A stretch of 64,000 nucleotides of DNA from a virus. Positions 1 through 64,000 of this stretch are shown piece after piece. Under the pieces are notes generated by a model that did not search any database, was not told where the DNA came from, and saw nothing but the letters and a program-made list of their open reading frames with translations. The stretch is taken from positions 1-64,000 of IMG/VR virus record IMGVR_UViG_3300024999_000072; one strand, 5' to 3'. Positions within the stretch are counted from its first letter, which is position 1. Each line of letters opens with the position of its first letter. A program made the translations under genes and the position numbers.

Positions 1-54
1 CCACATTTGCATACATACCAAGAATTTTGAAAACCTCAGGAGGTATTCCGTTTC

Positions 55-381
55 ATGCCGAAAAGCCAAGAGTACCAAAAAGAACTGGCGAAATTGACCG
101 AGGTATTCAAGGATGTCGAAGAATCCCGAAGGAAACTCGTCGAGGGGCTTATCGAGGATGCTGCATTCCTGAAGGCTGAAAACTTCATCCTGAAACAACA
201 GATTTCCGAGACCGGTATGGTCAAGATCCATCCTCAGCATCCAGGGATCCAGAAGCCGATCGAGACGGCTAAGCAGTATCTCAAGAATATAAACAGCTAT
301 GCCGTGGTCATAAAAACACTGAACGGTGTGCTGATGAAGAATATTATCGAGGAAGATGATGGGCTAGATGAGTTTGAGTAG
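55..381 (+). CDS. terS: terminase small subunit (probable)
   Basis: 108 aa helical protein just upstream of terL; AGGAGG RBS; acidic DDGLDEFE tail typical of small terminases. Confidence 0.75.
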   Translation: MPKSQEYQKELAKLTEVFKDVEESRRKLVEGLIEDAAFLKAENFILKQQISETGMVKIHPQHPGIQKPIETAKQYLKNINSYAVVIKTLNGVLMKNIIEEDDGLDEFE

Positions 382-396
382 AGAGGAGAGTATAAA

Positions 397-558
397 TTGA
401 ATTACAAAGAAGTTTTAGAAAAACAAATAGAGCGACTTGAAGAAGCTCAGGAGGACATAAGACCAAGTAATCCGGACGGACAGGTTGCCTTATCTAAACA
501 AATACAATCGTTAATTGAGTTATTAATCGATAAAGCGTTAGTCTTAAAAAGTAGTTAA
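397..558 (+). CDS. small hypothetical protein (53 aa, MNYKEVLEKQIERLEE...)
   Basis: Not in ORF track; GAGGAG RBS, TTG start, fills the terS-terL gap; N-terminus resembles ORF 45770-46060. Confidence 0.55.
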   Translation: MNYKEVLEKQIERLEEAQEDIRPSNPDGQVALSKQIQSLIELLIDKALVLKSS

Positions 559-560
559 GT

Positions 561-2300
561 ATGTTCAATGCACTCAGCGACACCGTAAATGGCACCCACT
601 CGTCTCTCCTAGAATACATTGGCAAATGCAAAAGCGGGGAAATAGTAATCGGCCACGAGCTAATGCAGATGCTGGATATACTGCTCAGTCACTTCGAAGA
701 TCCGGGTATCAAAGTGGAATTCGAGGACGCACACAAGCGGATCAAGTTCATCGAAACGAAATGCAAGCACTTCGAGGCCCCTTTTGCAGGGAAACCTTTC
801 ATACTTATGCTCTTCCAAAAGGCATTTATTGAGGCGATATACGCCTTTAAAATTTTCGATGAAGAGATAGGTAGATTCATCCGCCTATACCAAGATGTAT
901 TATTCCTTGTGGCCAGAAAAAATGGGAAAACACCGCTAATCTCAGCACTTTGTCTTGCTGAGTTTTTTTGTGGGGAAATGGGTACGAGAATATTATGCTC
1001 AAGCAATGATTATGAGCAAGCAGATTTGATGTTCCAGGCAATTAATTCGATGAGAGAAGAAAGCAAATCTCTCTCGAATGTTACCAGGAGTAATGTTAAA
1101 GGGATCTTCTTTGGAAATCCAAAAAAACCAAAGAAAACAGGTAAGTTCAGCTACAAAAACAAGGGGCAGATTAAAAAGATATCTGCTAAGACAGGAGCTA
1201 AAGAGGGTAAAAATATTAAAGTAGGTGCTGTCGATGAGGTCCATGAGTTAAAAGATAATACATCGACAATGCCAATTAGGCAAGCGGTATCCACCCAAGA
1301 TGATCCGCTGTATTACGAGCTTACAACGGAAGGCGTTGTTAACGATGGGTATCTTGACGAACGACTAAAGGAAGCCCGTCAAGTCCTTGCTGGTGAACTC
1401 GAAAGACCACGATGGCTGATATGGCTTTACACCCAGGATAGCGAAACAGAAGTTTGGCAGGGAGAAGAGTCTTGGCCAAAGAGTAACCCTGGGGGTGGGG
1501 TGATCAAAAAGTGGAGTTTTCTCCGCAAGATGATTGCTGAAGCTCAGACCAGCAAGAAGATGCGCGTCTTTGTTTTATCAAAAGATTTCAATCTAAAGCA
1601 GAATAACGCGCAAGCGTGGCTTACCCCTGATGACATTAGTAATCTTGAAACATTCGACATCGAAGATTTTAGAAACTGTTTCGCTATTGGAGCGGTAGAC
1701 TTATCCAAGACCGGTGACTTAGCTAGTGCAAGGGCATTGCTAATGAAACCGGGTAGTAGTAAAAAATACATGCTACAGAAATACTTTATTCCGCAGTCGA
1801 AATTGGAAAATATGTCAGAAGAAGATCGCAAAAAATATGAGCAATGGGTAAGGGAAGATCGAGTTGTCATATCAGATGGAAATGAAAATGATTTTAGGCA
1901 TGTTACAGCATGGTTCGTAAAACTCTACAAGGAATATGGAGTGAAATTTTTTAAGATCGGCTATGACAAATGGTCAGCAATTTATTGGGTCAAGGAAATG
2001 GAGGGTTATGGTTTCGATTGTCAGCGCGTGCCTCAAGAATTTGGGAGCATGTCGCAACCAATGACTCTTGTCGAGGCTGATTTAAAAAGCAACCTGATAA
2101 ATTACAACGATGACCCAATAGATAAAATGTGCCTTGAGAACACAGGCATGAATATGAATTCAAAAGCAGAGATCATGCCAATAAAAGTTCAGGGCAAGGA
2201 CGAAAGCAAGATTGACGGAGCAGTGACCATGATAATTGCCTATAAGGTTTACATTGACAACAGAACTGAGTTTCTTGAGCTTGTAAAGAGATCTGCATAA
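561..2300 (+). CDS. terL: terminase large subunit
   Basis: Walker A VARKNGKT, Walker B AVDEVHE, nuclease motifs AVDLS and KIDG. Confidence 0.95.
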   Translation: MFNALSDTVNGTHSSLLEYIGKCKSGEIVIGHELMQMLDILLSHFEDPGIKVEFEDAHKRIKFIETKCKHFEAPFAGKPFILMLFQKAFIEAIYAFKIFDEEIGRFIRLYQDVLFLVARKNGKTPLISALCLAEFFCGEMGTRILCSSNDYEQADLMFQAINSMREESKSLSNVTRSNVKGIFFGNPKKPKKTGKFSYKNKGQIKKISAKTGAKEGKNIKVGAVDEVHELKDNTSTMPIRQAVSTQDDPLYYELTTEGVVNDGYLDERLKEARQVLAGELERPRWLIWLYTQDSETEVWQGEESWPKSNPGGGVIKKWSFLRKMIAEAQTSKKMRVFVLSKDFNLKQNNAQAWLTPDDISNLETFDIEDFRNCFAIGAVDLSKTGDLASARALLMKPGSSKKYMLQKYFIPQSKLENMSEEDRKKYEQWVREDRVVISDGNENDFRHVTAWFVKLYKEYGVKFFKIGYDKWSAIYWVKEMEGYGFDCQRVPQEFGSMSQPMTLVEADLKSNLINYNDDPIDKMCLENTGMNMNSKAEIMPIKVQGKDESKIDGAVTMIIAYKVYIDNRTEFLELVKRSA

Positions 2301-2329
2301 ATCAAAAGCCGAACGGTGGTGGTAATTAA

Positions 2330-3586
2330 TTGGGATTCTCAGACTTCGTAAAAGGTATGTTCGCATCAAAGGAAAAAAGAAGACAAATGCAATACGCTAA
2401 ATTCCTTGACGGTAACCTAGCAATCTTCTCGCAGTTTGGCCAAAACATTTACGCCTCAGATGTTGTCCAAAACTGCGTTGATGTGATCGCAACCGAGATA
2501 AGTAAACTCATGCCTCGACACATCCGAACCGACAAAAACGGAATGCAAACAACGGTCAATAGCAGCCTAAATAGGCTGTTTAAATTTGCCCCAAACGAAC
2601 TCATGACAACCAAGGATTTCCTCGAAAAGATAATCTGGCTACTAGAGCTTAACTGCAACGCCTTCATCTACCCCGTCTATGAAACGAAATACGATGAGCA
2701 GGGTAATCCCTATATAATTTACACCGCGTTCTACCCTCTAGATCCGAAGCGAGTCGACTTTCTCCAAGACTCAACCGGAAAGCTATTCGTGGGTCTGCAT
2801 TTCGAAAGCGGTGATAACTTTACACTGGCCTACTCAGATGTGATCCACCTTCGGAAAAAATTCTCCGTTAACTCGATCATGGGTGGCGGAAGAAATGGGC
2901 AACCGGATAACGCAGCGCTGCTCAAGGTGTTGGAGATCAACGACACGGTACTACAAGGCTTAGGTAAGGCGGTTAAAACGAGTCTATCAGTCCGCGGTAT
3001 CCTTAAAATTGCCACCATGCTTGATGATGATAAGCAGAAAGCAGAACGAACAAGATTTGAAAGTGCAATTTCTAGTGGGACAACCGGTATTTTACCCTTG
3101 GACTTAAAGGGCGATTACATCCCTATTGCTGTTGACCCTAAGCTTATCGACAAGGATACGATGGAGTTCATGAAGAGTAAGGTCCTCGATCACTTTGGTG
3201 TATCATTGCCGATCTTAAGTGGGGATTTTAAGGATGAGCAGTACTCTGCATTTTACGAAAAGACGTTGGAGCCTATCCTTATTGGCCTAAGTCAAGCTTT
3301 TTCTAAAACCTTATTTACTGAAAGGGAATTACAGACTGGGAATGAGATCGTTTTTTACCAAAGAGACATGATGTATCTAAGCACGAAGTCGAAGCTAGAA
3401 CTATTAAAGACTGCAGGCGAACAAGGGTTGCTATCAGATAATCAGAAATTACAAATCTTAGGCTATAGTCCAATTGAAGGTGGAGAGCGCATCACACAGT
3501 CTCTGAACTACGTGGATAAGTCGCTCATTAACGAGTATCAAATGAAGAAAGCCGGTGCTCCGCAAGGGGGCACAGGTAATCAGTAG
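2330..3586 (+). CDS. HK97-family portal protein
   Basis: Position after terL; PNELMT...F and VIHLR motifs; 418 aa. Confidence 0.93.
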   Translation: MGFSDFVKGMFASKEKRRQMQYAKFLDGNLAIFSQFGQNIYASDVVQNCVDVIATEISKLMPRHIRTDKNGMQTTVNSSLNRLFKFAPNELMTTKDFLEKIIWLLELNCNAFIYPVYETKYDEQGNPYIIYTAFYPLDPKRVDFLQDSTGKLFVGLHFESGDNFTLAYSDVIHLRKKFSVNSIMGGGRNGQPDNAALLKVLEINDTVLQGLGKAVKTSLSVRGILKIATMLDDDKQKAERTRFESAISSGTTGILPLDLKGDYIPIAVDPKLIDKDTMEFMKSKVLDHFGVSLPILSGDFKDEQYSAFYEKTLEPILIGLSQAFSKTLFTERELQTGNEIVFYQRDMMYLSTKSKLELLKTAGEQGLLSDNQKLQILGYSPIEGGERITQSLNYVDKSLINEYQMKKAGAPQGGTGNQ

Positions 3587-3641
3587 AGGCATCCGTAGAA
3601 GGGGCGTTTTTTAATTCAAACAAAGGAGGACTAGGGAAAAA

Positions 3642-4301
3642 ATGAGCAAAGAAAAACCAGAACAAAGGGACGACAAACTCAACAGATATTTTGAGGTGCA
3701 GGAATTAAGGGCAGTAGACCCGACACCGGAAGAGCCGGGAGCAATTATCGAAGGATTTGCGATACCTTACGAAGTTGAAACCAACGTAGGGAACTGGTTT
3801 ATTGAAGTTATTAAACGTGGGGCCCTTGACGGTGCGGACTTAAAGGACGTACCTTTCTTTATTCACCATAATGGCAGAGCTATTCCACTGGCAAGGAGCA
3901 GGAACAACAACTTAAACTCAACAATGCAACTCATTGTAGACGATAAGGGCTTAAGTTTCAGAGCCAAGCTAGATATAGAGAACAACGCCGAAGCCAAAGC
4001 TTTGTATTCTGCTACAAAAAGGCAGGACGTAACAGGGATGAGCTTTTCCTTCTCAGTTAAAGAGGAGAATTGGCTCAATCTCGACACCAATCTACCGACA
4101 AGGGAGATTAAAAGGTTTAAAAAGATCTACGAGGTATCAGCGTTATGGTGTCCACAATACGAGGACACTAACATAATGGCCCGTGACGAAGCACTGGATA
4201 GTGTGGATAAAGCGGCATTGGAGAATGCCCGGTCAAAAAAGTTGGATAACTCAAGCGGGCATGAAATGGAACTCCTTAAATTTAAACTTGAAAAATTTTA
4301 A
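3642..4301 (+). CDS. HK97-family prohead protease
   Basis: IEGFAIPY, HHN, GMSFSF and EVS..PQY motifs of peptidase S78. Confidence 0.92.
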   Translation: MSKEKPEQRDDKLNRYFEVQELRAVDPTPEEPGAIIEGFAIPYEVETNVGNWFIEVIKRGALDGADLKDVPFFIHHNGRAIPLARSRNNNLNSTMQLIVDDKGLSFRAKLDIENNAEAKALYSATKRQDVTGMSFSFSVKEENWLNLDTNLPTREIKRFKKIYEVSALWCPQYEDTNIMARDEALDSVDKAALENARSKKLDNSSGHEMELLKFKLEKF

Positions 4302-4326
4302 GAAACGAAAGGGCATGGTGAAATAA

Positions 4327-5664
4327 ATGAACAAGAAACAACTGCTAGCGTTAATCGCAAAGAAGTCAGAGGAGAGAGCCGCCTTAAAGGCAAAGGGATT
4401 AGCAAGTGAAGATATTACTGAAGTAAGAAGCATCAGCTCTATGGTCGAAATGCTAGACGTAAATATTGCCGAGCTCCGCAGTATGGCCGACGCAATGCCT
4501 GACGATACTGCACCTAGCACCGGAGCACCACCCGAAGGCGAATTCAGAGGCGAGCCCAAACCTGGAACAGCTGGCGTGCTGGGTGCACCTGCACCAGGCG
4601 GCGAACAACGCAGCACACCAGTCGGATCTACAAGAATTATCGACACATACGGAGTTGGTGGCGGCCAACCGGAGCAACGCGGGGGTGATGCAGGAGAACT
4701 AGAAGACAAATATGATACCATGGAATACCGAAAAGCTTTCATGAATCACTTTTTACGTGGCACACCTATTGCGCAGGAGTATAGGGATGACGCATTTACC
4801 ACTGTAGCAGATGCCGCGGCAGTTATTCCCACAACCATCATGAACAACGTCATTAAACAGATGAAGGTTCGTGGTCAAATTTATTCTCGTTGCCGTCCAA
4901 CTAATATTCCAGGTGGTGTTCGTTATCCTATTTTGTCCCTAAAACCGATAGCGGTAAGAACTACCGAAGGTACAGTGTCTGCGCGTCAAAAGATTCAGAT
5001 GAACACCTATGTCAGCTTCGACTACCTCGTTTTGGAGTGCAGGGTAGCAACTTCCATGTTGACAACAGCCGTGACACTGCCGATGTTTGAGGATCAAATA
5101 ACGCCGCTTATTGTCGAAGCAATGACTATGACAAATGAATACGAAGTATTTAACGGAAACGGAACAACTGAAATGGTGGGCATTTTGGTCGATACTAGGG
5201 TATTGGCTGGACAAAAGATTACCCTGTCCTCTACGGAGTTTGGTGAATGGGATTCATGGAAAAAGAAAGTTTTTTCAAAAGTTCCCCTGGCATATCGTTC
5301 GTATGAGATTTTTATGGGTGCCGGCACCTTTGAAGGTTACATTGATAGCATGACTGATGCTAACGGTCAGCCGATTGGCCGCACAAACTACGGCATTTCT
5401 GATGGTCCAACATATCGCTTTGGCGGAAAGACTGTCATTGAGGTCGAAGAAGATGTTATTAAGAGCTACGACAATGCAGCCACTGGGGATGTCGTGGCAG
5501 TATTTGTGGACTTGGACGAGTACGCCATAAACAGTAATATGCAAATGGCTATGTATCGCTGGCTTGACCATGAAACCAACCAATGGGTTAATAAGGCTAT
5601 CCTAATCAACGACGGCAAGCTGCTTGACCCGGTCGGGGTTATCATCGTTATAAAAGGAGAGTAA
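4327..5664 (+). CDS. HK97-fold major capsid protein
   Basis: N-terminal coiled-coil delta domain; IPTTI, NGNGT and DANGQPI motifs; synteny. Confidence 0.9.
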   Translation: MNKKQLLALIAKKSEERAALKAKGLASEDITEVRSISSMVEMLDVNIAELRSMADAMPDDTAPSTGAPPEGEFRGEPKPGTAGVLGAPAPGGEQRSTPVGSTRIIDTYGVGGGQPEQRGGDAGELEDKYDTMEYRKAFMNHFLRGTPIAQEYRDDAFTTVADAAAVIPTTIMNNVIKQMKVRGQIYSRCRPTNIPGGVRYPILSLKPIAVRTTEGTVSARQKIQMNTYVSFDYLVLECRVATSMLTTAVTLPMFEDQITPLIVEAMTMTNEYEVFNGNGTTEMVGILVDTRVLAGQKITLSSTEFGEWDSWKKKVFSKVPLAYRSYEIFMGAGTFEGYIDSMTDANGQPIGRTNYGISDGPTYRFGGKTVIEVEEDVIKSYDNAATGDVVAVFVDLDEYAINSNMQMAMYRWLDHETNQWVNKAILINDGKLLDPVGVIIVIKGE

Positions 5665-5681
5665 TTCCTAATAGTTATCAT

Positions 5682-5710
5682 GGGAGGGCTTCGGCTCTCC
5701 CGACATTTTT
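5682..5710 (+). terminator. intrinsic terminator/attenuator after the capsid gene
   Basis: GGGAGGGC-TTCG-GCTCTCCC hairpin followed by a short T run. Confidence 0.6.
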
Positions 5711-5722
5711 GGAGGTAATTAG

Positions 5723-7015
5723 ATGAATTCATATAACCACAAGTTTGGACAAAGGATTAAGACTGATGTCGTTGGCGTATCATGCGACCGCGCCTTCCAT
5801 GCACAGTTCCAAGTCGCTGCAACCGACGCAGTCGCCGCAAGCGCAGCTGGCGTTATGGCGACCACTAATCTCGGAGTTGCCACGCAGTTAAAAACGACCG
5901 GCCTCACCGATCCGGCGGTACCTCGGGCATTGAGTATTGTTGGTAACGTCGCTGGCATTACGGGAAATGTGGTTATCACCGGGAAGAACTTTGCTGCCGA
6001 AACTATAACTGAGACTTTTGCCCTAAATGGCACTAATACCATACAAGGCGCAAAGGCCTTCAAAGACATAACAAGCGTTGCGCTCCCTGTCCAAGTCCAT
6101 ACCCCTGTTGCCCAAGTTGAAACAGCCACTGTAGCCGGTACAATCACTGTCGCTGGCAACGCATCCGTAGTGGTAACCGCAGTCGGCATGACCGGAAGCC
6201 CCAAAACTATACTGGTACCCGTTGTCGGAACCCTCCAAGTTGAAACTGCAACCGTGGCCGGAACAATTGATGTAGCGGGCGCCGGTAACGCGACGGTCGT
6301 TGTCACTGCTGCAGGTATGACCGGATCTCCTGTTACCTTAGCTGTGGCAGTAGCTAATAACGATACAGCAGCACAGGTGGCAGGTAAGATAAAAACAGCT
6401 ATGGGCCTTGACGCAGGTATAGCCGCCTGGTTCACCATTGGCGGTGCAGATGCAGTCATCATATTGACCAGGAAAGCTGCAACCGCTAACGATGCAACTA
6501 TGAACGTATCGATTGACAACGGCACATGTACAGGCTTGACTACAGCGGCTACCTCAGATGATACTACCGCGGGTGTAGTAGGTGACGATGCCTCTGCTAT
6601 TGCAGGTAAGATTAGAGTGGCATTGGCTGCCGATGCCGCAGTGATCGCGCTGTTTGCCGTTTCTGGAGCGACGGATAAAATTATTCTGACTGCGCTAACC
6701 CCACTCGCGAATGATGGCACGCTAAATATTGCGCTCGCAGACGGAACAAGCGTAGGTGTAACAACTGCGGCCGCCTCAGCTAACACTACCACAGGAGTCG
6801 CGATTGATGCCGTATCGGTAGGCTGGAATGACAAGCTTGGCCTGCCGTATAAGTTGGCGCATAACACCGTAATACCGGGAATGACGTTTTTAAATAATGT
6901 TAGAGAAGCCACCGAGCCGACTGTAACAGTCAGTGCGACTGCAATCGAGAGTAATACCATCGACCTGAACAGTAGTTTATCTGGTAATGTAGTGGACATT
7001 TATTTGATTGTGTAA
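5723..7015 (+). CDS. Ala/Thr/Val-rich virion protein (probable head decoration/fibre) with a nested domain duplication
   Basis: Directly after the capsid gene; beta-rich composition; two copies of QVETATVAGTI...GMTGSP. Confidence 0.6.
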   Translation: MNSYNHKFGQRIKTDVVGVSCDRAFHAQFQVAATDAVAASAAGVMATTNLGVATQLKTTGLTDPAVPRALSIVGNVAGITGNVVITGKNFAAETITETFALNGTNTIQGAKAFKDITSVALPVQVHTPVAQVETATVAGTITVAGNASVVVTAVGMTGSPKTILVPVVGTLQVETATVAGTIDVAGAGNATVVVTAAGMTGSPVTLAVAVANNDTAAQVAGKIKTAMGLDAGIAAWFTIGGADAVIILTRKAATANDATMNVSIDNGTCTGLTTAATSDDTTAGVVGDDASAIAGKIRVALAADAAVIALFAVSGATDKIILTALTPLANDGTLNIALADGTSVGVTTAAASANTTTGVAIDAVSVGWNDKLGLPYKLAHNTVIPGMTFLNNVREATEPTVTVSATAIESNTIDLNSSLSGNVVDIYLIV

Positions 7016-7028
7016 GGAAGGATAAGTA

Positions 7029-7796
7029 TTGTTTGGTATTTATGTAATTGAAAATACTTTTAATGGAAAGGTATATATTGGGGCTGTTGGAAAAGGGAGA
7101 AGCAAAACGCATAAAGGCAAAAGGAAAACCTTCCACGAAAGACTTAGCGAGCACGTCAAAGGCTTAAATAACAAAAAGCATCATAATCGCTACCTTCAAG
7201 CTTCTTGGAATAAGTATAGACAAGAAGCATTTTTATTTGACATCTTAGAAATAATTGACGATGTTAGCCTTTTGGACACTCGTGAAAAGTTTTGGATTGA
7301 GTATTACAGCAGCGCAGAAAAAGATTACGGATACAATCTAACATTGGGTGGCGAGGGGCAAAGTCCCAATGAAGAGACCATGGCAAAGTTAAGAAAAAAC
7401 AATGCCATGAAGAGACCTGAGATTGCCAACAAGGTACGATTAATGATTACAGGAAGAACAATTTCCAATGAAACTAGGAAAAGGCAATCGGAAGCCAAGG
7501 CGGGTAGATATTTAGGTGAAAATCACCCATTCTACGGGAAGCATCATAGTGATGAAACTAAGGCAAAACTATCTGCGTCACACATGGGCAAACCCTCGCA
7601 TAGAAGGGGTAAGTTAAGTATTACTACGCGCGGAGAAAATAACCCGAACGTAAAATTAACCAAATACCAAGTTCGTGAAATAAGGGCCCTATTAACGGAA
7701 GGTTTTGCACTGACACTAATTGCTAAAACGTTTAACGTTAGTGATACATCTATAGCCAATATCAGAAACGGCAGGACATGGACGCACGTTGTATAA
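7029..7796 (+). mobile_element. free-standing GIY-YIG homing endonuclease with NUMOD3 repeats and a C-terminal HTH
   Basis: GIYVIENTFNGKVYIG; GENHPFYGKHHSDETKAKLS; interrupts the head gene cluster. Confidence 0.9.
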
Positions 7797-7885
7797 TGAT
7801 GGATCAGTCGTCGATAGCTTTAAAATCGTATAATTCACCAGATTTTAAAAGTTATAAGTAGTAAATATTTTGGATGGTGATTTAA

Positions 7886-8194
7886 GTGGGCATTCTCACA
7901 TTACAAGAGGCGGCGGATATACTAAAGCTTGAAGTCGTCTCCGACTACCCTCAATTACCTATACTACTTCCTAGTGTAGATGAATACATCAAAGATTCAA
8001 CAGGCAAGGATTGGGGGGTGGATGATCCGATTGATCCAACGGCAAAGATGGCGGCAGTCGTCTTGTTGGTGAATTGGTTTGATAATCCTGGTGCGATCGG
8101 AAGCATTGATGGATTCAGAAAAACGATGATAGATCTTACGGGGAAACTTCAGGCAAAAGCTCTGGTATTGGCCGCAAGTGAAGTGATCATATGA
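7886..8194 (+). CDS. head-tail connector (gp6/gp15-like)
   Basis: Size, position and LLVNWFDNP motif. Confidence 0.75.
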   Translation: MGILTLQEAADILKLEVVSDYPQLPILLPSVDEYIKDSTGKDWGVDDPIDPTAKMAAVVLLVNWFDNPGAIGSIDGFRKTMIDLTGKLQAKALVLAASEVII

Positions 8195-8541
8195 ATCCTG
8201 GAGAATTACGCAACAGAATTGAGATCCAAAAGTATACTAGAGACGGAGATAACGTAAACGAAGCGGGCGAAGAAATCAAGACATGGCAACTCTACAAGAG
8301 GCCGTGGGCAAAGTTCTGCAATAGCAGCGTAAAAGACCAAGTGAAAGCTGGGAAAGACGCGTCGAGTATCGTTTATAAAATTGTGATATGGTACTCCAAA
8401 AACATTAACATCAATACAACTATGCGTGTAGTTTACAAGGGAAAAATCTACAGCATTGATCACGTTGTAAACTACAAAGAACAAAACATCGAAACCCACC
8501 TATACTGCACTCTCATTGAGGAAGGCGTTTATAATGAGTAG
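8191..8541 (+). CDS. head closure protein (SPP1 gp16-like)
   Basis: MNPGELRNRIEIQ, W..WA and MRVVYKGKIYSI motifs. Confidence 0.85.
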   Translation: MNPGELRNRIEIQKYTRDGDNVNEAGEEIKTWQLYKRPWAKFCNSSVKDQVKAGKDASSIVYKIVIWYSKNININTTMRVVYKGKIYSIDHVVNYKEQNIETHLYCTLIEEGVYNE

Positions 8542-8956
8542 CAATGGTAGTTTCGAAATCACTGGATTAACAGAATTCGAAAACGACCTTTTGAGGGTTA
8601 TTGGTAAGAAGTTTCCTTCCGAGGCAAAGAAGTTTATCCGCAGACAAGCTAACGATGTTAGAAATTTAGCAAGAAAGTGGACACCTAAGAAATCGGGATA
8701 CACTAGGGGACACTGGAAAGTGTCTGTAAAAGGGAAGAGGACGGTAACCGCTAGTTTTGCTGAGGCGAAGGTAACCAATAATGCCGAGCTATCCCATCTA
8801 CTTGAAAACGGGCACGTGATAAAGAATCAATATGGAGAATATGGATTCCAGCCTGGTTATCACATGCTTGAGTATGCGGTAATACAAAAAGAAGCTGAGT
8901 TTGACAACAAACTCCAAGACTTTATAAGGCATACCTTGGAGGAGATAGCGATATGA
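8534..8956 (+). CDS. HK97 gp10-family tail completion protein
   Basis: TPKKSG..R..W and HLLENGH motifs. Confidence 0.8.
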   Translation: MSSNGSFEITGLTEFENDLLRVIGKKFPSEAKKFIRRQANDVRNLARKWTPKKSGYTRGHWKVSVKGKRTVTASFAEAKVTNNAELSHLLENGHVIKNQYGEYGFQPGYHMLEYAVIQKEAEFDNKLQDFIRHTLEEIAI

Positions 8957-9432
8957 TTGGCTATGTTGATATCAAAAAGGCTGTATCCGATGTCTTGAAA
9001 GCTAAAGCAAGTTCCGTAAGGGTAACCCCTACCGAGGAATTAAGTGGATTCAGTAAACCTGCTTTCTTTGTGCAGTTAATACCTGTTGGTGATACGGCCT
9101 TTATTGATTACGAAGAAAAGCTTCTAACTATCAATGTCCACTACTTTTCGGCAGAAAAAACCGACACCGCTAACCTAATAATGCTTGACCAACTAAACAA
9201 AGTTTTCTTCAACACTGTGAAAATCGGTGATCGCGTAATCACCCTGAAATCAAAGCGTCACGTAATCGCCGACAACGTCTTGCAGTTTAAATTTGAGCTT
9301 GAATTCTCTAACGACGTTGACGTTGTGGAAGTAAACGGCGAGTGGGTAATGACAACCAAGCTCGATGAAACCTTAGGCTACACAGAAGAATCCGTTGAGC
9401 TCATGCAAGAATTAGAACTCGAGGGGGAATAA
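8953..9432 (+). CDS. tail terminator protein (probable)
   Basis: Position before the sheath gene; PAFFVQL motif. Confidence 0.65.
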   Translation: MIGYVDIKKAVSDVLKAKASSVRVTPTEELSGFSKPAFFVQLIPVGDTAFIDYEEKLLTINVHYFSAEKTDTANLIMLDQLNKVFFNTVKIGDRVITLKSKRHVIADNVLQFKFELEFSNDVDVVEVNGEWVMTTKLDETLGYTEESVELMQELELEGE

Positions 9433-9437
9433 ACATT

Positions 9438-10502
9438 ATGGGATTGCCTGAAATAAATATCGCGTTCCAAACCTTAGCTGTAACAGCAATCGCTCGAAGT
9501 GCGAGGGGAATTGTCTCCTTAATCTTAAAGGACTCAACAGTTATCACATTCGATACTAAAATCTATACGGACGTGTCGCAGGTTGATCCAGACGATTGGA
9601 CAGCAGCAAATCTAGACTACATCCAAAAGACGTTTCTCGGCCTTCCGGTAATGGTCATTGTCGAAAGGGTTGCATCGGACGCAGTGAATTACACCGCGGC
9701 CTTAGCAAGACTGATCAATAAGAAGTGGAATTACATGGCCGTACCAGCTATCGAAACTGCAGACGTAGCCACGATATCCACATGGATCAAGGCGCGCCGT
9801 GACACGGACAAGAAAACATTTAAAGCTGTATTGCCTAACAGCATCTCAGACCACGAAGGCATTATTAACTTCGCCACGGATGATTTAGTTGTTGGCGCTA
9901 AAACCTACACGACTGAAGAGTATTGTTGCAGGATAGCAGGGATCGAGGCGGGCCTTCCATTCTCCCGAAGCTCAACCTATTACATCCTATCTGAAGTAGA
10001 CAGTATCACCGAAACAGCCACGCCGGATGTTGACATTGATGCCGGAAAACTCATCTTAGTCAATGATGGCGAGAATATCAAGATTGGTCGAGGCGTAAAC
10101 AGCCTAACCACCACAACTGTAACCAAAGGTGCCAAGTTTAAGAAGATCAAGATCATGGAAGCAATCGATCTTATGCGCGATGACATTCGGAACACCTTTG
10201 CATCGGAGTATGTTGGAAAGATTAACAACTTTTATGACAACAAGGTTCTGTTTTTAACGGCGGTCAACGCTTATCTTAAGGGACTCCAAGGGGACGAAGT
10301 CTTAGACCCGAACTTCACGGCGCTGGCCGAGATCGACGTTGACGCGCAAGAGTTATACCTCCAGTCGCTCGGAACAGATACTAGCAAGCTAACCACGGCG
10401 CAGATCAAAGAATACAACACCGGGAGCAAGGTCTTTCTCAAGGCGAGCGGAAGTCCCCTTGACGCCATGGAAGACCTCGACTTCTCGATGTTAATCGTAT
10501 AG
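9438..10502 (+). CDS. tail sheath protein (XkdK-like)
   Basis: MGLPEINIAF, RGVNSLTT, FKKIKIMEAIDL and DAMED motifs. Confidence 0.92.
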   Translation: MGLPEINIAFQTLAVTAIARSARGIVSLILKDSTVITFDTKIYTDVSQVDPDDWTAANLDYIQKTFLGLPVMVIVERVASDAVNYTAALARLINKKWNYMAVPAIETADVATISTWIKARRDTDKKTFKAVLPNSISDHEGIINFATDDLVVGAKTYTTEEYCCRIAGIEAGLPFSRSSTYYILSEVDSITETATPDVDIDAGKLILVNDGENIKIGRGVNSLTTTTVTKGAKFKKIKIMEAIDLMRDDIRNTFASEYVGKINNFYDNKVLFLTAVNAYLKGLQGDEVLDPNFTALAEIDVDAQELYLQSLGTDTSKLTTAQIKEYNTGSKVFLKASGSPLDAMEDLDFSMLIV

Positions 10503-10514
10503 GGGGTGTGAAGC

Positions 10515-10958
10515 GTGGCAAATATCAGAGGGAATAGACAGATAAACGGTTCGTGGGGACAGTTGTGGTGGGATGGCGAATTAGTTTTCGAGGTAGAGTC
10601 TTTTGAGGCAAAGGTAACTGCTAACAGGGAAACTGTGACTATTGGCATGGACGAGGACTCTAAGTTAGTTGGGCTAAAGGGCGAAGGGTCATTCAAAATC
10701 AAAAAGATATTCGGCAGGGGAAAGAAAAAGTTACTCGAAGCGTGGAAAAAGGGCGAAGATCCACGTAGTACGCTAGTTAGCAAAATTAAAGATCCCGATA
10801 CTGTCGGAAATCAATCCGAGCGTGTTTCAATCGATAATGTTTGGTTTGATGAATTGACCTTAACGCAATTCGAACAGGCTAAGAAGTTGGAAGAGGAATA
10901 TAAATTTGGGTTTACTCCGAGCGATGCATCCTTTATGGATACCATTGACGTTCAGTAA
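10515..10958 (+). CDS. tail tube protein (XkdM-like)
   Basis: INGSWGQLWWDG and DPD...ERV motifs; follows the sheath gene. Confidence 0.9.
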   Translation: MANIRGNRQINGSWGQLWWDGELVFEVESFEAKVTANRETVTIGMDEDSKLVGLKGEGSFKIKKIFGRGKKKLLEAWKKGEDPRSTLVSKIKDPDTVGNQSERVSIDNVWFDELTLTQFEQAKKLEEEYKFGFTPSDASFMDTIDVQ

Positions 10959-10982
10959 ATAGGAGAAGGGAATGGGATTACA

Positions 10983-11369
10983 ATGGAAACTAAGGAAATT
11001 AAGAAAAAGCTAACCATCGGCGACCTAATAGCCAATGCCGACAAGATCAAGGGCCTGAAAAACGAAACCAAAGAATTGTACATCAAGTCATTAGATGCCA
11101 CAATAACCATCATGAAGCCAAGTAGACCTACCATCCTGGACAGCAACTGCTTAAGTAAAGAAGATGCAAATCTTTTCTTGGTCTACGAATGTGTTACTGA
11201 ACCAAACTTGAAGGATGCCGCGTTGCAGGCCGCATACGGCGTAACCGGGTATGAGATTGCGGTGGAAATCATGGACCCTGGGGAAATGGATAATGTCGCA
11301 AAGGAAATGATTAAATTCTCCGGCTATGATGCAGGGAGCGTAAGCGTTGTTGAAGACATAAAAAACTAA
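10983..11369 (+). CDS. tail assembly chaperone (XkdN-like)
   Basis: VYECVTEPNLKD motif; ends IKN on a slippery sequence. Confidence 0.85.
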   Translation: METKEIKKKLTIGDLIANADKIKGLKNETKELYIKSLDATITIMKPSRPTILDSNCLSKEDANLFLVYECVTEPNLKDAALQAAYGVTGYEIAVEIMDPGEMDNVAKEMIKFSGYDAGSVSVVEDIKN

Positions 11370-11548
11370 TAAAAGGTAATTCGGAGTTGCGCCTTGTGCA
11401 TTACTACTTGCAAAAAGGTTTCACTCTGGATTACCTTTTGAATTTGTCTGAAAAAGAAAAGATTTACCTTTCAGCTAGTATGAGTCTGGCGTATGAGGAA
11501 AAAGCAGAAGAATGGAATCGTGGTCACTTGGTTTATTTCGGCAAGTGA
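11360..11548 (+). CDS. -1 frameshift extension of the tail chaperone (gpGT-like)
   Basis: Slippery A AAA AAC at 11360-11366; the -1 frame is open as KLIKGNSELRLVHYYLQKG...FGK* up to 11548. Confidence 0.8.
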   Translation, partial: KKLIKGNSELRLVHYYLQKGFTLDYLLNLSEKEKIYLSASMSLAYEEKAEEWNRGHLVYFGK

Positions 11549-11575
11549 CCACGATTCCTTTGAGGCGGTGGTGAT

Positions 11576-13978
11576 GTGGCAGACCATGAAATAGGCGCTA
11601 TCCTGACGCTGCGCGATAACATGAGCGCTACACTCAGAGGGGTGCGCGGGGAACAGGCAGCCTTTAGGCGGGACGCTCAAGAGACTCAGGAAACCATGGG
11701 TAGGCCAATGGAATTCAAGGTACACGCGGCTGAAGCAGCTAGAATGATTGCAGGGATAGGATTAGCTGCAGGGGCGGCGGCATTGGCAGTCGGAGGACTA
11801 GCGCTTAACTTCGGTGATGATCTTAAAAAGTCACTGAACGGGGCTCAGGCGGCAACCGGAGCAACAGATGAAGCTATTGCGGGTATGAAAGATACCATGT
11901 TGGCTATATACAACAACAATTTTGGAGAAAATTTCGCAGAAATAGGTAATGTGATGGGCCTAGTTACCCAGCAAACTGATTTAACTGGTGAAGCATTACA
12001 GAAGATGACCGAGGGCGCGTTTGTTATGCGAGATGCGTTCGAAATGGATGTAGCTGGTTCTGTAGAAACCGCCGGGGTAATGATGAAGAACTTCGGCATT
12101 GACTCAGATCAGGCGTACAATCTTATCGCGCAAGGTGCTCAAAAAGGCCTTAACAAACAAGGTGACCTGCTTGACGTGCTGAAGGAATACGGTCCACATT
12201 TTGCCAAATTAGGGTTTAGCGCAGAAGAATCTATGAATATGTTGGCAAACGGAGCTGCTGGCGGAGTCTTTTCGGTTGACCAACTCGGGGATGTAGTTCA
12301 TGAATTTGGGCGAAAAATGCGTGAGGAAGATCTATCAAAACCACTGCAAGAGCTTGGCTTGAATAGCGAAAAGTATACTGGCATGGTCGCAAAAGGTGGA
12401 GAAACAGCCAAGCAAGCTTTTCAAGAAATTGCAGGAAAAGTAGCGGCAATAGAAGATCCTGTCAAGCGAAATCAAGTAGGTATAGGTATCTTTGGCGACA
12501 TGATGGGTGAGGTAGGCATTGAAGGTGTACTAGCCATGGCTAACACCAAGGGAGCAATAAGCAAAACAACCGATGCCCTCGGAAAAATAAACGCAGTCAA
12601 ATACAATACCTTTGGCGAGGCCATGACGGGCATAAAACGGAATCTTGAAACAGGCATACTGCTCCCGTTAAGCGATAAGGTAATGCCTAAGGTTAATGCG
12701 TTCGCTGGATGGATCACATCGAACATGCCGGTAATAAAAAACGAGATCAGCTACGCAATGGATGTGGCCAGCGAAGCATTCGGTGCAGTTTCCGACACTG
12801 CAAACGCAACCATTATACCTGCATTTAACTTCATATACCAAACAGTATCTGATCATATGCCACAAATCAGGGCAACAACTGAAGTTGCGTTCGACGCTAT
12901 ATCCTCAGCTGGCACGAAGGTTTCCGACACAGTGAAGACGATTGGCAAAGAGTTTTCTGATCACAAAACAGCCATCGAGGTAACAGCTGGCGTTATAACA
13001 GTTTTATTTATTCCTGCTTTGATTGCATCGGGAGTTGAGGCGGTGTTGAGCGGCGCCAAAATAGCTGGCTCATTCGTTGCGTCAATTATAAGCACGGGCG
13101 TAGAATCTGTCATTGCTGGCGTAAGAATGGCAACGGGAGTTATTGCGTCGACCATATCCTACGCAGCCACCGGAATTAAGGCAACGGCATCCATAGCTGG
13201 GATGATCCTAAAGATTGGAATCGCTACAATTAGTTTTGTTGCCCACGGAATTGCAGTGGGAGCAATAAGTGCAGCAACAGGTATAGCCACAGCAGCACAA
13301 TGGGCACTTAACGCAGCCATGAGCGCCAATCCAATCGGTGCAGTAATTTTGCTGATAGTCGGACTGGTGGCCGCAGGAGTTCTGTTGTATAAAAATTGGG
13401 ACACAATAAAAGAAAAGGTTGCCGATGTAGGGACAGCAATCGAAAATGGATTTAAGACTGGCGTCAACGGAGCCATTGGCGTAATTAATGGTTTAATCGA
13501 AGCAATAAGGCATATCCCAGGATTCGGGGACACACCTCTAATCGCCAAGATTGCTATCGAGCAAACAACAACTGAAAAACGTAGTAGCTTTGATGCTATG
13601 AGGGGTATTGATAACAATGCCGGTGGAACGGATAACTTTCGCGGAGGTCTTACATGGGTCGGCGAAGAGGGGCCCGAGATACTCAATCTACCGGGAGGTA
13701 GCCAGATAATACCTAACAATGAGGTATCAAGCTACGTGTCATCACCTCCCCCTTTCGACGGATATATCGAAAAAATTAGTAGAGGTAGTAATCGAATACA
13801 ACCCGCCAGCGATAATCCTTATAATGGCGGTGGCGGCAGTGGATCAACTCCAAGAAGTAGTAAAACAGGCGGTGTAGTTGTCAATATGTACGGTACCACC
13901 ATAAGGGAAGAGGCAGATATAGGAAAGGTCGCAGATGCAATCCTTTTAAAGATCGATGACGCAGCCTCAAATAGTTAA
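11576..13978 (+). CDS. tape measure protein
   Basis: 800 aa, Ala/Gly-rich; AQWALNAAMSANPIG and WVGEEGPE motifs. Confidence 0.92.
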   Translation: MADHEIGAILTLRDNMSATLRGVRGEQAAFRRDAQETQETMGRPMEFKVHAAEAARMIAGIGLAAGAAALAVGGLALNFGDDLKKSLNGAQAATGATDEAIAGMKDTMLAIYNNNFGENFAEIGNVMGLVTQQTDLTGEALQKMTEGAFVMRDAFEMDVAGSVETAGVMMKNFGIDSDQAYNLIAQGAQKGLNKQGDLLDVLKEYGPHFAKLGFSAEESMNMLANGAAGGVFSVDQLGDVVHEFGRKMREEDLSKPLQELGLNSEKYTGMVAKGGETAKQAFQEIAGKVAAIEDPVKRNQVGIGIFGDMMGEVGIEGVLAMANTKGAISKTTDALGKINAVKYNTFGEAMTGIKRNLETGILLPLSDKVMPKVNAFAGWITSNMPVIKNEISYAMDVASEAFGAVSDTANATIIPAFNFIYQTVSDHMPQIRATTEVAFDAISSAGTKVSDTVKTIGKEFSDHKTAIEVTAGVITVLFIPALIASGVEAVLSGAKIAGSFVASIISTGVESVIAGVRMATGVIASTISYAATGIKATASIAGMILKIGIATISFVAHGIAVGAISAATGIATAAQWALNAAMSANPIGAVILLIVGLVAAGVLLYKNWDTIKEKVADVGTAIENGFKTGVNGAIGVINGLIEAIRHIPGFGDTPLIAKIAIEQTTTEKRSSFDAMRGIDNNAGGTDNFRGGLTWVGEEGPEILNLPGGSQIIPNNEVSSYVSSPPPFDGYIEKISRGSNRIQPASDNPYNGGGGSGSTPRSSKTGGVVVNMYGTTIREEADIGKVADAILLKIDDAASNS

Positions 13979-13996
13979 AAAGAGGGGGGAACACCA

Positions 13997-14395
13997 ATGG
14001 AATTTTGGCTAATCCAAGGCACTGAAAAATTACAACTCCCCGTTCCTCCTCCCAAATACGGCATTAAGCGCTCGCAGAATAACAGCACCGTTATCGTCGA
14101 AGGAATCGGAGAAGTAAGTTTCATAGGCAAGCCCAAACTGGCAGAGATACCAACAATCGAATCATTCTTCCCCAAACAAGCCTACAGTTTTTGCCAATAC
14201 AAAACCTTTCCGACACCCAAAGAGTGTACGGGCCTAATTGAAAAATGGATAACAAGCGGGAAACCGATCAGATATTTAGTTACAGATGCCATAAACACTG
14301 AATGCACTATAGAGAGTTTTGAGTATGGCGAGCGCGATGGAACTGGGGACGTGTATTTTAGTCTAACCCTTAAAGAGTACAAGGCGATCACATGA
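13997..14395 (+). CDS. tail tube initiator (XkdP-like, no LysM domain)
   Basis: LQLPVPP, SFFP and GDVYFSLTLKEY motifs. Confidence 0.8.
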   Translation: MEFWLIQGTEKLQLPVPPPKYGIKRSQNNSTVIVEGIGEVSFIGKPKLAEIPTIESFFPKQAYSFCQYKTFPTPKECTGLIEKWITSGKPIRYLVTDAINTECTIESFEYGERDGTGDVYFSLTLKEYKAIT

Positions 14396-15378
14396 TTAAG
14401 CTCTACAGCCTCTACAACGGGGTCACATACGACATAACCAATTTTATTAAGAGCATAAGCAACTCGGGTGATAAAGCACAAGCGGCTCGTAAACTGGACA
14501 TCACGCTTGCCTATCCAATATGGGATCGTAACCAGCCAAGGGCACAAATCGGACCAGGCACAAAGGTCTGGCTACTGTTGGATGGCAAGGAAATATTTCG
14601 AGGGGTAGTTTGGAATAGAGATATTAACTCCTCCAGTGAAGATTTACCATTTGTCGTCTACGACTATTTAATTTATCTCACGAAATCCAAGGTGACCTAC
14701 AATTTTATAAATATCACTCCGGAAGATGCTACCCAAAAGATATGCGCCGAACTCGGAATAGAAACCGGAGACCTTGCCAGCACAGGAATCTCCGTTAATA
14801 GGCTAATCGCTCAGAAAACAGGTTATGAAGCCATCATGGAGATGTACACACAGGCAAGCAAAACGACCGGAAAAAAGTATATCCAGGTCATGGACGGAGT
14901 AAAACTTAGCGTCATTGAAAAGGGTAACGTCGTTGCAGATTATACCTTGAGGTCTCGACTTGATGGCGTAGGAAATAACATGGTAAGCACCAGTTACCGC
15001 GACACAATGGACGGTATGATCAACAAAGTCAAAATCTATGACGACAAGAATAATTACGTCAGTGAAGTTAGTAATGGTTCGATCGATGAGTTTGGTTTAA
15101 TCCAAGACAATTACGTCCAAGAAAAGGACAAGGACAGTAATGTTGTAGCTAATGGGATGTTAACTGGCATACAGCAAGACGTAACAATCCAATCCGTTGG
15201 TAATTGGGCTTGTCGAACTGGATGCGCGGTGAATACCGAAATATTCTACATCGACATTCTGCAAAATGCGGTGATGTTTATTGAGGGAGACGCTCATACA
15301 TGGGAAGTAGGTACCGGGAAATATACGATGTCACTAAACTTAAGCTTTAAAAATGCCATGGACAGCAAGGGGGAATAG
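14392..15378 (+). CDS. baseplate hub (XkdQ/YqbQ-like)
   Basis: SGDKAQAARKL and YDYLIYL motifs; synteny. Confidence 0.85.
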   Translation: MIKLYSLYNGVTYDITNFIKSISNSGDKAQAARKLDITLAYPIWDRNQPRAQIGPGTKVWLLLDGKEIFRGVVWNRDINSSSEDLPFVVYDYLIYLTKSKVTYNFINITPEDATQKICAELGIETGDLASTGISVNRLIAQKTGYEAIMEMYTQASKTTGKKYIQVMDGVKLSVIEKGNVVADYTLRSRLDGVGNNMVSTSYRDTMDGMINKVKIYDDKNNYVSEVSNGSIDEFGLIQDNYVQEKDKDSNVVANGMLTGIQQDVTIQSVGNWACRTGCAVNTEIFYIDILQNAVMFIEGDAHTWEVGTGKYTMSLNLSFKNAMDSKGE

Positions 15379-15381
15379 CAA

Positions 15382-15750
15382 GTGCCAAGGGACCCATACG
15401 TCAGACTCCTAGAACACATGAAAGTGCAAGGGGCAAAGCTTAACACCCCTTATGTCCAAATCGGTATAGTCGTGTCCCCTGATCCGTTAACCATTAAGTT
15501 GGGAGACTTGCAGATCGGCAAGGAAAATCTCTTGGTTGCTGATGACCTGTTGCCGGGCTATGCGCGAAAGATCACTATACCGACAACCCCTGCCACTGGT
15601 GGGACAACAACGGGAAGTATCACGAGCATCGGCATACCGGAGGCTGATCTTACTTTAACAGATGGACTCAAGGCAGATGATATTGTTGCGCTAATACCAA
15701 CATTGGACGGTCAGATTTATATCGTACTAGCAAGGTTGGTTAGACCATGA
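15382..15750 (+). CDS. baseplate spike-associated protein (XkdR/DUF2577-like)
   Basis: IGIVVSPDPLTI and LKADD.V motifs. Confidence 0.8.
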   Translation: MPRDPYVRLLEHMKVQGAKLNTPYVQIGIVVSPDPLTIKLGDLQIGKENLLVADDLLPGYARKITIPTTPATGGTTTGSITSIGIPEADLTLTDGLKADDIVALIPTLDGQIYIVLARLVRP

Positions 15751-16184
15751 GTATATTCCCGTCGGAGAACGTAACCATAAGCACTCTTATCCAGGCCACA
15801 GTGACCGCGTCGACAGAATTACCTTTAGCAAAGGAGTATGCATGGGATTACGACCTTAATGACTTCCTGCTTGTTGACGGTAAAAACGTCATCGTAACGG
15901 GCAAGGAAGCGGTCAAGGTATGGATTTGGAAAGCCCTTCATACCCCGAAAAACAGGTACAGGGCCTATACCAAAACGTACGGTAATGAACTAGAAACATT
16001 AGTCAACTCGGGACTTTCAACCGGGGCCTTGAGATCTGAGCTTGAGCGCTATCTGAAAGAATCTCTTCTAATTAATGCGTATATTACAGGCATCAAAAGC
16101 ATCGAGATAAGTATTGACGGCAGCAAGACTGACGTTAGCTTCACCGCGACAACTGTTTACGGGGATGTGATTATTAGTGTTTAG
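15747..16184 (+). CDS. baseplate protein (XkdS/DUF2634-like)
   Basis: EYAWD, EAVKVWIWKAL.T and YGNE motifs. Confidence 0.85.
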   Translation: MSIFPSENVTISTLIQATVTASTELPLAKEYAWDYDLNDFLLVDGKNVIVTGKEAVKVWIWKALHTPKNRYRAYTKTYGNELETLVNSGLSTGALRSELERYLKESLLINAYITGIKSIEISIDGSKTDVSFTATTVYGDVIISV

Positions 16185-17256
16185 TGAGGGTAGTTTAACA
16201 ATCTTAAACAGAATGCTGGGCAACGTGTCCTCTGACCTAAATAAGTCGGAGGGCAATTTTGTTTATGATTCCCTTTCCCCGGCGAGCATTGAGATTGCCC
16301 AGCAGGGGACAAGCTTAGATGCGGTAGTGAGTAAATTCGACATTGAAAATCTCTCGGGAGATGAACTAGCACTTAGGATCTACCAACGCACGGGCAAGAC
16401 GAGAAATGAAGCAACGTTCGCAACTGCAACCGTTACCATAACTGGAACAGGAACTATTAGTATTGGTGATTTAGTACAAACGCCAGGGGGCATCCGGTTT
16501 AAGTCTTTAGAGCAGAAAGTGATAATTACCACTGCTGACGTTGATGTACAGGCGGTCGTTGCAGGAGCTAGTGGTATGGTCCCGGCAAATCAGATAACTC
16601 AATTTCCTGTCGCAATCGCAGGGTTAATAAGTGTAACCAATGCGGATCTAACGCAAGACGGCTTCGATGCCGAGAGTGACGCATCTCTCTTGCAGAGGTA
16701 CTATGATTATGTTAAAAGTCCTGCAACTGGGGGAAACATAGCTCAATTTGTCAACCTAATAAAGGATTACGATGGCGTGGGCGATGTCAAGGTTTACCCG
16801 ACTTGGGACGGTAATAACACGGTTAAACTTGTGATCATAGACGCTAATAAATTACCTCCTAGCACTGAAGTTGTAGATGGGGCACAGGCATATATGGACC
16901 CATTGGGTGATGGGTGGGGGCAGGGATATGGAGCAGCGCCATATGGGGCGTTTACCACAGTAGAGGGTGCAGCAGAAAAAATTATTACTGTTGGTTTTAC
17001 GGCAACGAAAGACACCAATTATACTGATGAGCAACGGCAAACTAACGTCGAAGCTAGCTTAGTAGCCTATTTTAAGTCTATTGCATTCGTGGAAAGTGCT
17101 GTAAGTTATGCCAAGATCGGAGCCGCAGTGTTGTCCAGCGCTGGAGTATTGGACTATACAGACTTAACGGTAAATACGGGTACCGCAAATATTGCGCTAA
17201 GTTATACGTCAACCTTAACTGAAGCCCCTGTTTTGGGGGTGGTAACCATTGCGTAG
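16177..17256 (+). CDS. baseplate J protein (XkdT-like)
   Basis: GFDAESDASLLQRY and P.WDG..TVK motifs. Confidence 0.9.
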   Translation: MFSEGSLTILNRMLGNVSSDLNKSEGNFVYDSLSPASIEIAQQGTSLDAVVSKFDIENLSGDELALRIYQRTGKTRNEATFATATVTITGTGTISIGDLVQTPGGIRFKSLEQKVIITTADVDVQAVVAGASGMVPANQITQFPVAIAGLISVTNADLTQDGFDAESDASLLQRYYDYVKSPATGGNIAQFVNLIKDYDGVGDVKVYPTWDGNNTVKLVIIDANKLPPSTEVVDGAQAYMDPLGDGWGQGYGAAPYGAFTTVEGAAEKIITVGFTATKDTNYTDEQRQTNVEASLVAYFKSIAFVESAVSYAKIGAAVLSSAGVLDYTDLTVNTGTANIALSYTSTLTEAPVLGVVTIA

Positions 17257-17782
17257 CGATAACCTAAAGAGCTACCTTCCTTCGTTTCTAAGCGCTACTC
17301 AGCTTTTTACAGAGATATTTAATGCCGGAGGTCAAGAGTTAGACGGCATAGATGTTAATATTGCGGATCTAAATGCTCAATTCAACGTCGATACAGCTAC
17401 CTGGGCCTTGGATAAATACGAGAAAGAATTAGGAATAGCAACGGATTACACCAAGGCTCTGGATTACCGGCGGAGTGTCATAAAATCAAAGTGGCGAGGA
17501 ACAGGTAAGTTAGATGCTGCCTTGATAAAAACGGTCTGTGATGCCTTTACCAATGGCGATGTTTCGGTAACATTCGACGGAACAATCCATGTAAAATTCA
17601 ACAGCGTCTTAGGTATTCCGCCGAACATTGATGACCTAGGAGTTGCGGTCGAGCAAATCAAACCAGCATATTTATTGCTGGATTATTTATTTTCATTCCT
17701 TTTGATTAGCGATATTGACCAGATAATGACCATAGATGATCTGCAATTAACTACATTAGATAAGTTCGCTGGAGGTGCATAA
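17249..17782 (+). CDS. baseplate wedge protein (XkdU/YmfQ, DUF2313-like)
   Basis: TATWALDKYEKELGI and IKPAYL motifs. Confidence 0.85.
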   Translation: MRSDNLKSYLPSFLSATQLFTEIFNAGGQELDGIDVNIADLNAQFNVDTATWALDKYEKELGIATDYTKALDYRRSVIKSKWRGTGKLDAALIKTVCDAFTNGDVSVTFDGTIHVKFNSVLGIPPNIDDLGVAVEQIKPAYLLLDYLFSFLLISDIDQIMTIDDLQLTTLDKFAGGA

Positions 17783-19039
17783 ATGTCAAGCGAAACAACA
17801 AATCTTGGTCTACTGAAAAAGGATCCCGCAACGGATGGGGCAGACACCTTTAACATTGAAACGATGTTGAATGAAAACTGGGATAAGATCGATGCAGTAA
17901 CCGGACCGGCAAGCGCCAGTAGTCCAGGGGTAGTAACGATTGGCTCAGGGATTGATGTTGATATAAACGGGGTCATAAGTGTCCCGGGGGTAGATGTGCC
18001 AGTAACCAGTGTCAACGGAGAGACCGGGGCCGTAACTTTAAGCCCTGCTGATGTAGGAGCCGCGACCGTTGCCCAAGGTACCACGGCAGACAACACAGCC
18101 GCCGCCCTTGCTATACATCAGGCGGATTATGCGCAGGATACAGGTGCAGCAAATGCTTATGCGATAACACTTAGCCCTGCTCCTGAAGCCTATTCCATAG
18201 GCAAGATTTATAAGTTCAAGGCCGCAAATGTGAATACAGGAGCATCAACTTTTGCGATAGGTGCGCTGACAGCAACAGCAATAAAAAAGAATGTATCTGT
18301 AGCTTTAGCGGCGGGCGATATTCCCGCAGGTGTAATAATACCTGTAATGTATGATGGGACATACTTCCAGTTGATACCGATGAACCCTATACTACCGTCT
18401 ATCTTTACTGCTCAAGCCGATATTATGTATGCAACTGGGGCAAATGTCCCTGCAAGATTAGCAAAGGGGACAGCAAGTCAACTACTCGCTATGAACGCAG
18501 GTGCTACCGCACCAGAATGGAAAACAGTTAGCTTATCAGATGGTGCATGGGAAAAAATTACGGAAATAACTTTAGTGAGTACAGTAACGCAGGTTGATTT
18601 TGCTAGTTTGGGGCTAGAAAATTATAAGGACTTAAAGATATTATTTAATGCCCAAACATCAAATGTAGTGGTAGCTGATATATCCCTAAAGCTAAACAAC
18701 CAAACAACAGGCTATAACTACTCAATTATTCAATCAAATACTGGCATTACTTGTTGGGGGCAAGAAGCATTTTCAAAGTACCCCCTAACAAAAGCCTCTG
18801 GGAGTAATGATAGTAACTATGGACCTTCCTATGGGGAAATCAATATTTCAAATTACCCAACAACAAGACGTAAATATTTAATGAGTAATCATGTTGGGCG
18901 AGACGGTAATGGGGTGCTTACTCAGTTTAGGGTAAGTGGATCTGTCAGTTTATTGACTGCTATCGATACTATATCACTAGTAATAGATAGTTATGCCTTT
19001 GATATAGGTAGTAGATTCGTTTTATGGGGGGTTAAGTAG
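17783..19039 (+). CDS. tail fibre / receptor-binding protein
   Basis: N-terminal anchor LNENWDKID; VTSVNGETGAV repeat; variable C-terminal domain. Confidence 0.85.
   Translation: MSSETTNLGLLKKDPATDGADTFNIETMLNENWDKIDAVTGPASASSPGVVTIGSGIDVDINGVISVPGVDVPVTSVNGETGAVTLSPADVGAATVAQGTTADNTAAALAIHQADYAQDTGAANAYAITLSPAPEAYSIGKIYKFKAANVNTGASTFAIGALTATAIKKNVSVALAAGDIPAGVIIPVMYDGTYFQLIPMNPILPSIFTAQADIMYATGANVPARLAKGTASQLLAMNAGATAPEWKTVSLSDGAWEKITEITLVSTVTQVDFASLGLENYKDLKILFNAQTSNVVVADISLKLNNQTTGYNYSIIQSNTGITCWGQEAFSKYPLTKASGSNDSNYGPSYGEINISNYPTTRRKYLMSNHVGRDGNGVLTQFRVSGSVSLLTAIDTISLVIDSYAFDIGSRFVLWGVK
18110..18137. other. candidate Xer-like recombination site inside the tail fibre gene
   Basis: CATCA-GGCGGA-TTATG (near-palindromic arms, 6-bp spacer); 14/17 identical copy at 19727-19743. 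Confidence 0.5.
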
Positions 19040-19041
19040 TT

Positions 19042-19497
19042 ATGGCAGATAAGTTAATTATCACTAAGTACGGAGTAATGGAAGTTGACTTTACTCCAGA
19101 AGAAATTGCACAAAGGGAACTAGAAAGAATTAATTCCCTGCCCTCTCTATCAGAAGCCCAACAACAAAAAATCCTAGAATTAAATACAGCTTGCAATCAA
19201 GATATTCTGAATGGATTCTCTTCTTCTTGCGCTGGTGTAGAGCACCAATACAAATTTGACCTAGAGTATCAAGCGAATATGAATCAAAAGGCTACAATGT
19301 TTTTACTGACAAATGCCACAGAAACAAAGTGGCCTACTAAGGATGCAGGTGTGGTCATCCATGGTCGCGAACAGTTCATCCAGCTTTGCGTCGATGCTGA
19401 GACAATCAAAGAGGATAAGATTTATAGGTATTTTGTAATGAAGGCACAAGTGGAGGCGTGTGCAGAGATTGAAGATGTCGAAGCGTTTGTGTGGTGA
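19042..19497 (+). CDS. tail fibre assembly protein (DUF4376-like)
   Basis: KILELNTACNQDILNGF motif; C-terminal W; follows the fibre gene. Confidence 0.7.
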   Translation: MADKLIITKYGVMEVDFTPEEIAQRELERINSLPSLSEAQQQKILELNTACNQDILNGFSSSCAGVEHQYKFDLEYQANMNQKATMFLLTNATETKWPTKDAGVVIHGREQFIQLCVDAETIKEDKIYRYFVMKAQVEACAEIEDVEAFVW

Positions 19498-19502
19498 GAT
19501 GA

Positions 19503-19718
19503 GTGAAAAAATATATTTGGAATTTACTTATCGCAATCGATCAACTTGTTAACACCATTCTAGGTGGTGATCCAGATGAAACAATGAGCTCAAGAATGGG
19601 TAAGCATCTAGTCAAGAAAGATAGTTTTTTATGTAAGATTATCTGTAAGTTATTAAATTTGATCGACAAGAATCACTGCGTTGATGCAATCGAAAAGGAC
19701 GAGGGATTACCAATGTAG
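19503..19718 (+). CDS. conserved small phage protein
   Basis: NLLIAIDQLVNTILGGDPDETMSSR...NHC motif, common after tail fibre genes. Confidence 0.75.
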   Translation: MKKYIWNLLIAIDQLVNTILGGDPDETMSSRMGKHLVKKDSFLCKIICKLLNLIDKNHCVDAIEKDEGLPM

Positions 19719-19726
19719 TTATTACG

Positions 19727-20226
19727 CAGTAGGTGGATTATGCATGTTGATTGTCGATAGAATTTCTTATTCTATAGGATTATCAAAACGACTCTACGCC
19801 GAAACGGCTTCAGGGGTTTGGGTTGGTAGTAGGCGTCAAGCAAAATCATTTAGTGGGCATATTTTAGGTACAATAATGACACTGGCATTAGGTATGATGG
19901 GTGGAGCTGTAAAAGTTGGTATACTTAGTAAATCTGGACGAGACAAGATAATCCCAAAAGGGTTAATATTCGGTATATCGTTTGGAGCTATAATAACAGG
20001 TTTAACAAGCGGATTCGCTATGAATAAGGTTAAACCTAAAGACGCAAACAGTAATCTTTCTTATGTTGCTGCTAGTGGTATATATGGAATAGTAACAGCT
20101 TTACTAATTTCTAAACTTGGGGATGATTCTTTATTTGACGCCAAGCCTCAAAACGATTACATTAAACCAACTATACCAACAGGCGAAGAAAAGAAGCAAA
20201 ATGTTATTGGAGTAGTTGCTAAATAA
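19727..20226 (+). pseudogene. probably 5'-truncated multi-TM membrane protein gene (host-like)
   Basis: Hydrophobic ORF whose plausible coding part starts at the repeat site CAGTAGGTGGATTATGC; it could be translated from the ATG at 19744. Confidence 0.45.
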
Positions 20227-20250
20227 TCAGATACTAAGAGTCAAAAAATA

Positions 20251-20273
20251 AAGGCACCCTTCGGGGTGTTTTT
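20251..20273 (+). terminator. intrinsic terminator
   Basis: GGCACCC-TTCG-GGGTGTT followed by a T run. Confidence 0.8.
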
Positions 20274-20404
20274 CCTTTGCCTAAAGCTTGTTTTTATGGC
20301 GCAGTATCAAATACTAAGCCTCGAAAATGCACTTTAACCCTTGGTATCACTGGTTTGTAGATATACAGTAGGTTTGACGCATTATGTTTAGTAGCATATG
20401 CAAG

Positions 20405-20439
20405 AAATCGACCCCCTGATTAAGCCAGGGGGTCGATTT
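20405..20439 (-). terminator. terminator hairpin for the 20464-20811 moron
   Basis: 14-bp inverted repeat AAATCGACCCCCTG/CAGGGGGTCGATTT. Confidence 0.7.
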
Positions 20440-20463
20440 AATAATGAGAGGTGAAGGAAAATT

Positions 20464-20811
20464 TCAATTCGCTTTATTATTGGTTTCTTGATTGGCGTTG
20501 CTATTGGTAAGCTCTTTGATTACCTCTATGGCACATATAAAGGCAGATAGAGATAGGGCGAAGAGAATGGTTGTTGCAATAATTACCGACATATATAAAA
20601 ACGATTCGGGAGAAACATAGCCGTTAATTATCAATAGCGTCAACAACAGAGCTGTTGGAAAGCTAAAATAAAACTCTCTCTTGACTCTATCTATGTATTC
20701 CTTTGATGTATTCCCACTGGTACTCTCATCACCTTTAAAGATATACTGTAACCATTTTGCAAGATATGTAGCAATAATTCCGGAAACAATGCCGACGGTT
20801 AAATCATTCAA
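20464..20811 (-). CDS. membrane protein moron (3 TM)
   Basis: AT-rich and hydrophobic; has its own promoter and terminator. Confidence 0.7.
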   Translation of the reverse strand: MNDLTVGIVSGIIATYLAKWLQYIFKGDESTSGNTSKEYIDRVKREFYFSFPTALLLTLLIINGYVSPESFLYMSVIIATTILFALSLSAFICAIEVIKELTNSNANQETNNKAN

Positions 20812-20857
20812 AATATTTCCCCCTACTTTCGTTAAGGATAGTCAGAGATAAATTCTA

Positions 20858-20882
20858 ATTCGACACAAAGGAGGAAAACCCT
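20858..20882 (-). promoter_or_regulatory. sigma-H-like promoter with overlapping Spo0A box
   Basis: AGGGTTTTCCTCCTTTGTGTCGAAT; TGTCGAA matches the 0A box. Confidence 0.65.
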
Positions 20883-20911
20883 GTAAATAAAAAGAAACGC
20901 CCCAAAAGGCG

Positions 20912-21916
20912 TTATTGAACCAAGTATTGCTTATGCGACTGTTTTCTTTTTTCGTCGGACAGGACAGAGTAAATTAGCGTTGTAGCCGGATCCACGTGCC
21001 CGAGTAATCCCTGGACCGCGACTAGATCCGCTCCGTTGTTTAACATGAGCGTCGCGAAAGTATGGCGAAATATATGCGGATGCACGTTTTTCTTGACCTC
21101 TGAGCGGCCGGCAATGATTTTGACCTCGCGTTGGATGCCCTTGGTCGATAGTCTCCTGTATGGTTTGCGCACGGTTACGAATAGCGCGTCCACAGTGTCG
21201 GAACGCTTCTTTAAGTATTTCTGCAAGTGGTACATGGCCTTGAATGAGAAGTAGACTGTTCGTTCTTTATTGCCCTTACCGACCACTTGAACTGACATTG
21301 CCTGATAGTCAATATCTTGGCGATTTAGTTGTTGTACTTCAGTGAGACGGGCGCCTGTCGCGTAATAGACTTCAATCATTGCGCGTTCGCGCGGGGTTAC
21401 GCAAGCCTCGCGGATCATCTCCAGTTCCTCGATAGTCAAGGCCTTCGGGGTTCTTTGCTCCTTTTTTGGTGGTTTGATCTGCTTGGTTACGTCGTTGGGA
21501 ATTATTTTCTCTGCTGCCAACCATCCGAACATTGATTTCAGAACAGACAATTTCTTGGATATTGACGAGGTTTTAAGGTAGTCAAATTCTCCGAGATAAA
21601 GACGGATATCAGATGTGGTTACTTCATCAGTGGCCTTCGAGACGTGTTCGGAGAATATCCGGAGTTCCAATGTGTAGCTATCTAGGGTTAAAGGGCTTAG
21701 ACCTTCGAGACGTTTCCCAGCCAAGAACAGCTTTATCTTAGCCGCTAGATCGGGATGGCCGTTAGGAATCAAGGCAGGTTTGATGTCGTACTGGGACAGG
21801 ATCATGATTATAGTCTGCTGGAGTTGAAGCTTGTCCACTTTTGGGCAAAGTGAGTTAATGGCGCACATTATCTGCTCCAGCAGGATCTCGGCGGTCGAGC
21901 TAAGTATTTGAGCCAT
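20912..21916 (-). CDS. XerD-like site-specific tyrosine recombinase
   Basis: TGARLTE, GKG, HPHIFRH, LLGH and terminal Tyr catalytic motifs; N-terminal SAM-like domain. Confidence 0.92.
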   Translation of the reverse strand: MAQILSSTAEILLEQIMCAINSLCPKVDKLQLQQTIIMILSQYDIKPALIPNGHPDLAAKIKLFLAGKRLEGLSPLTLDSYTLELRIFSEHVSKATDEVTTSDIRLYLGEFDYLKTSSISKKLSVLKSMFGWLAAEKIIPNDVTKQIKPPKKEQRTPKALTIEELEMIREACVTPRERAMIEVYYATGARLTEVQQLNRQDIDYQAMSVQVVGKGNKERTVYFSFKAMYHLQKYLKKRSDTVDALFVTVRKPYRRLSTKGIQREVKIIAGRSEVKKNVHPHIFRHTFATLMLNNGADLVAVQGLLGHVDPATTLIYSVLSDEKRKQSHKQYLVQ

Positions 21917-21930
21917 ATCTTCTACTCCTC

Positions 21931-21959
21931 TTGTCTAACCCGGAGCGATCACTTACAAT
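21931..21959 (+). promoter_or_regulatory. sigma-A promoter antisense to the recombinase leader
   Basis: TTGTCT-N17-TACAAT, followed by a hairpin at about 21992-22029. Confidence 0.5.
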
Positions 21960-22013
21960 AATAAACGTAAGGCGCTCCGGTGTCCTTCTATGAGCACTCG
22001 TTCGGCTGCCAGG

Positions 22014-22229
22014 CTATGGACGGGTGCTTACCTTTGCGTATTTGTCAAATTTCTCGTTGATCCATTTGGCCGACTGCTCATACGCGGAAGCTCGGCCTTG
22101 TCGCCATTCATCCCCGGTCCTTTCGTAGTCGCTCTTGGTTTCAACTGCGCATTCTTCAATAAATTCAACATCGCTCTTGATAGAGATTAGTAATTCGATT
22201 AGCTGCTTTTTAGTTAGGTTTGCAAACAT
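22014..22229 (-). CDS. hypothetical protein
   Basis: AGGAGTG RBS; in an operon with the DUF2786 gene. Confidence 0.6.
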   Translation of the reverse strand: MFANLTKKQLIELLISIKSDVEFIEECAVETKSDYERTGDEWRQGRASAYEQSAKWINEKFDKYAKVSTRP

Positions 22230-22239
22230 GGTTATCACT

Positions 22240-22268
22240 CCTTTCCGCCGGTATTGGCCCCGGCTGGC
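22240..22268 (-). repeat. pre-RBS hairpin motif, copy 1
   Basis: GCCAGCCGGGGCCAATACCGGCGGAAAGG; near-identical copy at 32722-32747. Confidence 0.75.
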
Positions 22269-22274
22269 GGTTTA

Positions 22275-22949
22275 TTAAGAACTAATTCTTCCATTTGGAG
22301 AACTGAAGCTTTTTCCGTCCTTGTAACCAGTCGAACGAGCGGAAGAACTTCCGGAACTAGCTATGCTTGAATGGCTACCTTTTTTTAGTTTCATATTTTC
22401 GTATTCTTGTATTACTAGGGCATCCTTAACTAGGACTAAGCCCCAATTACTCTCAACTATTTGTTGCTTAAACCTATCGCGTAAACCTTGAATCCAACCA
22501 CCCATATAGTCGTTTCGTAATCCTGCATCGGTGCTCATACCCTTAGATTTTCTTTCCTTAGAAAATTGCTTCACACCATATTTAATAGAATCGCATGCGA
22601 ACTCGAATGTTATTTTTGCCAAATCGACATCTTGATCTAGCCCGAGGAAAACAATGCATGAATTTCCATTTCGCGTGTTGGTATAATTGTGGCATCTAAA
22701 ATTCTCTGCAATTACTCGGGCAATTCCTTTCTTCCACCAAGCTAGTCGCTCGTAGTCCGTCTTCATTCTGACAACGTTTTTAACGCGAATATTATCTCCT
22801 TGTGCATCAACCTCAGATTGAGAAATTCCATTTTCAATCATAAGTTTTTGGGCCATGAGGATGCAGGATTGAGCCTCTTCTTCACTTGGGTTATTAGCGG
22901 CTTTATTTAAGAGTAAGTGAACCTTGTGGACTATTTTTTCGTTGGTCAT
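22275..22949 (-). CDS. DUF2786-domain protein
   Basis: KVHLLL.KA...SEEEAQ....AQKLM N-terminus; G..DG C-terminus. Confidence 0.85.
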   Translation of the reverse strand: MTNEKIVHKVHLLLNKAANNPSEEEAQSCILMAQKLMIENGISQSEVDAQGDNIRVKNVVRMKTDYERLAWWKKGIARVIAENFRCHNYTNTRNGNSCIVFLGLDQDVDLAKITFEFACDSIKYGVKQFSKERKSKGMSTDAGLRNDYMGGWIQGLRDRFKQQIVESNWGLVLVKDALVIQEYENMKLKKGSHSSIASSGSSSARSTGYKDGKSFSSPNGRISS

Positions 22950-22982
22950 GCTTGTTTCCCTCCTTAAATTTGATCTTAAGTT

Positions 22983-23033
22983 ATTATAACATAGTTACGT
23001 AACCATTGCAATACTTTTGAGCTATGGTATAAT
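22983..23033. promoter_or_regulatory. divergent sigma-A promoters sharing one palindromic -35, with a palindromic operator
   Basis: Minus strand TTGCAA-N17-TATAAT; plus strand TTGCAA-N16-TATAAT with extended -10 TG; GTTACGTAAC at 22994-23003. Confidence 0.75.
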
Positions 23034-23051
23034 AACTTTGAGGTGATTATT

Positions 23052-23207
23052 TTGAGTATAGGGAAAGATAAGGTTAGGTCAAACCTGATCATAGAAAAGG
23101 ATATGAAGAAGGAATTGGAAGAAATAGCGAAGAGGCAGAACAGAAGTTTTAACAATCTTGTGATAACTATTCTTAAGGAGTACGTGGAAAAGAACGCCGA
23201 GGCTTGA
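23052..23207 (+). CDS. ribbon-helix-helix (Arc-like) repressor, 51 aa
   Basis: Not in ORF track: MSIGKDKVRSNLIIEKDMKKELEEIAKRQNRSFNNLVITILKEYV; GAGGTG RBS. Confidence 0.8.
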   Translation: MSIGKDKVRSNLIIEKDMKKELEEIAKRQNRSFNNLVITILKEYVEKNAEA

Positions 23208-23257
23208 GCCCTGGCGTTCTTCATTTTTTATGGGTAGCAACGAAAGGATGGCGAAAG

Positions 23258-23668
23258 ATGAACGCAAAAGAGTTAACTCTAAACACCTTTATCGCGGCAG
23301 TGGGAACAATTATAAGTGCATGTCTTGGAGGATGGGATGCCGCACTGAGGGTTTTAATTGGCCTCATGATCGTCGACTATGCAACTGGATTCTTGGGCGC
23401 AGTCAAGGATCACAAAGTAAACAGCGAGGTAATGTACTGGGGAGGACTTCGAAAGGCCGGAATCCTTGTTGTGTTAGGCATTGCCGTTCAACTTGATCAG
23501 ATGGTCGGCAACTCTGCACCGATTCTCCGGACGCTGGCAATTTACTTTTATGTGTCTAGGGAAGGCATTTCGGTGACGGAGAACTTGGGTATTCTCGGGG
23601 TGCCGCTACCGCCCGGTATTACCAAGGTGTTGACTCAATTACAAGAGAAAGGGGATGAAACGAAATGA
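23258..23668 (+). CDS. holin (Phage_holin_4 family)
   Basis: LGGWD, DYATG and EGISVTENL..LGVPLP motifs. Confidence 0.9.
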   Translation: MNAKELTLNTFIAAVGTIISACLGGWDAALRVLIGLMIVDYATGFLGAVKDHKVNSEVMYWGGLRKAGILVVLGIAVQLDQMVGNSAPILRTLAIYFYVSREGISVTENLGILGVPLPPGITKVLTQLQEKGDETK

Positions 23669-24480
23669 AAGCGGTAATTAATTACGGTCATGGGCGAAAA
23701 GACGTTGGGTATGATCCGGGAGCGGTCGGACCAACGGGATACCAAGAGGCTACCGAGAACCGTGAGGTTGGCGAGAAGGTAGTTGCAAAGCTGAAATCCA
23801 ACGGCTGGGATATACTCGCCATTCAAGATGGTGACCTAGACGATGTCACCGACCAATCGAACACTTACAAACCAAATGCCTTCCTCTCGATCCACGCCAA
23901 CTCCTTCGCTGATCCGGGTGCGCATGGGGTTGAAACCATAGCGCTCGGGCCTGGTGGGATGGGCGAGAAGATAGCCCGGGAGATCCAAAAGGAGTTAGTG
24001 GCAGCCACCGGACTCGCTGATCGAGGGGTGAAGTTTTCCAACCTGCACGTACTTAGGGAGACAAAGGGTTATCCTGCGGTTTTGGTGGAGATCGGCTTTA
24101 TTTCCAATCCGGAGGAAGAAGCGCTGATGAAGCAGGATACTTGGGATGAGATTGTAGCTTCGGCGTTATGCAGGGGGTTTAGCCGGGGTTCAGGAGTGCC
24201 TTATGTAGAGCGGATAGAGGGGGTAATAGGCGTGGGATTAGATGTAGCGGTTTTACTAAACACCAAGGAGGATTTCTGGGCGGGGGCTGACGTAGCTGCC
24301 AAGAATGGCAACTGTGCGGTGTTTGTGCGTGGTGAGGGTCGATCTGTTCCTGCCGAGGCTATGAGGGCCAAGCAGCTAATCATAGTTGGCGGGGCCACGA
24401 CCAAGCACCCGAACGAAGTGCTTCTCTCTGGGGAGACGAAGTTCGACACGGCTGAGGCGGTTGGGAAGTATTTGAGGTAG
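23665..24480 (+). CDS. endolysin, N-acetylmuramoyl-L-alanine amidase (Amidase_3) with a cell-wall-binding tail
   Basis: GHG..DPGA, SIHAN and LVEIGFISN motifs. Confidence 0.93.
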   Translation: MKAVINYGHGRKDVGYDPGAVGPTGYQEATENREVGEKVVAKLKSNGWDILAIQDGDLDDVTDQSNTYKPNAFLSIHANSFADPGAHGVETIALGPGGMGEKIAREIQKELVAATGLADRGVKFSNLHVLRETKGYPAVLVEIGFISNPEEEALMKQDTWDEIVASALCRGFSRGSGVPYVERIEGVIGVGLDVAVLLNTKEDFWAGADVAAKNGNCAVFVRGEGRSVPAEAMRAKQLIIVGGATTKHPNEVLLSGETKFDTAEAVGKYLR

Positions 24481-24494
24481 GAAGGAGGTCTAAC

Positions 24495-24839
24495 ATGCCT
24501 AAAGCAAAACTTAGGCCATGCAAAGACGGTGCTCAAGAATACAATCTGCTATGGATTTGGTGCCCAGGATGTAACGAGTACCACGCTGTTAAAGTAAATA
24601 TTCCTAGTGGCTGGGGATGGAACGGAAACCAAGAAGCGCCAACTATTACACCTTCAATATTAGTGCGGGGCACAAAGCCGATCAGCGACGAAGAGGCCGA
24701 AAGAATCCTGCGAGGAGAGCACATCGAACCAATACGGACGGTTTGCCATAGTTTTGTCACAGACGGAAAGATTCAATTCCTCGGAGATTGCACCCATGTA
24801 CTTGCAGGTCAGACGGTGGAATTGCCAGAGGTAGATTAA
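24495..24839 (+). CDS. DUF6527-like zinc-binding protein
   Basis: WCPGC..H, WNG...PT.TPS and CHSFVTDG.IQFLGDCTH motifs. Confidence 0.75.
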   Translation: MPKAKLRPCKDGAQEYNLLWIWCPGCNEYHAVKVNIPSGWGWNGNQEAPTITPSILVRGTKPISDEEAERILRGEHIEPIRTVCHSFVTDGKIQFLGDCTHVLAGQTVELPEVD

Positions 24840-25157
24840 ATTAGCTACGCAGTCGGTAAATATTTAGGGTAATGCCCATACTTGATGATTTGGGGATAAA
24901 AAGCAAAGATACTTGATGCCCCGCAACTCAAGCACCACAAGGGACAGGGTGGTTGTCAGAATTCATGCTAAATATGCCGAATAATATGCCAAAAATGAAG
25001 AGTCTATCTGTTCAAGCGAAGTGGTTGATTTGGCTTTTTAAATCAAGTGAATGCATTTCGGAATATTTTTAACCGAAAAAAGGGAATATTTTTTGGAATA
25101 TTTTACGTTTAAATAGTAAATCGGCAAGCGCTTGTCAATATGAAAGGAATGATTTAA

Positions 25158-25376
25158 ATGCAGGAAGAAAAAGTATGGTATAAATCCCTCACCCTATGGG
25201 GTGCAATTGTTACGGTCCTAGCCGCACTAGCTGGGATATTTGGCATTGACATTGACTCGAACACACAGAAAGAAGTCGTTGAATATCTTGTCGTTGGAGC
25301 AAGTGCTATCGGCGGATTAGTAGCGGCCTATGGGCGTATTAGGGCGAAGGCCAGGATAGTTAAAGTTATTAAATAG
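25158..25376 (+). CDS. second holin-like protein (2 TM)
   Basis: WYKSLTLWG motif, two TM helices, YGRIRA basic tail. Confidence 0.7.
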   Translation: MQEEKVWYKSLTLWGAIVTVLAALAGIFGIDIDSNTQKEVVEYLVVGASAIGGLVAAYGRIRAKARIVKVIK

Positions 25377-25383
25377 ACATGAT

Positions 25384-25417
25384 AAAGCCCCGGGTCGTAA
25401 TGACTCGGGGCTTTTTT
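25384..25417. terminator. bidirectional terminator
   Basis: AAAGCCCCGGGTC/GACTCGGGGCTTT hairpin between convergent units. Confidence 0.8.
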
Positions 25418-25425
25418 GCGTTTTA

Positions 25426-25587
25426 TCAGTTACTTTCCTTAAATAAATCAGGTTTGGCTTCAGCAAGTGCCTTAGCTCTCCTTAAGAACTCAATCTTAGT
25501 AATTCCGAGTTCCTTGCATACTTTTTCAAAGGATTCTTTTTCTTCCGGGAATACATCGAATCTAAGTACTACTTTGCCTTGTGCCAT
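25426..25587 (-). CDS. RHH-like regulator, 53 aa, last gene of the leftward operon
   Basis: Not in ORF track: MAQGKVVLRFDVFPEEKESFEKVCKELGITKIEFLRRA...; AGGAG RBS; overlaps the upstream stop codon. Confidence 0.7.
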   Translation of the reverse strand: MAQGKVVLRFDVFPEEKESFEKVCKELGITKIEFLRRAKALAEAKPDLFKESN

Positions 25588-26087
25588 TATAGATTATTCT
25601 CCTTCATGAATATTATTTTTGCACGTTCGAAATCGGAATCAACCTTATCTTTAGCCATCGGAGCTGCCTTAACCAGCATATTGACCACGTCTTTCTGTAG
25701 ATACCATGTAATTGGCTTGCTATGCGAATATTCCAGATTATCCCCGAACAGGTGCAGGTTTATGGTTTCCTGAGACGCAAGAGAAGAAATACACTTAACA
25801 TGGTCCTCGCGAGTGAGATTAAAAAACACTTCCATCTTGCATGGATCTCCTGGATAGTCATGGATCGTGATCGGCATCCGGATGAGGGGGAATCCGTTGA
25901 TTGAGTGTAATTCGACGCTTATTTCGATCTTGGCCGTTTTCATTTCTCGGGATTTGATCTCCTTGGTGGATAGGCGGACCAGAAGGTCTGTTTGCCAGTT
26001 TACGCCGTCCGCAGATGCGAAAGTAGGGAGACAACCGTAGCCGATTTTTCGGAAGGCTTGGATTTCGATGTAATTTAGCTCAATCAT
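25587..26087 (-). CDS. hypothetical protein
   Basis: AGGAGG RBS; coupled in the operon. Confidence 0.65.
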   Translation of the reverse strand: MIELNYIEIQAFRKIGYGCLPTFASADGVNWQTDLLVRLSTKEIKSREMKTAKIEISVELHSINGFPLIRMPITIHDYPGDPCKMEVFFNLTREDHVKCISSLASQETINLHLFGDNLEYSHSKPITWYLQKDVVNMLVKAAPMAKDKVDSDFERAKIIFMKENNL

Positions 26088-26094
26088 ATATATA

Positions 26095-26754
26095 TTACCT
26101 CCTAAAAACTCTATAACTCAAACCGTTCTTTGATATTTTTTCAAGCATTACGGATAGCCTTTTGTGATTCAACTCAGTTCCAACAAACTTCTTACCATTC
26201 TTTTGGGCGTTTATTCCAACTAATCCGCGCCCCATACAAAGGTCACCAATACAGATATAATCCTCATTCTTGCAAACCCACTCGATAATGTCCTCCTCGT
26301 CCATATAGTCAAGCGGGAGCTTTTTACGCTTTGCGCTGCCTCTAATAACGTAGCATAGATTTTCCTTTTTATGATAATAAGTGCTGTTATAAAATGTAAC
26401 GTGCTTATAAATAGTCTTCATTTCCTGTATAAACTCGCTTAAATACTCTTTCCCAACTTCAACATAACAGACTACCGGGTTTATTTCAGCGATGCACTCA
26501 AAGAGTCTTTTATAAAACGTTGTAAAGCTGTCTTGATAATCCTGTCGTTCCGCTTTTGTGTAGAATGTATTCAGGTTACCAAGGTTCCACGGTGGGTCTA
26601 CGAAAATTAAATCAGCAGGCCACATAATGCCCGGGAGGGGATCGAATATATTGTGAACCTTAACGGTGCTTCCGTCGTCGAAAATAGCGAATTGACCATC
26701 ACTAATGGGGTGACGAAGGTAAGCATCTCCATAGTTCCACTTAACCAACTTCAT
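26095..26754 (-). CDS. minimal beta-class amino-methyltransferase (N6A/N4C fold)
   Basis: Motif IV FVDPPW followed by motif I DLCMGRG...FVGTELN; little room for a TRD. Confidence 0.75.
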   Translation of the reverse strand: MKLVKWNYGDAYLRHPISDGQFAIFDDGSTVKVHNIFDPLPGIMWPADLIFVDPPWNLGNLNTFYTKAERQDYQDSFTTFYKRLFECIAEINPVVCYVEVGKEYLSEFIQEMKTIYKHVTFYNSTYYHKKENLCYVIRGSAKRKKLPLDYMDEEDIIEWVCKNEDYICIGDLCMGRGLVGINAQKNGKKFVGTELNHKRLSVMLEKISKNGLSYRVFRR

Positions 26755-27340
26755 CCACCTCAGTCATTTCCCAAGACTTTGAGTAGATCTGTTTTTTGAA
26801 TAGCTCAGCAATGCCTGTAATCTGCTTGAGCCTGAATACTTCCTCGATTTCCATGCCTAGCTTTTGTGCTACCTCTTCGTCAGGAACACCTTGCTCAATT
26901 AAGGCCTGCACTAGATCACCCATGAGTTCCACCTGATGCACTCCCCGGGCTCGGTTAAATTGGACGGTGGCCTCCATGCGTTGTGCTGGGGTAAGGTCTA
27001 GGACAATGATTGGAATTTCTTCTGCATCTAACCATATTTCCAGAATGCTGTCTCTATGGAAACCGTCTATAATAACGAACTTTTCCAAATCATCATCCCA
27101 TGCTGTAACGATCCCGAAACAAACTCCATTACTCAAGATGGATGTTTCTAAAAGTTCCATGTTGTTTCTTGGCACGCTGTTTGGATTGTAGTTATTAGCC
27201 TGAACGAGATCTCTCGGCACGATGATAGGGCACATAACAGGGAATGATATATCGCCTTTCTTTGTTTTTATTTTCGGAAAGTCTGGTATTTCGTAGACTC
27301 CGTATTTAGTAGCTATTCTTCTCACAGTAATTCCCTCCAT
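26741..27340 (-). CDS. ParB/Srx-domain + HTH protein (IbrB-like)
   Basis: ANNYNPN, IIDGFHR and T...NRARG.H motifs. Confidence 0.85.
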   Translation of the reverse strand: MEGITVRRIATKYGVYEIPDFPKIKTKKGDISFPVMCPIIVPRDLVQANNYNPNSVPRNNMELLETSILSNGVCFGIVTAWDDDLEKFVIIDGFHRDSILEIWLDAEEIPIIVLDLTPAQRMEATVQFNRARGVHQVELMGDLVQALIEQGVPDEEVAQKLGMEIEEVFRLKQITGIAELFKKQIYSKSWEMTEVDEVG

Positions 27341-28440
27341 TTCTTAATAGTGGCCTCCCTGGGATCTGGCTTGTTATCGATAGGGAGATTGTTCTCGTAG
27401 TCGTTCAGAACTAACTGACGGCACTGCTGGCGAGCAACATGGGGATTCGTGAGGTGTTTTCCGAAACGCTTTACGAAGATATCTTTCTTGGTTTCGTCCG
27501 GGTAGGTTTCAAGCAGGAAGTCTCTGTATTCTATCCACGTCTTGTAATTCTTCGGCAGTTTTTGAACTCTTAGCATCTTAGAATCTTTGCCGTACAGATT
27601 GCCAATACTGATACCCTTAACCCTTTTGAGCAACCGATTATAAGTACTAGGTTCAAACTCCGGCAACTCAACCAGCGCCTTGAAGGACTTCTCGTGGATT
27701 AAACTAGATACGCGGATTTCCTGTATCCCCATGCCCTTTTTGTACATATAGTCATAGATTTTCGAATACTTCAATTTTGTATCATAGATATATTTCCATA
27801 TATCATGGAAATTCCAATCATAGAGAGGATAGAAGGCAACGCTTCCGCGTTTCATCTTAGTGCACCAGAAAGTATTTTGGTACCCGGGATTCTTAGCGAC
27901 AGCTCGCCACCGGTTGGGGCTTTCCGTGGCGCGTAGGCCAACGAGAAAGGCTGTATTTTCGCGGGAGTTCTGAAAGTTTTCTAACGCATCATAAAACCCA
28001 AATCCTTTGTTTTTATCCCTGACGGTTTCCGTTTCTATGGGCCATGGTTTGTGCTGAATGGAACCGGTTTTCTTACTACGCATCCACAATTTGTGTTTGC
28101 CAGCTTCCCAGCATATGAGTTGGCCTTCCGTTAGACTCGTGGCGTTGGTGAGCTTAAATTCGATCTGTAGCCATAGCGGGATAGTGTTCTCAGGATACAG
28201 TTTCATGAGGTACTCAATCTGCTTAATTGTGCTGTCGTATACCACCTCTTCATCCAGAAAGAATATGCCGATCTTTCTTCCGCGTTTATTAGCCTCCAAG
28301 AGCGCTAAATGAACCAAGACCGTGCTATCCTTGCCGCCACTTATCGATACAACAATGTTCTCGAACTCGTCAAAAATGTACGACATCCTCTCCTTTGCCG
28401 AGACCAGTACCGACTTATTTATATAAACTTGCTTGAGCAT
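27322..28440 (-). CDS. PAPS-reductase-fold PP-loop protein (IbrA/DUF3440-like)
   Basis: SISGGKDS, LDEE, GLRATESPNR and YPLYDW motifs. Confidence 0.85.
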   Translation of the reverse strand: MLKQVYINKSVLVSAKERMSYIFDEFENIVVSISGGKDSTVLVHLALLEANKRGRKIGIFFLDEEVVYDSTIKQIEYLMKLYPENTIPLWLQIEFKLTNATSLTEGQLICWEAGKHKLWMRSKKTGSIQHKPWPIETETVRDKNKGFGFYDALENFQNSRENTAFLVGLRATESPNRWRAVAKNPGYQNTFWCTKMKRGSVAFYPLYDWNFHDIWKYIYDTKLKYSKIYDYMYKKGMGIQEIRVSSLIHEKSFKALVELPEFEPSTYNRLLKRVKGISIGNLYGKDSKMLRVQKLPKNYKTWIEYRDFLLETYPDETKKDIFVKRFGKHLTNPHVARQQCRQLVLNDYENNLPIDNKPDPREATIKKWRELL

Positions 28441-29290
28441 AGATTGAATCCAACCTCGCTTTCCACGTTACAAACTCGTTAACAATCACGGTGTCGATAG
28501 GTAGGGTGGTGCTTAGATATTTGATCTTGGCCATGCCAGTCGTTTTAATAAAATCGTTAAAACTTAGTCGCCGATAGTGAGTGTCAATAACAATGTATTT
28601 TCCTTGTTTATCTATTTCGTCATAGGTTTTGACGTTATCTAGCTTGAATCGCTTGTTTCTTGCGACGTATAACTCCTCAGGGATAATTGCACATTTCTTA
28701 AGATCACCAGCGAATAGTTGCAGGGACCTCGGTATAGTATCTGGGTCCTTATTACCCAAATTATCGAAGAGTTGGTCCCGTTTTTTCGCGTATTGCTCCT
28801 TATTTTTGTCAGTGATCTCAACGTTGATTGTTTCGATCTTGACGCGGAAGGGCTTAATCTTAATATCCTCAGCTTGCAAAAATACATAATCAAAGGACTT
28901 CCCTTTGTATTTGCCTTTATTATCAAAGTCCAATAAGATCATGAAATCGTTCTTATCGGAGATGATCGGGAAGAACTCAAAGATAATCTTATGTGGAGTC
29001 TGGTTAAGATAGTGGTGAGCACAGTTGTAGATCAACTCACTTCGGTTCGCGGTCCGCATGCAGCCATCCATAATGATAAGGCATGTATTATCTATCTCTT
29101 CAAGAAGTCGGTAGAAGAACTTATACATTTCGATGTCTGCGTACTCGATGTACTCGATGTCGATTGGTACGCTGTACTTGACCGGAAACTTCTTGAAGTA
29201 GAAACAATAGACTTTTTTGATGTCGGTTGCTTGCAGATATGCGTCGATTTCCTTTTGTTTCTCACGGCTGTTTAGGCCTATTCTGATCAT
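28415..29290 (-). CDS. hypothetical protein, possibly a degenerate helicase-like partner
   Basis: Translationally coupled to the SNF2 gene; LIIMD resembles an eroded Walker B; no Walker A. Confidence 0.6.
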   Translation of the reverse strand: MIRIGLNSREKQKEIDAYLQATDIKKVYCFYFKKFPVKYSVPIDIEYIEYADIEMYKFFYRLLEEIDNTCLIIMDGCMRTANRSELIYNCAHHYLNQTPHKIIFEFFPIISDKNDFMILLDFDNKGKYKGKSFDYVFLQAEDIKIKPFRVKIETINVEITDKNKEQYAKKRDQLFDNLGNKDPDTIPRSLQLFAGDLKKCAIIPEELYVARNKRFKLDNVKTYDEIDKQGKYIVIDTHYRRLSFNDFIKTTGMAKIKYLSTTLPIDTVIVNEFVTWKARLDSIYAQASLYK

Positions 29291-30699
29291 AAACCCTTAA
29301 TCAACTCCCTAAGTTTGTTTTTATCACCTTGAGACTTCTCCACCTCCTGGCGAAACGATGCGGCGGCATTCTCCTTGTTAGACAACGCTTTATTGATCCT
29401 ATCGTCAATACTTCCGGAACAATAAATATCGATGTAAGTTACGTCATGCTCCTGGCCTATGCGGTGGTCCCGGTCCTCGGCCTGTAAACGTTCAGAGTAC
29501 TTAAACCCGTTGTTGTAAAATATGACAAAGTGCGACTCATTCAAGGTTAGGCCGTGGCCGCCACAGCTCGGGGTTGACACAAAGAACCGCGCTGGTCCTC
29601 GGAATAGTCCAACTTGTGCGGGACGGTCCTTTTCCTTGATCCCTCCATGGAATTGTGAAACAGAATCCTCGCCGTACTTATCAGACAGAGCTTTTACTAT
29701 CCCGCGTATATCATACATAAACTTGGCCCAGACAATGATCTTCTTGCCCTCAGGGATATCCGCAACCGCATCCATAAATGTCTCCATCCGGTAATGTCGG
29801 AACTCGAATAACTTCATTTTGCCCTTAACGCGGTAATTCCAGAATCCACATACGATCTCCTGCAGGGCCGTAAACATGCGGAAGATAGAAGTCGAGTTAA
29901 AATCTTCGCGGTCCAATTCGGCTAGGAATTTCTCTTTGGCTAAGTGGTATTCGTGAGCTTGTTTATCAGTCATATGGAAATATCGTGTTTCGTAGAGTTT
30001 TTTAGGGAGATCAAGACATTCCTCTTTTGTAATTTGGTAGACATACGGCTTAGTTTTAGCGGCTAGGTATGCGGTGTTGTGGCTCCTCACAATCCGACCC
30101 GGGAACTTCTCGGAATACTCAAGGTGGTTGGCAGCAAAACTGTAGAAGGAGTTATACCCGAGGATCTTGGGCGAGAGAAAACGCATCTGTGCGTAAAGGT
30201 CTACAACACCTTGGGAGAGGGGAGTGCCGGTTAGAATTAGGCGATACCTTGAGCGCGCGCTCATGGCCGTGATCCGTGTCGTGCGCTTTGAGTCGTGGCC
30301 CTTAATATAGCTCGATTCGTCCAAGATAACGAACGTTTTAGCCGTGATTAGCTTATTCGCAGCCAAGACCATGCGTGTACTACTACTCATCGACTCGATG
30401 CCGATAATATACCACAACGCCTTCGGTATTGATCGCTCCCGCGTCTTGCTCCCAAAAACGTAGATATCGGCATCGGTGCAGTCGGTGTGCTTGAGTATCT
30501 CTTGCCGCACGGTTTCTTTGAGTGATACTGGACAAAAGTAAACAACCTTGTCTATCTTATGTTGGCGACGGTAAACAATTTCGAAGGTTGTTCTCGTTTT
30601 CCCTGTCCCCATGTCCATGAAGAGTCCGCCTATGGTAGTGGGAACCATTTTTTCTACAGCCGGTACTTGGTGGGGGAGAAGGTTAGTCTTTAAATTCAT
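29287..30699 (-). CDS. SNF2-family helicase/translocase
   Basis: MDMGTGKT, LDES, LTGTP, GLTL and QAEDR.HRIGQ motifs. Confidence 0.92.
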   Translation of the reverse strand: MNLKTNLLPHQVPAVEKMVPTTIGGLFMDMGTGKTRTTFEIVYRRQHKIDKVVYFCPVSLKETVRQEILKHTDCTDADIYVFGSKTRERSIPKALWYIIGIESMSSSTRMVLAANKLITAKTFVILDESSYIKGHDSKRTTRITAMSARSRYRLILTGTPLSQGVVDLYAQMRFLSPKILGYNSFYSFAANHLEYSEKFPGRIVRSHNTAYLAAKTKPYVYQITKEECLDLPKKLYETRYFHMTDKQAHEYHLAKEKFLAELDREDFNSTSIFRMFTALQEIVCGFWNYRVKGKMKLFEFRHYRMETFMDAVADIPEGKKIIVWAKFMYDIRGIVKALSDKYGEDSVSQFHGGIKEKDRPAQVGLFRGPARFFVSTPSCGGHGLTLNESHFVIFYNNGFKYSERLQAEDRDHRIGQEHDVTYIDIYCSGSIDDRINKALSNKENAAASFRQEVEKSQGDKNKLRELIKGL

Positions 30700-31843
30700 C
30701 CAACACCTCCGTATCGTCAGGTATTTCTAGCACTGGAGCCCTGCTTGTTACAACGGCATAATCCTTTTCTTTCGGCTCCATGGCGATGCCGATAATCGAG
30801 TTATTACGCACCTCCTCTGCTCTTGTGATAACATCCCTAGCTCCGCTCGAAATCTCAAACTTATACATCTCCGCAAAGTCTAGCACCTCCGCGAAGTGCT
30901 CAGGCGAAACGACTACATTCGGCTTATCGTATTTTGCACCAGTGATGGATTTAGCTCGTCGATACAGATTTTCGTCTCGCGACCACGAAATAACGAACCA
31001 TCCGAAGTATTTACCCTCTACTACACGAGATATCCACCGTGTACATTCTGGTTTGTAGTCGGCGTTAATTGCTCTCTCGCGGATCTCAGCGTCGAAGATC
31101 CGGATGGAGAACCCTGCGTATAGGAGTTTGTTTCCGGCTTCAGCAGCGCGGTCCTCAATGGTGCCATTCTTCATCCTTATTCTTCGTTTCCATGATCCTT
31201 CGGACCATACCATGTTTAGTTCTTTTTTCACAAGTTCGCGGAAACTATCTCGTTTCTCGGGGAATCTTATTTCTAGCAGATCGTCAAGGATGCGTATTTC
31301 TGCGACAGTCTCAGTTTTCGGATTCTCCGGCCGGACGGTGGCTTCCGCAAGAATATCCTTGACAACTTCCTTAGGCGGCATAATCTCTTCATGCTTGATC
31401 GTTTCTAATTCTGCGTTTAAAAGCTTCATGACCCCTAGTGAGTCCCTAACTAAAAACCGTCGATCTATCCACCAGTGGGCTCTTGTTTTTCCCGCCTTGA
31501 TGTGTTCGATCGCATCCCGCATATTGGCTTGGGTATCAATGTGCCCTAATCGCTTATCTGCCGCAACCGAATCCATGTATGAAAGCAGTTCTATCCTGAT
31601 TGATTCGGCCCACGGAATCTGCTTCTCTGTGCCGGTTAGTGCAGGGAGATTGTTATCCTTCGCGGCTTCGGCAGCTTCTCGGTTCGCCTCTTTGCGACGG
31701 CGTTGCAGATCGACTTGGTAGCATTCGGAGCAGAGCTTGTCGGCTTCGATGTGTTCTAATTTCCATTCGCAGTCCTTAGTTTTCCCGATCAGGGCCACGG
31801 TTTCCTCGTGGCCGCAGGAGCGGGTGACGGTGTAGTTAGCCAC
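30683..31843 (-). CDS. conserved phage protein (CGH...CxxC, LP.L.G.EKQI.WA..IR)
   Basis: Recognisable N-terminal motif; overlaps the SNF2 start. Confidence 0.75.
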   Translation of the reverse strand: MANYTVTRSCGHEETVALIGKTKDCEWKLEHIEADKLCSECYQVDLQRRRKEANREAAEAAKDNNLPALTGTEKQIPWAESIRIELLSYMDSVAADKRLGHIDTQANMRDAIEHIKAGKTRAHWWIDRRFLVRDSLGVMKLLNAELETIKHEEIMPPKEVVKDILAEATVRPENPKTETVAEIRILDDLLEIRFPEKRDSFRELVKKELNMVWSEGSWKRRIRMKNGTIEDRAAEAGNKLLYAGFSIRIFDAEIRERAINADYKPECTRWISRVVEGKYFGWFVISWSRDENLYRRAKSITGAKYDKPNVVVSPEHFAEVLDFAEMYKFEISSGARDVITRAEEVRNNSIIGIAMEPKEKDYAVVTSRAPVLEIPDDTEVLDEFKD

Positions 31844-32399
31844 TGCCCCACATCCAAGCCACAAACTTGTCAGCGTCCCATCCTAGCTCATCGCACGCGT
31901 CGAAGATGGAATCCATCCAGTCGGGATGATATTCATTACCTTCGCCAACGATCTTGTCAACTGACTTGAGATACTGAGCAAATGCTTCGCGTCCTTCTTT
32001 GCCTAACTCTACGAGCTCAGGGATCGACTTGAATTTTAGTATTTCGGACATCCAAAACTTTTTACGATAGATCTCTTCCATATCGCTTGGCTTTGCATAT
32101 ACCTCGACGTGATCATAATTTCCCTCGTTCACGATCTGGTTAAAAAATACGTCAACTTGCAACATCTGATCGCTAATCGTCATGTGAGGCGCAGGTGTAA
32201 CCTTAAAGCTAGAACCATGATCAGGCGCTACTCGCTTACTTGCCCACACTTGACTAATCTCATTATCCTTAATACGGATCTCAATAGAGAATTCACCGAA
32301 AGGATATTCTCCGGTTACGACAACTGCGTAACGACCGTGGCCGAACTTAAAGTTTTTTACTGCTTCAAACGCTTCGCTGGTTAGTTCTATTAGGTTCAT
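31836..32399 (-). CDS. hypothetical protein
   Basis: AAGGAGG RBS before MNLIELT; lies downstream of the ribozyme. Confidence 0.7.
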   Translation of the reverse strand: MNLIELTSEAFEAVKNFKFGHGRYAVVVTGEYPFGEFSIEIRIKDNEISQVWASKRVAPDHGSSFKVTPAPHMTISDQMLQVDVFFNQIVNEGNYDHVEVYAKPSDMEEIYRKKFWMSEILKFKSIPELVELGKEGREAFAQYLKSVDKIVGEGNEYHPDWMDSIFDACDELGWDADKFVAWMWGSG

Positions 32400-32427
32400 G
32401 GCTTCATCCTCCTTATTTCTGGGCCTA

Positions 32428-32492
32428 TAACCCTTGAGCGCCGCACCCTTTCGGGTGGTCCTGGCTTGCACAGGACTGGGCCTAGCGGGCTA
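32428..32492 (-). ncRNA. twister-sister self-cleaving ribozyme (three-way-junction type)
   Basis: Minus strand UAGCCC-GCUAGGCC-CA-GUCCUG-UGCAAGC-CAGGAC-CACCC-GAAA-GGGUG-C-GGCGCUCA-A-GGGUUA; all stems pair; conserved GCnAGGCC, UGCAAG and GGCGCUCA elements present. Confidence 0.88.
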
Positions 32493-32711
32493 GGAAATTT
32501 CAGGATACAATGTCTCGTTAATCATCTCCTGAAGCTTCTTCGCTTCAGGAATCATCCATTTCGGCGAATTTTTAGCCTGTTCTGAATCAGGCTCACATAT
32601 CGAATAGTGCTCCCCATCCCAATTCCGAATATAGACAGTAGGTGATCCCATAGATGTCCTGACCACTATTTCTGGCCCTAGCTCCCATTTACCGATTTCA
32701 ATTTTTTCCAT
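32490..32711 (-). CDS. hypothetical protein
   Basis: RBS after the repeated hairpin; its stop codon lies in ribozyme P1. Confidence 0.65.
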   Translation of the reverse strand: MEKIEIGKWELGPEIVVRTSMGSPTVYIRNWDGEHYSICEPDSEQAKNSPKWMIPEAKKLQEMINETLYPEIS

Positions 32712-32721
32712 TTCGTAACGC

Positions 32722-32747
32722 CCTTTCGCCGGATTGGCCCGGCTGGC
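32722..32747 (-). repeat. pre-RBS hairpin motif, copy 2
   Basis: GCCAGCCGGGCCAATCCGGCGAAAGG. Confidence 0.75.
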
Positions 32748-32754
32748 CTAATTC

Positions 32755-32964
32755 CTAAACTCCAAACATCGACCATTCTTCCTCGATTGCTACTGGCTGT
32801 AATCCACTCAGTACCTTTTCTCTAAGTATGCTTAATTTACTTTTCTCCATCAGCATGCTGTCAAATTTTTCGCGTCCCATTAATGCAACCTCATTGTTGA
32901 TTGTATCAAGTTTATCATTCAGTAGGTCCAGGACTGTTTTTAGATCATTTTTATTTAGTTCCAT
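32755..32964 (-). CDS. hypothetical protein, first gene of the leftward operon
   Basis: GAGGG RBS; follows a strong promoter. Confidence 0.65.
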   Translation of the reverse strand: MELNKNDLKTVLDLLNDKLDTINNEVALMGREKFDSMLMEKSKLSILREKVLSGLQPVAIEEEWSMFGV

Positions 32965-32999
32965 TTCATTCCCTCGCTCTCAACTCTTGATCTTAATTA

Positions 33000-33028
33000 A
33001 TTATACAGCACGTTACGTTATGCGTCAA
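33000..33028 (-). promoter_or_regulatory. strong sigma-A promoter with CGTAAC operator repeats
   Basis: TTGACG-N17-TATAAT; spacer contains TAACGTAACG; palindrome TTCGTAA-N4-TTACGAA at 33047-33064. Confidence 0.8.
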
Positions 33029-33101
33029 GGGATAAACAGGGGTATTTTCGTAATAATTTACGAATAAAAAAAGCCCCCACTTTCGTCAGGGACCAATAAT
33101 T

Positions 33102-33971
33102 TCACACCTTCGTCCGTGTTTTACCAAGTTCGAACTCGTGAATCCTTGCGGTCAAAGTCTGAATCCGATCTTGGAGAGTATCGATTTTGACCGTATATTC
33201 GTCTTTAAGTTTAGCTGTTGATTCGAGCACACGATTATTGGCATCGATCCCTGCCGCATGAATCTGCAGGTCAGCCATTTTTTGCATAGAGGCCAATTCG
33301 CCGGCATGAGTCTTTTCTCTGGTTGTAATAGCTTGCTCTTTGATTTCGATCACATGGAGATGTTGAGATGATTCTGTAATGAGTTTTTCGATTTGGCGCC
33401 GAGACTCTTTGCGCTGCGCCCTAAGCTCTTGTACTTCAGCTTCCATTTCAGCCACGGTCCCGATCCGCGCCTCCAAGGTTTCGTTTTGATTTGTTAGTAG
33501 CTCGATAGTTATACGATTAGATTTATTAACGGCTTCAAGCTCGCTATTTCTCTCAGAAAGCTCTTTGAGCTGATCCTGAATTTCGGCCAAATCCAACCGA
33601 GCTTTGTCGCGCTCAACTTCAGCATGAAGACGACTCTTATCTACCTGGTCGACAATTCCTTGATGCACTCGTTTTTCTTGATCGATGCTTTCTGTGAAGT
33701 TTTCCTTCAGGTCATGAAGTTTCTGGACCATGTTTGTAAAGATTGATTCGGCATGGGATAGGTGGTAACGAAGCTGCTGCATATCCTCGGTTTGCTCAGT
33801 GTCGCTACTGGCTAATAAATTCGTTTTGAATTGTGTAACCATGGCCGCGAATAGTTCTTTTTGGCTAAGGCCAGTTACTTTTAATAGCTCGCCCACAGAT
33901 TCAGTAATGTCACTTGTGGTTTTTACCGAGTATGTAGGCGGGACTGCCTTAATTTCCTTTTCATCCGACAT
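33102..33971 (-). CDS. long coiled-coil protein with a putative N-terminal DNA-binding region (KfrA-like architecture)
   Basis: Heptad-rich 289 aa; GGAGG RBS. Confidence 0.65.
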   Translation of the reverse strand: MSDEKEIKAVPPTYSVKTTSDITESVGELLKVTGLSQKELFAAMVTQFKTNLLASSDTEQTEDMQQLRYHLSHAESIFTNMVQKLHDLKENFTESIDQEKRVHQGIVDQVDKSRLHAEVERDKARLDLAEIQDQLKELSERNSELEAVNKSNRITIELLTNQNETLEARIGTVAEMEAEVQELRAQRKESRRQIEKLITESSQHLHVIEIKEQAITTREKTHAGELASMQKMADLQIHAAGIDANNRVLESTAKLKDEYTVKIDTLQDRIQTLTARIHEFELGKTRTKV

Positions 33972-34025
33972 GATTTAAAACCTCCTCCAAGATAGGTATA
34001 CTTTTTACCCTTGATATAAGCGGTG

Positions 34026-34092
34026 TTTACTTAGGTAAACTTGTAAACTTTTTGTATACTATTATTATAGCGCCAATATTTGTTAGTTGCAA
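34026..34092 (-). promoter_or_regulatory. sigma-A promoter with downstream GTTTAC/GTAAAC boxes
   Basis: TTGCAA-N17-TATAAT at 34092-34064; three GTAAAC-type boxes at about 34025-34048. Confidence 0.65.
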
Positions 34093-34151
34093 GAGCATAA
34101 AAAGACACCGGGGATTAAACCCAGTGCGATAAGGTGTTGTAAAAGGAGAGC

Positions 34152-34355
34152 TTAGCCGCTCTCCTTTTTGTTTATCCCGATCTTTATTTCGTAGACCGAC
34201 TTTTCAATCTCCCTCACCGACTCGATCAACTCCGAATTTGCCTGTCGTACACCATTCCTGACAGCCATCTTGATTAGGTAGTAGAGGAGAATGAGGGACA
34301 GGAACCATAGGCAGAGGAAGAGAAGAGTGTTAGGGAGAAGGAATGCGTCGTGCAT
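34152..34355 (-). CDS. small single-TM protein
   Basis: TM helix followed by IKMAVRNGV. Confidence 0.65.
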   Translation of the reverse strand: MHDAFLLPNTLLFLCLWFLSLILLYYLIKMAVRNGVRQANSELIESVREIEKSVYEIKIGINKKESG

Positions 34356-34378
34356 GGGATCATTCCTTTCAATAGTGG

Positions 34379-35353
34379 TTAATCATTTTGCGATATTACG
34401 CTAATCGTATCGGTCTTATAATCTGATTTAGCCGTAACGTTTTGAAGGATTAATGCCCCGAAGGCATTTTTAGCCCTGTATGTCATCTTAACGATTAAGT
34501 GGTCGCCTTTATCCGAGTATGTCGTTTTTTCGTGATCGAAGCTCTTTGGGTCGTTCAGGTTCTTTTTGAGTAAATCTACCAGATGGGTATGCGATCCATC
34601 CCAAACGCTAAATTGCCCCTTAACCCATGTCTGGTATTGCTTTTGGGTATATAGTCTTTCAAAATCCTCCTTTACCTCAGCTTTCTCGGAATCTTTTAGA
34701 TGGTTGAAATATTTGTCTTCAATTTCGGCGAAATGCTTTAATTCATCTTCAGTAAATAATTTGTATTGGCTCATAATCAATAACGCCTTATCTGAGTCTG
34801 TAATCTTAGCTGCCTCAGCTTTTTCGCGAGCTATCTGCTCAGCGGTCTTCCCTGGTTGTGAAGCTGTCTTTGGCGATGTGGCATCTTCTCCTCCGACGAT
34901 ATTTCCGATCGCGCCAAATATAACTAGATAGCCCACGATAGCTACAGCCATTTTCCACTTAGTCTTCGACCGAAAACCTAAGATTTTATTCCACCATTTT
35001 CGAGGAATTTCCTCTAAGCGTATATTGGTATTTGCTGTAATTAAAGAAGCAACTTCTTTGCCTTTTTGGTTTACCTTTAATTCATAAGTCCTGGTATCGC
35101 TTTTTAGCATAAATACTGACTGAGTAAACAAATGGTCAACGGTTGCACTTGTCCAGTTCTCCCACTTATCTTCGGACAACTTACTGGCAGACCCGTTCTT
35201 AAAATCGTACTGCTCAAATCCCGTAGCCGAAAAGACTAAATATGAATTTGACTTACCTTGAACATTCGTGACAAGCGCCGGAAAGATTCCTAACTGATTT
35301 AAATAAATCTTAAATGCGTCTATCGGTTTTTGTTGCTTCTCTTTCTTTGCCAT
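34379..35353 (-). CDS. membrane-anchored moron protein
   Basis: Cytoplasmic N-domain, GFRSKTKWKM-TM, extracellular LNDPKSF...RAKNAFG domain. Confidence 0.75.
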   Translation of the reverse strand: MAKKEKQQKPIDAFKIYLNQLGIFPALVTNVQGKSNSYLVFSATGFEQYDFKNGSASKLSEDKWENWTSATVDHLFTQSVFMLKSDTRTYELKVNQKGKEVASLITANTNIRLEEIPRKWWNKILGFRSKTKWKMAVAIVGYLVIFGAIGNIVGGEDATSPKTASQPGKTAEQIAREKAEAAKITDSDKALLIMSQYKLFTEDELKHFAEIEDKYFNHLKDSEKAEVKEDFERLYTQKQYQTWVKGQFSVWDGSHTHLVDLLKKNLNDPKSFDHEKTTYSDKGDHLIVKMTYRAKNAFGALILQNVTAKSDYKTDTISVISQND

Positions 35354-35391
35354 TTAACACACTCTCCTAATCTTCGCATACAATTATATCT

Positions 35392-35416
35392 CTTCCTTAT
35401 AAGCCGGGCTATTCCT
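35392..35416 (-). promoter_or_regulatory. sigma-H-like promoter
   Basis: AGGAATAGCCCGGCTTATAAGGAAG; same AGG-N18-GAA spacing as the other copies. Confidence 0.5.
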
Positions 35417-35460
35417 GCAACTCGACAGGATTAATTGTTTTACGCTAAGTTTTGCAACGG

Positions 35461-36147
35461 TCACAACGCCAGCAACGGCAAGAGCTTCAACAACATCAGC
35501 GCAACTCCTCCGAGTATGAGTGTGTTCCCAACTGCCTTTGCGGCTTCCGGAGTGGGGGCAGGTGCAGGGACCTCATCCCTCGGATTAACAACCGATTCGA
35601 TATCAACGTCCGTGACCAAATGATTCTTCACAGTCCCGGCAAAGTCCTCAAAGTTGCGGTTATCCCTAAAATGTCTCCCGATCTCAACTGTGATTTCATC
35701 CGTCACCCCGTGATCCGGGTCAATCGTCCGTTTGTATTTAAAAACATCTTTGTCGTATCTACCGTTATTGAGTTGGCCTTTGATCTTATTCTTCAAGTAG
35801 TTACCTATCTTATTACCAACGTTATCCAACCTACTTGCATCCATTGTTCGTGGTATACCGATGGCTATTTGTTTTCCTTTGGCTATCCTTTCCCATGTTG
35901 ATAATGGTGCGTAACCCAGTGCTGGATGATCCTCTGACCAGAACATTCCGTTGAGGGAGATGGGGTTATTTTGTGGCATTGGATAGAGATAAAACGCGAA
36001 TGGGGAAGTGTTCAGATAGGCGCTAGGGGTTGTTGCTTGTGCCATGAAGGGGTTTGATAGGGAGATGCCAACTAGAATCATCAGCGTGGCAATGGCGAGT
36101 GTACGACGAACAGTAGACTTGCGCAGGACTAAGATCATATTAATCAA
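35461..36147 (-). CDS. exported protein with a signal peptide and C-terminal TM anchor
   Basis: Basic/hydrophobic N-terminus with AQA site; Pro-rich linker; C-terminal TM. Confidence 0.7.
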   Translation of the reverse strand: MINMILVLRKSTVRRTLAIATLMILVGISLSNPFMAQATTPSAYLNTSPFAFYLYPMPQNNPISLNGMFWSEDHPALGYAPLSTWERIAKGKQIAIGIPRTMDASRLDNVGNKIGNYLKNKIKGQLNNGRYDKDVFKYKRTIDPDHGVTDEITVEIGRHFRDNRNFEDFAGTVKNHLVTDVDIESVVNPRDEVPAPAPTPEAAKAVGNTLILGGVALMLLKLLPLLAL

Positions 36148-36331
36148 CCTCCAATTTTGCCTTTAATTCTTCTAGGGATTTCAGAAGTTTCTCTATAGTT
36201 TCCCTATCTGGTGGGGAAATCCTCAAAAGAGTATTCAACTTGGCAAACATTACAATCATCTTCCAATACCATATTTCGGCAGTAATCCTACTCTTAATCA
36301 CCCCGACAATTGGTTTTTTCACGCGAAACAC
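36140..36331 (-). CDS. hypothetical protein
   Basis: Coupled between the M23 gene and the exported-protein gene. Confidence 0.55.
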   Translation of the reverse strand: MFRVKKPIVGVIKSRITAEIWYWKMIVMFAKLNTLLRISPPDRETIEKLLKSLEELKAKLEVD

Positions 36332-36332
36332 C

Positions 36333-37010
36333 TCACTTCATAAAATCTTTGGGGTCAACAGCCTTCCCTCCAATCCTAATCTCAAAATGCAGGTGAGGAC
36401 CTGTTGAATTCCCGGTAGTCCCGATCTCAGCAATCTTGTCACCGCCTAGAATCATCTTTCCCTCCGGTACTAATACCTTTGAGCAGTGGGCGTAAAGCGT
36501 TCCGTAATTATTGCCATGATCGATGATGATGTACAGCCCATAAGTACTATCTTCAGCAACTTTCTCCACCGTTCCGGGACGACTAACCCTAATCGGATCG
36601 CCTATCTTCCCAGCAATGTCCAGTCCGTGATTGTTCTCGTTGTAGCCTTGGGTAACTTTTCCCTTCACCGGCCAATCAAACTTCGCATTGCCGGTTAATC
36701 TCTCCCAAATCCCCTGATATCCTACGCTCCCGGCCGGGGAAACGGCATCTCCGATTTGCTTCTGGACCCCTTTGCTTTCGCCGAGTAAATCATTAACCTT
36801 ATCCCGTCCTTGGCTATAGGTCTGAGCGGCTACATGAATATCGTTACTGAGTTGTTTAAATGGTGCGGCTACCCCAGACAGGACCATCAACCCAAGACTA
36901 ACGACACCTAACCACTTAACGAGCATCGCCATATCTTTGCCGGCAGAATGACGAACGTATAAATAAACAACCAGATACAAGGCACTTAGCCTAACAAAAT
37001 CAGCGATCAT
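36333..37010 (-). CDS. 2-TM + M23/LytM-domain protein with a degenerate first zinc motif
   Basis: YAH and STGPHLHFE are intact; HxxxD reads NHGLD; N-terminal TM hairpin with GKDMAMLV. Confidence 0.85.
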   Translation of the reverse strand: MIADFVRLSALYLVVYLYVRHSAGKDMAMLVKWLGVVSLGLMVLSGVAAPFKQLSNDIHVAAQTYSQGRDKVNDLLGESKGVQKQIGDAVSPAGSVGYQGIWERLTGNAKFDWPVKGKVTQGYNENNHGLDIAGKIGDPIRVSRPGTVEKVAEDSTYGLYIIIDHGNNYGTLYAHCSKVLVPEGKMILGGDKIAEIGTTGNSTGPHLHFEIRIGGKAVDPKDFMK

Positions 37011-37213
37011 TTGAACACATCGCCAATCTGCTTAAGAAAACCGATAGAAGCGGCAAGGACCATTCCAGAAACAGAAATTAGCGCAAGGGTTTCAGCGTAA
37101 TAAATCCACTCAGACTTCCCGAAAACTTTAAGACCCAGCTTTATAACTTGGAGACCAACCGCAATCCCGAGTATTGAGAGGATTGGGGCTGCCGCTGAGA
37201 TTCCTGGGAACAT
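37007..37213 (-). CDS. SpoIIIAC-like small membrane protein
   Basis: 68 aa; I..I.GI...L...GK.EW.....L....MV......K.I..VF pattern matches SpoIIIAC. Confidence 0.65.
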   Translation of the reverse strand: MFPGISAAAPILSILGIAVGLQVIKLGLKVFGKSEWIYYAETLALISVSGMVLAASIGFLKQIGDVFK

Positions 37214-37923
37214 TGCGATTCCCCCTTTTTCGCGTTGTGTACGTTGAAACAAAACTTCTTGACTTCATCTAGGGTTAGGACTTCGACGAGGTACGAATAG
37301 GCCCGATCATTCTTAACGATTTTCTGAATGATGTCAGTTGGTCCATCTGTCACAATGAGGATGGTAAAATTCTGCTCCTTATTCAAGTCAATCCACCAAT
37401 GAGGACGGGCCCCTTGGGATTTCTCCTGAATAAGTTTTTTTGCCAGATCATTGTATTGCTTAATCTTCTTGAACTCATTACCGGATTCGTGCCGATTAAA
37501 TTCACAAAAGAAAGGTTTTAGTTCGGGAGTTTTGAACGTGATAAATTGATCCGGTTGGACGATGGGGAGAAATTCCTTTGGTTCGTTCTGGAAGGTTAGA
37601 TGGAACTTGCTCTCCCTGGCCCTAATGGTCATAAAGGTATAGATCCAACTCTTCCCAATGGTGTGCTCGACGTTTCTTGGGGCCTTCTCGTCAACTAACC
37701 AAAAGTAATCCTTCTCGGAAAACGATATACGATTTCCGCGCTTAATACGTTTTTTCTTAACTAGCCTCCTAGTGCAACGATGGACCATTTCCACAGATAA
37801 TCCAGCGAACTCAAGCAAATGGATTTGATCCGTGTTCAAGCAGTTGCAGCGCTCTAGGTGAGCTAGAACCCGTAAATCTCGGGAGTAGCCCTTTACGTGA
37901 CTTGCTTGACTTGTGTTGCTCAT
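37141..37923 (-). CDS. replication-relaxation (Replic_Relax) family protein
   Basis: N-terminal wHTH LNTDQI; conserved EH, PD and E.R...KIKQY; follows FtsK. Confidence 0.7.
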   Translation of the reverse strand: MSNTSQASHVKGYSRDLRVLAHLERCNCLNTDQIHLLEFAGLSVEMVHRCTRRLVKKKRIKRGNRISFSEKDYFWLVDEKAPRNVEHTIGKSWIYTFMTIRARESKFHLTFQNEPKEFLPIVQPDQFITFKTPELKPFFCEFNRHESGNEFKKIKQYNDLAKKLIQEKSQGARPHWWIDLNKEQNFTILIVTDGPTDIIQKIVKNDRAYSYLVEVLTLDEVKKFCFNVHNAKKGESQCSQESQRQPQSSQYSGLRLVSKL

Positions 37924-39175
37924 AGTCATGCACCTCGCCTTGAATATCTTCGTATGGCATAGCGAACTGGGGGAGTCTGGAAAGGAGTTCGTGGTAACGG
38001 TCGGGATCGGAAACAACAGAAGGGAAATACATAGACTGAACCTCTATCTCTTCATCCCAGTCGAATATTGCTCGGCCCTTAGCCTTCTTTGGTATGAAGG
38101 CTGCTTTGCTATTGCCTAAAATCATGTTGGAGTTCACGGTATCCTTAACCCGGTAAACGAGATTAGCGTCAAACATAGCTTTCAACTCAGGGAATGAACC
38201 GATCTTACCGAGCGCACCGGAACTAGGGCGTTGGATTGCTCCGACAGTAAATATTCCCTGAGATCTGCCAACATGGAGAAGCCGATGATAGGAGTTATAG
38301 GCATCCTTTGTTAACTCTCCCATCTCATCGCAACACAGAACGATTGCCGGCATCTTGTGCCCGATCTGAAGGAACTCCGGAAAGTTTCTTGCGCCGGTTG
38401 AATTAACAATCGGAGCCCTACGGTCGTTCTCGTCGTTAACCCACTGCAGGAGTTTTTCGATGTGATGGGGTTTTTTTGCCCACAAAAGTCCATGCTTTTC
38501 GAGATACTGAAACTCACCTAGTTTAGGATCCAGCATAACGGGTATTACACGAGGCTGTTGGTCAATGCGGTTCATACTCAGAAGGGTATAGAGGATTACG
38601 TGTTCGATGTTTGACTTCCCGCTGCCCATCATGCCAACGATGAGGAGTGTGAGCATTTCGGCAAGATCCTTGACGACAAGTCCGTTAATGGAGTAGCCCA
38701 CAGGGAAGGGGAGTAGCATACCTTTCTTGATATAGGGGGAGGGGTCGAACTCGTAGGGATAGGACTTCTTGCGGTCCACGTTACTAACTGTCATATGCAC
38801 CGCCATTCCGTGGGCTTCGATCTGACAGGTGCCATCCTCACCTAAAGCATCAGCAAAGGTCTGCTCTAAGGACTTGAACTTCTCGAAGTTGTGTCCAGGC
38901 GGGAGGTTGATCACAAAGAACCATGTTTCGTCAGAGTGGTCATCCATGGACTTGATTCGGCTTATGATCTCCTTCAGGCTCTTAGGGGCCTCCGATTTAG
39001 ATTTAGGCTCCTTGGGTTCGTCGAGTCTCTTCTCGATGATGAGGGGACGGTAATCCTCTCCGTAGACGTGGACTATGACATCGTAGATCTTGGCGGGGAT
39101 ACCGCCGCCTCGTTCTCTGCCGCGCCGCCACTGCCTCATGGCGTGGTCGTAAAGATCATGTCGTTCTGTTGTCAC
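37811..39175 (-). CDS. FtsK/SpoIIIE-family DNA translocase/coupling ATPase
   Basis: GMMGSGKS, LDPK, DEMGEL, GRSQG..AIQRP and KGRA motifs; no TM or gamma domain evident. Confidence 0.9.
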   Translation of the reverse strand: MTTERHDLYDHAMRQWRRGRERGGGIPAKIYDVIVHVYGEDYRPLIIEKRLDEPKEPKSKSEAPKSLKEIISRIKSMDDHSDETWFFVINLPPGHNFEKFKSLEQTFADALGEDGTCQIEAHGMAVHMTVSNVDRKKSYPYEFDPSPYIKKGMLLPFPVGYSINGLVVKDLAEMLTLLIVGMMGSGKSNIEHVILYTLLSMNRIDQQPRVIPVMLDPKLGEFQYLEKHGLLWAKKPHHIEKLLQWVNDENDRRAPIVNSTGARNFPEFLQIGHKMPAIVLCCDEMGELTKDAYNSYHRLLHVGRSQGIFTVGAIQRPSSGALGKIGSFPELKAMFDANLVYRVKDTVNSNMILGNSKAAFIPKKAKGRAIFDWDEEIEVQSMYFPSVVSDPDRYHELLSRLPQFAMPYEDIQGEVHDYEQHKSSKSRKGLLPRFTGSSSPRALQLLEHGSNPFA

Positions 39176-39240
39176 TTCGTTCCTCCCTTCTCTTCTTCGC
39201 GGGGTTTTGGCTAGTGTTTATGCGGTTTTTAGCTTGTTCA

Positions 39241-39348
39241 CCGTTTGATAGGGCAAACGGGCTGGAATACGGGGTGTTAAACGTTTGTGCACTCGTTTTG
39301 TATTTTGAGATGGAAAACGTTTGAAGCAGAGGGATATCAAACGTTTGG
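39241..39348. repeat. hairpin plus AAACGTTTG repeats upstream of FtsK
   Basis: CCGTTTG-ATAGGG-CAAACGG at 39241-39260; AAACGTTTG three times (about 39279, 39315, 39339). Confidence 0.6.
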
Positions 39349-39579
39349 GGCAGGATGGGTTTTGCATCGGATGAGTTCATGAGCTATGAGACGTGCATCG
39401 GCTGGGGTGATGGGGTCTGCTAGCTTACCTAACGCTCCCATCTCAGCCAACTTCAGCCGAACTCCATCCCTGACCATATCAGCCATTTCTCCTTCCTCAA
39501 GATTCAGTCTCTTTACAGCTTGTTGAATGTCTTTGTCTCGCTTACGGAGTCTTGCCTTAAGAATTGTTATGTCGCTCAT
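39337..39579 (-). CDS. RHH-like protein heading the FtsK operon
   Basis: Beta strand ILKARLR followed by helices (MADMVRDGVR); GGAGG RBS. Confidence 0.6.
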   Translation of the reverse strand: MSDITILKARLRKRDKDIQQAVKRLNLEEGEMADMVRDGVRLKLAEMGALGKLADPITPADARLIAHELIRCKTHPAPNV

Positions 39580-39627
39580 GTGTGTACCTCCTGTGCTACG
39601 TGTGTGCTTTAGCTGTGACTCAAGGGT

Positions 39628-39677
39628 GTTCCGTCTGTGTCACAAATTACCTGTTGTAATATTATTAGTAATTACCG
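39628..39677 (-). promoter_or_regulatory. candidate sigma-H-like promoter and operator of the FtsK operon
   Basis: AGGTAATTTGTGACACAGACGGAAC (39652-39628); CGGTAATTACTAATA box at 39663-39677. Confidence 0.45.
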
Positions 39678-39726
39678 ATAATTATTCGTAAACGCTAAAA
39701 AAATAAAATAAAAAAATTGGCCCAAT

Positions 39727-39927
39727 TTAATCGAGCCAATCATACCAAATATATTCGACTTTAGTGTTTAATGCTTTAGCGATTTTTAACGCTATACGAA
39801 GGGATAGATTTGGCTTTTTGTCATTAACTATTTGACTTATTTCTGATTGCCTAATACCTGTTATTTCTGAAAGCTTAGTTTGACTAACACCTTGTTTTCG
39901 TAGGATTTCCCACAACCTACTATTCAT
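39727..39927 (-). CDS. XRE-family HTH regulator
   Basis: SQTKLSEITGIRQSEISQIVN. Confidence 0.85.
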   Translation of the reverse strand: MNSRLWEILRKQGVSQTKLSEITGIRQSEISQIVNDKKPNLSLRIALKIAKALNTKVEYIWYDWLD

Positions 39928-39947
39928 ATCATCACCACAGGTAAAAT

Positions 39948-39972
39948 ATTCCATATAAATAACAGAAATCCT
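39948..39972 (-). promoter_or_regulatory. sigma-H promoter (near consensus)
   Basis: AGGATTTCTGTTATTTATATGGAAT. Confidence 0.7.
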
Positions 39973-39982
39973 TCTTTTTATT

Positions 39983-40213
39983 TTAATAATAAGGCCATAT
40001 GTAATCAACCTTACTTCCGAGGGCTCTGGCTATCTTTTGAGCGGTAGTAAGGTAAATGGCTTTCCGGTCATTAATTATTTTGCTTATGTCACTCTGGGGG
40101 ATGCCTGTTAATCTAGAAAGCTCTCTTTGTGTTATTTTATTTCTGTGCATTATTTCTTCAAGTCTATTTTTGGGTTGATACACTCTCTCATCACCGAAGT
40201 CTACTTTCGGCAA
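39983..40213 (-). CDS. XRE-family HTH regulator (paralog of 39727-39927)
   Basis: TQRELSRLTGIPQSDISKIIN. Confidence 0.85.
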   Translation of the reverse strand: MPKVDFGDERVYQPKNRLEEIMHRNKITQRELSRLTGIPQSDISKIINDRKAIYLTTAQKIARALGSKVDYIWPYY

Positions 40214-40400
40214 TCAAGGAACATTTCCTCTGAAAAATAGACGGTAATTACTAATATATGTGATAACATATCAATTGTAGTGTCGATTAATTAGCAAATT
40301 TAGCGTAAACTATGCACTTGTTTCGGGAGTCGTAATTACCAAATTCGACACGACTCAAGATGTAAGCTTATAGGTAGCATCAAGGGAATGGCATACACGA

Positions 40401-40592
40401 ATGGTCGGCAAAAGAATCGCTGAATTCCGTAAGGATAGAGGATGGACTCAAAAGGAATTAGCTAAAGTCACGAAGTTAAGCAAGGGGCACATAGCGGCTA
40501 TCGAGGAGGGAAGGGAGATCCCGAAAATAAAAACAATAGCCATAATAGCGGAATGTCTAGACGTAGATCTGCAATCACTCTTAAGGAAGTAG
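40401..40592 (+). CDS. XRE-family HTH regulator
   Basis: WTQKELAKVTKLSKGHIAAIEEG. Confidence 0.85.
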   Translation: MVGKRIAEFRKDRGWTQKELAKVTKLSKGHIAAIEEGREIPKIKTIAIIAECLDVDLQSLLRK

Positions 40593-40643
40593 CAGTAAAT
40601 TATTTATTTAGTATTCGACAAGATACCCCTTGAAGTAAATCTA

Positions 40644-40655
40644 GAACATGTGTTC
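40644..40655. promoter_or_regulatory. LexA (Cheo/DinR) box
   Basis: Perfect GAAC-ATGT-GTTC between TTGAAG and TCTAAT; a degenerate second box follows. Confidence 0.75.
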
Positions 40656-40697
40656 TAATATAGAAAAGATGTTCTAATTGCGGCAGAGAGTTAGGAG

Positions 40698-41000
40698 TTG
40701 AGCATAAAAATGAGTACAGAAGAATACATTCGTCCCAAAAGGTTATTGAATGCAATTGTGGATAACTTAATAGAAGAAAGGGTTTTTGCTGGTACGAAGT
40801 GTGACAATGATAGCAAGATCGAGAGAGAGTTGATATCCTTAAGTAATACCATCAGAGAAAGAATGACTTCAGATCAGGACCTATTTGTAAGGTATGAAGA
40901 ACTGTCTACAATGATTGAAAATTCCTCATTAAGCGCTGCCTATAGGCAAGGATTTCATGATGGTATTAAGTTGTTTAGGGAGATGTTTTTCGAAGTCTGA
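40698..41000 (+). CDS. small helical protein, probably SOS-regulated
   Basis: AGGAG RBS; AYRQGFHDG motif; LexA box upstream. Confidence 0.7.
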   Translation: MSIKMSTEEYIRPKRLLNAIVDNLIEERVFAGTKCDNDSKIERELISLSNTIRERMTSDQDLFVRYEELSTMIENSSLSAAYRQGFHDGIKLFREMFFEV

Positions 41001-41039
41001 AGAAGCTTAGAGACCTTACGTGGTGTTGTATGTAATACA

Positions 41040-41230
41040 CCAGCAGGACACAAACTGGACGAAAATCCGCTTTACATGCTAGTGTCAAATTCTCCAAACG
41101 TTAATTGTGAAGAAATTACAGATCCCCCAACCATGCATGGTTGGGGGATTCCTTATTTTTTATGAACCTATAAAACCCTATAAAATTTTAGTTGCATGAC
41201 ACAAGTATGACACACTGTATGACACAAAAA
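41040..41230. other. probable attP region
   Basis: Non-coding gap at the integrase 3' end; ATGACACA three times (41196-41226); ACC(C)TATAAAA twice; perfect 28-bp palindrome at 41122-41149. Confidence 0.55.
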
Positions 41231-41232
41231 AA

Positions 41233-42273
41233 TTAAATCAAATCTACTGCTTTTTTTAATTCCTCAATATCTTTATGGGTGTAAACCTTGTCGGTGATAT
41301 CATTACTGGCGTGTCCCATAATTCTTTTAATACTCACCTTATTCGCGCCGGCATTATCCATTAGAGTGGCGAAGGTGTGCCTACAATCATGCGGACGATG
41401 ATCTGGCATTTCCAATTGCTCCATAATAATCTTCCATTTCTCTTCGTAGTAATTCCAATACTTCATTTGTTTGTTTTCGTGATTTACGATTAAAAACTCG
41501 TGCCCCTTATCCTTCCTCTCAGCTATATATGGGAGGATTTTTTTATTAATAGGTATGATTCGATTTTTCCCTGCTGCTGTTTTGAGGCCGCCTTTCATGG
41601 TCCTATTCTCAATGTCGATATCTGCTGTTTTTATCAAAAGTAATTCGCCAACACGTAGACCGGTATAAATCATAATCAAAGTGGTGTCTATAAAATCCAT
41701 CCTATCAACGTTATTAGTTAATAACGCAATCTCATCTTGTGTAAATGGCCTCCGGGTGCTTTCTGATTCGTTCTCTCCTATCTCGACAAATTTCGAATAG
41801 TCCTTATCTACAATATCATTTTCAAGTGCGTACTTGAAAAGCTGATTAAATAAAACTTTGATCTTTTTTAAAGTCCCGTGACCTTTCTCGCATTGGTCAA
41901 TTACGCTTTGCATGTGTGGTTTTTTGATCTCGGTGAATTTCGTATCATATAGGTCTGTAGAGTGATTATAGGCGGCATTATATCCATTTATGGTTGATTT
42001 TGAGTTTGTTTTCTTGAATTTTTCCTCCGACCATTTTCCGTAAAGCTCAGAGAAGGTAATTGCTTGATCTATAGAATATGGATTTTTATGGTATTCAGCT
42101 AAAGCAAGAAGGGCTTCTTGGCGCGTTTTAAAGTATCCGATAGGCTTGTAAAGCTGTTTAAGCTTACCTTTATCTTCGTCAAGTTCCCACCCTGTAGTGA
42201 CCCTTGCGCGGAATGGTCGTCTTCGTTTTCCTGATAACTTACTAATATTTCCGAAGCCATTGGGGTTTCTCAC
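41233..42273 (-). CDS. int: phage tyrosine integrase
   Basis: Arm-binding N-terminus RNPNGFG; TGLRVGE, KT, HDCRH, GH and Y catalytic residues. Confidence 0.95.
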   Translation of the reverse strand: MRNPNGFGNISKLSGKRRRPFRARVTTGWELDEDKGKLKQLYKPIGYFKTRQEALLALAEYHKNPYSIDQAITFSELYGKWSEEKFKKTNSKSTINGYNAAYNHSTDLYDTKFTEIKKPHMQSVIDQCEKGHGTLKKIKVLFNQLFKYALENDIVDKDYSKFVEIGENESESTRRPFTQDEIALLTNNVDRMDFIDTTLIMIYTGLRVGELLLIKTADIDIENRTMKGGLKTAAGKNRIIPINKKILPYIAERKDKGHEFLIVNHENKQMKYWNYYEEKWKIIMEQLEMPDHRPHDCRHTFATLMDNAGANKVSIKRIMGHASNDITDKVYTHKDIEELKKAVDLI

Positions 42274-42279
42274 CGTCTA

Positions 42280-42624
42280 TCACCCTTCTGTCATTACCTC
42301 GAGTCTACCAATAATTTTTAATTGATCTTCGTCTGGCAACTTTCTAAATAATGAAACAGCATACTGCTCTCCTTCAGATAGCCCATTGATTGGGCTATCT
42401 CTTTTTTCGCCCCTATACATTTCATCAAGAGTAATTCCTAGTAAGTCGCAAATCTCCATTAGTACTGCAGCGTCAATGGAATTTGTCCCATTCTCCCACG
42501 AAGAAATTGTATTGTGCTTAATTCCTAACTCTGCAGCCAACTGTCGCTGCGTAAGACCTTTTAAATCACGATAATACTTAAGATTTCTGGCAATGTTCTC
42601 CTTGATTTCCTTGATATCATCCAC
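42280..42624 (-). CDS. CI-like immunity repressor (HTH only, no S24 peptidase)
   Basis: LTQRQLAAELGIKHNTISSWENG; divergent from the cro-like gene. Confidence 0.85.
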   Translation of the reverse strand: MDDIKEIKENIARNLKYYRDLKGLTQRQLAAELGIKHNTISSWENGTNSIDAAVLMEICDLLGITLDEMYRGEKRDSPINGLSEGEQYAVSLFRKLPDEDQLKIIGRLEVMTEG

Positions 42625-42658
42625 CGCTATACCTCCTTTGCTCTGAATTTAATAACTC

Positions 42659-42772
42659 ATTATACTTCATAGCTTTACTTATATTCAATACAAATATTCA
42701 CGTAATATGAATATGTATGTTGACAGTTCATAAATTATGAACTAGTATAGTAATAAATTCATAATTCATGAA
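42659..42772. promoter_or_regulatory. genetic switch: divergent promoters and three TTCA-N7-TGAA operators
   Basis: Operators at 42697-42711, 42727-42741 and 42758-42772; PR TTGACA-N17-TAGTAT; PL TTGAAT-N18-TATAAT. Confidence 0.8.
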
Positions 42773-42791
42773 CAAGGGAGGTTGATTAACT

Positions 42792-43010
42792 GTGGCAGAT
42801 AGAACGATAGGCACTAGCATAAAGCAATACATGGCGAATAAGGGGATAAGCCAAGCTTTCATTTCGTCCAAAACAAAAATTCCTACAAATATCCTTAACC
42901 CTATCTTGAATGGAAAAAGAAATCTGCTTGCAGAAGAATACTTTATTATCTGCGAGGCTTTGGACGTACCCCTGCAAACATTCAAGGAATCAGAAAATCA
43001 AGCAAGTTAG
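42792..43010 (+). CDS. Cro-like HTH protein
   Basis: GISQAFISSKTKI....LNGKR; first rightward gene. Confidence 0.85.
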   Translation: MADRTIGTSIKQYMANKGISQAFISSKTKIPTNILNPILNGKRNLLAEEYFIICEALDVPLQTFKESENQAS

Positions 43011-43020
43011 GTTGGTGTGT

Positions 43021-43227
43021 ATGATGGGGACAAAAAGTCTCTCAGTTCATGAAGCGGCCGAGATTATGGGGAAGTCAGATCAATTCGTAAGAATTGGACT
43101 GCAGAGAGAAATCCTACCATTCGGATCTGCAGTTAAGTTAAGCACCAGGTGGACTTACTACATTTCTCCAACTAGGTTTTATGAATACGTGGGCAGGGAT
43201 GATGTCCGTTGTGAAAAAGTTGGTTAA
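43021..43227 (+). CDS. excisionase-like HTH protein
   Basis: SVHEAAEIMGKSDQFVRIGLQ..LPFG.A...WTYYI. Confidence 0.7.
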   Translation: MMGTKSLSVHEAAEIMGKSDQFVRIGLQREILPFGSAVKLSTRWTYYISPTRFYEYVGRDDVRCEKVG

Positions 43228-43413
43228 CGAGACACCCAACACCCAGAAAATGGCGGCGAGCCTAAAGATGTGGTAGGAGGCTAAAAACCACACCCAAGAC
43301 AATGGGTCCATATTTCTAACCTCGGATTCAAGTCTTTGCGTTGACTACAGGACACAACTTACTCTTCGCCACTTCCCTTATTAAAAGTATCTCACAAAAG
43401 GAAGGTGCAATAA

Positions 43414-43893
43414 ATGTCAAGAATCGCAACTAAATGCGCAGGTAATGCGTTCCATATTGCTCGAATAAGCGCGATTACGAGCAATGAAATGTTTAGCAGT
43501 CGCGAAGGCGTAGCGGAGATCACCGGTATAGAGCGAACACGACTTGGCCGAATTGAGGCCGGAACCTTGACTCCATATCCAGAAGAAGTGTTGTTACTGG
43601 CTCACGTTTATAATGCTCCAGAGCTTTCGAATCATTATTGCTCCAAGGAGTGTCCTCTTGGAAAGCAAACAATACGTCCGGTTGAAACTGGTGATTTGGA
43701 CCGCTTGACCTTAAAAGCATTATCGGCTTTACAGGATATAGTTCCGATCAAAGATATGCTTATCAACGTTGCTGCTGACGGAGTGATAAGCGATGCAGAA
43801 AGACCAAAGTTCAAACAAATTTTAGATGCCTTATACATGATTGCGGATAATGCTGAATCATTAAGGTTGTGGGCTGAGAAGAATCTGAAATAG
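43414..43893 (+). CDS. HTH transcriptional regulator (CII-like architecture)
   Basis: SREGVAEITGI HTH; YC..ECPLG and ADGVIS..E motifs. Confidence 0.75.
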   Translation: MSRIATKCAGNAFHIARISAITSNEMFSSREGVAEITGIERTRLGRIEAGTLTPYPEEVLLLAHVYNAPELSNHYCSKECPLGKQTIRPVETGDLDRLTLKALSALQDIVPIKDMLINVAADGVISDAERPKFKQILDALYMIADNAESLRLWAEKNLK

Positions 43894-43945
43894 ACGGGCG
43901 TCCGCACCGAAACTTAACTCGGTCACGAAAAAGGAGGGAATGTAA

Positions 43946-44140
43946 ATGGCAAGCCTTGCAGCTAATATACGTATTTGTGATTTGGATCAATTCAAGTCCT
44001 TGCTTCATCATTTCAGTAATCTAGTAAAGCACATCGAAAAAGGAGATTACAAAGATAGTTCCGGTAATGACTTGAAAAAATGTGATGCTTATTTGGAACT
44101 CGAATCATCACTCGCGAAAAAAGCTGCTCACGAAGTGTAA
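43946..44140 (+). CDS. hypothetical protein
   Basis: AGGAGG RBS. Confidence 0.6.
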   Translation: MASLAANIRICDLDQFKSLLHHFSNLVKHIEKGDYKDSSGNDLKKCDAYLELESSLAKKAAHEV

Positions 44141-44163
44141 GTTCGCAAGCAGCCAAGGAGTTT

Positions 44164-44487
44164 CTAGAATTCAATTTTCCGTTCGAAGTATTTAATTTCC
44201 GCTGTCTTTTGCATATCTTCCCATTTGTCGAAACTAGTAGTCCTTAAAATGTGTTCGTCGAATTCATCATCCGGAATAGCTGCGAAGTCCTCTACGGAAT
44301 TCACCTTAAATCCTCCGGATTCCAGAAGCTCTTTGAATGATTTGAATTCAGTGTACTCACTCATGAAATCTGGATTAAACAATTCTTCAAACGAAACCTC
44401 CCTTTCTTCGGATAGTTCTTTGGCTGCTGATTCCATTCGCCTTAGTTCCTTTTCGAGTTTATCAAAGCCCTCGAATTTCATCCCCAT
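44164..44487 (-). CDS. antisense moron, conserved hypothetical protein (MGMKFEGFDKLEK...)
   Basis: GGAGGTG RBS; own sigma-H promoter. Confidence 0.75.
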   Translation of the reverse strand: MGMKFEGFDKLEKELRRMESAAKELSEEREVSFEELFNPDFMSEYTEFKSFKELLESGGFKVNSVEDFAAIPDDEFDEHILRTTSFDKWEDMQKTAEIKYFERKIEF

Positions 44488-44515
44488 ATTCTCACCTCCC
44501 TTTATTAATTTACCA

Positions 44516-44540
44516 TTTCGATAAAAGGAAAAGAATTCCT
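44516..44540 (-). promoter_or_regulatory. sigma-H-like promoter
   Basis: AGGAATTCTTTTCCTTTTATCGAAA. Confidence 0.65.
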
Positions 44541-44547
44541 GTAAATA

Positions 44548-44802
44548 ATGGAAGTGAGCCAAGAACATTCGTATCGAAACTTGGCTCGGGCACGAAATCA
44601 AGAAAGCGAGGTGAACAAACTGGAAAAGCAAACAGAAAAGGCCACTCCAAACGGCAATTCGGAGCAGCCAAAAAGATTATGGTGTGCATGCGGATCGGAA
44701 TTAATTAAAACTTGTCCTGAGTGCAATGGCCGTTTTTCAAGAGAGGCAAATTACTGCGGCCGTTGTGGAGCTAAGCTGATAGACGCTATTCAACGTTCTT
44801 AA
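44548..44802 (+). CDS. double zinc-ribbon protein (start uncertain)
   Basis: CxCG, CPEC and YCGRCG motifs. Confidence 0.6.
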   Translation: MEVSQEHSYRNLARARNQESEVNKLEKQTEKATPNGNSEQPKRLWCACGSELIKTCPECNGRFSREANYCGRCGAKLIDAIQRS

Positions 44803-44989
44803 TCTTCGTCCCACAACTCGGGCAATGTATTTCAGTTTTATTCGGAAAATCCTTAGTGCATTTCGGACATTTAACTATCATCGGTTCCCCACAACGTGTG
44901 CAGAAATCTTCGGGACCAGGAATTAATTTATAAGTAGTTTTGTAATTACACTTTGGGTTACTGCAGAATTCAGCAAATCCAACAATCAT
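44786..44989 (-). CDS. double zinc-ribbon protein (antisense moron)
   Basis: CSNPKC, CTRCG, CPKC and CPSCG motifs; RBS. Confidence 0.7.
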   Translation of the reverse strand: MIVGFAEFCSNPKCNYKTTYKLIPGPEDFCTRCGEPMIVKCPKCTKDFPNKTEIHCPSCGTKIKNVE

Positions 44990-45033
44990 ATCACCTACCT
45001 CCTTTCTTTGGCTGATAACCTTAGCAATTACCA

Positions 45034-45058
45034 ATTCAACGGATGGGAGGAAGTTCCT
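45034..45058 (-). promoter_or_regulatory. sigma-H-like promoter
   Basis: AGGAACTTCCTCCCATCCGTTGAAT. Confidence 0.7.
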
Positions 45059-45075
45059 GCAAGGAGAGGATTTCT

Positions 45076-45729
45076 ATGACCAACCCAACATTAGTTAAAT
45101 CGGAAACCTTCGGAACTATTCAATGCGACTTTTGGCAAGATGGAAATCAAAACATCTTAATGACAAGAGAGCAGATCGGGAGGGCATTGGAATATAAAGA
45201 CCCACAAAAAGCTATTGATAATTTGCACTCAAAGCATCGCGAGAGATTGGACAAACTTTCAGTTACCCTCAAACTGAGGGGTACTGACGGGAAGGAATAC
45301 GACACCTGCGTTTATTTCGCAAAAGGAGTTTACGAGATTTGTCGATGGAGTCGCCAACCAAAGGCTGATAGTTTTATGGATTGGGTATGGGATGTAGTTG
45401 AAGTGCTCCGCAAATCTCCTAACATCGAAGGATTTCAAATCTTCCGAACTCTCGACAAAGACCACCAACGCGAAACTATGGATCGCCTAAAATCCAACCT
45501 AGCACAACCCGTTCAGGTGGATTTCATTAAAGCCAACACAATCGCCAACAAGGCTGTATCTTCCCTGCACGGCTATCCCAAGATGGTCAAAAAAAGCGAA
45601 ATGACACCGGATATGCTCGTGCAACGTCAGGAAATCCTCGAAGAGATCGTAAGTCTAATGGCAGTCAAGGAAAAGTTTAATCTGGATCTGCAGGTTAGTA
45701 AAACGGTTTATGGCAAGTACTTGAATTAG
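45076..45729 (+). CDS. BRO-N-type antirepressor
   Basis: MTREQIGRALEY and GVYEICRWSRQPKAD.FMDW motifs. Confidence 0.8.
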   Translation: MTNPTLVKSETFGTIQCDFWQDGNQNILMTREQIGRALEYKDPQKAIDNLHSKHRERLDKLSVTLKLRGTDGKEYDTCVYFAKGVYEICRWSRQPKADSFMDWVWDVVEVLRKSPNIEGFQIFRTLDKDHQRETMDRLKSNLAQPVQVDFIKANTIANKAVSSLHGYPKMVKKSEMTPDMLVQRQEILEEIVSLMAVKEKFNLDLQVSKTVYGKYLN

Positions 45730-45769
45730 CATTGTGAAAACATTGGTCATTGGAGGGAGGTGAAAAGGG

Positions 45770-46060
45770 ATGAACTATAAAGTTGTCATTGAAGAGCAAA
45801 TCGTTGAATTACAAGACAGACAAAAACAGCCAACAACACCGGATCAATCTTGTCTGATAGCCAGAACGATCATTGAGTTAGTAGAAATGGCAAAATGTCT
45901 TCCGGAAGAAAAAGAAATAGCCGAACCGAAAGTGCAAGTTTCAGAACGGCAAATAGTAGTCAACTTATTAGCCAATGTATCGAGCGATGTATCAGCGGAA
46001 GATATTGCTAAGGAAATCGTTAAGGGTCTTGAGTTCGCTTCAGCTTCTCATAATCTCTAA
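45770..46060 (+). CDS. hypothetical protein
   Basis: GGAGGTG RBS; paralogous N-terminus to 397-558. Confidence 0.65.
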   Translation: MNYKVVIEEQIVELQDRQKQPTTPDQSCLIARTIIELVEMAKCLPEEKEIAEPKVQVSERQIVVNLLANVSSDVSAEDIAKEIVKGLEFASASHNL

Positions 46061-46229
46061 GGATTGAGGCACAGACTTGCGCGGCAGTCTTGGCGGTTCT
46101 TGCATTCAGTGCAACAAAAGCGTTATTGTCTGGATTCGGGTTTTTCTCATTATATCTTTCTAGAAAATCATTGAGTAATTTATCGAAGTCAATTTCCAAA
46201 TTATTAATCACCTCGTTTCGTATCGACAT
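46020..46229 (-). CDS. antisense moron hypothetical protein (probable TTG start near 46199)
   Basis: GAGGTG RBS; degenerate sigma-H site at 46252-46276. Confidence 0.55.
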   Translation of the reverse strand: MSIRNEVINNLEIDFDKLLNDFLERYNEKNPNPDNNAFVALNARTAKTAAQVCASILRDYEKLKRTQDP

Positions 46230-46322
46230 GGATAGTCCGAACAGCTTACCATTTCGACACTAGAGAGGAAAAGCATGTATCAAGATGGAGTAATGCTGTG
46301 AAAACATTGGTGATGGAGGGAT

Positions 46323-46658
46323 GTGAACAAAACGGAAGCAAAAACCATCCAGCAGGATATAGAGAATGGAACGCTACCCATTGAGGCTGTCTGTGAAATG
46401 CTGGCAAATTCACTAGATGCTAATGCCTTATTTATATCACTGTTTCAACGCGAACAAGACACAGTTCTTAGTAATGGGGCAATGATCTTAGATGAATTTA
46501 TAGCCACAAGTAAAGGCATGTTGACTGGTAGCCTATTAATGGAACGACTTCTGAATAAATATGTAAGCCGCGAACAGGAACGGGCAGATACCCTTGCATT
46601 GGCCCTAGATGTATTAAAAGGGGCAAAAAATACCGAGAAATCACTCAGCAGTTTATAA
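46323..46658 (+). CDS. hypothetical protein
   Basis: RBS; early operon. Confidence 0.6.
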   Translation: MNKTEAKTIQQDIENGTLPIEAVCEMLANSLDANALFISLFQREQDTVLSNGAMILDEFIATSKGMLTGSLLMERLLNKYVSREQERADTLALALDVLKGAKNTEKSLSSL

Positions 46659-46662
46659 GGAG

Positions 46663-47082
46663 GTGAAAACCACGAAAGAGCAGATCACCAACAAAGACCA
46701 GGCGTTTGAAACACTATTAGAGATCAACAGATCACCACGAATTGGATGGATCACCAAAGGCAGCCGCGCAAAATCAAATGAGAACATCGAGATATCTCGA
46801 GAGCTCGCGAAGGAGCTGGCTAATAAAACCGTCTACTTTTACCAAACGCTTGAGTTGCTCCCGTGCGATCCGTTTTGCAACTGCAGCGAAATAGAGGCCC
46901 TGCTACTAAAAACGGTCCAAGAACTGCCTAATGGTGACACGGTAGATGAGCTTGAGCAAATCATGTTTAGATTTTGCCCTTCATGCGGGAAAAAGTTCGA
47001 ACGAAAGCGAGGTGAAGGAAAGCATGGCAAAAGCATCCCTAACAGCGTGGATCAAGGGCCTAACGCTAACCCCGACATTTGA
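46663..47082 (+). CDS. hypothetical protein with CxxC motifs
   Basis: CDPFC and FCPSCG. Confidence 0.55.
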   Translation: MKTTKEQITNKDQAFETLLEINRSPRIGWITKGSRAKSNENIEISRELAKELANKTVYFYQTLELLPCDPFCNCSEIEALLLKTVQELPNGDTVDELEQIMFRFCPSCGKKFERKRGEGKHGKSIPNSVDQGPNANPDI

Positions 47083-47299
47083 AAACCTACCAGACCCTAA
47101 ACCAACAACTCCCGGCGGATATCTAAAAACCTTGACCATGCCAAAATGTAAGTCCTGCAATTGGATTCTGCACTCTGGACACAAAAGCTTCTGCAATCAT
47201 CCTAGATCGCCAGAGGCCACGAAGAGGAATAACGCGACCCGTATTCCTTCAATTAATACGAAGTTATCGCCAGAGTGGTGCCCGTTGAGGATTGTGTAG
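47024..47299 (+). CDS. hypothetical Cys-rich protein
   Basis: CKSC, C.H and SPEWCPL motifs. Confidence 0.55.
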   Translation: MAKASLTAWIKGLTLTPTFENLPDPKPTTPGGYLKTLTMPKCKSCNWILHSGHKSFCNHPRSPEATKRNNATRIPSINTKLSPEWCPLRIV

Positions 47300-47315
47300 G
47301 GGAAAGGAGGAAGCA

Positions 47316-47834
47316 ATGGAGTTATGCCCCAAATGTGGTTGCCTATCGTACTTCGACTCATACTTTCGAAAAATGATGTGCAATACTTGCCAACATACAT
47401 GGAAGGAGGAAGGGAAAGTGGAGAACTTCCAAATAGAAGTAAAGGTAACGGATCTCGAAACATTTAAGCGAATCGTAGCGGAGAACGAAATATTAAAACT
47501 GCAGCTCGAGAAACTCAAGGCAGCAAGCAAGGAAGCTGCTGAAATCCTTAGAGATATGGTTGACGTAGCGAATGCAACAGGGAGCGCTTATTTGTATCGA
47601 AGAGATACCGAAAACGTTTTAAGGGTTATAAAAGCGTTGGCAGTTGGAGATAACGAACCCCACCCCGACGGCCCACCATCCTCGCCAGACGGTTCTGGAA
47701 TTAGCCAAGGGATCAAGAACATACTCCATGACATGCGCAATATGCCAGATGGCTCAACTTACTCAATTGCGCTGGTGCGTGAAATGCTCCATAGCCTCTT
47801 GGATGAGGAAGGGAGCGAAGACGATGCTCCGTAA
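47316..47834 (+). CDS. hypothetical protein with an N-terminal zinc ribbon
   Basis: AGGAGG RBS; CPKC...CNTC. Confidence 0.6.
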   Translation: MELCPKCGCLSYFDSYFRKMMCNTCQHTWKEEGKVENFQIEVKVTDLETFKRIVAENEILKLQLEKLKAASKEAAEILRDMVDVANATGSAYLYRRDTENVLRVIKALAVGDNEPHPDGPPSSPDGSGISQGIKNILHDMRNMPDGSTYSIALVREMLHSLLDEEGSEDDAP

Positions 47835-48012
47835 GATCCTAGAATCATTCGTCGGTCCATTATCAAGCTCTGAATTCGCCACAGTCATGGACCTAGTCAG
47901 AACAGATGTGAAAGTTAACCGCGTCGCCTTTAAACGGAGGACAAGCACTAAGGAAGCGGTTGACATTGCGTTAGGTTGTTTCATGGCACTCCAGAGGGGA
48001 CGGGTAGCTTAA
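47824..48012 (+). CDS. small hypothetical protein (MLRKILESFVG...)
   Basis: RBS; overlaps the upstream stop codon. Confidence 0.55.
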   Translation: MLRKILESFVGPLSSSEFATVMDLVRTDVKVNRVAFKRRTSTKEAVDIALGCFMALQRGRVA

Positions 48013-48038
48013 GTATTCGAGAGGAGGTGAAAGAAATA

Positions 48039-48251
48039 ATGAAAACCCTTAATGATGCACTTGAATTAAGCGAGAAGGATGAGCTCATGAACGAGTTGAA
48101 GGAACATGTCGCGCTCCGGGACAACATGGGCGGATCTCTCTATTGGAACACCATGAACGATGAGTGTTGTGCCATAGCAACACGGTGCGCAAGACTAGGT
48201 TGCGACAGGGCGGAAATAGCTAAAACTCTCGGTCGGGGTAATTTTATGTAG
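48039..48251 (+). CDS. hypothetical protein
   Basis: GAGGAGGTG RBS. Confidence 0.6.
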   Translation: MKTLNDALELSEKDELMNELKEHVALRDNMGGSLYWNTMNDECCAIATRCARLGCDRAEIAKTLGRGNFM

Positions 48252-48266
48252 AAGGAAGGTAAGCGG

Positions 48267-49019
48267 ATGGATATCAAGGAGCCCAATTTATCCATAGTTG
48301 TTTTAACACCTGACCAAAAGGTTGTAGCCATGAAAGCCGCCAAAGATTTAATGCATGGTGCTAGTTACATCCGTGAAATGGTTGAAGGTGATACCTTAAC
48401 GGCCGAGATGCGAGACAGTATGTGCAACCTCATGGATCATTACACGAAGGAAATTTGCGAACCACTAGGTTATGCTTCGGCAGCCGCGCAGAGAATTGAA
48501 GAGAAACACGCTGACATTCGCAGGCTTAACGGTCGCATCCACGAACTTGAACGTCAGTTAGGTGAAGCTGCCCCAATTGACACCGTTCCCAATCTGCTCC
48601 GTAATCTTAAAGATGTCGTGGATGAGTGGTGGAAAGGACAGGGATTCGGCTGGATTTTTGAACTTCAATACAGTCCATACGGTTCAGTTAATCTAAAGTT
48701 TAGCTTTTCGTTCGACCATGTTTTCTCAATGTCAAATACGCCGGTGAGTGACAAGAAGACTAAAACGGATAAACGAAACAACTTGGAAAAACAGGGTTAT
48801 ATCTTTCTCGTTGATGAGAGTGAACACCGTTTGATGGACTGTGATACTAATCGAATCTTGTCTCAATGTCTATTAACCAAGCGTTTCCCATCGATCACGA
48901 TTCGTTACTGGGAGAATCGACACGTTCACAAGAGCGACAAGTTTGCTCTCTGGGGAATCCACGCAGTTATTCAAGATATTAAGGACCTAGCGGTGCCAAG
49001 CGATATATTGCCGGGCTAA
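48267..49019 (+). CDS. hypothetical protein
   Basis: 250 aa ORF with RBS. Confidence 0.7.
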   Translation: MDIKEPNLSIVVLTPDQKVVAMKAAKDLMHGASYIREMVEGDTLTAEMRDSMCNLMDHYTKEICEPLGYASAAAQRIEEKHADIRRLNGRIHELERQLGEAAPIDTVPNLLRNLKDVVDEWWKGQGFGWIFELQYSPYGSVNLKFSFSFDHVFSMSNTPVSDKKTKTDKRNNLEKQGYIFLVDESEHRLMDCDTNRILSQCLLTKRFPSITIRYWENRHVHKSDKFALWGIHAVIQDIKDLAVPSDILPG

Positions 49020-49043
49020 CCAAGGCGGAAGGAGGCGCACCCA

Positions 49044-49256
49044 ATGGTAAAACAAGCACTCCAAACATGCACATGCGGTCTAAATCTCAAGCTACCAGAA
49101 GGCGAAGTCCGAACAGTCTGCCGTAGATGCGGAGCCAAGTGGGAGATCGATTGCGGAGGGTTTTGGTTTAGCCAGACTGTGTTTGAGCCTTTTGTGGCAA
49201 GGGTGAAAAAGCAGACGAGAAAAAAGAGAAAGGCAGGAGCAAGGCGATGGCGTTAA
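49044..49256 (+). CDS. zinc-ribbon protein
   Basis: CTCG and CRRCG. Confidence 0.6.
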   Translation: MVKQALQTCTCGLNLKLPEGEVRTVCRRCGAKWEIDCGGFWFSQTVFEPFVARVKKQTRKKRKAGARRWR

Positions 49257-49603
49257 CCTCAAAACTGTTGCCCTATAAAGTAATAATTCCCTTCGTTGGT
49301 GAAGAGTTGAAAAGAATTTGGAACGTTGTTGGCGACCGGCTCATGAAAGTCGATTGGATCAAGCTTGAGGTAGAAGCTTATCAAAATTTGCAGAAAAAGA
49401 AACAACATCACAAACGTTGGGCGAAGCTTATGCAAAGTGGCGGCATGGTTCGGGATAGCGAAACCGATAAATCGAATCATAAAACGTTGGCCACGGTAAC
49501 CGACAGAGGGATTACCGTTGAGTACATGGATGGGCGAATGATCGGGCAGAGGCATGTCATCCCGTTGTTTATCGATTCGACTCAGTGGGGAGGGATGAAA
49601 TGA
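49247..49603 (+). CDS. hypothetical protein
   Basis: Translationally coupled ORF. Confidence 0.55.
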   Translation: MALTSKLLPYKVIIPFVGEELKRIWNVVGDRLMKVDWIKLEVEAYQNLQKKKQHHKRWAKLMQSGGMVRDSETDKSNHKTLATVTDRGITVEYMDGRMIGQRHVIPLFIDSTQWGGMK

Positions 49604-49854
49604 AAAACTCATTAGGTGATCTAAACAACCATTTGTTCGCGCAGTTAGAACGTTTAGGAGACGAAGAGACCAAGGAAGAAAAATTGGTAGAGGAAATCAA
49701 CAGGGCAAAAGCTATTACTCAGGTTGCTGTGCAAATTATCTCTAATGGAAAACTGGTGCTCGATGCCCTAAAGGTAAAGGATGAATACTTGGGTGGAGAA
49801 AGCAAGAAGATGCCAGCCATGCTTCGCGAAGCGTTTGTTCCATCAGGTGATTAG
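49600..49854 (+). CDS. conserved phage protein (HNH partner)
   Basis: MKNSLGDLNNHLFAQLERL...EINRAKA. Confidence 0.8.
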   Translation: MKNSLGDLNNHLFAQLERLGDEETKEEKLVEEINRAKAITQVAVQIISNGKLVLDALKVKDEYLGGESKKMPAMLREAFVPSGD

Positions 49855-49855
49855 C

Positions 49856-50500
49856 GTGAATCGAAAGTACAGCGACGAGCAGGTGGGGTATATACGAGAG
49901 AATATCACAGGACGGAGCTTCAAGGAATTAACAGCTATGTTTAACGCTCGATTTGGAATGGACTTAAAGGTTTCGGCAGTGATTTCGTTTGCTGATCGTA
50001 ATGGCCTTCACAACGGTCGCGATTCGCGCTTTAACAAAGGCTATGCCCCTACACAGTTTAAGAAAGGGCATGTTCCGTTCAATAAAGGAACGAAGGGAAT
50101 CAGTTATTCAGGGATGGAGACAACTCAATTTAAGAAAGGTAACAAGCCTGCCAATTGGGTGCCTCTAGGGTCAGAGAGAATCACCAAAGACGACTATATC
50201 CAAATCAAAGTGCAGGACGGTAAGCTGCAAAAGAACTGGCGAGGCAAACATATCCTAGTCTGGGAGGAGCATAACGGCCCCCTTCCTAAAGGACATGTTA
50301 TTGTTTTTGGCGACAAGGATAAGCGGAACTTTGATCTTGAAAATCTTATCCTCGTATCTCGAAAACAACTTGTAAGGCTTAATCAGCACAATCTAATTCA
50401 GGGTAACGCTAATCTTACTAGGACGGGGGTTATTATCGCAGATATTTGTAACACCATCGGCGAGAGGAAGAGAAGTAGAAAGGAGAGCCAAATTGGATAA
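49856..50500 (+). CDS. HNH endonuclease (HNH_3 type)
   Basis: TQFKKG repeats; KHILVWEEHNGPLPKG...NL. Confidence 0.85.
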   Translation: MNRKYSDEQVGYIRENITGRSFKELTAMFNARFGMDLKVSAVISFADRNGLHNGRDSRFNKGYAPTQFKKGHVPFNKGTKGISYSGMETTQFKKGNKPANWVPLGSERITKDDYIQIKVQDGKLQKNWRGKHILVWEEHNGPLPKGHVIVFGDKDKRNFDLENLILVSRKQLVRLNQHNLIQGNANLTRTGVIIADICNTIGERKRSRKESQIG

Positions 50501-50891
50501 ATTCGAACTTGAAACAATCAACGTCCTACTAATCGACATCCTGCGCGAACTCGGAATATCTACACGCGTTAAGGGTTACCAACACATTATCACCGCCGTT
50601 AAAATCCTAAGGGAAAATCCGGATTCCATCAATGCTATGACTAAAGAGTTATACCCAGGGGTCAGCAAAATTCACGGCGAGGATATCAGAGGTAGTCGCA
50701 TTGAAAAGGGCATCAGGACTGCAGTGGGATCGAGCAAGGCCGATGACGTTACGTGGCACAGGATACTCGGAACAGCCGGACACCTGACAAACACAAAGTT
50801 TTTAGCAGCATTGGTCAGGGAGATTGAGGTCAGAGCTAAGCTATTTGAGATCAAAAAAGGGATTAAGGGGGTTGGTGAACAGGTTGGATAA
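50493..50891 (+). CDS. Spo0A C-terminal (effector) domain protein, copy 1
   Basis: LRELGI...KGY, TKELYP, SRIEKGIR and TNTKFLA; no receiver domain. Confidence 0.85.
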   Translation: MDKFELETINVLLIDILRELGISTRVKGYQHIITAVKILRENPDSINAMTKELYPGVSKIHGEDIRGSRIEKGIRTAVGSSKADDVTWHRILGTAGHLTNTKFLAALVREIEVRAKLFEIKKGIKGVGEQVG

Positions 50892-51231
50892 ATACGAACT
50901 CCAGACAATTAGTATCCTCCGCGAACTCGAAATACCAGCACATATCAAAGGATACCAAAACATCGTGGCTGCAGTTAAATATCTCCACAAAAACCCAAAC
51001 GCAATTTATCACATGATGAAAGAACTTTATCCAGAGGCCGGAAAAATGTGTGGCGAGGAAAAGCCTGGTCGCGTCGAACGTGGCATACGACACGCGATAA
51101 GTCAATCAACTGTAAGGCAATCGACGTGGATCAAGTTGTTAGGCAGAACTGGTCCCATGCCAAACGGAGAGTTCTTGGCGGCGTTGGATGAGGCAGTACG
51201 AATTAGAATGGCGGGTGATAGCGTTGAGTGA
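50884..51231 (+). CDS. Spo0A C-terminal (effector) domain protein, copy 2
   Basis: IPAHIKGY, KELYP, RVERGIRHAI and NGEFLA; no receiver domain. Confidence 0.9.
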   Translation: MDKYELQTISILRELEIPAHIKGYQNIVAAVKYLHKNPNAIYHMMKELYPEAGKMCGEEKPGRVERGIRHAISQSTVRQSTWIKLLGRTGPMPNGEFLAALDEAVRIRMAGDSVE

Positions 51232-51967
51232 AACGGAGATATTGACACCAGGACCGGAGATGGACGAGGCGGTCGGTAAGATCATGGATGCAACGCCTAA
51301 AATTGTCTGGTGGGCAATGGATCAGGAGGAAGATGGAATATTCCTAAGGTTTACCGATCTCAACATAGCCAATAACTGGCTGGATGATATCAAGTGCCAC
51401 ATGATGCCAAATAGTATCTACAACGGAGTTCACCTTGTTCGCAAGGAAATATACCCACGGTATTCAGAGGACATATCAGCAGCGTGGAAAGTCATTCAAT
51501 GGATCAAGCCAAATTACTGGGTGCAAGTGACCGAGAGCAGAAAATGCGCTGCGTGTGAAGTTGGGGAATACGGGAGTAATGGTGCCGTTGCCGTGGGAAG
51601 AGGAAAGGAAGCGCCAGAAGCAATCTGCAGACTTGCGTTGATTATGGACGCGAAAAAGCCTCTGCTGCAAACAGAGGCCCAAAGGGAAATCACTCATTTG
51701 AATTGTACCATAGATCCAGAAAAAGTTGAATCATTCAAAAGTCAATGGAACTCTATAGATCTATCAAAAATTGAATCGTTGGCGGATTTTCCGTTAGTTA
51801 AGAGGGGTCCTGATTGTGAGATATGCAAATGTTTTAATTGCGGTGAATTGATCGAGTGTCATCACACAAGACCATCCGCGTTGTACCATTGCGGGTCGCT
51901 TTGTAAGGGATTGCTCCCTATTAAGGAATGTAAGATTTTTGACAGGGAGGATGAAGTCGATGACTAA
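51224..51967 (+). CDS. phage ABA-sandwich-like domain protein
   Basis: PRYSEDISAAWKV and APEAICRLAL motifs. Confidence 0.65.
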   Translation: MSETEILTPGPEMDEAVGKIMDATPKIVWWAMDQEEDGIFLRFTDLNIANNWLDDIKCHMMPNSIYNGVHLVRKEIYPRYSEDISAAWKVIQWIKPNYWVQVTESRKCAACEVGEYGSNGAVAVGRGKEAPEAICRLALIMDAKKPLLQTEAQREITHLNCTIDPEKVESFKSQWNSIDLSKIESLADFPLVKRGPDCEICKCFNCGELIECHHTRPSALYHCGSLCKGLLPIKECKIFDREDEVDD

Positions 51968-52094
51968 TCTATGTGACACTTGCAAATTTGACCGCTTTAC
52001 TAATTGCAAAGCAACATCCATCGACTTTATGTACAGAATCGGTTGGGGAGGATCAATAATTAGTTGCAAATATTACGAGCAGAAAGAGGGTTAA
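51960..52094 (+). CDS. small Cys-rich protein (44 aa)
   Basis: Not in ORF track: MTNLCDTCK...C...IISCKYY; GGAGG RBS. Confidence 0.55.
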   Translation: MTNLCDTCKFDRFTNCKATSIDFMYRIGWGGSIISCKYYEQKEG

Positions 52095-52098
52095 TTAA

Positions 52099-52791
52099 TT
52101 GGTAATTTCAGAAGAACATCTCCGCGAAGTATGCAAGGCTGGACAGGGTGCTGAATGCTGCAGATATATTGTTTTGGGCGACGCTCTTGAATGTTCCAAA
52201 GGTACGCCCTTAGGTGTACTTCTTGATAGTAGGGCCAAGCGTGGCGAAATTTTAGCCCAAGGGGATAATTGTGACGGGCTTGCAGCCCCATCTAACGAAT
52301 CAGCAGCAGGGGGAGAAGTAAAAGTGAAGATTATCGATCAAGCGTCTAAGGATACAGGGATTTTCCCAGAGGACTTGAGAAAATACCATTGCGTTAACGA
52401 ATTCCGTAATAAATTTAATATGCTTTGTGACGGACCTTGCGAAGCTTGCTGGAATCAGGAGGAGCGCGAGGAAGGAACGAACGATTCCGATGTTTTGGCA
52501 ACAGTCACGGACGAAGAAGCTGAGCGCAGAGAAAAGTTTCATCTCAAAATGGTTGAGGCTATGAATTTGGTGAAAAAGGCCGAGGAGATTATGGAAGAGG
52601 CTCAAAAGGAAAAGAAAGCATGGTTCGTAGAGATGAGTGAAAAGTACAGAGTTACCGAGAATCCTATTTGCTTCGATCCTAAAACCAAGACTTTACGGAG
52701 GGTTGAAAGGTTCGGCGGAATAGAGACTCTATCGAAAGTGATCGAGATGTTGGCAGGAGGGCTAAGGAAGTCTTCTAAGTTAGGATTCTAA
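52099..52791 (+). CDS. hypothetical Cys-rich protein
   Basis: CK.GQG..CCRY motif. Confidence 0.6.
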   Translation: MVISEEHLREVCKAGQGAECCRYIVLGDALECSKGTPLGVLLDSRAKRGEILAQGDNCDGLAAPSNESAAGGEVKVKIIDQASKDTGIFPEDLRKYHCVNEFRNKFNMLCDGPCEACWNQEEREEGTNDSDVLATVTDEEAERREKFHLKMVEAMNLVKKAEEIMEEAQKEKKAWFVEMSEKYRVTENPICFDPKTKTLRRVERFGGIETLSKVIEMLAGGLRKSSKLGF

Positions 52792-52815
52792 ATAAAAGAG
52801 AGCGAGGAAATATAA

Positions 52816-53733
52816 ATGTCAGTAAAGGAAACGAAAACCCAAGAACAGTCTCAGGAAATTGCGCTTTTAGGCGATGGAGCTGTATTTGTAAAACGTACTG
52901 CCTCTGGCCTTGTCAAGGCTGTCAAAGCACAAATTAAACTTGAGGAGAAGAAAGGCCATCTCGCGGAAATCCAAGGGAAGGTGATGGTCACCGGAGCCGG
53001 ATACAACGAAATGAATAAGGTTGCAGGGGTTTCTGTTATCACTCCCGAGAAATTAACCTTGCCGGATGGATCGGTGGTTGTTAATCCATACCCTATCATA
53101 GATCCTGTTTCGGGAAGTATCTCAAAAGTTTGGGTTAAAAAGATGGCAATCGGCTTAAGTCCAATTGGCAATCTAGTTATCACCACTTCCACCCTGCTTT
53201 ATGATATCCGAATGTATTTCATTCAGGACCTTATGAAAAAGATTAAAAAAAATTCTATTGCCGGTCGACTTTGTATGGAATCCATGCTGACAGATCAGGA
53301 CAGACTGAAAGGAATGTTTTGCCTAATTGAAGGTGAAATGGGAATTTGGGCGGACATTAATAACATAGATACAATGACCTGCATTGAGACATTCATACAA
53401 AACAAGCTCTTTGCTGAACGAAAAGCCCAAACCATTGCCGAACGCAACGCGATGAAAAAACACCCTGCGCTTGCAACGACCTTAGTTATTCCGACCGGAC
53501 CAGAAAAGGCCAGAACTGCAGTCGTCAATGTGGTTGGATTCTCCCATGATTTTTCCCAGCAGGAACTATTAGACATAGCTCAAAAAGCTGCTGACGGAGA
53601 ACCGATCACCGTGAATAACAAAAAGGTTGAGGTTGTCGATATCCCATCCAGTGAGCTCACTGAAGAAGATTTGGCAACCAGCGCCGACGAGGAAGAAAAT
53701 ACAGAAGGCTCGAACGGCGGTGATCTCCTTTGA
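52816..53733 (+). CDS. hypothetical protein, possible ssDNA-annealing/recombination protein
   Basis: Precedes the SMC-like ATPase; acidic C-terminal tail. Confidence 0.55.
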   Translation: MSVKETKTQEQSQEIALLGDGAVFVKRTASGLVKAVKAQIKLEEKKGHLAEIQGKVMVTGAGYNEMNKVAGVSVITPEKLTLPDGSVVVNPYPIIDPVSGSISKVWVKKMAIGLSPIGNLVITTSTLLYDIRMYFIQDLMKKIKKNSIAGRLCMESMLTDQDRLKGMFCLIEGEMGIWADINNIDTMTCIETFIQNKLFAERKAQTIAERNAMKKHPALATTLVIPTGPEKARTAVVNVVGFSHDFSQQELLDIAQKAADGEPITVNNKKVEVVDIPSSELTEEDLATSADEEENTEGSNGGDLL

Positions 53734-55934
53734 TCAAAGAGATAACCATGCGCAACTTCAAAGGCCAAATGGAGTCACAAAAACTCACAGGTAGAGATAT
53801 CTTTGTCGGACCAAATGGCAAGGGCAAAACAACTCGATTACAGGCCGTGGGCATTGCTCTCCTTGGTTATGTGCCTGGCAAAGGCAAACTTCCAACAGAG
53901 ACGTTCAAATTAGCCAGCGCGGACAATATGTCAGTTGGGTTAGTAACGGATAATCTAACCTTTGCCCGTACCTTTACTAGGTCGGAGAAGGGTGGCAAGG
54001 ACGGCTCAAATAACGTTACAGTTTCCCAGGGGATTGATTTATCACCTAGTCGTGGCGAAAAGAAAGCGGCAGACAAAGAAGCGAGGATTGCTTTCGAGGT
54101 TGGAAGCTTTCCTGTGATGCTGGATTTTAACGAGTTTCTTTCTCTTTCGGACTCAAAGCGCCGTGATTTTATCTATGGATTATCGTCCATCAAAACAGAA
54201 TTATGGGACAGAACCAGAGTTGAAGCACACATAAGGACAAAGCTTCTCACGTTGGATCTCGAAGTAAATAATCCTGATCAATACCAAATTATGAGCGGAC
54301 TTATAGCGGACGCAATGAAAGAGTATCCCGAGAATGATGATATTCAGGCTGGATTACAGTCAATGATCGAATGGGCCAAAGCCAAGCAGACTCACTGGAA
54401 TGACGAAAAGAAGAACGCTGTAGGTGCGGTTAAGAAGCTAGCCGACATGAAAAATCAACTTGAGGAAACGGATCGGAATATTGTGCAGCACAAAGCTGAA
54501 TTAGAGCAGCTGCAGCAACAACTCACTGACAGCGAAAGTCAACTCGCCCGAGATCGAGAACGCAAACGAGCGATCGATCAACGTCTTGTTAGTATGACTG
54601 AACTTGGGATGATGATCGAAACATTAACCAAGAGTCAGGCCGAACCTGCAGTTAATTATGATTTGCTGATTGCTGACCTCCGGGGGCACATTAAGGAATT
54701 TGATTTCAAAGCGGAGTTCGTCAAGTTTGATCAGGAATTGCAAACATTAAGCAACAAGTTAAAAGAGGCAAGGGAACAAGACCGAGCCACGATCACTACC
54801 TTAGCCCAAATTCAGGCTGAAAAAACGGTTCTTAATTCGACCTTAAAACAAATAGATGAGCAGTCGAAGAAAAATGGCGCCAGCAGGGTCTGCGTTATTC
54901 ATTCTAAGATCGGATGCGACAAGGATTTTAGCAAGGCAGCCACGGTTTTTGGTCAGCAGTTAGTCGTGTTGGAACAAAGAGAAGCTGACCAGAAGGCTGT
55001 ACAGAAGGAAACTAGGATTAAGATCGAAGGCCTTGAAACCAGCAAAAGTGACATCGATGCACAACGTACTGAGACACATAAGAATCAAACGACTTTGAAT
55101 CAAGTGAACGAGGATACCAGAAAAGAAATTGCTGGACTAGAGAAGAAAAAGGCAGACGAGGTTAATGTCTCGGCGCGGATTAGTGACCAACTGAAGATGT
55201 ACCAAGAAGAATTGACCAGGCTTAGGAATCTACCGCCTGAGGCAATCGCCCCCTTGGATATCTTGGAGAAGCAGAGCGAAGGTCGTAGGTCGCAGATTAA
55301 GGAACTCAAGGTTAAGCTCGAGGGGCAAGAGAAGGCCAAAATTACGCTGAGTAGCTTGAAGTCGACGATGATAGACTCTAAGACCGCAACTTATAATGCG
55401 CAGTGCGTAAAGGATCTGTCCGAGTCTCTGGGTGCAAAAGGTCTGCAGGGTGAGTTGGTAAAAGGGATACTTGAACCCATACGCACTGATATTCAAATGA
55501 ATCTTGAACTGATGGGTATTGACAGTGAGTTTTACTTTTCAACTGAATCAGATACCGGCAAAGAAGTATTCCAATTTGGTTGGAGGAACGACCATGGAGA
55601 CGAACGCAACTTTGACGCTCTGAGCACCGGACAACAACTCCTATTGCTTATCGCGATGCTGGTCACCTTCTTAGAGCGTTCAAATCCACCATTGAAGGTG
55701 TTGGCGATCGATAACATAGAGAATCTTGACCGGGTGAACTTCCGCAAGGCCCTGATCGGCATGGACAAGCTCTCAGGAAAGATTGATAACATTATCCTCT
55801 CCGGAGTCGTTGATTTGTACGAAACGAAATGGATTGATGGTGGGGAAGTTAGAACATTGCTTCCTGAGCTCAATGACTGGGGGGTCACGGACCTTGGGGA
55901 GATTGCATCCGAGGGGGTGGAGCAAAATGCCTAA
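53730..55934 (+). CDS. Rad50/SbcC-like SMC ATPase
   Basis: NFKG, GPNGKGKT, long coiled coil with central C..H...C, LSTGQ signature, IDNIE. Confidence 0.88.
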   Translation: MIKEITMRNFKGQMESQKLTGRDIFVGPNGKGKTTRLQAVGIALLGYVPGKGKLPTETFKLASADNMSVGLVTDNLTFARTFTRSEKGGKDGSNNVTVSQGIDLSPSRGEKKAADKEARIAFEVGSFPVMLDFNEFLSLSDSKRRDFIYGLSSIKTELWDRTRVEAHIRTKLLTLDLEVNNPDQYQIMSGLIADAMKEYPENDDIQAGLQSMIEWAKAKQTHWNDEKKNAVGAVKKLADMKNQLEETDRNIVQHKAELEQLQQQLTDSESQLARDRERKRAIDQRLVSMTELGMMIETLTKSQAEPAVNYDLLIADLRGHIKEFDFKAEFVKFDQELQTLSNKLKEAREQDRATITTLAQIQAEKTVLNSTLKQIDEQSKKNGASRVCVIHSKIGCDKDFSKAATVFGQQLVVLEQREADQKAVQKETRIKIEGLETSKSDIDAQRTETHKNQTTLNQVNEDTRKEIAGLEKKKADEVNVSARISDQLKMYQEELTRLRNLPPEAIAPLDILEKQSEGRRSQIKELKVKLEGQEKAKITLSSLKSTMIDSKTATYNAQCVKDLSESLGAKGLQGELVKGILEPIRTDIQMNLELMGIDSEFYFSTESDTGKEVFQFGWRNDHGDERNFDALSTGQQLLLLIAMLVTFLERSNPPLKVLAIDNIENLDRVNFRKALIGMDKLSGKIDNIILSGVVDLYETKWIDGGEVRTLLPELNDWGVTDLGEIASEGVEQNA

Positions 55935-56556
55935 GTTATTGAAATCAACTGGCTATGAAAAATTAAAGACATCAGTTGAGAAAGATTGTGTCGGAGGTAA
56001 CGGTTGCTTTAATCCTAACGGATGCGATAAGGAGTTTACCGTAATGGTACCTTCCGAAGGAGCAATGAAAGAATATACCGACACTGTTTGCAAGATGAAT
56101 ACAAAATGTACCCACGAATACTGCGATAAATTTAAGTGGATTACTGACAGAGCAAAGCACTATGGGGAAAAACTCAGTCTTAATTGGGAGGATATTCTTA
56201 ATTCTTGGGAAGGTTCAAGGGGTTATTGGTACATGGATTATTACCAAGAAAGTAACCAACCAGAAATTAAGGGTGATAGAGTCAGGGTCTTTGAAACGGT
56301 TACGGAGATGCTTGAATCTATTGGTAAGAATGAATTTCGTTGTCCTTCTTGTAGTGGAATATCCACAAGTCCCTATAAGTGCAACACCGGTCTTGAAATG
56401 AGCAAAGGTAAAATATGTGACTGGAATGTTGGGGGGCTGTTTGGCGATTTAGGTAAGGGCGTATTCGTTTATTGTAAAGACAAGTTAGTAGGCGAAAAGA
56501 TTTTTATGCCAGTAGCATGGGAACATGTGACGGATGGGGTGGAGCAAAGTGCCTGA
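55927..56556 (+). CDS. hypothetical Cys-rich protein
   Basis: YCDKFKW, CPSC and CDW..GGL motifs. Confidence 0.65.
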   Translation: MPKLLKSTGYEKLKTSVEKDCVGGNGCFNPNGCDKEFTVMVPSEGAMKEYTDTVCKMNTKCTHEYCDKFKWITDRAKHYGEKLSLNWEDILNSWEGSRGYWYMDYYQESNQPEIKGDRVRVFETVTEMLESIGKNEFRCPSCSGISTSPYKCNTGLEMSKGKICDWNVGGLFGDLGKGVFVYCKDKLVGEKIFMPVAWEHVTDGVEQSA

Positions 56557-56749
56557 GTTGTTATTTGAAGGTCGCACGACATTATCACGCAGACCAGGCG
56601 TGAGCGTCGAAGATGCCATTGCCGTAGAGGGTTTGAAAATTGCTAAGATTCTAAGCGTTGTACAAACGACTATCATCTCAATGCCGTTAGGATCCTCGGT
56701 ATCCATAATGGTACAGGTTACTCCGCCTAAGGGAGGGCAAGGCGAATGA
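56549..56749 (+). CDS. small hypothetical protein
   Basis: GTG start after a duplicated RBS. Confidence 0.5.
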   Translation: MPELLFEGRTTLSRRPGVSVEDAIAVEGLKIAKILSVVQTTIISMPLGSSVSIMVQVTPPKGGQGE

Positions 56750-58623
56750 GCCTCCTAGATGGCCTAAATGAGCAACAACTACAAGCGGTTACGTCTGATA
56801 GTTCAACTATTTTAAATTTGGCTGGGGCAGGATCTGGTAAAACCAGAGTCCTGACCCACAGAATAACCCATCTCCACCAAGAGAAGCGAGTGGGTACCAG
56901 CAACATACTCGCCATAACGTTTACTCGTCTCGCGGCCAAGGAAATGAAAGAGCGGACCATGAAGCTCGTTGGGAAGAGCGAGGGTTACAAGCTAACGATT
57001 GGGACATTCCATAGTTTCTGCGTGCGAGTCCTCAAGGAATGGGGCCACTTGGTTTCTTTGGAGAAAAACTTCACCATCTATACCGAAGACGATCGGAGGG
57101 CGATTATTCAGTCGTGTATTGATGAATTGGGTTATAAGGTCAAGTTGCAGGATGTTATGGATAATCTCTATGTTGTCTCGCCCGATGATTCGCAAGTGGC
57201 TAAAGTAGCAGCAGAATATCGTTATCGTTTGGTCAGAAATAACGCTTTGGATCTTGATGGGTTACTAGTTTACTTGAGGGTAGTCCTAACGTTTCCCCAA
57301 GCTCAAGCAGAATTGCAAAATCGATACCGTTACGTTTTTGTTGATGAGTTTCAGGACACCAACGACATTCAGCTTGAAATTATTAGTTTGCTTAATCCGG
57401 ATAACCTTTTTGTGGTGGGAGATGATTTCCAGTCAATTTATGGGTTCCGTGGCTCCAATGTTCGAAACATCATTGAGTTTCCGAACAAGTATCCTGGATG
57501 CGAAGTTGTCAAGCTCGAGCGCAATTATCGGTCGACAAAGCAGATTGTTTCAGCTGCCGATTCGCTCATTAAGCACAATCTTAGTCAAACTGAAAAGGCG
57601 CTAATTACCGATCGTGATGGTGCGGATATAAGATACACAGTCATGCCAGACGACGGCATTGAAGCGATGAATGTTGCTGACATGATAAGTGCGGAGTTCA
57701 AGCTGACGGAAACATGGTCAGGCATCGCAGTTTTGGCGCGAACGAATCGACAGCTACAGAAGGTTAAAGATGCCTTGGATCAAAGAGATATTCCATCCCT
57801 GATCGTTTCAAGTCAAGATGATGTTTTCAAGAAACATGATATCCGAATGATTATCGCGTTTATCGAAGCGGCAATTAACCCGTTAGATGATATGAACATC
57901 CGCAAGGTGATCAACTTCCCTGAAGCAAGGGTTACTGATCTCGATATTCAAAAACTTGAGCTTGTAGCGCTAGAGCTTGGACAAAGTCTCTCGGACGTTA
58001 TGTTCATCGGAACAGAAAAGGAAAGGGACTTTCTTAAACTTTTAAGATTAACCCGCGAATCTTCCGAGGAACACGAAACCGCCCTCGAGGTAATCGAAGA
58101 AGCAATACACCAACTTGACCTTAGGTTTTATTACTACAATGAGGGCTTAAATAATCGGGCGGAAGATCTTGCAACTATGTTTATTGAGGTAGAACGATGG
58201 CAAAACGTTCAAGAGTCACTCGGGGAGCCTAACGGAATCTATTCGTTCTTGAAATGGCTCAGAATGAAGGACATTCAAGAAAAGCTAGTCCAAGAGAAAG
58301 AAAAAGATGCAGTAAAGCTCATGACGGTTCACGCATCCAAGGGCCTAGAATTTCCGGTGGTCTTTGTGATTGGGATGAATCAAGGTGTATTCCCCAGTAA
58401 GAGAACTGAGGATATAGAGGAAGAACGTCGACTATTCTACGTTGCGATCACTAGGGCAAAGGATCGGCTATATCTCACACGCCCGGAGTATAGAACGGCT
58501 TATCAGGGAGGGCCAATGGTTCTGCAAGCTGAGAGCCAATTCATTCGCGAAATTAATATTGAGCAGTCGAGAGTATCCAGTAAGCCACAAGGAAAGGCGG
58601 CGAACTTCGAATGGTTGGAGTAG
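56746..58623 (+). CDS. UvrD/PcrA-family helicase
   Basis: AGAGSGKT, VDEFQDTN, GDDFQSIYGFRG, TVHASKGLEF and YVAITRA motifs. Confidence 0.95.
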   Translation: MSLLDGLNEQQLQAVTSDSSTILNLAGAGSGKTRVLTHRITHLHQEKRVGTSNILAITFTRLAAKEMKERTMKLVGKSEGYKLTIGTFHSFCVRVLKEWGHLVSLEKNFTIYTEDDRRAIIQSCIDELGYKVKLQDVMDNLYVVSPDDSQVAKVAAEYRYRLVRNNALDLDGLLVYLRVVLTFPQAQAELQNRYRYVFVDEFQDTNDIQLEIISLLNPDNLFVVGDDFQSIYGFRGSNVRNIIEFPNKYPGCEVVKLERNYRSTKQIVSAADSLIKHNLSQTEKALITDRDGADIRYTVMPDDGIEAMNVADMISAEFKLTETWSGIAVLARTNRQLQKVKDALDQRDIPSLIVSSQDDVFKKHDIRMIIAFIEAAINPLDDMNIRKVINFPEARVTDLDIQKLELVALELGQSLSDVMFIGTEKERDFLKLLRLTRESSEEHETALEVIEEAIHQLDLRFYYYNEGLNNRAEDLATMFIEVERWQNVQESLGEPNGIYSFLKWLRMKDIQEKLVQEKEKDAVKLMTVHASKGLEFPVVFVIGMNQGVFPSKRTEDIEEERRLFYVAITRAKDRLYLTRPEYRTAYQGGPMVLQAESQFIREINIEQSRVSSKPQGKAANFEWLE

Positions 58624-58877
58624 ACTCAATCGAGGTAAAACTCAACTACTGCGCCGTGGCCGTGGCGATCCTCGCAAAATGCAACATCGAAACAGCTTTT
58701 GAAAAATTACAGCACCCTCATCCGGATAAAGTTAGAACGCATCTTACCACAGAGGATGTTGAAGATATACAAAGGTTTCGTGACGAAGGACTTTCCTACA
58801 ACGCGATAGCTAAGATTTATGACGTTTCTCGGTCTTCGATTATCTGGAGATTAGCCAGAGATGGCAAGGAGGACTAA
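58611..58877 (+). CDS. HTH protein
   Basis: GLSYNAIAKIYDVSRSSI. Confidence 0.7.
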   Translation: MVGVDSIEVKLNYCAVAVAILAKCNIETAFEKLQHPHPDKVRTHLTTEDVEDIQRFRDEGLSYNAIAKIYDVSRSSIIWRLARDGKED

Positions 58878-59860
58878 TGATGGGTGAAACAAAAATTGAG
58901 TGGTGCAGTCATACGTGGAATCCAATTTCTGGATGTACCAAAATATCTACCGGCTGTAAAAATTGTTTTGCAGAACGCATGAGTAAGCGCCTAGCCGGGC
59001 GTTGTGGGTACCCAAAAGATGATCCGTTCAAGGTGACATTGCATCCCGATAAACTTGAACAACCCTTACGATGGGCAAAGCCACGAAAGATATTCGTGAA
59101 CAGCATGAGCGATCTATTCCATGATGATGTGGATGAAAAGTTCATTGCTAAAGTGTTTGCTATCATGGATTTGGCTCGTCAGCATACCTATATGATTCTG
59201 ACAAAAAGACCGGAACGAGCAGCGAAATTGCTAAACGACGAAGATTTCCAGTTTCATATAGACTGGTTTCAGTCACAAGCAATACGAGAGTTTGGGCTAC
59301 CAGAGCCAAAAGAGATAGGACCATTCCCTTTTAAAAATGTTTGGATTGGCGTCTCTGTGGAGAATCAAGCTACAGCAGACGAGCGAATCCCGTTGCTATT
59401 ACAGATGCCGGCGGTAGTGAGGTTTATCAGTGCGGAACCACTTCTCGGAAAGTTGGATCTTTCTCGATGGCTAGGGATTTCTCGGTTTGAAGAAGGGGCG
59501 CAGTGGGTCAGAGATACAGGAGCAGATCTGGACTTGGTTATTACAGGTGGGGAGAGCGGCCCGGGCGCGCGTCCAATGCATCCGGATTGGGCACGAAGTT
59601 TGAGAGATCAATGCCAGGCGGCGGATGTACCTTATTTTTTTAAACAGTTCGGAGAATGGGCTCAGGTCGGAGAATGCGGCAATAGTTCTGACGATGCCGT
59701 GTTTTACCACAACAATAACTATCAACGTGTCAACCATAATGGGGGCATGGGATATCACGGATCCGGAGCGATTTACATGCAAAGAGTCGGCAAAGAGCAA
59801 GCTGGGCGCTTACTCGATGGTCGAACTTGGGATGAAACCCCAACGAGCAAGAATGAGTAA
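58877..59860 (+). CDS. DUF5131 (Gp37/Gp68) radical-SAM-like protein
   Basis: IEW..TWNP..GC..IS.GC.NC.A, SMSDLFH, SAEPLL, GGESG and FFKQ motifs. Confidence 0.92.
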   Translation: MMGETKIEWCSHTWNPISGCTKISTGCKNCFAERMSKRLAGRCGYPKDDPFKVTLHPDKLEQPLRWAKPRKIFVNSMSDLFHDDVDEKFIAKVFAIMDLARQHTYMILTKRPERAAKLLNDEDFQFHIDWFQSQAIREFGLPEPKEIGPFPFKNVWIGVSVENQATADERIPLLLQMPAVVRFISAEPLLGKLDLSRWLGISRFEEGAQWVRDTGADLDLVITGGESGPGARPMHPDWARSLRDQCQAADVPYFFKQFGEWAQVGECGNSSDDAVFYHNNNYQRVNHNGGMGYHGSGAIYMQRVGKEQAGRLLDGRTWDETPTSKNE

Positions 59861-61100
59861 GAAGAAACAAAGCGTATTCAAATATTCCGAGCTACAAGAA
59901 ATGCAATCGTGGGATCTCGATAAAAAGATTGAAAGCGCCAAAGAAGTAATTCTCGAAACATTTAAACAGGGTAAAAAAATTGCTCTTGCTTTTTCTGGAG
60001 GCAAAGATTCAACAGCTCTATGGCATTTAATCCTCACAACCTGTCCGGAGCAAGCTAAAAATATGGTTGTTATTTTCGGTAATACGGGTGTCGAGTACTC
60101 GGAAAGCCTCAATTTTGCCAGGAAGATCGGTAAGGATTGGGGCGGCGATAACTTCCATGAAACAAAATTAGATCGCCTAAAGGTCCCGCGTCTTAAGTAT
60201 GAAGCACAGAAAGAAACATGGGCGCTGATTGAGGAAAGCGGAGATGTCCAAAGATATCTGAATAAAAAGGGACGATTGCTTTCTAGTGACAAACTCAACG
60301 AAGCCGTTACGCCTGAAATGTGGGAAGATTTTCGCTTCCGTAAGCTTGTGTGGGAAGTAGGAACACTTGTAAGCTTTTGGTTTATTGCAGAACAATACGG
60401 ATTTCCGATCCTCGGTAAAGATGCTACGAAGCTTGATGCTCCCAGGATTAACATTAACGTGTTTCTGAAGTACAGCCCGGAACAGTCGAAGGGTAACGAC
60501 AGATATTACGAAATGCTGAGAAAGTTCCCGGATATGAGAATATCGCATAGTTGTTGTAACTTCATCAAGGAACGACCTTCGCAAAAGCTCCAAAAGAAAC
60601 TCGGATGTGACACGCTCTTTCGTGGCTTGTTAGCAAGTGAATCGAGGCGCAGGACTTTTACCTTTCTCGACTATGGATTTCTGTACAATACGGCTGACGA
60701 TTATTTGTATTCCAACCCTTTGTCGATTTGGACTGATGTTGATGTTTGGGACTATATACACAAATTCAACGTGCCCTATGCTCCGTTGTATGACCTAACG
60801 GATGATGAGGGAAATAAACTGTTTGAGCGTAATGGTTGCTATGTTTGCGGAACTGGCCTTGCTTACGAAAGAAATAACATTGAAATCCTACGCAAGTATT
60901 ACCTGCAAAAATGGACGGCTCTAATGAAATACGGCATGGCAAGGGAAATGAAAACGTTTGCCTGTGCTATCAGTGACGACATAAAGCTAAACGCCTTAGA
61001 GCATGATTGGCTATTAGATATGAGACCATGCGCATTCGATAGGTTGACACCGAGAAAGAATTTACTCGAAGACCTACAATACGGAACACTATTATTTTAA
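59853..61100 (+). CDS. PAPS/APS-reductase-family protein (Fe-S type)
   Basis: FSGGKDS, CC..IKE, ASES.RR and RNGCxxC motifs. Confidence 0.85.
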   Translation: MSKKKQSVFKYSELQEMQSWDLDKKIESAKEVILETFKQGKKIALAFSGGKDSTALWHLILTTCPEQAKNMVVIFGNTGVEYSESLNFARKIGKDWGGDNFHETKLDRLKVPRLKYEAQKETWALIEESGDVQRYLNKKGRLLSSDKLNEAVTPEMWEDFRFRKLVWEVGTLVSFWFIAEQYGFPILGKDATKLDAPRININVFLKYSPEQSKGNDRYYEMLRKFPDMRISHSCCNFIKERPSQKLQKKLGCDTLFRGLLASESRRRTFTFLDYGFLYNTADDYLYSNPLSIWTDVDVWDYIHKFNVPYAPLYDLTDDEGNKLFERNGCYVCGTGLAYERNNIEILRKYYLQKWTALMKYGMAREMKTFACAISDDIKLNALEHDWLLDMRPCAFDRLTPRKNLLEDLQYGTLLF

Positions 61101-61176
61101 GGGGTAGATCAGGTAGGGAGGCTGATCTGAGACAGATGGTAATATTTTGATTCAAGGAAGGGAAGGAGGTTAAGTC

Positions 61177-61986
61177 TTGACACTTGGCCCTGTCCTCAAA
61201 TACCCCGGCTCAAAATGGAGAATGGCTGATTGGATAGTCTCACATATGCCAAAGCATAGAACCTTCCTAGAACCCTTCTTCGGCAGTGGAGCTGTCTTAT
61301 TTAACAAAACACCAAGCCCTATTGAAACAGTTAACGATCTGGACGAAAACGTTACAAACCTTTTTAAATTAGTCCGCGACTTTCCCGAAGAATTAGCCAG
61401 AAGGATTTCCCTTACCCCTTATTCTAGGCATGAGTACGACATGACTTTTGACGGACTGGTACCTGTGGACGAATTTGAAAAGGCAAGAAGGTTTCTAGTC
61501 CGATGCTGGCAAGGCCATGGATTTAGGACAAACGGATACAAGGTTGGCTGGAAAAACGATGTTCAAGGCAGAGAGAAGGCCTACGCTTTATCAAACTGGT
61601 ACCGCCTTCCTGATTGGATCATGCAAGTAACCGAAAGACTTAAACAAGTGCAGATAGAGTGTCTACCAGCATTGGGAGTTATAAAACGCCATGCTTACGA
61701 TAACGTTTTAATCTATGCAGACCCACCATATGTTCTTAGCACCAGAACAGCCAAGCAATACAAGCACGAAATGACCGATCAGGATCACATTGAATTACTC
61801 GAGGCGCTAGACGATCACACAGGGCCAGTATTACTTAGCGGGTATGCATGTGATCTTTATGACTCAAGGTTGGAACATTGGACTCGTAAAACGTTTAAGG
61901 CCTTTGCTGAAGGAGGCAGAGAACGCGAGGAAGTACTTTGGATAAATCCAACTGCAGCTAAAATGATCGGGACAACACTGTTTTAA
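61177..61986 (+). CDS. Dam-like DNA adenine methyltransferase (D12 class)
   Basis: YPGSK, EPFFGSGAV and DPPY motifs. Confidence 0.92.
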   Translation: MTLGPVLKYPGSKWRMADWIVSHMPKHRTFLEPFFGSGAVLFNKTPSPIETVNDLDENVTNLFKLVRDFPEELARRISLTPYSRHEYDMTFDGLVPVDEFEKARRFLVRCWQGHGFRTNGYKVGWKNDVQGREKAYALSNWYRLPDWIMQVTERLKQVQIECLPALGVIKRHAYDNVLIYADPPYVLSTRTAKQYKHEMTDQDHIELLEALDDHTGPVLLSGYACDLYDSRLEHWTRKTFKAFAEGGREREEVLWINPTAAKMIGTTLF

Positions 61987-62060
61987 CAGAAACATGAAGA
62001 AGTTTTGGCAAAAAGGTTATGACACCGCAAGGGAATATCCTTATTAAAGAGGGTGATTAG

Positions 62061-62834
62061 ATGGCAAGGCCACAAAAAGAGGGTATGGACTATTTTCCAC
62101 ATGATAACGATGCTGCCAATGACGAAAAAATTGAAGCGCTCAGAGTCCTGTATGGTAACGATGGCTATGCCTTTTATTTCATCCTTCTAGAAAGGATATA
62201 CAGAACTGCTGATTTTGAGTTAGACATTTCTGACGCAGAAACTATCCAGATACTCTGCAGAAAGGTATCAGTAACAGAGGAGTTATTCAACAGAATGCTC
62301 GAAACCGCATTTAAACGAAAATGTTTTGATCAAGAAGCATACGAGCAGAGAGGGGTTTTAACGAGTTCTGGAATCAAAAGAAGGGCATCAGTAGTCCTTG
62401 AAAAGCGAGAAACCATGCGGTCTAAGTACAAAAAAGTTTCTGACGCAGAAACTACCCAAGAAACTAAGGCAGAAACGCCACAAAGTAAAGTAAAGGAAAG
62501 TAAAGTAAAGGAAAGTAAAGTAAAGGATATTAAGTCCGAAATTATTAAAAATCTGTTTGGTGAAAAAGTTCTCTTATCGGATCAAGAATATCAAAAATTG
62601 GTCAGTCAGCATGGGGAACAAGAAACCAAGCAAATGATATCGATCCTTGATAGTTGGTATTTGACCAAGGGTAATAAGCCGAACAAGTCTGATTATCACA
62701 CGATGGTTGGATCGGGATGGGTTTTAAAGCGATTCATGGAGGATCGGAAAAGACAGCGCAATAAGGACCCAGGAGATAAGCCGCCTCCACCATCCAAGAC
62801 GCCTAAGAACAAGTACGATAAATTTTATCTGTGA
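62061..62834 (+). CDS. replication initiator (DUF4373-like N-terminal domain)
   Basis: MARPQKEGMDYFPHD and LTS.GI.RR motifs; internal iterons. Confidence 0.85.
   Translation: MARPQKEGMDYFPHDNDAANDEKIEALRVLYGNDGYAFYFILLERIYRTADFELDISDAETIQILCRKVSVTEELFNRMLETAFKRKCFDQEAYEQRGVLTSSGIKRRASVVLEKRETMRSKYKKVSDAETTQETKAETPQSKVKESKVKESKVKDIKSEIIKNLFGEKVLLSDQEYQKLVSQHGEQETKQMISILDSWYLTKGNKPNKSDYHTMVGSGWVLKRFMEDRKRQRNKDPGDKPPPPSKTPKNKYDKFYL
62227..62526. repeat. probable replication origin inside the initiator gene
   Basis: TTTCTGACGCAGAAACTA at 62227 and 62437; AAAGTAAAGTAAAGG three times at 62482-62526. Confidence 0.7.
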
Positions 62835-62846
62835 GGTGGATGAGCC

Positions 62847-63263
62847 ATGAACACTTACGCAATAGATTTCTCCGGTTACAGCGGAAACGAAGTAGCCAAA
62901 ACAGCAGGTAAAGCAAAATACAGTTACTTTTTAAATCGCGAACTATCTGATTGCGGATTTAGTTTTGGATATTTTGTATCAAGGGCTAAATGCAAATTGG
63001 TCCATAAATTCCACGTTCAAGATTTGTTTACGCAAGACATCAAAGGCTTTAATCGCATGAAAGAACACCGCGACATTGAATTTGCTCACCTTGGTATGAA
63101 GGTCGAGGTTAACGGAAAACCAGGCGTAATCGTTGGATCTAACAGAAGTCTAAACCTAGACGTTTGCCTTGAAGGAGAGCATTGGCGAAGTAACTGCCAT
63201 CCATGGTGGAGGGTAAAGTATTTCGACAACAAGGGAGATTTAATCAAGGAGTACGGAGATTAA
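62847..63263 (+). CDS. hypothetical phage protein
   Basis: GKAKY, GMKVEVNGKPG and NCHP.W motifs. Confidence 0.7.
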   Translation: MNTYAIDFSGYSGNEVAKTAGKAKYSYFLNRELSDCGFSFGYFVSRAKCKLVHKFHVQDLFTQDIKGFNRMKEHRDIEFAHLGMKVEVNGKPGVIVGSNRSLNLDVCLEGEHWRSNCHPWWRVKYFDNKGDLIKEYGD

Positions 63264-63286
63264 AAATCGTCTGGCGGTGATAATCA

Positions 63287-64000
63287 ATGCCAAGAATGGG
63301 ACACGCAAACCCTCGAACATACGGAACCAAACTACTTATGCCAAAATATGAGGATACAGAAACAGCGTCTCCCGTAACCACAAGGGTGTGTGATGTCGAG
63401 CATTATGAACTAACTGGAGAGCTTAAATATATTGACGAGGGGGAAGTGGTTATGCCAAGCGTTGATACGATTGAAAATGCTAAGCGCATGAGAGCGGAGT
63501 TGAAAACCCTCGAACGGTTTGAAGCCGTGGGATCCTATAGCGATGTCGCCAAGAAATACCTAACCAGCAAAACGACGTCTCATGCACACTTGATGCACCT
63601 CAGGCATTTGGCAACTGAGCAGGAGAAGAAGGTGAAGGAGGAAAGGCAAATGATAAATAAGGCTATTGGGGCATGCAAACCAGAGGTTGAGGAAACCGCA
63701 GATATCGCGCCAGAGGATAAAACAACAACTTCTGACGAGTCTAAGGGCACAGTTGCAGTAGATTGTCTGAAAGAGGGCAAGGAAGAGGCTGAAAATTCCA
63801 TCGTAACAGACTACAGGGAATCGTTTGGTGAGGATCTTAGGATCCCTGCGGATGAGCCAGAGGATAAGGAATTGTATGAGCATGTGGAACACGCGGATGA
63901 ACCTTTATCCGAGGAAACGCTCAAGAAAATCAACGACAGAGTTGAGGAGGTTCTGACCAAAAAGAACGAAGCGGATTTAGTCGGGCCTATTGAAGTCCAT
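63287..64000 (+). CDS. hypothetical protein, truncated by the window end
   Basis: Reading frame from MPRMGHANP...; appears to run off the window. Confidence 0.5.
   Translation, partial: MPRMGHANPRTYGTKLLMPKYEDTETASPVTTRVCDVEHYELTGELKYIDEGEVVMPSVDTIENAKRMRAELKTLERFEAVGSYSDVAKKYLTSKTTSHAHLMHLRHLATEQEKKVKEERQMINKAIGACKPEVEETADIAPEDKTTTSDESKGTVAVDCLKEGKEEAENSIVTDYRESFGEDLRIPADEPEDKELYEHVEHADEPLSEETLKKINDRVEEVLTKKNEADLVGPIEVH

What the first reader, a model, noticed from the sequence alone, without database searches (positions are those of the whole stretch)
25426..33064. Repressor-terminated operon with SNF2 helicase, IbrA/IbrB-like pair and minimal MTase: candidate DNA-modification or anti-defence system
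Seen: one near-consensus sigma-A promoter drives 11 genes. The core genes overlap: conserved phage protein, SNF2, helicase-like remnant, PP-loop PAPS-reductase-fold protein, ParB/Srx-HTH protein and a DPPW amino-MTase with almost no TRD. The operon ends in an RHH gene. Established: PAPS-reductase-fold enzymes (DndC/SspD) adenylate DNA in phosphorothioation, ParB/Srx domains bind or hydrolyse NTPs, and IbrAB were described only as prophage gene co-activators. Inference: a translocase-driven, low-specificity DNA or nucleotide modification machine, expressed as a burst on entry until the last-gene repressor accumulates. It could protect incoming phage DNA or act as a prophage-borne defence.
Basis: partly seen in the sequence, partly recalled or inferred. 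Interest (0 to 1): 0.8.

Follow-up and report, generated by a model that had tools for sequence, protein, structure and literature searches.

The report
Phage SNF2–IbrAB–methylase DNA-marking cassette
A temperate phage carries a tightly conserved six-gene block (a DNA motor, two helper proteins, an ATP-using IbrA enzyme, a ParB-like IbrB switch and a very small methylase) that most likely puts a chemical mark on DNA, but the mark and its purpose have never been measured.

Summary
On the minus strand, a TTGACG-17-TATAAT promoter (33028-33000) lies between two terminators and precedes 11 ORFs. All domain calls were reproduced. The "helicase-like remnant" is a real two-lobe SNF2-like fold that has lost its ATPase motifs.

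New here:
- Six genes (Zn-ribbon protein g4, SNF2, pseudo-helicase g6, IbrA, IbrB, small DPPW methylase) form a colinear cassette. It recurs in all 29 related loci fetched wherever the contig reaches, even at 32-42% g6 identity.
- Natural fusions (g4+SNF2+g6, SNF2+g6, and one SNF2+g6+IbrA) tie the parts together.
- The other five genes, including the putative RHH "repressor", are not conserved.
- IbrA has an invariant PP-loop but no invariant cysteine and no desulfurase partner, so Dnd/Ssp-type phosphorothioation is unlikely. Its nearest solved relatives include the adenylyltransferases FAD synthase and CysD.
- IbrA-IbrB pairs, often with SNF2 or a methylase, also occur in virulent phages, frequently beside the terminase.
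- No PADLOC defence system matches.

Best reading (about 0.45): a translocase-delivered DNA-modification machine that serves the phage's own DNA. Rivals are prophage-borne defence, transcriptional co-activation, and a non-DNA substrate. No paper found describes the cassette. Interest is moderate to high.

The parts
33072..33094 (-). terminator-like hairpin with a T-run. It ends the upstream gene (33102-33971) and insulates the cassette.
   Evidence: sequence read
33047..33064 (.). perfect palindrome TTCGTAA-N4-TTACGAA, 19 nt upstream of the -35 hexamer. Candidate operator; its binder is unknown.
   Evidence: It is the only exact copy in the window; 0.30 matches are expected with up to 2 mismatches.
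33000..33028 (-). sigma-70/sigma-A-type promoter TTGACG-17-TATAAT (11 of 12). Its -10 hexamer ends 35 nt before the g1 ATG.
   Evidence: sequence
32755..32964 (-). g1, 69 aa, no family, not conserved in related loci
32490..32711 (-). g2, 73 aa, no family, not conserved
31836..32471 (-). g3, 211 aa, no family. Only two weak C-terminal matches (L008, L013).
30683..31843 (-). g4, 386 aa from the GTG start used by the database copy P0121 (the longest ORF starts at 31864). It has an N-terminal Zn-ribbon (C10, H12, C38, C41), a helical region, two small alpha/beta domains and an acidic C-terminal tail. It acts as an accessory subunit of the SNF2 motor.
   Evidence: Fused to SNF2+g6 in P0244.
29287..30699 (-). 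g5, 470-aa minimal SNF2 ATPase. Motifs I (GTGKT), II (DESS), III (TGTP) and VI (QAEDRDHRIGQ) are intact.
28415..29290 (-). g6, 291-aa degenerate two-RecA-lobe SF2/SNF2-like protein with no Walker A or DExx motif (a pseudo-helicase). It probably acts as the adaptor between SNF2 and IbrA.
   Evidence: Fusions.
27322..28440 (-). g7, IbrA/YbdN-like PP-loop ATP pyrophosphatase (PAPS_reduct + DUF3440). SGGKDS is invariant and no cysteine is conserved.
26741..27340 (-). g8, IbrB/YbdM-like ParB/Srx-fold protein. The DGxHR and NRARG motifs are invariant.
26095..26754 (-). g9, 219-aa beta-class amino-methyltransferase. Motif IV (DPPW) comes before motif I (DLCMGRG), and the usual target-recognition segment is missing.
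25587..26087 (-). g10, 166 aa, no family, not conserved (one 24% match in L041)
25426..25587 (-). g11, 53 aa, possible ribbon-helix-helix protein. Overlaps g10 by 1 nt. Not conserved.
   Evidence: NikA-like E 0.0092, below cut-off
25384..25414 (.). bidirectional terminator hairpin (14 pairs) shared with the convergent plus-strand gene that ends at 25376

Best explanation
The conserved core (g4 to g9, 30.7-26.1 kb) is a phage-encoded, NTP-driven machine that covalently modifies double-stranded DNA for the phage's own benefit. The benefit would be protecting or marking phage DNA against host restriction, possibly coupled to replication or packaging.

Proposed mechanism:
1. Motor module. The SNF2 ATPase g5, its Zn-ribbon/DNA-binding accessory g4 and the ATPase-dead SNF2-like adaptor g6 load on DNA and translocate.
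2. Chemistry module. This module rides on the motor. IbrB (ParB/Srx fold) acts as an NTP-gated DNA clamp or switch. IbrA (PP-loop) uses ATP to adenylylate an oxygen on DNA: a phosphate, or a base carbonyl. This either activates the site for substitution or leaves the mark itself. The methylase has no target-recognition domain and gets its DNA access from its partners. It methylates exocyclic amino groups with low sequence specificity.

Shown: gene content, folds, motif conservation, co-conservation and fusions.
Inferred: that DNA is IbrA's substrate, the chemistry, the physical complex, and the biological benefit.

The flanking genes g1-g3, g10 and g11 are lineage-specific add-ons.
For: 1. Co-conservation. 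g6-IbrA-ParB-MTase are colinear in 4 of 4 genome loci. In the 11 viral loci, 10 carry all four genes; L013 is cut inside ParB. In 14 loci found with distant g6 relatives (32-42% identity), 12 carry all four; L042 and L052 are cut by contig ends. g4+SNF2 lie upstream in 4/4, 9/11 and 11/14 of these sets.
2. Fusions. P0244 (1144 aa) is g4-like + SNF2 + g6. P0252 and P0256 are SNF2 + g6. P0391 is SNF2 C-part + g6 + IbrA.
3. Every enzyme keeps its catalytic motifs across homologues.
4. g6 is an SNF2-like fold without ATPase motifs.
5. The IbrA family profile is nearest to the adenylyltransferases FAD synthase (6.4e-9) and CysD (7.9e-8), and to PAPS reductases.
6. IbrB is nearest to the CTP-switch proteins Noc and ParB. 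ParB-fold proteins bind CTP, ATP or GTP, and their fusions to N6/N4 methylases are enriched in phages (PMC12704722, passages). g8 itself matches the ParB part of the ParB-methylase family phrog_498.
7. Precedents for a ParB-like NTPase paired with a DNA-modifying enzyme are DpdB/DpdA and DndB/DndC (PMC12839542, passages).
8. IbrA occurs in 223 phage records. In the 10 lineages inspected, an IbrB-type ParB is adjacent in 9, an SNF2 in 3 and an annotated methylase in 3. The block often sits next to the terminase. One of these phages, FCL-2, has no integrase, repressor or detected lysogeny (PMC4541368).
9. Phage ParB-terminase loci with methylases were already predicted to modify phage DNA during packaging (PMC4738411, passages).
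10. There is no nuclease or other effector domain, and no PADLOC system matches.
Against: - No experiment or read-level data bear on this. No RNA run was listed.
- DNA as IbrA's substrate is inferred only from its partners.
- The PDB matches of IbrA cover short conserved stretches of 35-57 residues.
- The methylase matches are weak: PF01555 clears its cut-off by only 2 bits, and the best solved relative, DpnA, is at E 0.0016.
- Here the cassette sits between the lysis genes and the integrase end, antisense to the late genes, with its own promoter and terminators. That is the classic position of genes expressed from a prophage, which fits a host-directed or defence role as well.
- The only phenotype attached to IbrA/IbrB in annotation is 'co-activator of prophage gene expression'.
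- E. coli K-12 keeps a chromosomal ybdN-ybdM pair without SNF2 or a methylase, so the pair has a function that needs neither.
- P0391 rests on one contig and could be a gene-calling artefact across overlapping genes.
Confidence: 0.45

Rival explanations
1. Prophage-borne anti-phage or anti-plasmid defence of the BREX, DISARM or Dpd kind. The lysogen expresses the cassette from its own promoter. The methylase and IbrA mark resident DNA. SNF2, g4, g6 and the ParB-like 'nuclease domain' protein then act on unmarked incoming DNA.
For: - The cassette occupies a moron-like position between the lysis genes and the integrase end, with its own promoter and flanking terminators.
- The SNF2 matches ZorD, DpdE and DrmD models at the domain level (1.5e-32, 9.1e-25 and 1.3e-9).
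- SNF2 plus methylase plus a PP-loop enzyme echoes DISARM and type 4 BREX.
- The distribution is sporadic: DUF3440 was found in 5 of 401 genomes of one phylum.
Against: - No complete PADLOC system matches and there is no recognisable effector (nuclease, PLD, PglZ).
- The SNF2 is a bare 470-aa core without the nuclease or extra domains of ZorD or DpdE.
- The IbrA-IbrB(+SNF2) core also sits in phages with no sign of lysogeny and next to terminase genes.
- A methylase without a target-recognition domain is poorly suited to telling self from non-self.
Confidence: 0.17
2. A transcription or nucleoid-remodelling module. [quoted passage not shown] IbrB would bind DNA, and SNF2 would act like RapA or a remodeller to displace silencers or RNA polymerase. 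The cassette would switch on phage or host genes rather than protect DNA.
For: - The annotation strings for IbrA/IbrB.
- The SNF2's second-tier NCBIfam match is to a 'pilus expression-regulating Snf2 family helicase' (4.9e-12, far below cut-off).
- g6 and SNF2 resemble remodellers and the poxvirus transcription ATPase in fold.
- One BFVD neighbour of g4 is labelled HepA-related (7.6e-4).
Against: - A PP-loop enzyme and an amino-methyltransferase, both with strictly conserved catalytic motifs, are not needed for remodelling alone.
- Activation of genes could itself be a consequence of DNA modification.
- The primary paper on IbrAB was not in the searchable library and was not read.
Confidence: 0.13
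3. The chemistry module acts on something other than DNA: a nucleotide, a cofactor, tRNA or a protein. Examples would be making or destroying a signalling or defence-related nucleotide. In this reading SNF2 and ParB only localise or regulate it.
For: - The nearest solved relatives of IbrA act on small molecules: FMN, sulfate and PAPS.
- ParB/Srx-fold enzymes include small-molecule kinases such as SbnI.
- In Microbacterium phage Hendrix the IbrA homologue sits with a glycosyltransferase, a methyltransferase and an acetyltransferase and has no ParB beside it.
- Locus L040 adds a second PAPS_reduct protein and a weak GNAT match.
Against: - IbrA is fused in one case to SNF2+g6, and is linked almost without exception to DNA-binding and DNA-translocating partners.
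- The methylase belongs to the DNA N6/N4 family.
Confidence: 0.1

Closest known systems
IbrA/IbrB of E. coli (paralogues YbdN/YbdM in K-12)
   Same: Same two families and the same arrangement. A PAPS_reduct+DUF3440 gene is followed by an overlapping ParB-like gene. The window's IbrA is 26% identical to YbdN, with all PP-loop and family-invariant residues shared.
   Different: The E. coli pairs stand alone, without SNF2, g4, g6 or a methylase. Their biochemical activity is unknown. The only label is 'co-activator of prophage gene expression' (annotation seen; the original paper was not read).
Dnd / Ssp DNA phosphorothioation (DndC or SspD PP-loop enzyme, DndB ParB-like protein)
   Same: A PAPS-reductase-fold ATP pyrophosphatase is paired with a ParB/Srx-fold protein in a DNA-modification context (PMC12839542, passages). 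There are weak DndC hits (3.2e-8 in PADLOC).
   Different: There is no cysteine desulfurase, no DndD/E or SspB/C, and no invariant cysteine or Fe-S motif in the IbrA family. TIGR03183 scores 22 bits against a cut-off of 290. Sulfur insertion is therefore unlikely.
Dpd 7-deazaguanine system (DpdA transglycosylase + DpdB ParB-like ATPase; SNF2-like DpdE/J)
   Same: A ParB-like NTPase powers a DNA-modifying enzyme, and SNF2-type helicases sit in the same island. The SNF2 matches DpdE models (9.1e-25).
   Different: There is no TGT-like DpdA, no DpdC and no preQ0 genes. The modifying enzyme here is a PP-loop protein plus a methylase.
Phage ParB-methyltransferase fusions and 'ParB-terminase large subunit' loci
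   Same: A ParB fold is coupled to an N6/N4 methylase in phages and prophages. [quoted passage not shown] Relatives of this cassette do sit beside the terminase (L053; Phlyer and Salgado; FCL-2).
   Different: ParB and the methylase are separate genes here. IbrA, SNF2, g4 and g6 are added. In this window the cassette is more than 23 kb from the terminase. The passages read in those papers do not mention PAPS reductase or SNF2 (0 occurrences).
CysD/CysN ATP sulfurylase
   Same: CysD is among the closest solved relatives of IbrA (5.3e-5; 7.9e-8). A PP-loop adenylyltransferase driven by a separate NTPase is a useful analogy for IbrA+IbrB. That CysN is the GTPase partner is recalled, not taken from a call.
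   Different: The NTPase here has a ParB/Srx fold, not a translation-factor GTPase fold. All NCBIfam CysD and CysH models score far below cut-off. Nothing links the cassette to sulfate assimilation.
DISARM / BREX type 4
   Same: The combination of an SNF2-like helicase, a methylase and (in BREX-4) a PAPS-reductase-fold BrxP.
   Different: There are only domain-level hits: DrmD 1.3e-9 and BrxP 1.2e-4. DrmA/B/C, PglZ, BrxC and BrxL are all absent.

Membership tests
IbrA/YbdN family (PAPS_reduct + DUF3440) | N-terminal PAPS-reductase/PP-loop domain followed by DUF3440, both above Pfam cut-offs | tested here: met
   PF01507 scores 63.4 bits (cut-off 22.5). PF11922 scores 45.3 bits (cut-off 25). 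The genome-level search gives 46.3 bits, over the cut-off.
IbrA/YbdN family (PAPS_reduct + DUF3440) | PP-loop SGGKDS and the family-invariant residues shared with E. coli YbdN | tested here: met
   Alignment A3 covers 12 sequences from this window to E. coli and actinophages. S34-S39, D63, E65, R170, E173, S174, R177, D208 and W209 are invariant.
IbrA-IbrB gene pair | an adjacent, usually overlapping ParB/Srx-fold gene | tested here: met
   19-nt overlap in the window. 28-nt overlap of ybdN/ybdM. Adjacent in 9 of 10 phage lineages.
DndC / SspD (DNA phosphorothioation sulfurtransferase) | score above the curated model cut-off | tested here: not met
   TIGR03183 scores 22.2 bits against a cut-off of 290.4. 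PADLOC DndC matches only residues 161-223.
DndC / SspD (DNA phosphorothioation sulfurtransferase) | conserved cysteines (DndC-specific dyad or Fe-S ligands) and a cysteine desulfurase partner | tested here: not met
   No invariant Cys in A3. No desulfurase domain in any of the 11 operon proteins or the upstream gene. The feature is as described in PMC12839542.
CysH-type PAPS/APS reductase | curated model score; catalytic C-terminal cysteine (the cysteine motif is recalled, not from a call) | tested here: not met
   NF002537 scores 38.6 against 154. TIGR02057 scores 29.6 against 254. No conserved Cys.
SNF2 family ATPase | SNF2-related N-lobe plus Helicase_C, with intact motifs I, II, III and VI | tested here: met
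   PF00176 80.1 bits and PF00271 34.5 bits. The motifs were read in the translation. All but one of 13 sequences keep them, and that row is a fragment.
SF2/SNF2 helicase (for g6) | two RecA-like lobes | tested here: met
   AF2 pLDDT 81, pTM 0.77. Z 15.3 to CSB (281 aligned, rmsd 4.2). SNF2-family ATPase cores fill ranks 1-20.
SF2/SNF2 helicase (for g6) | Walker A (GxxxxGK[ST]) and DExx motifs needed for ATP hydrolysis | tested here: not met
   Neither motif is present in the sequence or in the family consensus. The only relics are G5...K11 and 'NEC'.
ParB/Srx (ParB-CTPase) fold | fold-level similarity plus DGxHR and the arginine-rich Box-II-like motif | tested here: met
   phrog_2159 at 1.1e-45. 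Profile A7 hits Noc at 1.2e-4 and ParB at 9.9e-4. D92, G93, H95, R96, N129, A131, R132 and G133 are invariant.
Canonical partition ParB (Spo0J/ParB) | curated model score; partner ParA | tested here: not met
   TIGR00180 scores 16.1 bits against a cut-off of 58.45. There is no ParA in the operon.
Beta-class N6/N4 DNA amino-methyltransferase (PF01555) | model above cut-off; motif IV (D/N/S)PP(Y/F/W) before motif I | tested here: met
   28.7 bits against a cut-off of 26.7. D53 and P55 are invariant and W56 is in at least 90% of sequences. D171, G175 and G177 of motif I are invariant. The nearest solved relatives are DpnA, CcrM and MboIIA, weakly.
Sequence-specific R-M methyltransferase | a target-recognition domain between the two halves of the catalytic domain | tested here: inconclusive
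   Query residues 48-164 map to PF01555 positions 2-108. Residues 154-209 map to positions 201-254 of a 260-position type II MTase model. About 90 profile positions therefore have no counterpart. No structure was predicted for g9.
Known anti-phage defence systems (PADLOC-DB v2.0.0) | a full set of system-specific components | tested here: not met
   Only generic hits were found: SNF2 domain (ZorD, DpdE, DrmD), PP-loop (DndC, BrxP) and MTase. g1-g4, g6, g8, g10 and g11 gave none.
Ribbon-helix-helix repressor (for g11) | match to an RHH family model | tested here: inconclusive
   NikA-like PF21983 at E 0.0092, 16.5 bits against a cut-off of 27. No PHROG, NCBIfam or PADLOC hit.
Phage ParB-terminase (Tls) locus (PMC4738411) | ParB and methylase genes adjacent to the terminase large subunit | tested here: not met
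   In this window the terminase is at 561-2300, more than 23 kb from the cassette. The feature is met in relatives L053, Phlyer, Salgado and FCL-2.

The most novel reading that the evidence does not exclude
IbrA-IbrB is the core of an undescribed, sulfur-independent DNA-modification chemistry that is widespread in phages. A ParB-fold NTP switch gates a PP-loop enzyme that adenylylates DNA, either at a backbone or terminal phosphate or at a base carbonyl. The adenylate is either the final mark or is displaced to give a new base or backbone derivative. The TRD-less DPPW methylase then methylates that product. An SNF2 motor with a dedicated pseudo-helicase adaptor spreads the reaction along the genome. 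If this is right, many 'viral PAPS reductase / CysH' genes now read as sulfur-metabolism auxiliary genes are really DNA-modification enzymes.
Probability: 0.17. Interest if true: 0.85.

Novelty: new variant of a known kind. Interest (0 to 1): 0.62.

Why it matters
IbrA/IbrB-type pairs occur in at least 223 sequenced phages of very different hosts, in E. coli K-12 and in many prophages. They have no known biochemical activity. They are routinely annotated either as 'prophage co-activators' or as sulfur-metabolism genes.

This cassette is the most complete version seen here. It supplies concrete, testable partners: a motor, an adaptor and a methylase. It also narrows the chemistry to adenylyl transfer and away from thiol or Fe-S chemistry.

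If the system modifies DNA, three things follow. It would add a new entry to the list of phage genome modifications that defeat restriction. It would explain a widespread gene pair. It would also offer a translocase-coupled, low-specificity DNA-marking tool. If it proves to be a defence or regulatory system instead, the same gene set defines a new one.

Tried and rejected
- **Complex prediction (IbrA alignment A4 + g6 alignment A1 as partner).** The job was never accepted. The queue was full or the machine gave no answer. No binding test exists.
- **The look-up of sequencing runs.** Four DNA runs from one study were listed and no RNA holder. Read laying was not used, so nothing can be said on expression.
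- **Sequence searches against the phage collection.** blastn of the whole operon found no match. tblastn of g6 found no match.
- **Protein Atlas.** g3 gave no usable hit. g10 gave only unnamed clusters at 0.90 or below.
- **g4 fold.** Foldseek against the PDB found nothing at E <= 0.001. VIA-wide gave a best Z of 6.2, and Z 5.0-5.3 to the UvsW and XPB N-terminal domains. This is below the level the tool calls meaningful, so the likeness to helicase-associated DNA-binding domains is only a lead.
- **Distant g6 relatives.** Three single-protein scans replaced it.
- **Possible g6 equivalents elsewhere.** hhalign of the g6 profile against the 334-aa gene upstream of IbrA in L039 gave probability 0.9% and E 0.059, which is inconclusive. 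Against Gaia gp102 it showed no relation.
- **MTases next to IbrB in Salgado, PBC5 and M2.** These are not BLAST-similar to g9.
- **Phosphorothioation.** Considered and rejected; see Membership tests.
- **Cassette as cargo of a separate conjugative element.** An FtsK/SpoIIIE-like gene, a peptidase and membrane proteins lie at 34-39 kb, which raised this idea. It was not pursued. Related phages L006 and L008 carry the cassette without that block in the stretches scanned.
- **Literature.** Seven searches found no description of this cassette or of an IbrA/IbrB mechanism. One search was a malformed query. Subscription-only papers could not be searched, including the original IbrAB paper and earlier comparative-genomics papers on DNA-modification systems. 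The supplements of PMC4738411 and PMC12704722 were not opened and may list such gene neighbourhoods.

Full report
**Setting**

The window is the first 64 kb of an 82.6-kb IMG/VR virus record, classed as linear with CheckV completeness 85%. PHROG scans give the following layout:
- terminase large subunit at 561, then portal, capsid and tape-measure genes;
- a tyrosine recombinase at 20912-21916 (-);
- holin and endolysin at 23204-24480;
- a long minus-strand block from 25.4 to 42.6 kb, ending in an integrase (41233-42273) and a repressor-like HTH gene (42280-42624);
- plus-strand early and replication genes running to the end of the record, where a small-terminase-like gene lies.

The record is therefore a circularly permuted temperate phage. 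The finding occupies the segment between the lysis genes and the integrase end, antisense to the late genes.

**Observation**

Eleven minus-strand ORFs fill 32964-25426. The best promoter-like site in the 9.7 kb scanned is TTGACG-17-TATAAT at 33028-33000. It sits between a terminator-like hairpin (33094-33072) and the first ORF. A 14-pair bidirectional hairpin closes the block at 25384-25414. The overall number of promoter-like sites is not above shuffled expectation (17 against 17.1), so the promoter is plausible rather than proven. A weaker site (10 of 12) lies inside IbrA at 27666-27637.

Six consecutive genes overlap by 4-26 nt (g4/SNF2 17, SNF2/g6 4, g6/IbrA 26, IbrA/ParB 19, ParB/MTase 14). 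This suggests translational coupling.

- SNF2 (PF00176 1.9e-22; Helicase_C).
- PAPS_reduct + DUF3440 (3.5e-17; 1.1e-11).
- A ParB-like protein with no Pfam hit but phrog_2159 at 1.1e-45.
- An N6/N4 methylase just over its cut-off (28.7 against 26.7 bits).
- A possible RHH, supported only by a sub-threshold NikA-like match (E 0.0092).

**The 'helicase-like remnant' (g6)**

g6 has no sequence family, but it has 444 close relatives and 199 cluster representatives, all unnamed. An AF2 model (pLDDT 81, pTM 0.77) aligns over 281 of 291 residues with SNF2-family ATPase cores: CSB Z 15.3 (rmsd 4.2), SWR1 15.2 and INO80 15.1. Remodellers fill the top 20 rows, and Foldseek agrees (ISW1 at 9.4e-5).

The sequence and the family consensus lack Walker A and DExx motifs. 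g6 is therefore a compact SNF2-like fold that has lost its ATPase motifs, while keeping its own strongly conserved residues. The adjacent g5 keeps all SNF2 motifs.

**g4**

The real start is probably the GTG giving 386 aa, as in P0121. g4 has an invariant Zn-ribbon (C10, G11, C38, C41, with H12 nearly invariant), a helical region, two small alpha/beta domains and a conserved acidic tail. Its model has pLDDT 83.8 and pTM 0.50.

It has no solid PDB neighbour. The best match is Z 6.2. The two alpha/beta domains weakly resemble the N-terminal domains of the UvsW and XPB helicases (Z 5.0-5.3), which is only a lead. In BFVD it matches uncharacterised phage proteins (5.4e-9) and one protein labelled HepA-related (7.6e-4).

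**Co-conservation**

Starting from g6, I fetched three sets of loci.
- *Four genome loci.* Pelotomaculum, a Clostridium sp., and two MAG contigs labelled Babeliales and Paceibacterota. All four carry g4-SNF2-g6-IbrA-ParB-MTase in this order.
- *Eleven IMG/VR loci.*
  - g6 and IbrA are present in 11 of 11, and ParB in 11 of 11 (L013 is cut inside it).
  - The MTase is present in 10 of 11.
  - SNF2 is present in 11 of 11, though L015 has only a 94-residue fragment.
  - g4 is present in 9 of 11: L014 starts inside SNF2, and L015 lacks g4.
- *Fourteen loci from three distant g6 relatives.* These are 32-42% identical to the window's g6, except L051 at 60%. L043 and L050 have identical scores.
  - g6-IbrA is present in 14 of 14.
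  - ParB is present in 13 of 14, and the MTase in 12 of 14. The misses are contig ends in L042 and L052.
  - g4+SNF2 are present in 11 of 14.

The three loci without SNF2 have the following upstream instead:
- L040: a second PAPS_reduct protein, plus a weak GNAT match between ParB and the MTase.
- L045: an IS1595 transposase and another methylase.
- L053: a GpA-type terminase followed by two unknown ORFs.

IbrA is the most conserved gene (59-90% identity to the window). SNF2 and g4 are the least conserved (36-82% and 31-60%). None of g1, g2 or g11 has a tblastn match in any of the 29 loci. g3 has two weak partial matches and g10 has one. For proteins as short as 53-73 aa, this test is not sensitive.

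**Fusions**

Among g6 relatives:
- P0244 (1144 aa) is g4-like (32% identity over 333 residues, E 4e-34) + SNF2 + g6.
- P0252 and P0256 are SNF2 + g6.

A search for long IbrA relatives found two proteins:
- P0391 (1015 aa) is an SNF2 C-part + g6 (41% identity, E 6e-75) + IbrA (65% identity). It rests on a single contig, so a gene-calling artefact across overlapping genes cannot be excluded.
- P0392 is an IbrA interrupted by an intein.

The fusions argue that g4, SNF2 and g6 act as one unit, and that g6 links that unit to IbrA.

**The chemistry module**

*IbrA.* An alignment of 12 IbrA homologues, from this window to E. coli YbdN and actinophage proteins (22-75% identity), keeps SGGKDS and 19 other residues invariant, but no cysteine. 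All curated CysH, CysD and DndC models score far below cut-off. No desulfurase is present. A family profile is closest, over short conserved stretches, to FAD synthase (6.4e-9), CysD (7.9e-8) and PAPS reductases (5.5e-7). This favours plain ATP-dependent adenylyl transfer to an oxygen over thiol or Fe-S chemistry. It argues against the Dnd/Ssp analogy, whose DndC-specific cysteine dyad is noted in PMC12839542 (passages).

*IbrB.* DGxHR and an arginine-bearing NRARG motif are invariant. The nearest natural solved relatives are Noc (1.2e-4), ParB (9.9e-4) and SbnI. The higher-ranked hits to designed repeat proteins are composition artefacts.

*The methylase.* DPPW and motif I are conserved in 20 homologues. 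Its two halves map to the two ends of longer MTase models, with about 90 model positions missing between them. Its nearest solved relatives are small beta-class adenine methylases, weakly (DpnA 0.0016).

**Wider distribution of the IbrA-IbrB core**

IbrA-like proteins occur in 223 phage records, all below 60% identity: Flavobacterium 90, Mycobacterium 60, Streptococcus 21, Arthrobacter 12, Bacillus 8 and others. I inspected ten lineages (tblastn).
- An IbrB-type ParB is adjacent in 9. The exception, Hendrix, has IbrA at the very end of the record.
- A g5-like SNF2 is adjacent in 3 (FCL-2, PYS40, AQ113).
- An annotated methylase is adjacent in 3 (Salgado, PBC5, M2).
- The block lies next to the terminase in Phlyer, Salgado and FCL-2, or just after the lysis genes in the Streptococcus and Lactobacillus phages.
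- FCL-2 shows no integrase, repressor or lysogeny (PMC4541368, passages).

E. coli K-12 has the overlapping pair ybdN-ybdM alone (PMC9068703).

In 401 genomes of the phylum of the Pelotomaculum host, DUF3440 was found in 5. Four of these have a g5-like SNF2 beside it, three have a g9-like methylase, and one has g6.

**Interpretation**

The evidence shows a modular system with three layers:
- a nearly universal IbrA-IbrB pair;
- a frequent SNF2 partner;
- in this Clostridia-type phage lineage, a fixed six-gene form with g4, g6 and a minimal methylase.

The parts are a dsDNA translocase, a DNA-clamp-type NTP switch, an ATP pyrophosphatase and an amino-methylase that lacks its own DNA-recognition segment. 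They fit a machine that moves along DNA and modifies it with little sequence specificity.

Three observations make self-modification (anti-restriction or packaging-linked marking) more likely than host defence. The core occurs in phages with no sign of lysogeny and next to packaging genes. There is no effector nuclease. No PADLOC system matches.

This agrees with earlier computational predictions for phage ParB-methylase loci (PMC4738411; PMC12704722). The passages I read in those papers do not mention IbrA-type enzymes or SNF2.

Against this reading, nothing demonstrates DNA as IbrA's substrate. In this phage the cassette's position and its own promoter would equally suit a lysogen-expressed function. 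The only phenotype attached to the family name is gene activation.

I put the main reading at about 0.45, defence at 0.17, a transcription or remodelling role at 0.13 and a non-DNA substrate at 0.10. The remainder is unassigned.

**The regulatory idea**

A perfect palindrome, TTCGTAA-N4-TTACGAA, lies 19 nt upstream of the -35 hexamer and is unique in the window. It is a reasonable operator candidate. Nothing connects it to g11, whose RHH nature is itself only weakly supported. The g10-g11 pair overlaps by 1 nt and is absent from relatives, so it could as well be an independent two-gene module. The 'burst until the repressor accumulates' model is therefore untested speculation.

**Novelty**

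Seven literature searches and the passages read gave only annotation-level mentions of IbrA/IbrB, with no mechanism and no description of this cassette. Subscription-only papers and the supplements of the two most relevant papers were not seen.

I file the finding as a new variant of a known kind: phage DNA-modification or ParB-methylase loci built around the uncharacterised IbrAB pair. There is a modest chance that the chemistry itself is new.

Noticed in passing
window 59625-61986 (+): A second, different PAPS-reductase-fold protein (491 aa; phrog_424 at 2.5e-29) lies directly upstream of a Dam-family adenine methylase (phrog_56 at 2.8e-69; TIGR00571 at 3.7e-20, below cut-off). Both sit in the replication module, just before a replication initiator at 62061. 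The phage thus carries two separate pairings of a PP-loop enzyme with a methylase.
   Followed up: partly
window 34379-39175 (-): Between the cassette and the integrase lie several genes that look like a DNA-transfer or conjugation-type module. They are an FtsK/SpoIIIE-like ATPase (37811-39175), an M23-type peptidase (36333-37010), a membrane or secreted protein (35461-36147) and a phrog_3403 protein (34379-35353). L007 has FtsK, a replication initiator and the phrog_3403 homologue next to its cassette. L016 has an FtsK-like gene just downstream.
   Followed up: partly
window 20912-21916 (-); L006 2589-3416; L007 15755-16582: A tyrosine recombinase (phrog_1) sits between the tail-fibre genes and the lysis genes. 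It is additional to the integrase at 41233-42273, and is conserved in the two related phages. It could be a tail-fibre switching or dimer-resolution function.
   Followed up: no
P0392 (653 aa, relative of g7): An IbrA homologue is interrupted by an intein (Intein_splicing at 1.5e-8) between its PAPS_reduct and DUF3440 parts.
   Followed up: no
L003 / L010 and L005: Contigs deposited as MAGs of 'Candidatus Babeliales' and 'Candidatus Paceibacterota' carry this Firmicutes-type phage cassette at 54-77% identity. The Babeliales contig has the same length (70494) as an IMG/VR viral contig. These are probably phage contigs binned into those MAGs.
   Followed up: no
L040 4931-10871: A variant cassette. 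A second PAPS_reduct protein (260 aa, 8.7e-20) directly precedes g6 in place of SNF2. A small ORF and a weak GNAT acetyltransferase match (2.2e-4) are inserted between ParB and the methylase.
   Followed up: partly
L038 (G313) 1075-6294: A five-gene form, g4-SNF2-IbrA-ParB-MTase, with no g6. SNF2 ends 36 nt before IbrA. g6 is therefore not indispensable in every lineage.
   Followed up: partly
window 25426-26087 (-): g10 (166 aa, no family) and the 53-aa RHH-like g11 overlap by one base and are absent from related cassettes. The pair could be an independent two-gene module (for example toxin-antitoxin-like) rather than the operon's regulator.
   Followed up: no
L027 1883-4099 (record 65883-68099): A radical-SAM protein (phrog_9298 at 2.1e-77) is followed by a transposase (phrog_5749 at 4.6e-86), among the early genes of the same phage.
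   Followed up: no

Follow-up and report, generated by a model that had tools for sequence, protein, structure and literature searches.

In the portions of the literature on which the present comparison rests, the twister-sister ribozyme is described as an RNA that cleaves at C62-A63 in a loop, L1, between helices P1 and P2 (PMC5660989, in part), and the same cut site is given elsewhere (PMC8495972, in part). Residues G5 and A63 are reported to be essential, an A8U replacement to be partly defective, and any base to be tolerated in place of C62; with the four-way ribozyme, A7U cleaves like wild type and U64 is seen to pair non-canonically with the essential G5 (PMC5660989, in part). Copies of this and of other bacterial ribozyme classes have been observed near hypothetical and phage-like genes (PMC8782182, in part), and the natural role of the twister-sister ribozymes was not found to be established in the literature. 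The copy described here, from a phage genome, is probably a functional three-way twister-sister ribozyme that sits within a polycistronic message and splits the mRNA of an operon; judged from sequence, this reading was given a probability of about 0.8.

The locus lies within an 82.6-kb IMG/VR virus record (IMGVR_UViG_3300024999_000072; 85% complete according to CheckV), of which positions 1 to 64,000, here called the window, were analyzed. The window has the content of a temperate phage, with genes for a large terminase, portal, major head and tape-measure proteins at 0.5-14 kb and helicases beyond 53 kb; no tRNAs were found in its 64 kb. A first-pass annotation, made from the letters alone, had proposed a twister-sister ribozyme at 32428-32492 and had named the Rfam covariance model as the means of checking it. 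When the window was compared with all 4227 Rfam families, the twister-sister family (RF02681) was indeed matched at 32493..32425 on the minus strand over model positions 1-81, i.e., the full length of the model, scoring 54.4 bits, 20 more than the curated gathering score of 34, with an E value of 1.8e-9. A search of the entire 82.6-kb record with RF02681 recovered the same element (E = 5.5e-13) and found no second copy, and no other Rfam family reached its gathering threshold in the window, the twister-sister copy being the sole match. A permissive scan of the window (E<=1) added one match only, to n00280, a C. difficile sRNA that lies inside a helicase gene; it is sub-threshold (58389-58491, plus strand; 35.5 bits vs a gathering score of 65.2) and likewise falls inside a 625-aa helicase ORF.

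The minimum free energy (MFE) fold obtained with ViennaRNA recovers P1, P2, P4, P5 and the three-way junction, at an energy that is unremarkable (z = -1.35; 23 of 200 shuffles were equally stable). Because the MFE is no better than that of shuffled sequences, the case for a ribozyme is made by the covariance model and not by fold energy. An ordinary energy is also what a chance or decayed look-alike would give, with no ribozyme present at the site, but the E values of both searches, the 20-bit excess and the match along the full model reduce the probability of such a reading to almost nothing. A chance match is thus excluded for practical purposes, and the element is confirmed, on homology, as a genuine copy of the class. 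In the alignment to RF02681, 13 consensus positions that form an optional extra hairpin are deleted, which assigns the copy to the three-way-junction form; the junction linker of 2 nt (CA) and the MFE fold agree with this assignment, which the first-pass annotation had also made.

On the minus strand, 32493-32425 reads CUAGCCC-GCUAG-GCC-CA-GUCCU-GUGCAAGCC-AGGAC-CACCC-GAAA-GGGUG-C-GGC-GCUCAA-GGGUUA-UAG, and the three-way ribozyme that it encodes (32425..32493) retains all four helices and all conserved blocks. The 5' arm of P1, UAGCCC (32487..32492), pairs with GGGUUA (32433-32428) to give 6 bp. It is followed by the 5' strand of L1, GCUAG (32482..32486; consensus GCAAG), and by P2, which is formed by GCC and GGC (32481-32479 and 32442-32440). 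P4, comprised of GUCCU and AGGAC (32476-32472 and 32462-32458; extendable to GUCCU(G)/(C)AGGAC), closes with its 5 bp the exact SL4 loop block GUGCAAGCC (32463..32471), the loop expected in this class to dock onto L1, while the P5 hairpin CACCC-GAAA-GGGUG (32444..32457) is found in the sequence, the RF02681 alignment and the MFE fold alike. The 3' strand of L1 is GCUCAA (32434..32439), and cleavage is predicted, by homology to C62-A63, between C32436 and A32435, which is where the earlier reading had put it; the helices, conserved blocks and coordinates listed in that reading are all present on this strand. By comparison with the residues discussed in PMC5660989 (in part), G5, C6, A8 and G9, then G59, C60, U61 and A63, as well as the SL4 block, are conserved. 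Two departures from the consensus were noted, viz. a U at L1 position 7 (U32484, the equivalent of A7U) and an A after the cut-site CA (A32434, which replaces the consensus U64 and is thus equivalent to U64A).

The meaning of these departures was assessed with other phage copies. A strict three-block motif was found in at least 112 IMG/VR stretches, in which 157 copies were listed, often as 2-5 copies per few kilobases; 147 of the 157 have a four-way junction and 10 the short three-way junction. The three-way form with canonical blocks was found in 14 stretches across all of IMG/VR, three of which proved to be inner matches of four-way copies, leaving 11 loci. The description of the class as rare therefore holds only in a relative sense: it does not fit the at least 112 stretches that carry the motif, and it does fit the canonical three-way form. 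The search pattern left both position 7 and the base after CA free. A U at position 7 occurs in 10 of the 157 listed copies and at 4 of the 11 three-way loci, and an A after CA in 8 of the 157 and at 8 of the 11, where it is the majority state. Being frequent among the three-way loci, both departures are regarded as the normal state of this sub-form and not as decay. The P4 and P5 sequences of the window were found in none of the 157 other listed copies and yet are perfectly paired; relative to GUCCC/GGGAC, P4 is changed on both sides in a compensatory manner. The P1 of the window copy is extendable to 6-8 pairs, whereas 4 pairs are found in 111 of the 157 listed copies.

The ribozyme is on the same strand as the surrounding genes and occupies the one large gap of their operon. 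All of the following features down to orf166 are on the minus strand. A terminator-like hairpin (33094-33072) precedes orf69, and between the two is a promoter-like TTGACG-17-TATAAT (33028-33000), at which transcription of the unit probably begins. Upstream of the cut are orf69 (32964-32755) and orf73 (32711-32490), both without a family match. The first gene after the cut, orf187 (31836..32399), is also without a family match and is nearly an orphan; a search of a large protein database gave two proteins, the window's own and a fragment of 84% identity (P0002), and no relatives were found in a search of viral contigs. There follows a module that extends from orf393 to orf166 (25587..31864), has domain matches and is conserved in relatives. 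Within it, orf393, with a probable GTG start at 31843, overlaps the stop codon of orf187 and is succeeded by a SNF2 helicase (30699-29287; PF00176, PF00271), orf291, a protein that combines a PAPS-reductase domain with DUF3440 (28440-27322), a ParB-like protein (27340-26741; phrog_2159), a DNA methylase (26754-26095; PF01555) and, after a short gap, orf166. Successive genes from orf187 through the methylase overlap by a few bases, and a strong terminator hairpin (25384-25414) lies near the downstream end of the block. The PAPS-reductase+DUF3440 and ParB-like proteins are a pair that we take to be IbrA/IbrB; no curated family cut-off was reached. The first-pass annotation held that the cut separates the two first genes from the SNF2/IbrAB/methyltransferase message, and as a statement about layout, from the promoter at 33028-33000 to the terminator at 25384-25414, this stands.

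Several features around this unit deserve mention in their own right. The module proteins show only weak similarities of the DndC and DpdE/ZorD types, none at a curated cut-off. The minus-strand block is bracketed by two integrase-like genes (phrog_1; 20912-21916 and 41233-42273, both on the minus strand) and also includes an FtsK/SpoIIIE-like gene (37811-39175) and an M23-type peptidase gene (36333-37010). Given that a related record, G001, has the same overall order, this bracketed block looks like phage architecture rather than a nested element. A second, decayed ribozyme was considered for the gap between orf69 and orf73 (32754-32712) and rejected: the alignment with the ribozyme is unconvincing, shuffled sequences fold just as well (z = +0.83), and Rfam at E<=1 returns no match there. 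Finally, a megablast search of a phage collection with the 5 kb around the site returned no match.

The position of the ribozyme between its neighboring genes is precise. The stop codon of orf73 (TAG, 32492-32490) provides the first three bases of the P1 5' arm, just as had been claimed. At the other side, a Shine-Dalgarno (SD) sequence, AAGGAGG (32414-32408), and the ATG of orf187 (32399-32397) span 32397..32414, so placed that the 3' product would carry a 36-nt leader from the predicted cut to ATG 32399, in good agreement with the approximately 35 nt given in the first reading; a leader of 54 nt was counted from the ribozyme end to the SD/ATG region. Among the 157 listed IMG/VR copies, upstream ORFs being counted if they had at least 45 codons, a stop was found within -20 to +8 nt of the P1 start in 128 of the 150 with an upstream ORF, and in 49 of those 128 the ORF overlaps P1 or L1; the next SD-bearing start mostly follows the cut by 35-62 nt. 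The window, with a stop offset of 0 and 36 nt from the cut to the ATG, is therefore typical of the family in its layout. Placement between genes is thus the usual situation for the twister-sister class, and what is unusual at this locus is confined to the scarcer three-way form and the gene neighborhood. Stop codons lie close to P1 throughout the family, which makes it plausible that terminating ribosomes, as the first-pass annotation suggested, could modulate folding of the ribozyme.

Release of a leaderless mRNA with its AUG at the cut was also considered, given that an AUG lies exactly at the cut site in 147 of the 157 listed copies. This was rejected: the AUG is ribozyme consensus (A63, U64 and the first G of P1), the real SD-bearing starts are found another 35-62 nt downstream, and at the cut the window itself reads AAG. 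As a side effect, the cut-site AUG resembles a start codon and may be taken for one by ORF callers, which then make the downstream genes too long; 73 of 145 downstream ORFs initially called for the listed copies began at it.

A change in the pairing of P1 upon cleavage is suggested by the sequence just beyond the cut. The freed 3' arm of P1, GGGUU (32433-32429), is predicted to pair across a loop of AUA with GGCCC (32425-32421), forming a 5'-terminal hairpin on the 3' product (32421..32433, minus strand) that begins 2 nt from the new 5' end. Hairpins of 4-6 bp at position +1 or +2 were found for 8 of 10 unique three-way products, that of the window included. Their arms represent four sequences (GGGUU/GGCCC, CCUGC/GCAGG, AGCC/GGCU and AGGG/CCCU), and in each such copy the downstream strand of the hairpin repeats the P1 5' arm; the hairpin covaries among these copies. 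The three-way copies compared are mutually related, five of them carrying one arm sequence, and shuffled tails reach the single hairpins in 3-56% of trials, each taken alone being statistically weak. With all junction forms of the listed copies combined, a hairpin of at least 5 bp occurs in 55% of 108 unique products, compared to 33% of shuffles. According to ViennaRNA, the arm in the uncut 111-nt RNA pairs in P1 with a probability of 0.87, as opposed to 0.11 for the alternative partner downstream. For the two strands of the cut RNA, the MFE structure contains the hairpin, and their association contributes no more than -2.7 kcal/mol. The fold energy of the 3' product as such is unremarkable (z = -0.50). 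In these models, the hairpin evidence fits a one-way switch, with the arm held in P1 before the cut and the 5' end capped after it. A 9-nt direct repeat, UAGGCCCAG, was also observed on the minus strand at 32484-32476 (L1/P2) and 32427-32419 (the 3' strand of the hairpin); it is read as a by-product of complementarity to the same P1 arm and not as an insertion scar.

The module downstream of the ribozyme is found widely without it. Relatives of the SNF2 helicase numbered 291 in IMG/VR, of which 80 loci were kept (L114-L193). Homologs of orf393 were found just upstream of SNF2 at 48 of the 80, with a PAPS-reductase-like gene after it at 65 and a ParB-like gene at 64; orf187 was present at one, and orf69 and orf73 at none of these 80 loci. 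The arrangement orf393/SNF2/PAPS-reductase+DUF3440/ParB-like, sometimes with the methylase, is widespread in IMG/VR and at prophage-like loci of Clostridia and several other phyla; the best bacterial relative of the PAPS-reductase-like gene is from Pelotomaculum propionicicum (84%), and most others are from Clostridia. RF02681 was absent from the 50 closest SNF2-related phage records, each searched whole (the scan ended short of the 30 more distant loci), and from 32 bacterial genomes with a PAPS-reductase-like relative (L194-L225), in a search that does recover the window's own copy; at the 10 closest SNF2 loci (L114-L123), no Rfam family of any kind reached its gathering threshold. The ribozyme is not part of the module, which, as its absence from the 50 phage records and 32 bacterial genomes indicates, works without it. 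When 15 window proteins were compared with the listed 112 ribozyme-bearing loci, none were common to both except for one weak SNF2 match of 25% identity.

The closest comparison is with L114, a ribozyme-less locus with 82% identity in SNF2 that is contained in G001, a 42.1-kb record (98% complete) collinear with the window record. Homology between the two ends at 34379 and resumes at 31842, this right-hand junction being exactly the start codon of orf393. Between the homologous flanks are 2,536 bp in the window (31843-34378), which contain orf67, orf289, the terminator, the promoter, orf69, orf73, the ribozyme and orf187, vs 443 bp in L114 (5422-5864) with a terminator, a TTGCAT-17-TATAAT promoter, a leader and one 94-aa ORF. 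The leader of L114, ATTAAGAT.AAGAGTTGA.AGCGAGG, is nearly identical to that of the window. As promoter/leader and module are thus both conserved with L114, it is the cargo between them that is variable, and in the window this cargo consists of three orphan genes and the ribozyme. The four runs listed for window positions 31800-33100 are all DNA contigs of one groundwater study, with no RNA run among them, and the three compared in detail (X1, X3 and X4) show DNA variants only. In the same samples a second contig matches to 31842 and then continues with an L114-type, ribozyme-less leader, at a depth about equal to that of the other (225 against 229). These contigs, possibly from the source samples of the record, show only the co-occurrence of the ribozyme-less relative. 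Elsewhere in the 82.6-kb record (G000), 49585-50476 and 75948-76520 both match G001 at approximately 35.3-36.1 kb (60-83% amino acid identity), an indication that the longer of the two records contains a gene duplication.

Such variability invites the view that the ribozyme is an intact but dispensable passenger of a recombined 2.5-kb segment, perhaps even inactive by virtue of the A after the cut. Its absence from each of the 50 related phage records and 32 module-bearing bacterial genomes would be in keeping with this, as would its location within the segment that L114 replaces with 443 bp, the equal depth of the ribozyme-less junction in the same samples, and the U64A-equivalent change at A32434, U64 being the partner of the essential G5 in the four-way structure (PMC5660989, in part). 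Against this, the conserved blocks and four helices are all intact, the stop-to-SD placement and the refolding hairpin match the family pattern exactly, and most three-way loci likewise have an A after CA; this explanation is judged very improbable.

For a functional ribozyme, the following course of events is proposed. The message would begin at the promoter near 33000, and the ribozyme would fold once transcribed, with the 3' end of orf73, stop codon included, serving as part of P1. Self-cleavage between C32436 and A32435, which in this class depends on divalent metal, would then yield two pieces. The 5' piece would comprise the leader, orf69, orf73 with an intact stop codon and nearly the whole folded ribozyme, ending in a 2',3'-cyclic phosphate; the 3' piece would begin with a 5'-OH and a 36-nt leader and carry orf187, orf393 and the SNF2, PAPS-reductase-like, ParB-like and methylase genes. 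With P1 now held only between two molecules, the freed GGGUU could pair with the GGCCC eight bases downstream, which would leave two bases between the new 5' end and a presumably protective hairpin. Overall, the two variable leader genes would have their fate, in terms of stability and hence dosage, uncoupled from that of the long DNA-modification message.

The opposite outcome for the long message has also been weighed, namely that the cut lowers expression of the downstream module, its 5'-OH end feeding a 5'-to-3' exonuclease of the RNase J type while the leader genes outlast and out-express the long message. RNase J1 does degrade the 5'-OH product of the glmS ribozyme in B. subtilis (PMC3328962, in part). 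Among bacteria, the module has its closest relatives mostly in Firmicutes of the Clostridia type, with that of P. propionicicum the best, and the 5' piece would retain a compact folded 3' end. Nevertheless, the RNase J1 precedent is from B. subtilis and the host of the phage may differ, protection of the new 5' end is the better explanation for a covarying hairpin so near to it, and the strong SD sequence and overlapping downstream genes suggest a message that is meant for translation. Down-regulation by the cut is thus judged unlikely, albeit somewhat less so than a passenger ribozyme.

Returning to a cut that protects the long message, the ribozyme and the sequence downstream of it may be viewed, more speculatively, as a two-state device in which the same arm, GGGUU(A), would close P1 and thereby make the ribozyme active before the cut, and would cap the 5'-OH end after it. 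Capping would both make the cut irreversible and shield the long message from nucleases that depend on the 5' end. Since orf73 ends with a stop codon that is part of P1, ribosomes terminating there could favor one state over the other. Devices of this kind could serve phages as portable, promoter-free "mRNA start sites", cassettes that recombination might place ahead of any module, in this instance one whose relatives are without a ribozyme. This extension is offered tentatively; it is a distinct possibility but not the expected outcome.

The class, its phage context and its layout at gene junctions are already known, and what is specific to this locus is the scarcer three-way form and a context in which the relatives lack the ribozyme. 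As a discovery, this is modest. Its value would lie in providing a clean, single-copy test case for the role of the class: the ribozyme has a defined position, with variable leader genes on one side and the long, conserved DNA-modification module on the other; relatives that naturally lack it can serve as controls, one of them similarly abundant in the same groundwater samples; and mutations can be made in the covarying, refolding hairpin without touching the catalytic core.

In relation to known systems, the window copy is closest to the three-way twister-sister ribozyme of structure 5T5A (PMC5660989, in part; RF02681), with which it shares the P1-L1-P2 arrangement with a cut-site CA in L1, the SL4 loop GUGCAAGCC, P4 and P5 on the junction, and a short CA linker; it differs from that form by the U at position 7 and by an A in place of U after the cut-site A. 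The four-way copies of gut phages (L002-L113) are likewise on the gene strand, have a stop codon at or in P1 and an SD sequence and ATG a few dozen nucleotides past the cut, and their freed P1 arm likewise refolds, in prediction. Those loci are mostly four-way and often arranged in arrays, whereas the present record holds a single three-way copy in 82.6 kb. The glmS ribozyme of the Firmicutes is likewise a self-cleaving element in an mRNA leader, and its cut leaves a 5'-OH end on which the fate of the downstream message depends (PMC3328962, in part). The glmS ribozyme, however, employs a metabolite cofactor, has a different fold and leads to decay, whereas the ribozyme of the window gives no sign of a ligand and its new 5' end carries a predicted hairpin.

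What the first reader, a model, noticed from the sequence alone, without database searches (positions are those of the whole stretch)
35461..39677. Candidate sporulation-coupled phage DNA transfer module (FtsK + relaxase-like + SpoIIIAC-like + SpoIIQ-like LytM)
Seen: a tightly coupled leftward operon encoding an RHH protein, an FtsK/SpoIIIE ATPase without TM or gamma domain, a Replic_Relax protein, a 68-aa protein matching the SpoIIIAC pattern, a protein with a similar GK-centred TM hairpin fused to an M23/LytM domain, a small ORF and an exported TM-anchored protein. No VirB4 or other T4SS gene is in the window. Established: SpoIIIAA-AH and the LytM protein SpoIIQ form the mother cell-forespore complex, SpoIIIE pumps DNA into the forespore, and RHH + relaxase + coupling ATPase is the logic of conjugative DNA processing. 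Inference: the phage encodes a minimal nick-and-pump system that docks on or mimics the engulfment complex to move phage DNA into the forespore, or between cells. I know of no functional description of this. The candidate sigma-H promoter and the Spo0A-CTD genes fit the idea.
Basis: partly seen in the sequence, partly recalled or inferred. Interest (0 to 1): 0.9.

Follow-up and report, generated by a model that had tools for sequence, protein, structure and literature searches.

The report
Phage DNA-pump operon with sporulation-like parts
A temperate phage of a spore-forming groundwater bacterium carries an enlarged version of a DNA pump-and-nick gene set already known from Bacillus phages, whose job has never been shown and whose small membrane proteins faintly resemble a part of the host's mother-cell-to-spore channel.

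Summary
The window is the first 64 kb of an 82.6-kb tailed-phage contig from groundwater. On the minus strand lie a small conserved protein, a TM-less FtsK/TcpA-type ATPase, a wHTH + PD-(D/E)xK Replic_Relax (MOBC-like) nuclease, a 68-aa two-TM hairpin, a hairpin-anchored M23 peptidase and an exported, C-terminally anchored protein. The five-gene core is syntenic in 6 of 6 close viral contigs. FtsK+Replic_Relax+hairpin recurs in Bacillus phages and plasmids and in Desulfosporosinus-order genomes.

This is not new in kind. It is an enlarged variant of the phage "DNA translocation operon" (Pathria 2012). No function has been shown for that operon in the papers I found.

The SpoIIIAC resemblance fails Pfam's threshold. 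It holds in profile-profile comparison (probability 94%, none of 100 segment-preserving or 100 full column shuffles reached it) and recurs in two other hairpin families of such modules. The SpoIIQ label is only generic M23.

In the searches I ran, every module lay in a phage, plasmid or genome of a spore former, apart from three doubtful phage records. Those searches had little power. No expression or localisation data exist.

Best reading: a privately repressed nick-and-pump module that moves DNA across a membrane, destination unknown. Forespore delivery stays open at about 15%.

The parts
39983..40213 (-). Xre/Cro-type HTH gene (76 aa), first of two regulators upstream of the operon
   Evidence: PF13443 E 2.6e-11, PF01381 E 8.7e-11.
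39727..40008 (-). Second Xre-type HTH gene (93-aa ORF; the real start is probably later), followed by a terminator-like hairpin at 39715-39741
   Evidence: PF01381 E 2.2e-11. Terminator scan. Desulfosporosinus loci L088 and L090 also have an Xre HTH gene upstream of the p80 homologue.
39663..39687 (.). Operator-like 25-nt arm containing the palindrome GTAATTAC; its partner arm is at 40232-40256 and a third palindrome copy is at 40332-40339
   Evidence: Three of the window's 4 GTAATTAC copies lie at 39668, 40244 and 40332. Chance expectation is 0.92, and 0 of 100 shuffles reach 4. The inverted repeat is 84% complementary.
39628..39652 (-). Promoter-like element AGGTAAT-N14-GAAC, 73 nt upstream of the p80 ATG
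   Evidence: AACAGGTAATTTGTGACAC is identical in Desulfosporosinus loci L088 and L090. AGGAAT-like -35 halves are seen in L013, L017 and L028. The -10 half is not conserved. The sigma factor is not determined.
   Evidence: Homologues directly upstream of FtsK in 11 other loci, plus 3 of 12 loci. No Pfam or PDB match. RHH is inferred from the sequence pattern only.
39241..39347 (.). Cis-element cluster between p80 and FtsK: hairpin CCGTTTG-N6-CAAACGG (39241-39260) and three CAAACGTTT palindromes (39278-39287, 39314-39323, 39338-39347); candidate operator or transfer origin
   Evidence: CGTTTG-N4-8-CAAACG occurs once in the 82.6-kb genome. Of its 6 occurrences in 1.36 Mb of loci, 5 lie about 100 nt upstream of FtsK, in L004, L005, L006, L007 and L009. 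Function is inferred.
37811..39175 (-). FtsK/TcpA-type ATPase, 454 aa, without TM or gamma domain
   Evidence: PF01580 E 2.5e-10; phrog_1358 E 1.6e-37. The profile's best solved relatives are 6o1z/6o1x/6o1w 'DNA translocase coupling protein' (E 4e-33), then FtsK 2ius (E 7e-31). It is the only FtsK_SpoIIIE match in the genome.
37141..37929 (-). Replic_Relax (MOBC-like) protein, 262 aa from the ATG at 37929: wHTH + PD-(D/E)xK nuclease
   Evidence: PF13814 E 1e-4, 22.9 bits, under the 25.3 cut-off. Residues R17, D18, H89, D127, E143 and K155 are invariant in 28 of 28 sequences. AF2 pLDDT 88.7; Foldseek top hit FokI E 8.9e-5, plus MarR-type wHTH hits.
37007..37213 (-). s68, a 68-aa two-TM hairpin with a GKSE turn; remote SpoIIIAC/AD-like
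   Evidence: hhalign probability 94.2 against SpoIIIAC; 0 of 100 segment-preserving shuffles and 0 of 100 full column shuffles reach its score; reversed sequence scores 14.7. It tops a background of 156 natural two-TM ORFs. Family member P0021 hits PF06686 at E 6.3e-4, under the cut-off. Only 5 clusters were found among 1.84 billion representatives.
36333..37010 (-). Two-TM hairpin + M23/LytM peptidase (225 aa); the first Zn-ligand His is replaced by Asn in this copy
   Evidence: PF01551 E 1.6e-29. N-terminus against SpoIIIAC: probability 88.8-91.2, and 0 of 80 block shuffles reach it. The motif is NNHGLD here (ENNHGLD in L004 and L006, EHNHGLD in L005) against HHG[IVL]D in the other 14 of 18 aligned relatives.
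36140..36331 (-). 63-aa ORF, doubtful gene
   Evidence: A homologue exists only in L010. No family match.
35461..36147 (-). p228: exported protein with N-terminal signal/TM, an alpha/beta domain, a Pro-rich linker and a C-terminal TM anchor
   Evidence: Conserved in 7 other loci. No family in Pfam, PHROGs, NCBIfam or PADLOC. AF2 pLDDT 49.6, unusable.
34152..35353 (-). p324 (bitopic membrane protein) and a 67-aa TM protein; probably the distal end of the same transcription unit, with a terminator-like site at 34105-34127
   Evidence: p324 follows the module in L010 and L090. PHROGs of unknown function. Terminator scan.

Best explanation
This is an enlarged, Clostridia-type variant of the phage 'DNA translocation operon', that is, the FtsK + Replic_Relax + membrane-hairpin cassette of Bacillus phages and plasmid-prophages.

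Proposed mechanism (inferred; no step has been shown experimentally):
1. The wHTH + PD-(D/E)xK protein binds a specific site in phage DNA and cuts or nicks it. The conserved hairpin and palindrome cluster just upstream of the FtsK gene is a candidate for that site.
2. The soluble TcpA/FtsK-type hexameric ATPase is held at the membrane by the small hairpin protein(s) and pumps the DNA.
3. The hairpin-anchored M23 domain and the exported, C-anchored p228 act on or span the cell wall at that spot.
4. The unit is kept off by its own Xre-type repressor through GTAATTAC operators, apart from the phage's main CI/Cro switch.

The phage has no VirB4 or other T4SS parts. The conduit is therefore either this minimal set or borrowed from the host or a co-resident element. 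The destination (a neighbouring cell or the forespore) is not resolved.
For: DOMAIN CONTENT.. The closest solved relative of the ATPase is a conjugative 'DNA translocase coupling protein' (6o1w-z, E 4e-33). PF13814 is the MobC relaxase superfamily according to Coluzzi 2017 (PMC5357655, passages).

PUBLISHED PRECEDENT. Pathria 2012 reached the same reading for the 0305phi8-36, SPO1, GBSV1 and Gamma cassettes, including the need for separate membrane anchors.

CONSERVATION.
- Five-gene synteny in 6 of 6 close loci.
- FtsK next to Rlx in 78 of 103 sources and in 12 of 12 Desulfosporosinus-order loci, 10 of which also have M23.
- A two-TM hairpin ORF sits either upstream of FtsK (Bacillus type) or between Rlx and M23.
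- M23 catalytic motifs are intact in most relatives, as expected for a wall-opening enzyme.

REGULATION AND CIS ELEMENTS. Private operator and repressor. A clade-conserved cis element upstream of FtsK.
Against: - No transfer apparatus (VirB4) is present in the genome.
- The ATPase has no TM segment.
- In streptococcal IMEs, TcpA-type coupling proteins were never paired with MobC relaxases.
- Deleting the homologous operon of 0305phi8-36 gave no growth defect in the laboratory, so nothing is known about when it acts.
- Nuclease or nicking activity has never been shown for this phage subfamily in the papers I found.
- This copy's M23 lacks the first Zn-ligand His.
- p228 and p80 have no recognisable family.
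- RefSeq and one paper label the cassette as replication/segregation.
Confidence: 0.5

Rival explanations
1. Forespore delivery. The module is switched on in sporulating cells. It uses SpoIIIAC/AD-like hairpins and the M23 protein to sit at the septal or engulfing membrane, and it pumps phage DNA into the forespore so that the phage survives inside the spore.
For: REMOTE SpoIIIAC LIKENESS.
- s68: probability 94.2.
- M23 N-terminus: 88.8-91.2.
- Bacillus-type upstream hairpins: 87.7.
- Sub-threshold PF06686 hits for L036, L029 and P0021.
- Non-module hairpins score low.

HOST DISTRIBUTION.
- Phage records with the Bacillus-type Rlx: 26, namely Bacillus 20, Geobacillus 2, Cytobacillus 1, plus three doubtful records.
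- Plasmids: 347 records; every genus listed (345 of them) is a spore-forming Bacillales genus, and 2 records were not shown.
- 18 of 103 genomes of the Desulfosporosinus order carry it.
- 8 of 8 positive genomes in a 401-genome sample carry spoIIIAC/AD.
- FtsK hits in Enterococcus, faecal and mycobacterial phages lack Rlx.

CONTEXT.
- The phage has two Spo0A_C genes.
- The upstream element is sigma-H-like, and three sister loci have a CATACC -10-like box.
- The cassette also occurs in strictly lytic Bacillus phages.
Against: - Pfam's own SpoIIIAC model does not reach its threshold on any module hairpin.
- Two positional-analogue hairpin families show nothing: probabilities 9 and 1.
- The three SpoIIIAC-like families do not resemble each other.
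- M23 is generic; the SpoIIQ model scores 63.6 against 250.
- 8 of 8 against a background of 52 of 61 is not significant.
- The BLAST surveys start from a Bacillus query and cannot see distant relatives.
- 0 of 299 scored genomes in the Bacilli sample, spore formers included, so that survey has no power.
- The sigma assignment is untested.
- A private Xre repressor suggests another trigger.
Confidence: 0.15
2. Episome maintenance. The pair works in plasmid-like replication, dimer resolution or segregation of the phage genome, with Rlx as initiator or site-specific nuclease and FtsK as DNA motor. The membrane genes are unrelated passengers.
For: - RefSeq names the Bacillus-phage Rlx 'replication initiation protein'.
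- Papers place the cassette among plasmid replication/segregation genes, next to parABS/repA in RBClin15.
- Sister loci L004-L008 carry a ParM-like gene about 1 kb upstream.
- Many hits lie on plasmids and plasmid-prophages.
- Pfam's family name is 'replication-relaxation'.
Against: - The hairpin gene always accompanies the pair, and M23 and p228 are translationally coupled to it. That is hard to explain for a cytoplasmic replication function.
- This phage integrates (integrase at 41233-42273) and has its own DNA helicase block.
- The ATPase lacks the gamma domain that activates Xer recombination.
- The only small 'plasmid' carrying just the cassette (pBP01R2f) is a linear record that ends inside a gene.
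- The annotations are automatic, not experimental.
Confidence: 0.15
3. Exclusion or defence. A membrane-tethered motor plus nuclease expressed from the prophage destroys or expels incoming foreign DNA, as superinfection exclusion or anti-plasmid defence.
For: - Position at a prophage end beside the lysogeny genes, with its own repressor.
- ATPase + PD-(D/E)xK nuclease pairs are common in defence systems (own knowledge).
- The neighbouring SNF2/PAPS-reductase/methylase block looks defence- or anti-defence-like.
Against: - No PADLOC model matches except a generic FtsK-domain hit to SspH; the nuclease, the hairpin and M23 have none.
- The cassette also occurs in strictly lytic phages.
- A secreted peptidase and an anchored surface protein are not explained.
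Confidence: 0.08

Closest known systems
Phage 'DNA translocation operon' (0305phi8-36 orf200-207; SPO1 gp27.3/27.4; GBSV1; Gamma/Wbeta/Cherry/Fah), Pathria et al. 2012, PMC3357382
   Same: A MobC(CloDF13)/Replic_Relax-type relaxase-like gene lies next to a TM-less translocase ATPase, with separate membrane proteins, in tailed phages of spore-forming Firmicutes. Function unknown. (Passages read.)
   Different: - Here the ATPase is FtsK/TcpA-type; 0305phi8-36 orf201 was described as VirD4/TraG-like.
- The gene order is ATPase then nuclease.
- The hairpin follows the nuclease.
- A hairpin-anchored M23 peptidase and an exported C-anchored protein are added.
- The host is a Desulfosporosinus-like clostridial lineage, not Bacillus.
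Hairpin-FtsK/SpoIIIE-Replic_Relax cassette of Bacillus temperate phages and plasmid-prophages (BtCS33 ORF21-23, phiCM3, PfEFR-4/5, 268TH007, Priestia pG5MAi6_3)
   Same: The same three families are linked by one iterated profile. The position is beside the lysis and lysogeny modules. Small HTH regulators sit upstream.
   Different: - Only 21-28% identity.
- The Bacillus forms stop after Rlx: none of the Bacillus-type loci has M23 or p228.
- Their hairpin gene precedes FtsK.
TcpA-type coupling proteins with mobilisation modules of Firmicute ICEs and IMEs (Coluzzi 2017, PMC5357655; solved chains 6o1w-6o1z; I recall these as pCW3 TcpA, a name not given by the tool)
   Same: A single FtsK_SpoIIIE motor, closest by profile to that solved coupling protein. 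The compact coupling-protein + relaxase + integrase layout.
   Different: - In streptococcal IMEs, TcpA was found only with RCR-type relaxases, never with MobC/PF13814.
- No N-terminal TM helices here.
- No T4SS in the genome.
- The carrier is a complete tailed phage.
SpoIIIA-SpoIIQ channel and SpoIIIE of endospore formers (Doan 2009, PMC2703783, passages)
   Same: Small two-TM hairpins with a charged G-K/R-x-E turn resemble SpoIIIAC/AD at profile level. A membrane-anchored LytM-fold protein and an FtsK-family DNA pump are present.
   Different: - No hairpin reaches Pfam's SpoIIIAC threshold.
- No SpoIIIAA, AB, AE, AF, AG or AH counterparts.
- The M23 domain is generic and catalytically intact in most relatives.
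- The ATPase lacks SpoIIIE's membrane domain.
- The genes are phage-borne.
Streptomyces TraB-type double-stranded DNA conjugation (recalled, not checked here)
   Same: An FtsK-like motor as the main transfer protein, without a VirB4-type T4SS.
   Different: - TraB has its own TM and DNA-recognition domains and needs no relaxase.
- NCBIfam plasmid_TraB scores only 23.6 bits against a cut-off of 800.

Membership tests
Phage DNA translocation operon / FtsK-Replic_Relax cassette | Relaxase-like Replic_Relax/MobC-type gene directly adjacent to a translocase ATPase gene | tested here: met
   Overlapping genes at 37811-39175 and 37141-37929. The same adjacency holds in 78 of 103 sources and in 12 of 12 loci.
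Phage DNA translocation operon / FtsK-Replic_Relax cassette | ATPase without TM segment, plus separate membrane protein(s) in the operon | tested here: met
   No hydrophobic stretch in the 454-aa protein (sequence). Hairpin ORFs.
Phage DNA translocation operon / FtsK-Replic_Relax cassette | Carried by a tailed phage of Firmicutes | tested here: met
   An 82.6-kb virus record. The closest cellular relatives are Desulfosporosinus.
MOBC relaxase / Replic_Relax (PF13814) | Score at or above Pfam's gathering threshold | tested here: not met
   22.9 bits against 25.3.
MOBC relaxase / Replic_Relax (PF13814) | N-terminal wHTH + C-terminal PD-(D/E)xK fold with conserved acidic and Lys residues | tested here: met
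   D127, E143, K155 and H89 invariant in 28 of 28 sequences. AF2 pLDDT 88.7; FokI, Mus81, McrC and MarR matches.
MOBC relaxase / Replic_Relax (PF13814) | Site-specific nicking at an oriT | not testable with these tools
   Only a candidate site at 39241-39347.
TcpA/FtsK-type conjugative coupling protein | FtsK_SpoIIIE motor with Walker A/B | tested here: met
TcpA/FtsK-type conjugative coupling protein | N-terminal TM anchor (recalled as typical of TcpA/ConQ) | tested here: not met
   No hydrophobic segment in residues 1-150 (sequence).
TcpA/FtsK-type conjugative coupling protein | Cognate T4SS (VirB4-type ATPase) in the same element | tested here: not met
   PF12846: 0 matches in the 82.6-kb genome. 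Only this one T4SS family was searched.
SpoIIIAC/AD family (PF06686) | Score at or above Pfam's gathering threshold (24 bits) | tested here: not met
   No hit for s68 or the M23 N-terminus at E<=10. Positive control: 3 hits per genome in Desulfosporosinus.
SpoIIIAC/AD family (PF06686) | Profile-profile similarity over the whole hairpin, above null controls | tested here: met
   Probability 94.2 and score 38.7, against a shuffle maximum of 22.8 and a reversed-sequence score of 14.7. Extended family: 90.4.
SpoIIIAC/AD family (PF06686) | Encoded in a spoIIIA operon with AA, AB and AE-AH | tested here: not met
   The neighbours are Rlx and M23.
SpoIIQ | Matches the SpoIIQ model above its cut-off | tested here: not met
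   NF053738: 63.6 bits against 250, eighth of 14 M23 models. That model is built for Bacillus cereus-type SpoIIQ.
SpoIIQ | Degenerate LytM active site (recalled for B. subtilis SpoIIQ) | tested here: inconclusive
   The first His is Asn here and in L004-L006. It is canonical in the other 14 of 18 aligned relatives, and the other motifs are intact.
RHH (CopG/Arc/MetJ) for p80 | Match to an RHH family or structure | tested here: not met
   0 Pfam families for 7 of 7 members. No PDB profile match better than E 1.6.

The most novel reading that the evidence does not exclude
The FtsK-Replic_Relax-hairpin cassette, in this enlarged form, is a phage-built forespore-entry machine. Diverged SpoIIIAC/AD paralogues and a LytM protein plug a phage DNA pump into (or imitate) the mother-cell-to-forespore channel. 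The nuclease prepares the phage genome, which is then pumped into the spore. This would make spore entrapment an active, phage-encoded process shared by phages of Bacilli and Clostridia.
Probability: 0.15. Interest if true: 0.9.

Novelty: new variant of a known kind. Interest (0 to 1): 0.6.

Why it matters
The FtsK + Replic_Relax cassette is widespread. It lay next to the ATPase in 78 of 103 sources examined, in 347 plasmid records and in 18 of 103 genomes of one clostridial order. It has been noticed since 2006-2012. In every paper my searches found (18, 19, 39, 41), no function has been shown for it.

This variant adds the parts that a membrane- and wall-crossing device would need: hairpin anchors, a peptidase and a surface-anchored protein. 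That argues against a purely cytoplasmic replication role.

The reproducible, though sub-threshold, likeness of three hairpin families to SpoIIIAC/AD, together with the restriction to spore formers seen so far, turns a long-standing guess into a concrete, testable hypothesis in tractable Bacillus phages. The guess is that phage FtsK has something to do with sporulation.

If the module instead moves phage genomes between cells without particles, that would be a new route of phage spread.

Tried and rejected
SEARCHES AND MODELS THAT GAVE NOTHING
- DNA-level searches of the operon against phages and plasmids: no match.
- tblastn of the window's Rlx against phages: no match; the protein is too divergent.
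- A single-protein scan of genome contigs found nothing; the alignment scan worked.
- p228: AF2 model pLDDT 49.6, not used for fold search. The Atlas gave only low-TM matches on a poor model.
- p324: the Atlas gave one unnamed cluster at 0.75.
- Complex prediction of FtsK with s68: no verdict, score 0.00. I do not count it either way.
- The look-up of sequencing runs: 4 groundwater DNA runs of one study, possibly the source itself; no RNA holder listed.
- PADLOC: no defence system.
- The TrbC/VirB2 label used in a paper and in an earlier scan note for the Bacillus-type hairpin: 0 of 10 hairpin sequences hit a TrbC/VirB2 family at E<=10.

IDEAS SET ASIDE
- Tectivirus-like packaging ATPase: the cassette sits in ordinary siphovirus-type genomes together with a nuclease.
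- A foreign IME inserted in the phage: not supported. The cassette holds the same position in many phages.

SURVEYS WITHOUT POWER
- Spore-former restriction: 0 of 299 scored Bacilli-phylum genomes, with 2 more not scored. This has no power.
- 8 of 8 positives with spoIIIAC/AD against 52 of 61 background is not significant.

LIMITS
- The small plasmid pBP01R2f looked at first like a replicon made only of the cassette. The record is linear and ends inside a gene.
- Supplementary files of papers were not opened. They may hold gene tables of the cited phages.

Full report
WHAT THE DNA IS

The window is bases 1-64000 of a single 82,601-base contig that the tools class as a virus record, about 85% complete. 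Plus-strand structural and early blocks flank a minus-strand block at 20.4-42.6 kb. That block holds:
- two tyrosine recombinases (20912-21916 and 41233-42273);
- a CI-like repressor (42280-42624);
- an SNF2/PAPS-reductase/methylase operon;
- the operon in question.

The contig is held by groundwater metagenome runs of one study, and no RNA run is listed.

THE OBSERVATION

- ATPase: FtsK_SpoIIIE (PF01580 E 2.5e-10; phrog_1358 E 1.6e-37). Walker A and B are conserved in 13 of 13 relatives. It has no TM segment and no gamma-domain hit.
- ATPase, closest solved structures: the family profile's best matches are 6o1z/6o1x/6o1w, 'DNA translocase coupling protein' (E about 4e-33), just ahead of FtsK (2ius, E 7e-31). 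I recall these entries as TcpA of pCW3; the tool does not say so.
- Next gene: it overlaps the ATPase gene by 119 nt and scores 22.9 bits on Replic_Relax, under the 25.3 cut-off. An iterated profile started from it collects 80 ORFs in 78 of 103 sources. These include proteins annotated 'replication-relaxation family' in Priestia and Bacillus records.
- Same gene, conserved residues: in an alignment of 28 representatives, R17, D18, F41, L56, H89, D127, E143 and K155 are invariant.
- Same gene, fold: the AF2 model (pLDDT 88.7) has a MarR-like wHTH followed by a PD-(D/E)xK domain. FokI is the best fold match at E 8.9e-5.
- Family meaning: PF13814 is the MobC relaxase superfamily in CONJscan terms (Coluzzi 2017, PMC5357655, passages). 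It was assigned to the PD-(D/E)xK fold by Steczkiewicz 2012 (PMC3424549, passages).
- M23 domain: solid (E 1.6e-29).
- 228-aa protein: a signal-like N-terminus and a C-terminal TM anchor, but no family and no usable model.
- 'RHH' label of the 80-aa protein: I could not confirm it.
- T4SS: no VirB4-type AAA_10 in the whole genome.

CONSERVATION AND HOST

Six IMG/VR contigs carry FtsK-Rlx-s68-M23-p228 in the same order, at 40-74% identity. A profile scan brought 80 viral loci and 16 genome loci. The best genome loci are four Desulfosporosinus contigs at 35-39% identity.

With the Rlx profile:
- 18 of 103 genomes in the order of Desulfosporosinus sp. OT have a match;
- all 12 loci fetched there have FtsK next to Rlx, and 10 of the 12 have M23 downstream.

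The host is therefore probably a Desulfosporosinus-like spore former, and the M23-bearing form is the usual form in that lineage. Bacillus-type loci stop after Rlx.

THE HAIRPINS

Every form of the module has a small two-TM protein.
- In the Desulfosporosinus type, it is a 78-aa ORF between Rlx and M23.
- In Bacillus types, it is a 67-aa or roughly 105-aa ORF just upstream of FtsK.
- In this clade, it is s68.

Pfam's SpoIIIAC model finds nothing in the phage at E<=10. As a positive control it finds three genes per genome in Desulfosporosinus, and it hits 52 of 61 genomes of that phylum.

Profile-profile comparison with 30 SpoIIIAC proteins taken from those genomes gives the following.

| Hairpin family | hhalign probability | Score | Controls |
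|---|---|---|---|
| s68 | 94.2 | 38.7 (58 columns, 26% identity) | reversed 14.7; segment-preserving shuffles mean 11.8, maximum 22.8, 0 of 100 reach it; full column shuffles maximum 18.8, 0 of 100 |
| M23 N-terminal hairpin | 88.8-91.2 | 35.3 (34.1 on the first 70 columns) | 0 of 80 block shuffles reach it |
| 67-aa Bacillus-type family (14 sequences) | 87.7 | 32.5 | 0 of 80 block shuffles reach it |
| 78-aa family | 9 | - | - |
| 105-aa family | 1 | - | - |

Further points:
- Among 156 natural two-TM small ORFs from my loci, the ten best scorers against SpoIIIAC all lie in FtsK-Rlx modules: six s68-family ORFs, two Bacillus-type upstream hairpins (L036, L033) and two ORFs beside Rlx in L029. 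The median score is 10.5.
- HMMER gives sub-threshold PF06686 hits for L036 (E 2.8e-4), L029 (E 0.02) and P0021 (E 6.3e-4). P0021 is a distant s68 relative.
- None of 10 hairpins hits TrbC/VirB2.
- The three SpoIIIAC-like families do not resemble each other.
- The s68 family is rare: 5 clusters among 1.84 billion representatives.

My reading is that the likeness is real but remote. It is either distant homology or convergence on a hairpin with a charged cytoplasmic turn. It does not amount to family membership.

M23 AND SpoIIQ

The SpoIIQ model scores 63.6 bits against a cut-off of 250 and ranks eighth among 14 M23 models. In this copy, and in L004-L006, the first Zn-ligand His is Asn (NNHGLD). 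The other 14 of 18 aligned relatives have HHG[IVL]D, and the remaining motifs are intact. As a family this is an ordinary, probably active, endopeptidase.

REGULATION AND CIS ELEMENTS

- Two Xre-type HTH genes lie upstream on the same strand. A terminator-like hairpin separates them from p80.
- Three of the window's four GTAATTAC palindromes lie at 39668, 40244 and 40332. The chance expectation is 0.92. They sit within a 25-nt inverted repeat. This points to a private repressor-operator pair.
Its first half (AACAGGTAATTTGTGACAC) is identical in two Desulfosporosinus loci. The -10 half is not conserved. Three sister loci instead show a CATACC box. A sporulation sigma is possible but not shown.
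- Between p80 and FtsK lie three CAAACGTTT palindromes and the hairpin CCGTTTG-N6-CAAACGG.
- That hairpin motif is unique in the 82.6-kb genome. It accounts for 5 of its 6 occurrences in 1.36 Mb of loci, always about 100 nt upstream of FtsK in the closest relatives. It is a candidate operator or transfer origin.

WHAT IS KNOWN

- Pathria et al. 2012 (PMC3357382, passages) described a 'DNA translocation operon' in 0305phi8-36, made of a relaxase, a TM-less translocase and membrane anchors. They noted homologues in SPO1, GBSV1 and the Gamma/Wbeta group. They found no growth defect on deletion and speculated on cell-to-cell DNA transfer in biofilms.
- Reviews and genome papers on gamma-like phages guess at a sporulation role for the FtsK gene (PMC4113786 and PMC3359378, passages).
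- Others file the cassette under plasmid replication or segregation (PMC9658697 and PMC11526630, passages).
- My searches found no experiment on function. The library lacks most subscription journals.
- Three earlier notes of this scan describe the same module on other genomes. One of them led me to the Pathria paper.

DISTRIBUTION

- Bacillus-type Rlx by tblastn, phages: 26 records. They are Bacillus 20, Geobacillus 2, Cytobacillus 1, Staphylococcus 2 and Stenotrophomonas 1. The two Staphylococcus records are SpaA1, 100% identical to Bacillus phage BceA1. The Stenotrophomonas record is TS-12, 68.7% identical to B. cereus phages.
- Bacillus-type Rlx by tblastn, plasmids: 347 records. Every genus listed is a spore-forming Bacillales genus; 2 records were not shown.
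- FtsK hits in an Enterococcus phage, a faecal phage and a mycobacteriophage have no Rlx.
- In a 401-genome sample of the clostridial phylum, 8 genomes are positive. All 8 carry spoIIIAC/AD, against 52 of 61 in the background. This is not significant.
- A 299-genome Bacilli sample gave no hit at all, so it tells nothing.

The pattern fits a link with sporulation, but the evidence is weak.

VERDICT

The finding is a real and well-conserved operon. It is a new, enlarged variant of a known but functionally unsolved phage module.
- The nick-and-pump logic is supported by domains, fold and synteny.
- The membrane and wall parts argue for transport across the envelope.
- The forespore destination is an attractive minority reading with suggestive, indirect support.

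My odds:
- Transport across a membrane, destination open: about 0.5.
- Forespore delivery specifically: about 0.15.
- Episome maintenance: 0.15.
- Defence: 0.08.
- The remainder is something not yet thought of.

Noticed in passing
window 50535-51189 (+): Two tandem ORFs each match the Spo0A C-terminal domain above Pfam's cut-off (59.4 and 59.8 bits). These are receiver-less Spo0A effector domains in the phage's early region.
   Followed up: partly
window 25587-32471 (-): An operon with an SNF2 helicase (ZorD/DpdE-like in PADLOC, E 1.5e-32), a PAPS-reductase + DUF3440 protein, an N6/N4 methylase and unknown genes. It looks like a DNA-modification or anti-defence block. A second PAPS-reductase-like gene and a methyltransferase lie at 59625-61986.
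   Followed up: partly
window 20912-21916 (-): A second tyrosine recombinase, with an N-terminal SAM-like domain (XerC/D-like, E 8e-35), lies at the other end of the minus-strand block. It is far from the integrase at 41233-42273.
   Followed up: no
L004-L008, about 330-410 nt upstream of the FtsK start (about 6590-6680 in L004): A conserved 28-aa very hydrophobic ORF (MALIGV...SGSSLVIAC...) with a good ribosome-binding site, in the five close relatives but not in the window. It looks like a type I toxin.
   Followed up: no
L004 5147-6115 (-): A ParM/actin-like gene lies about 1 kb upstream of the FtsK operon in a sister phage. This suggests that some relatives live as plasmid-prophages, whereas this phage has an integrase.
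   Followed up: no
window 41110-41161: A strong bidirectional terminator-like palindrome (13-bp stem, 7 GC pairs) between the integrase gene and the regulator region. It may mark the attP-proximal end of the lysogeny unit.
   Followed up: no
window 33102-33971 (-): A 289-aa coiled-coil protein with weak SMC/JetC-like matches. It has its own promoter-like site and terminator, and it is conserved after the module in L010 and upstream of it in L004 and L008.
   Followed up: no
phage records HE614281/NC_018277 and MW302330: 'Staphylococcus phage SpaA1' carries an Rlx 100% identical to that of Bacillus phage BceA1. 'Stenotrophomonas phage TS-12' carries one 68.7% identical to B. cereus phages. The host labels of these records look doubtful.
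   Followed up: no
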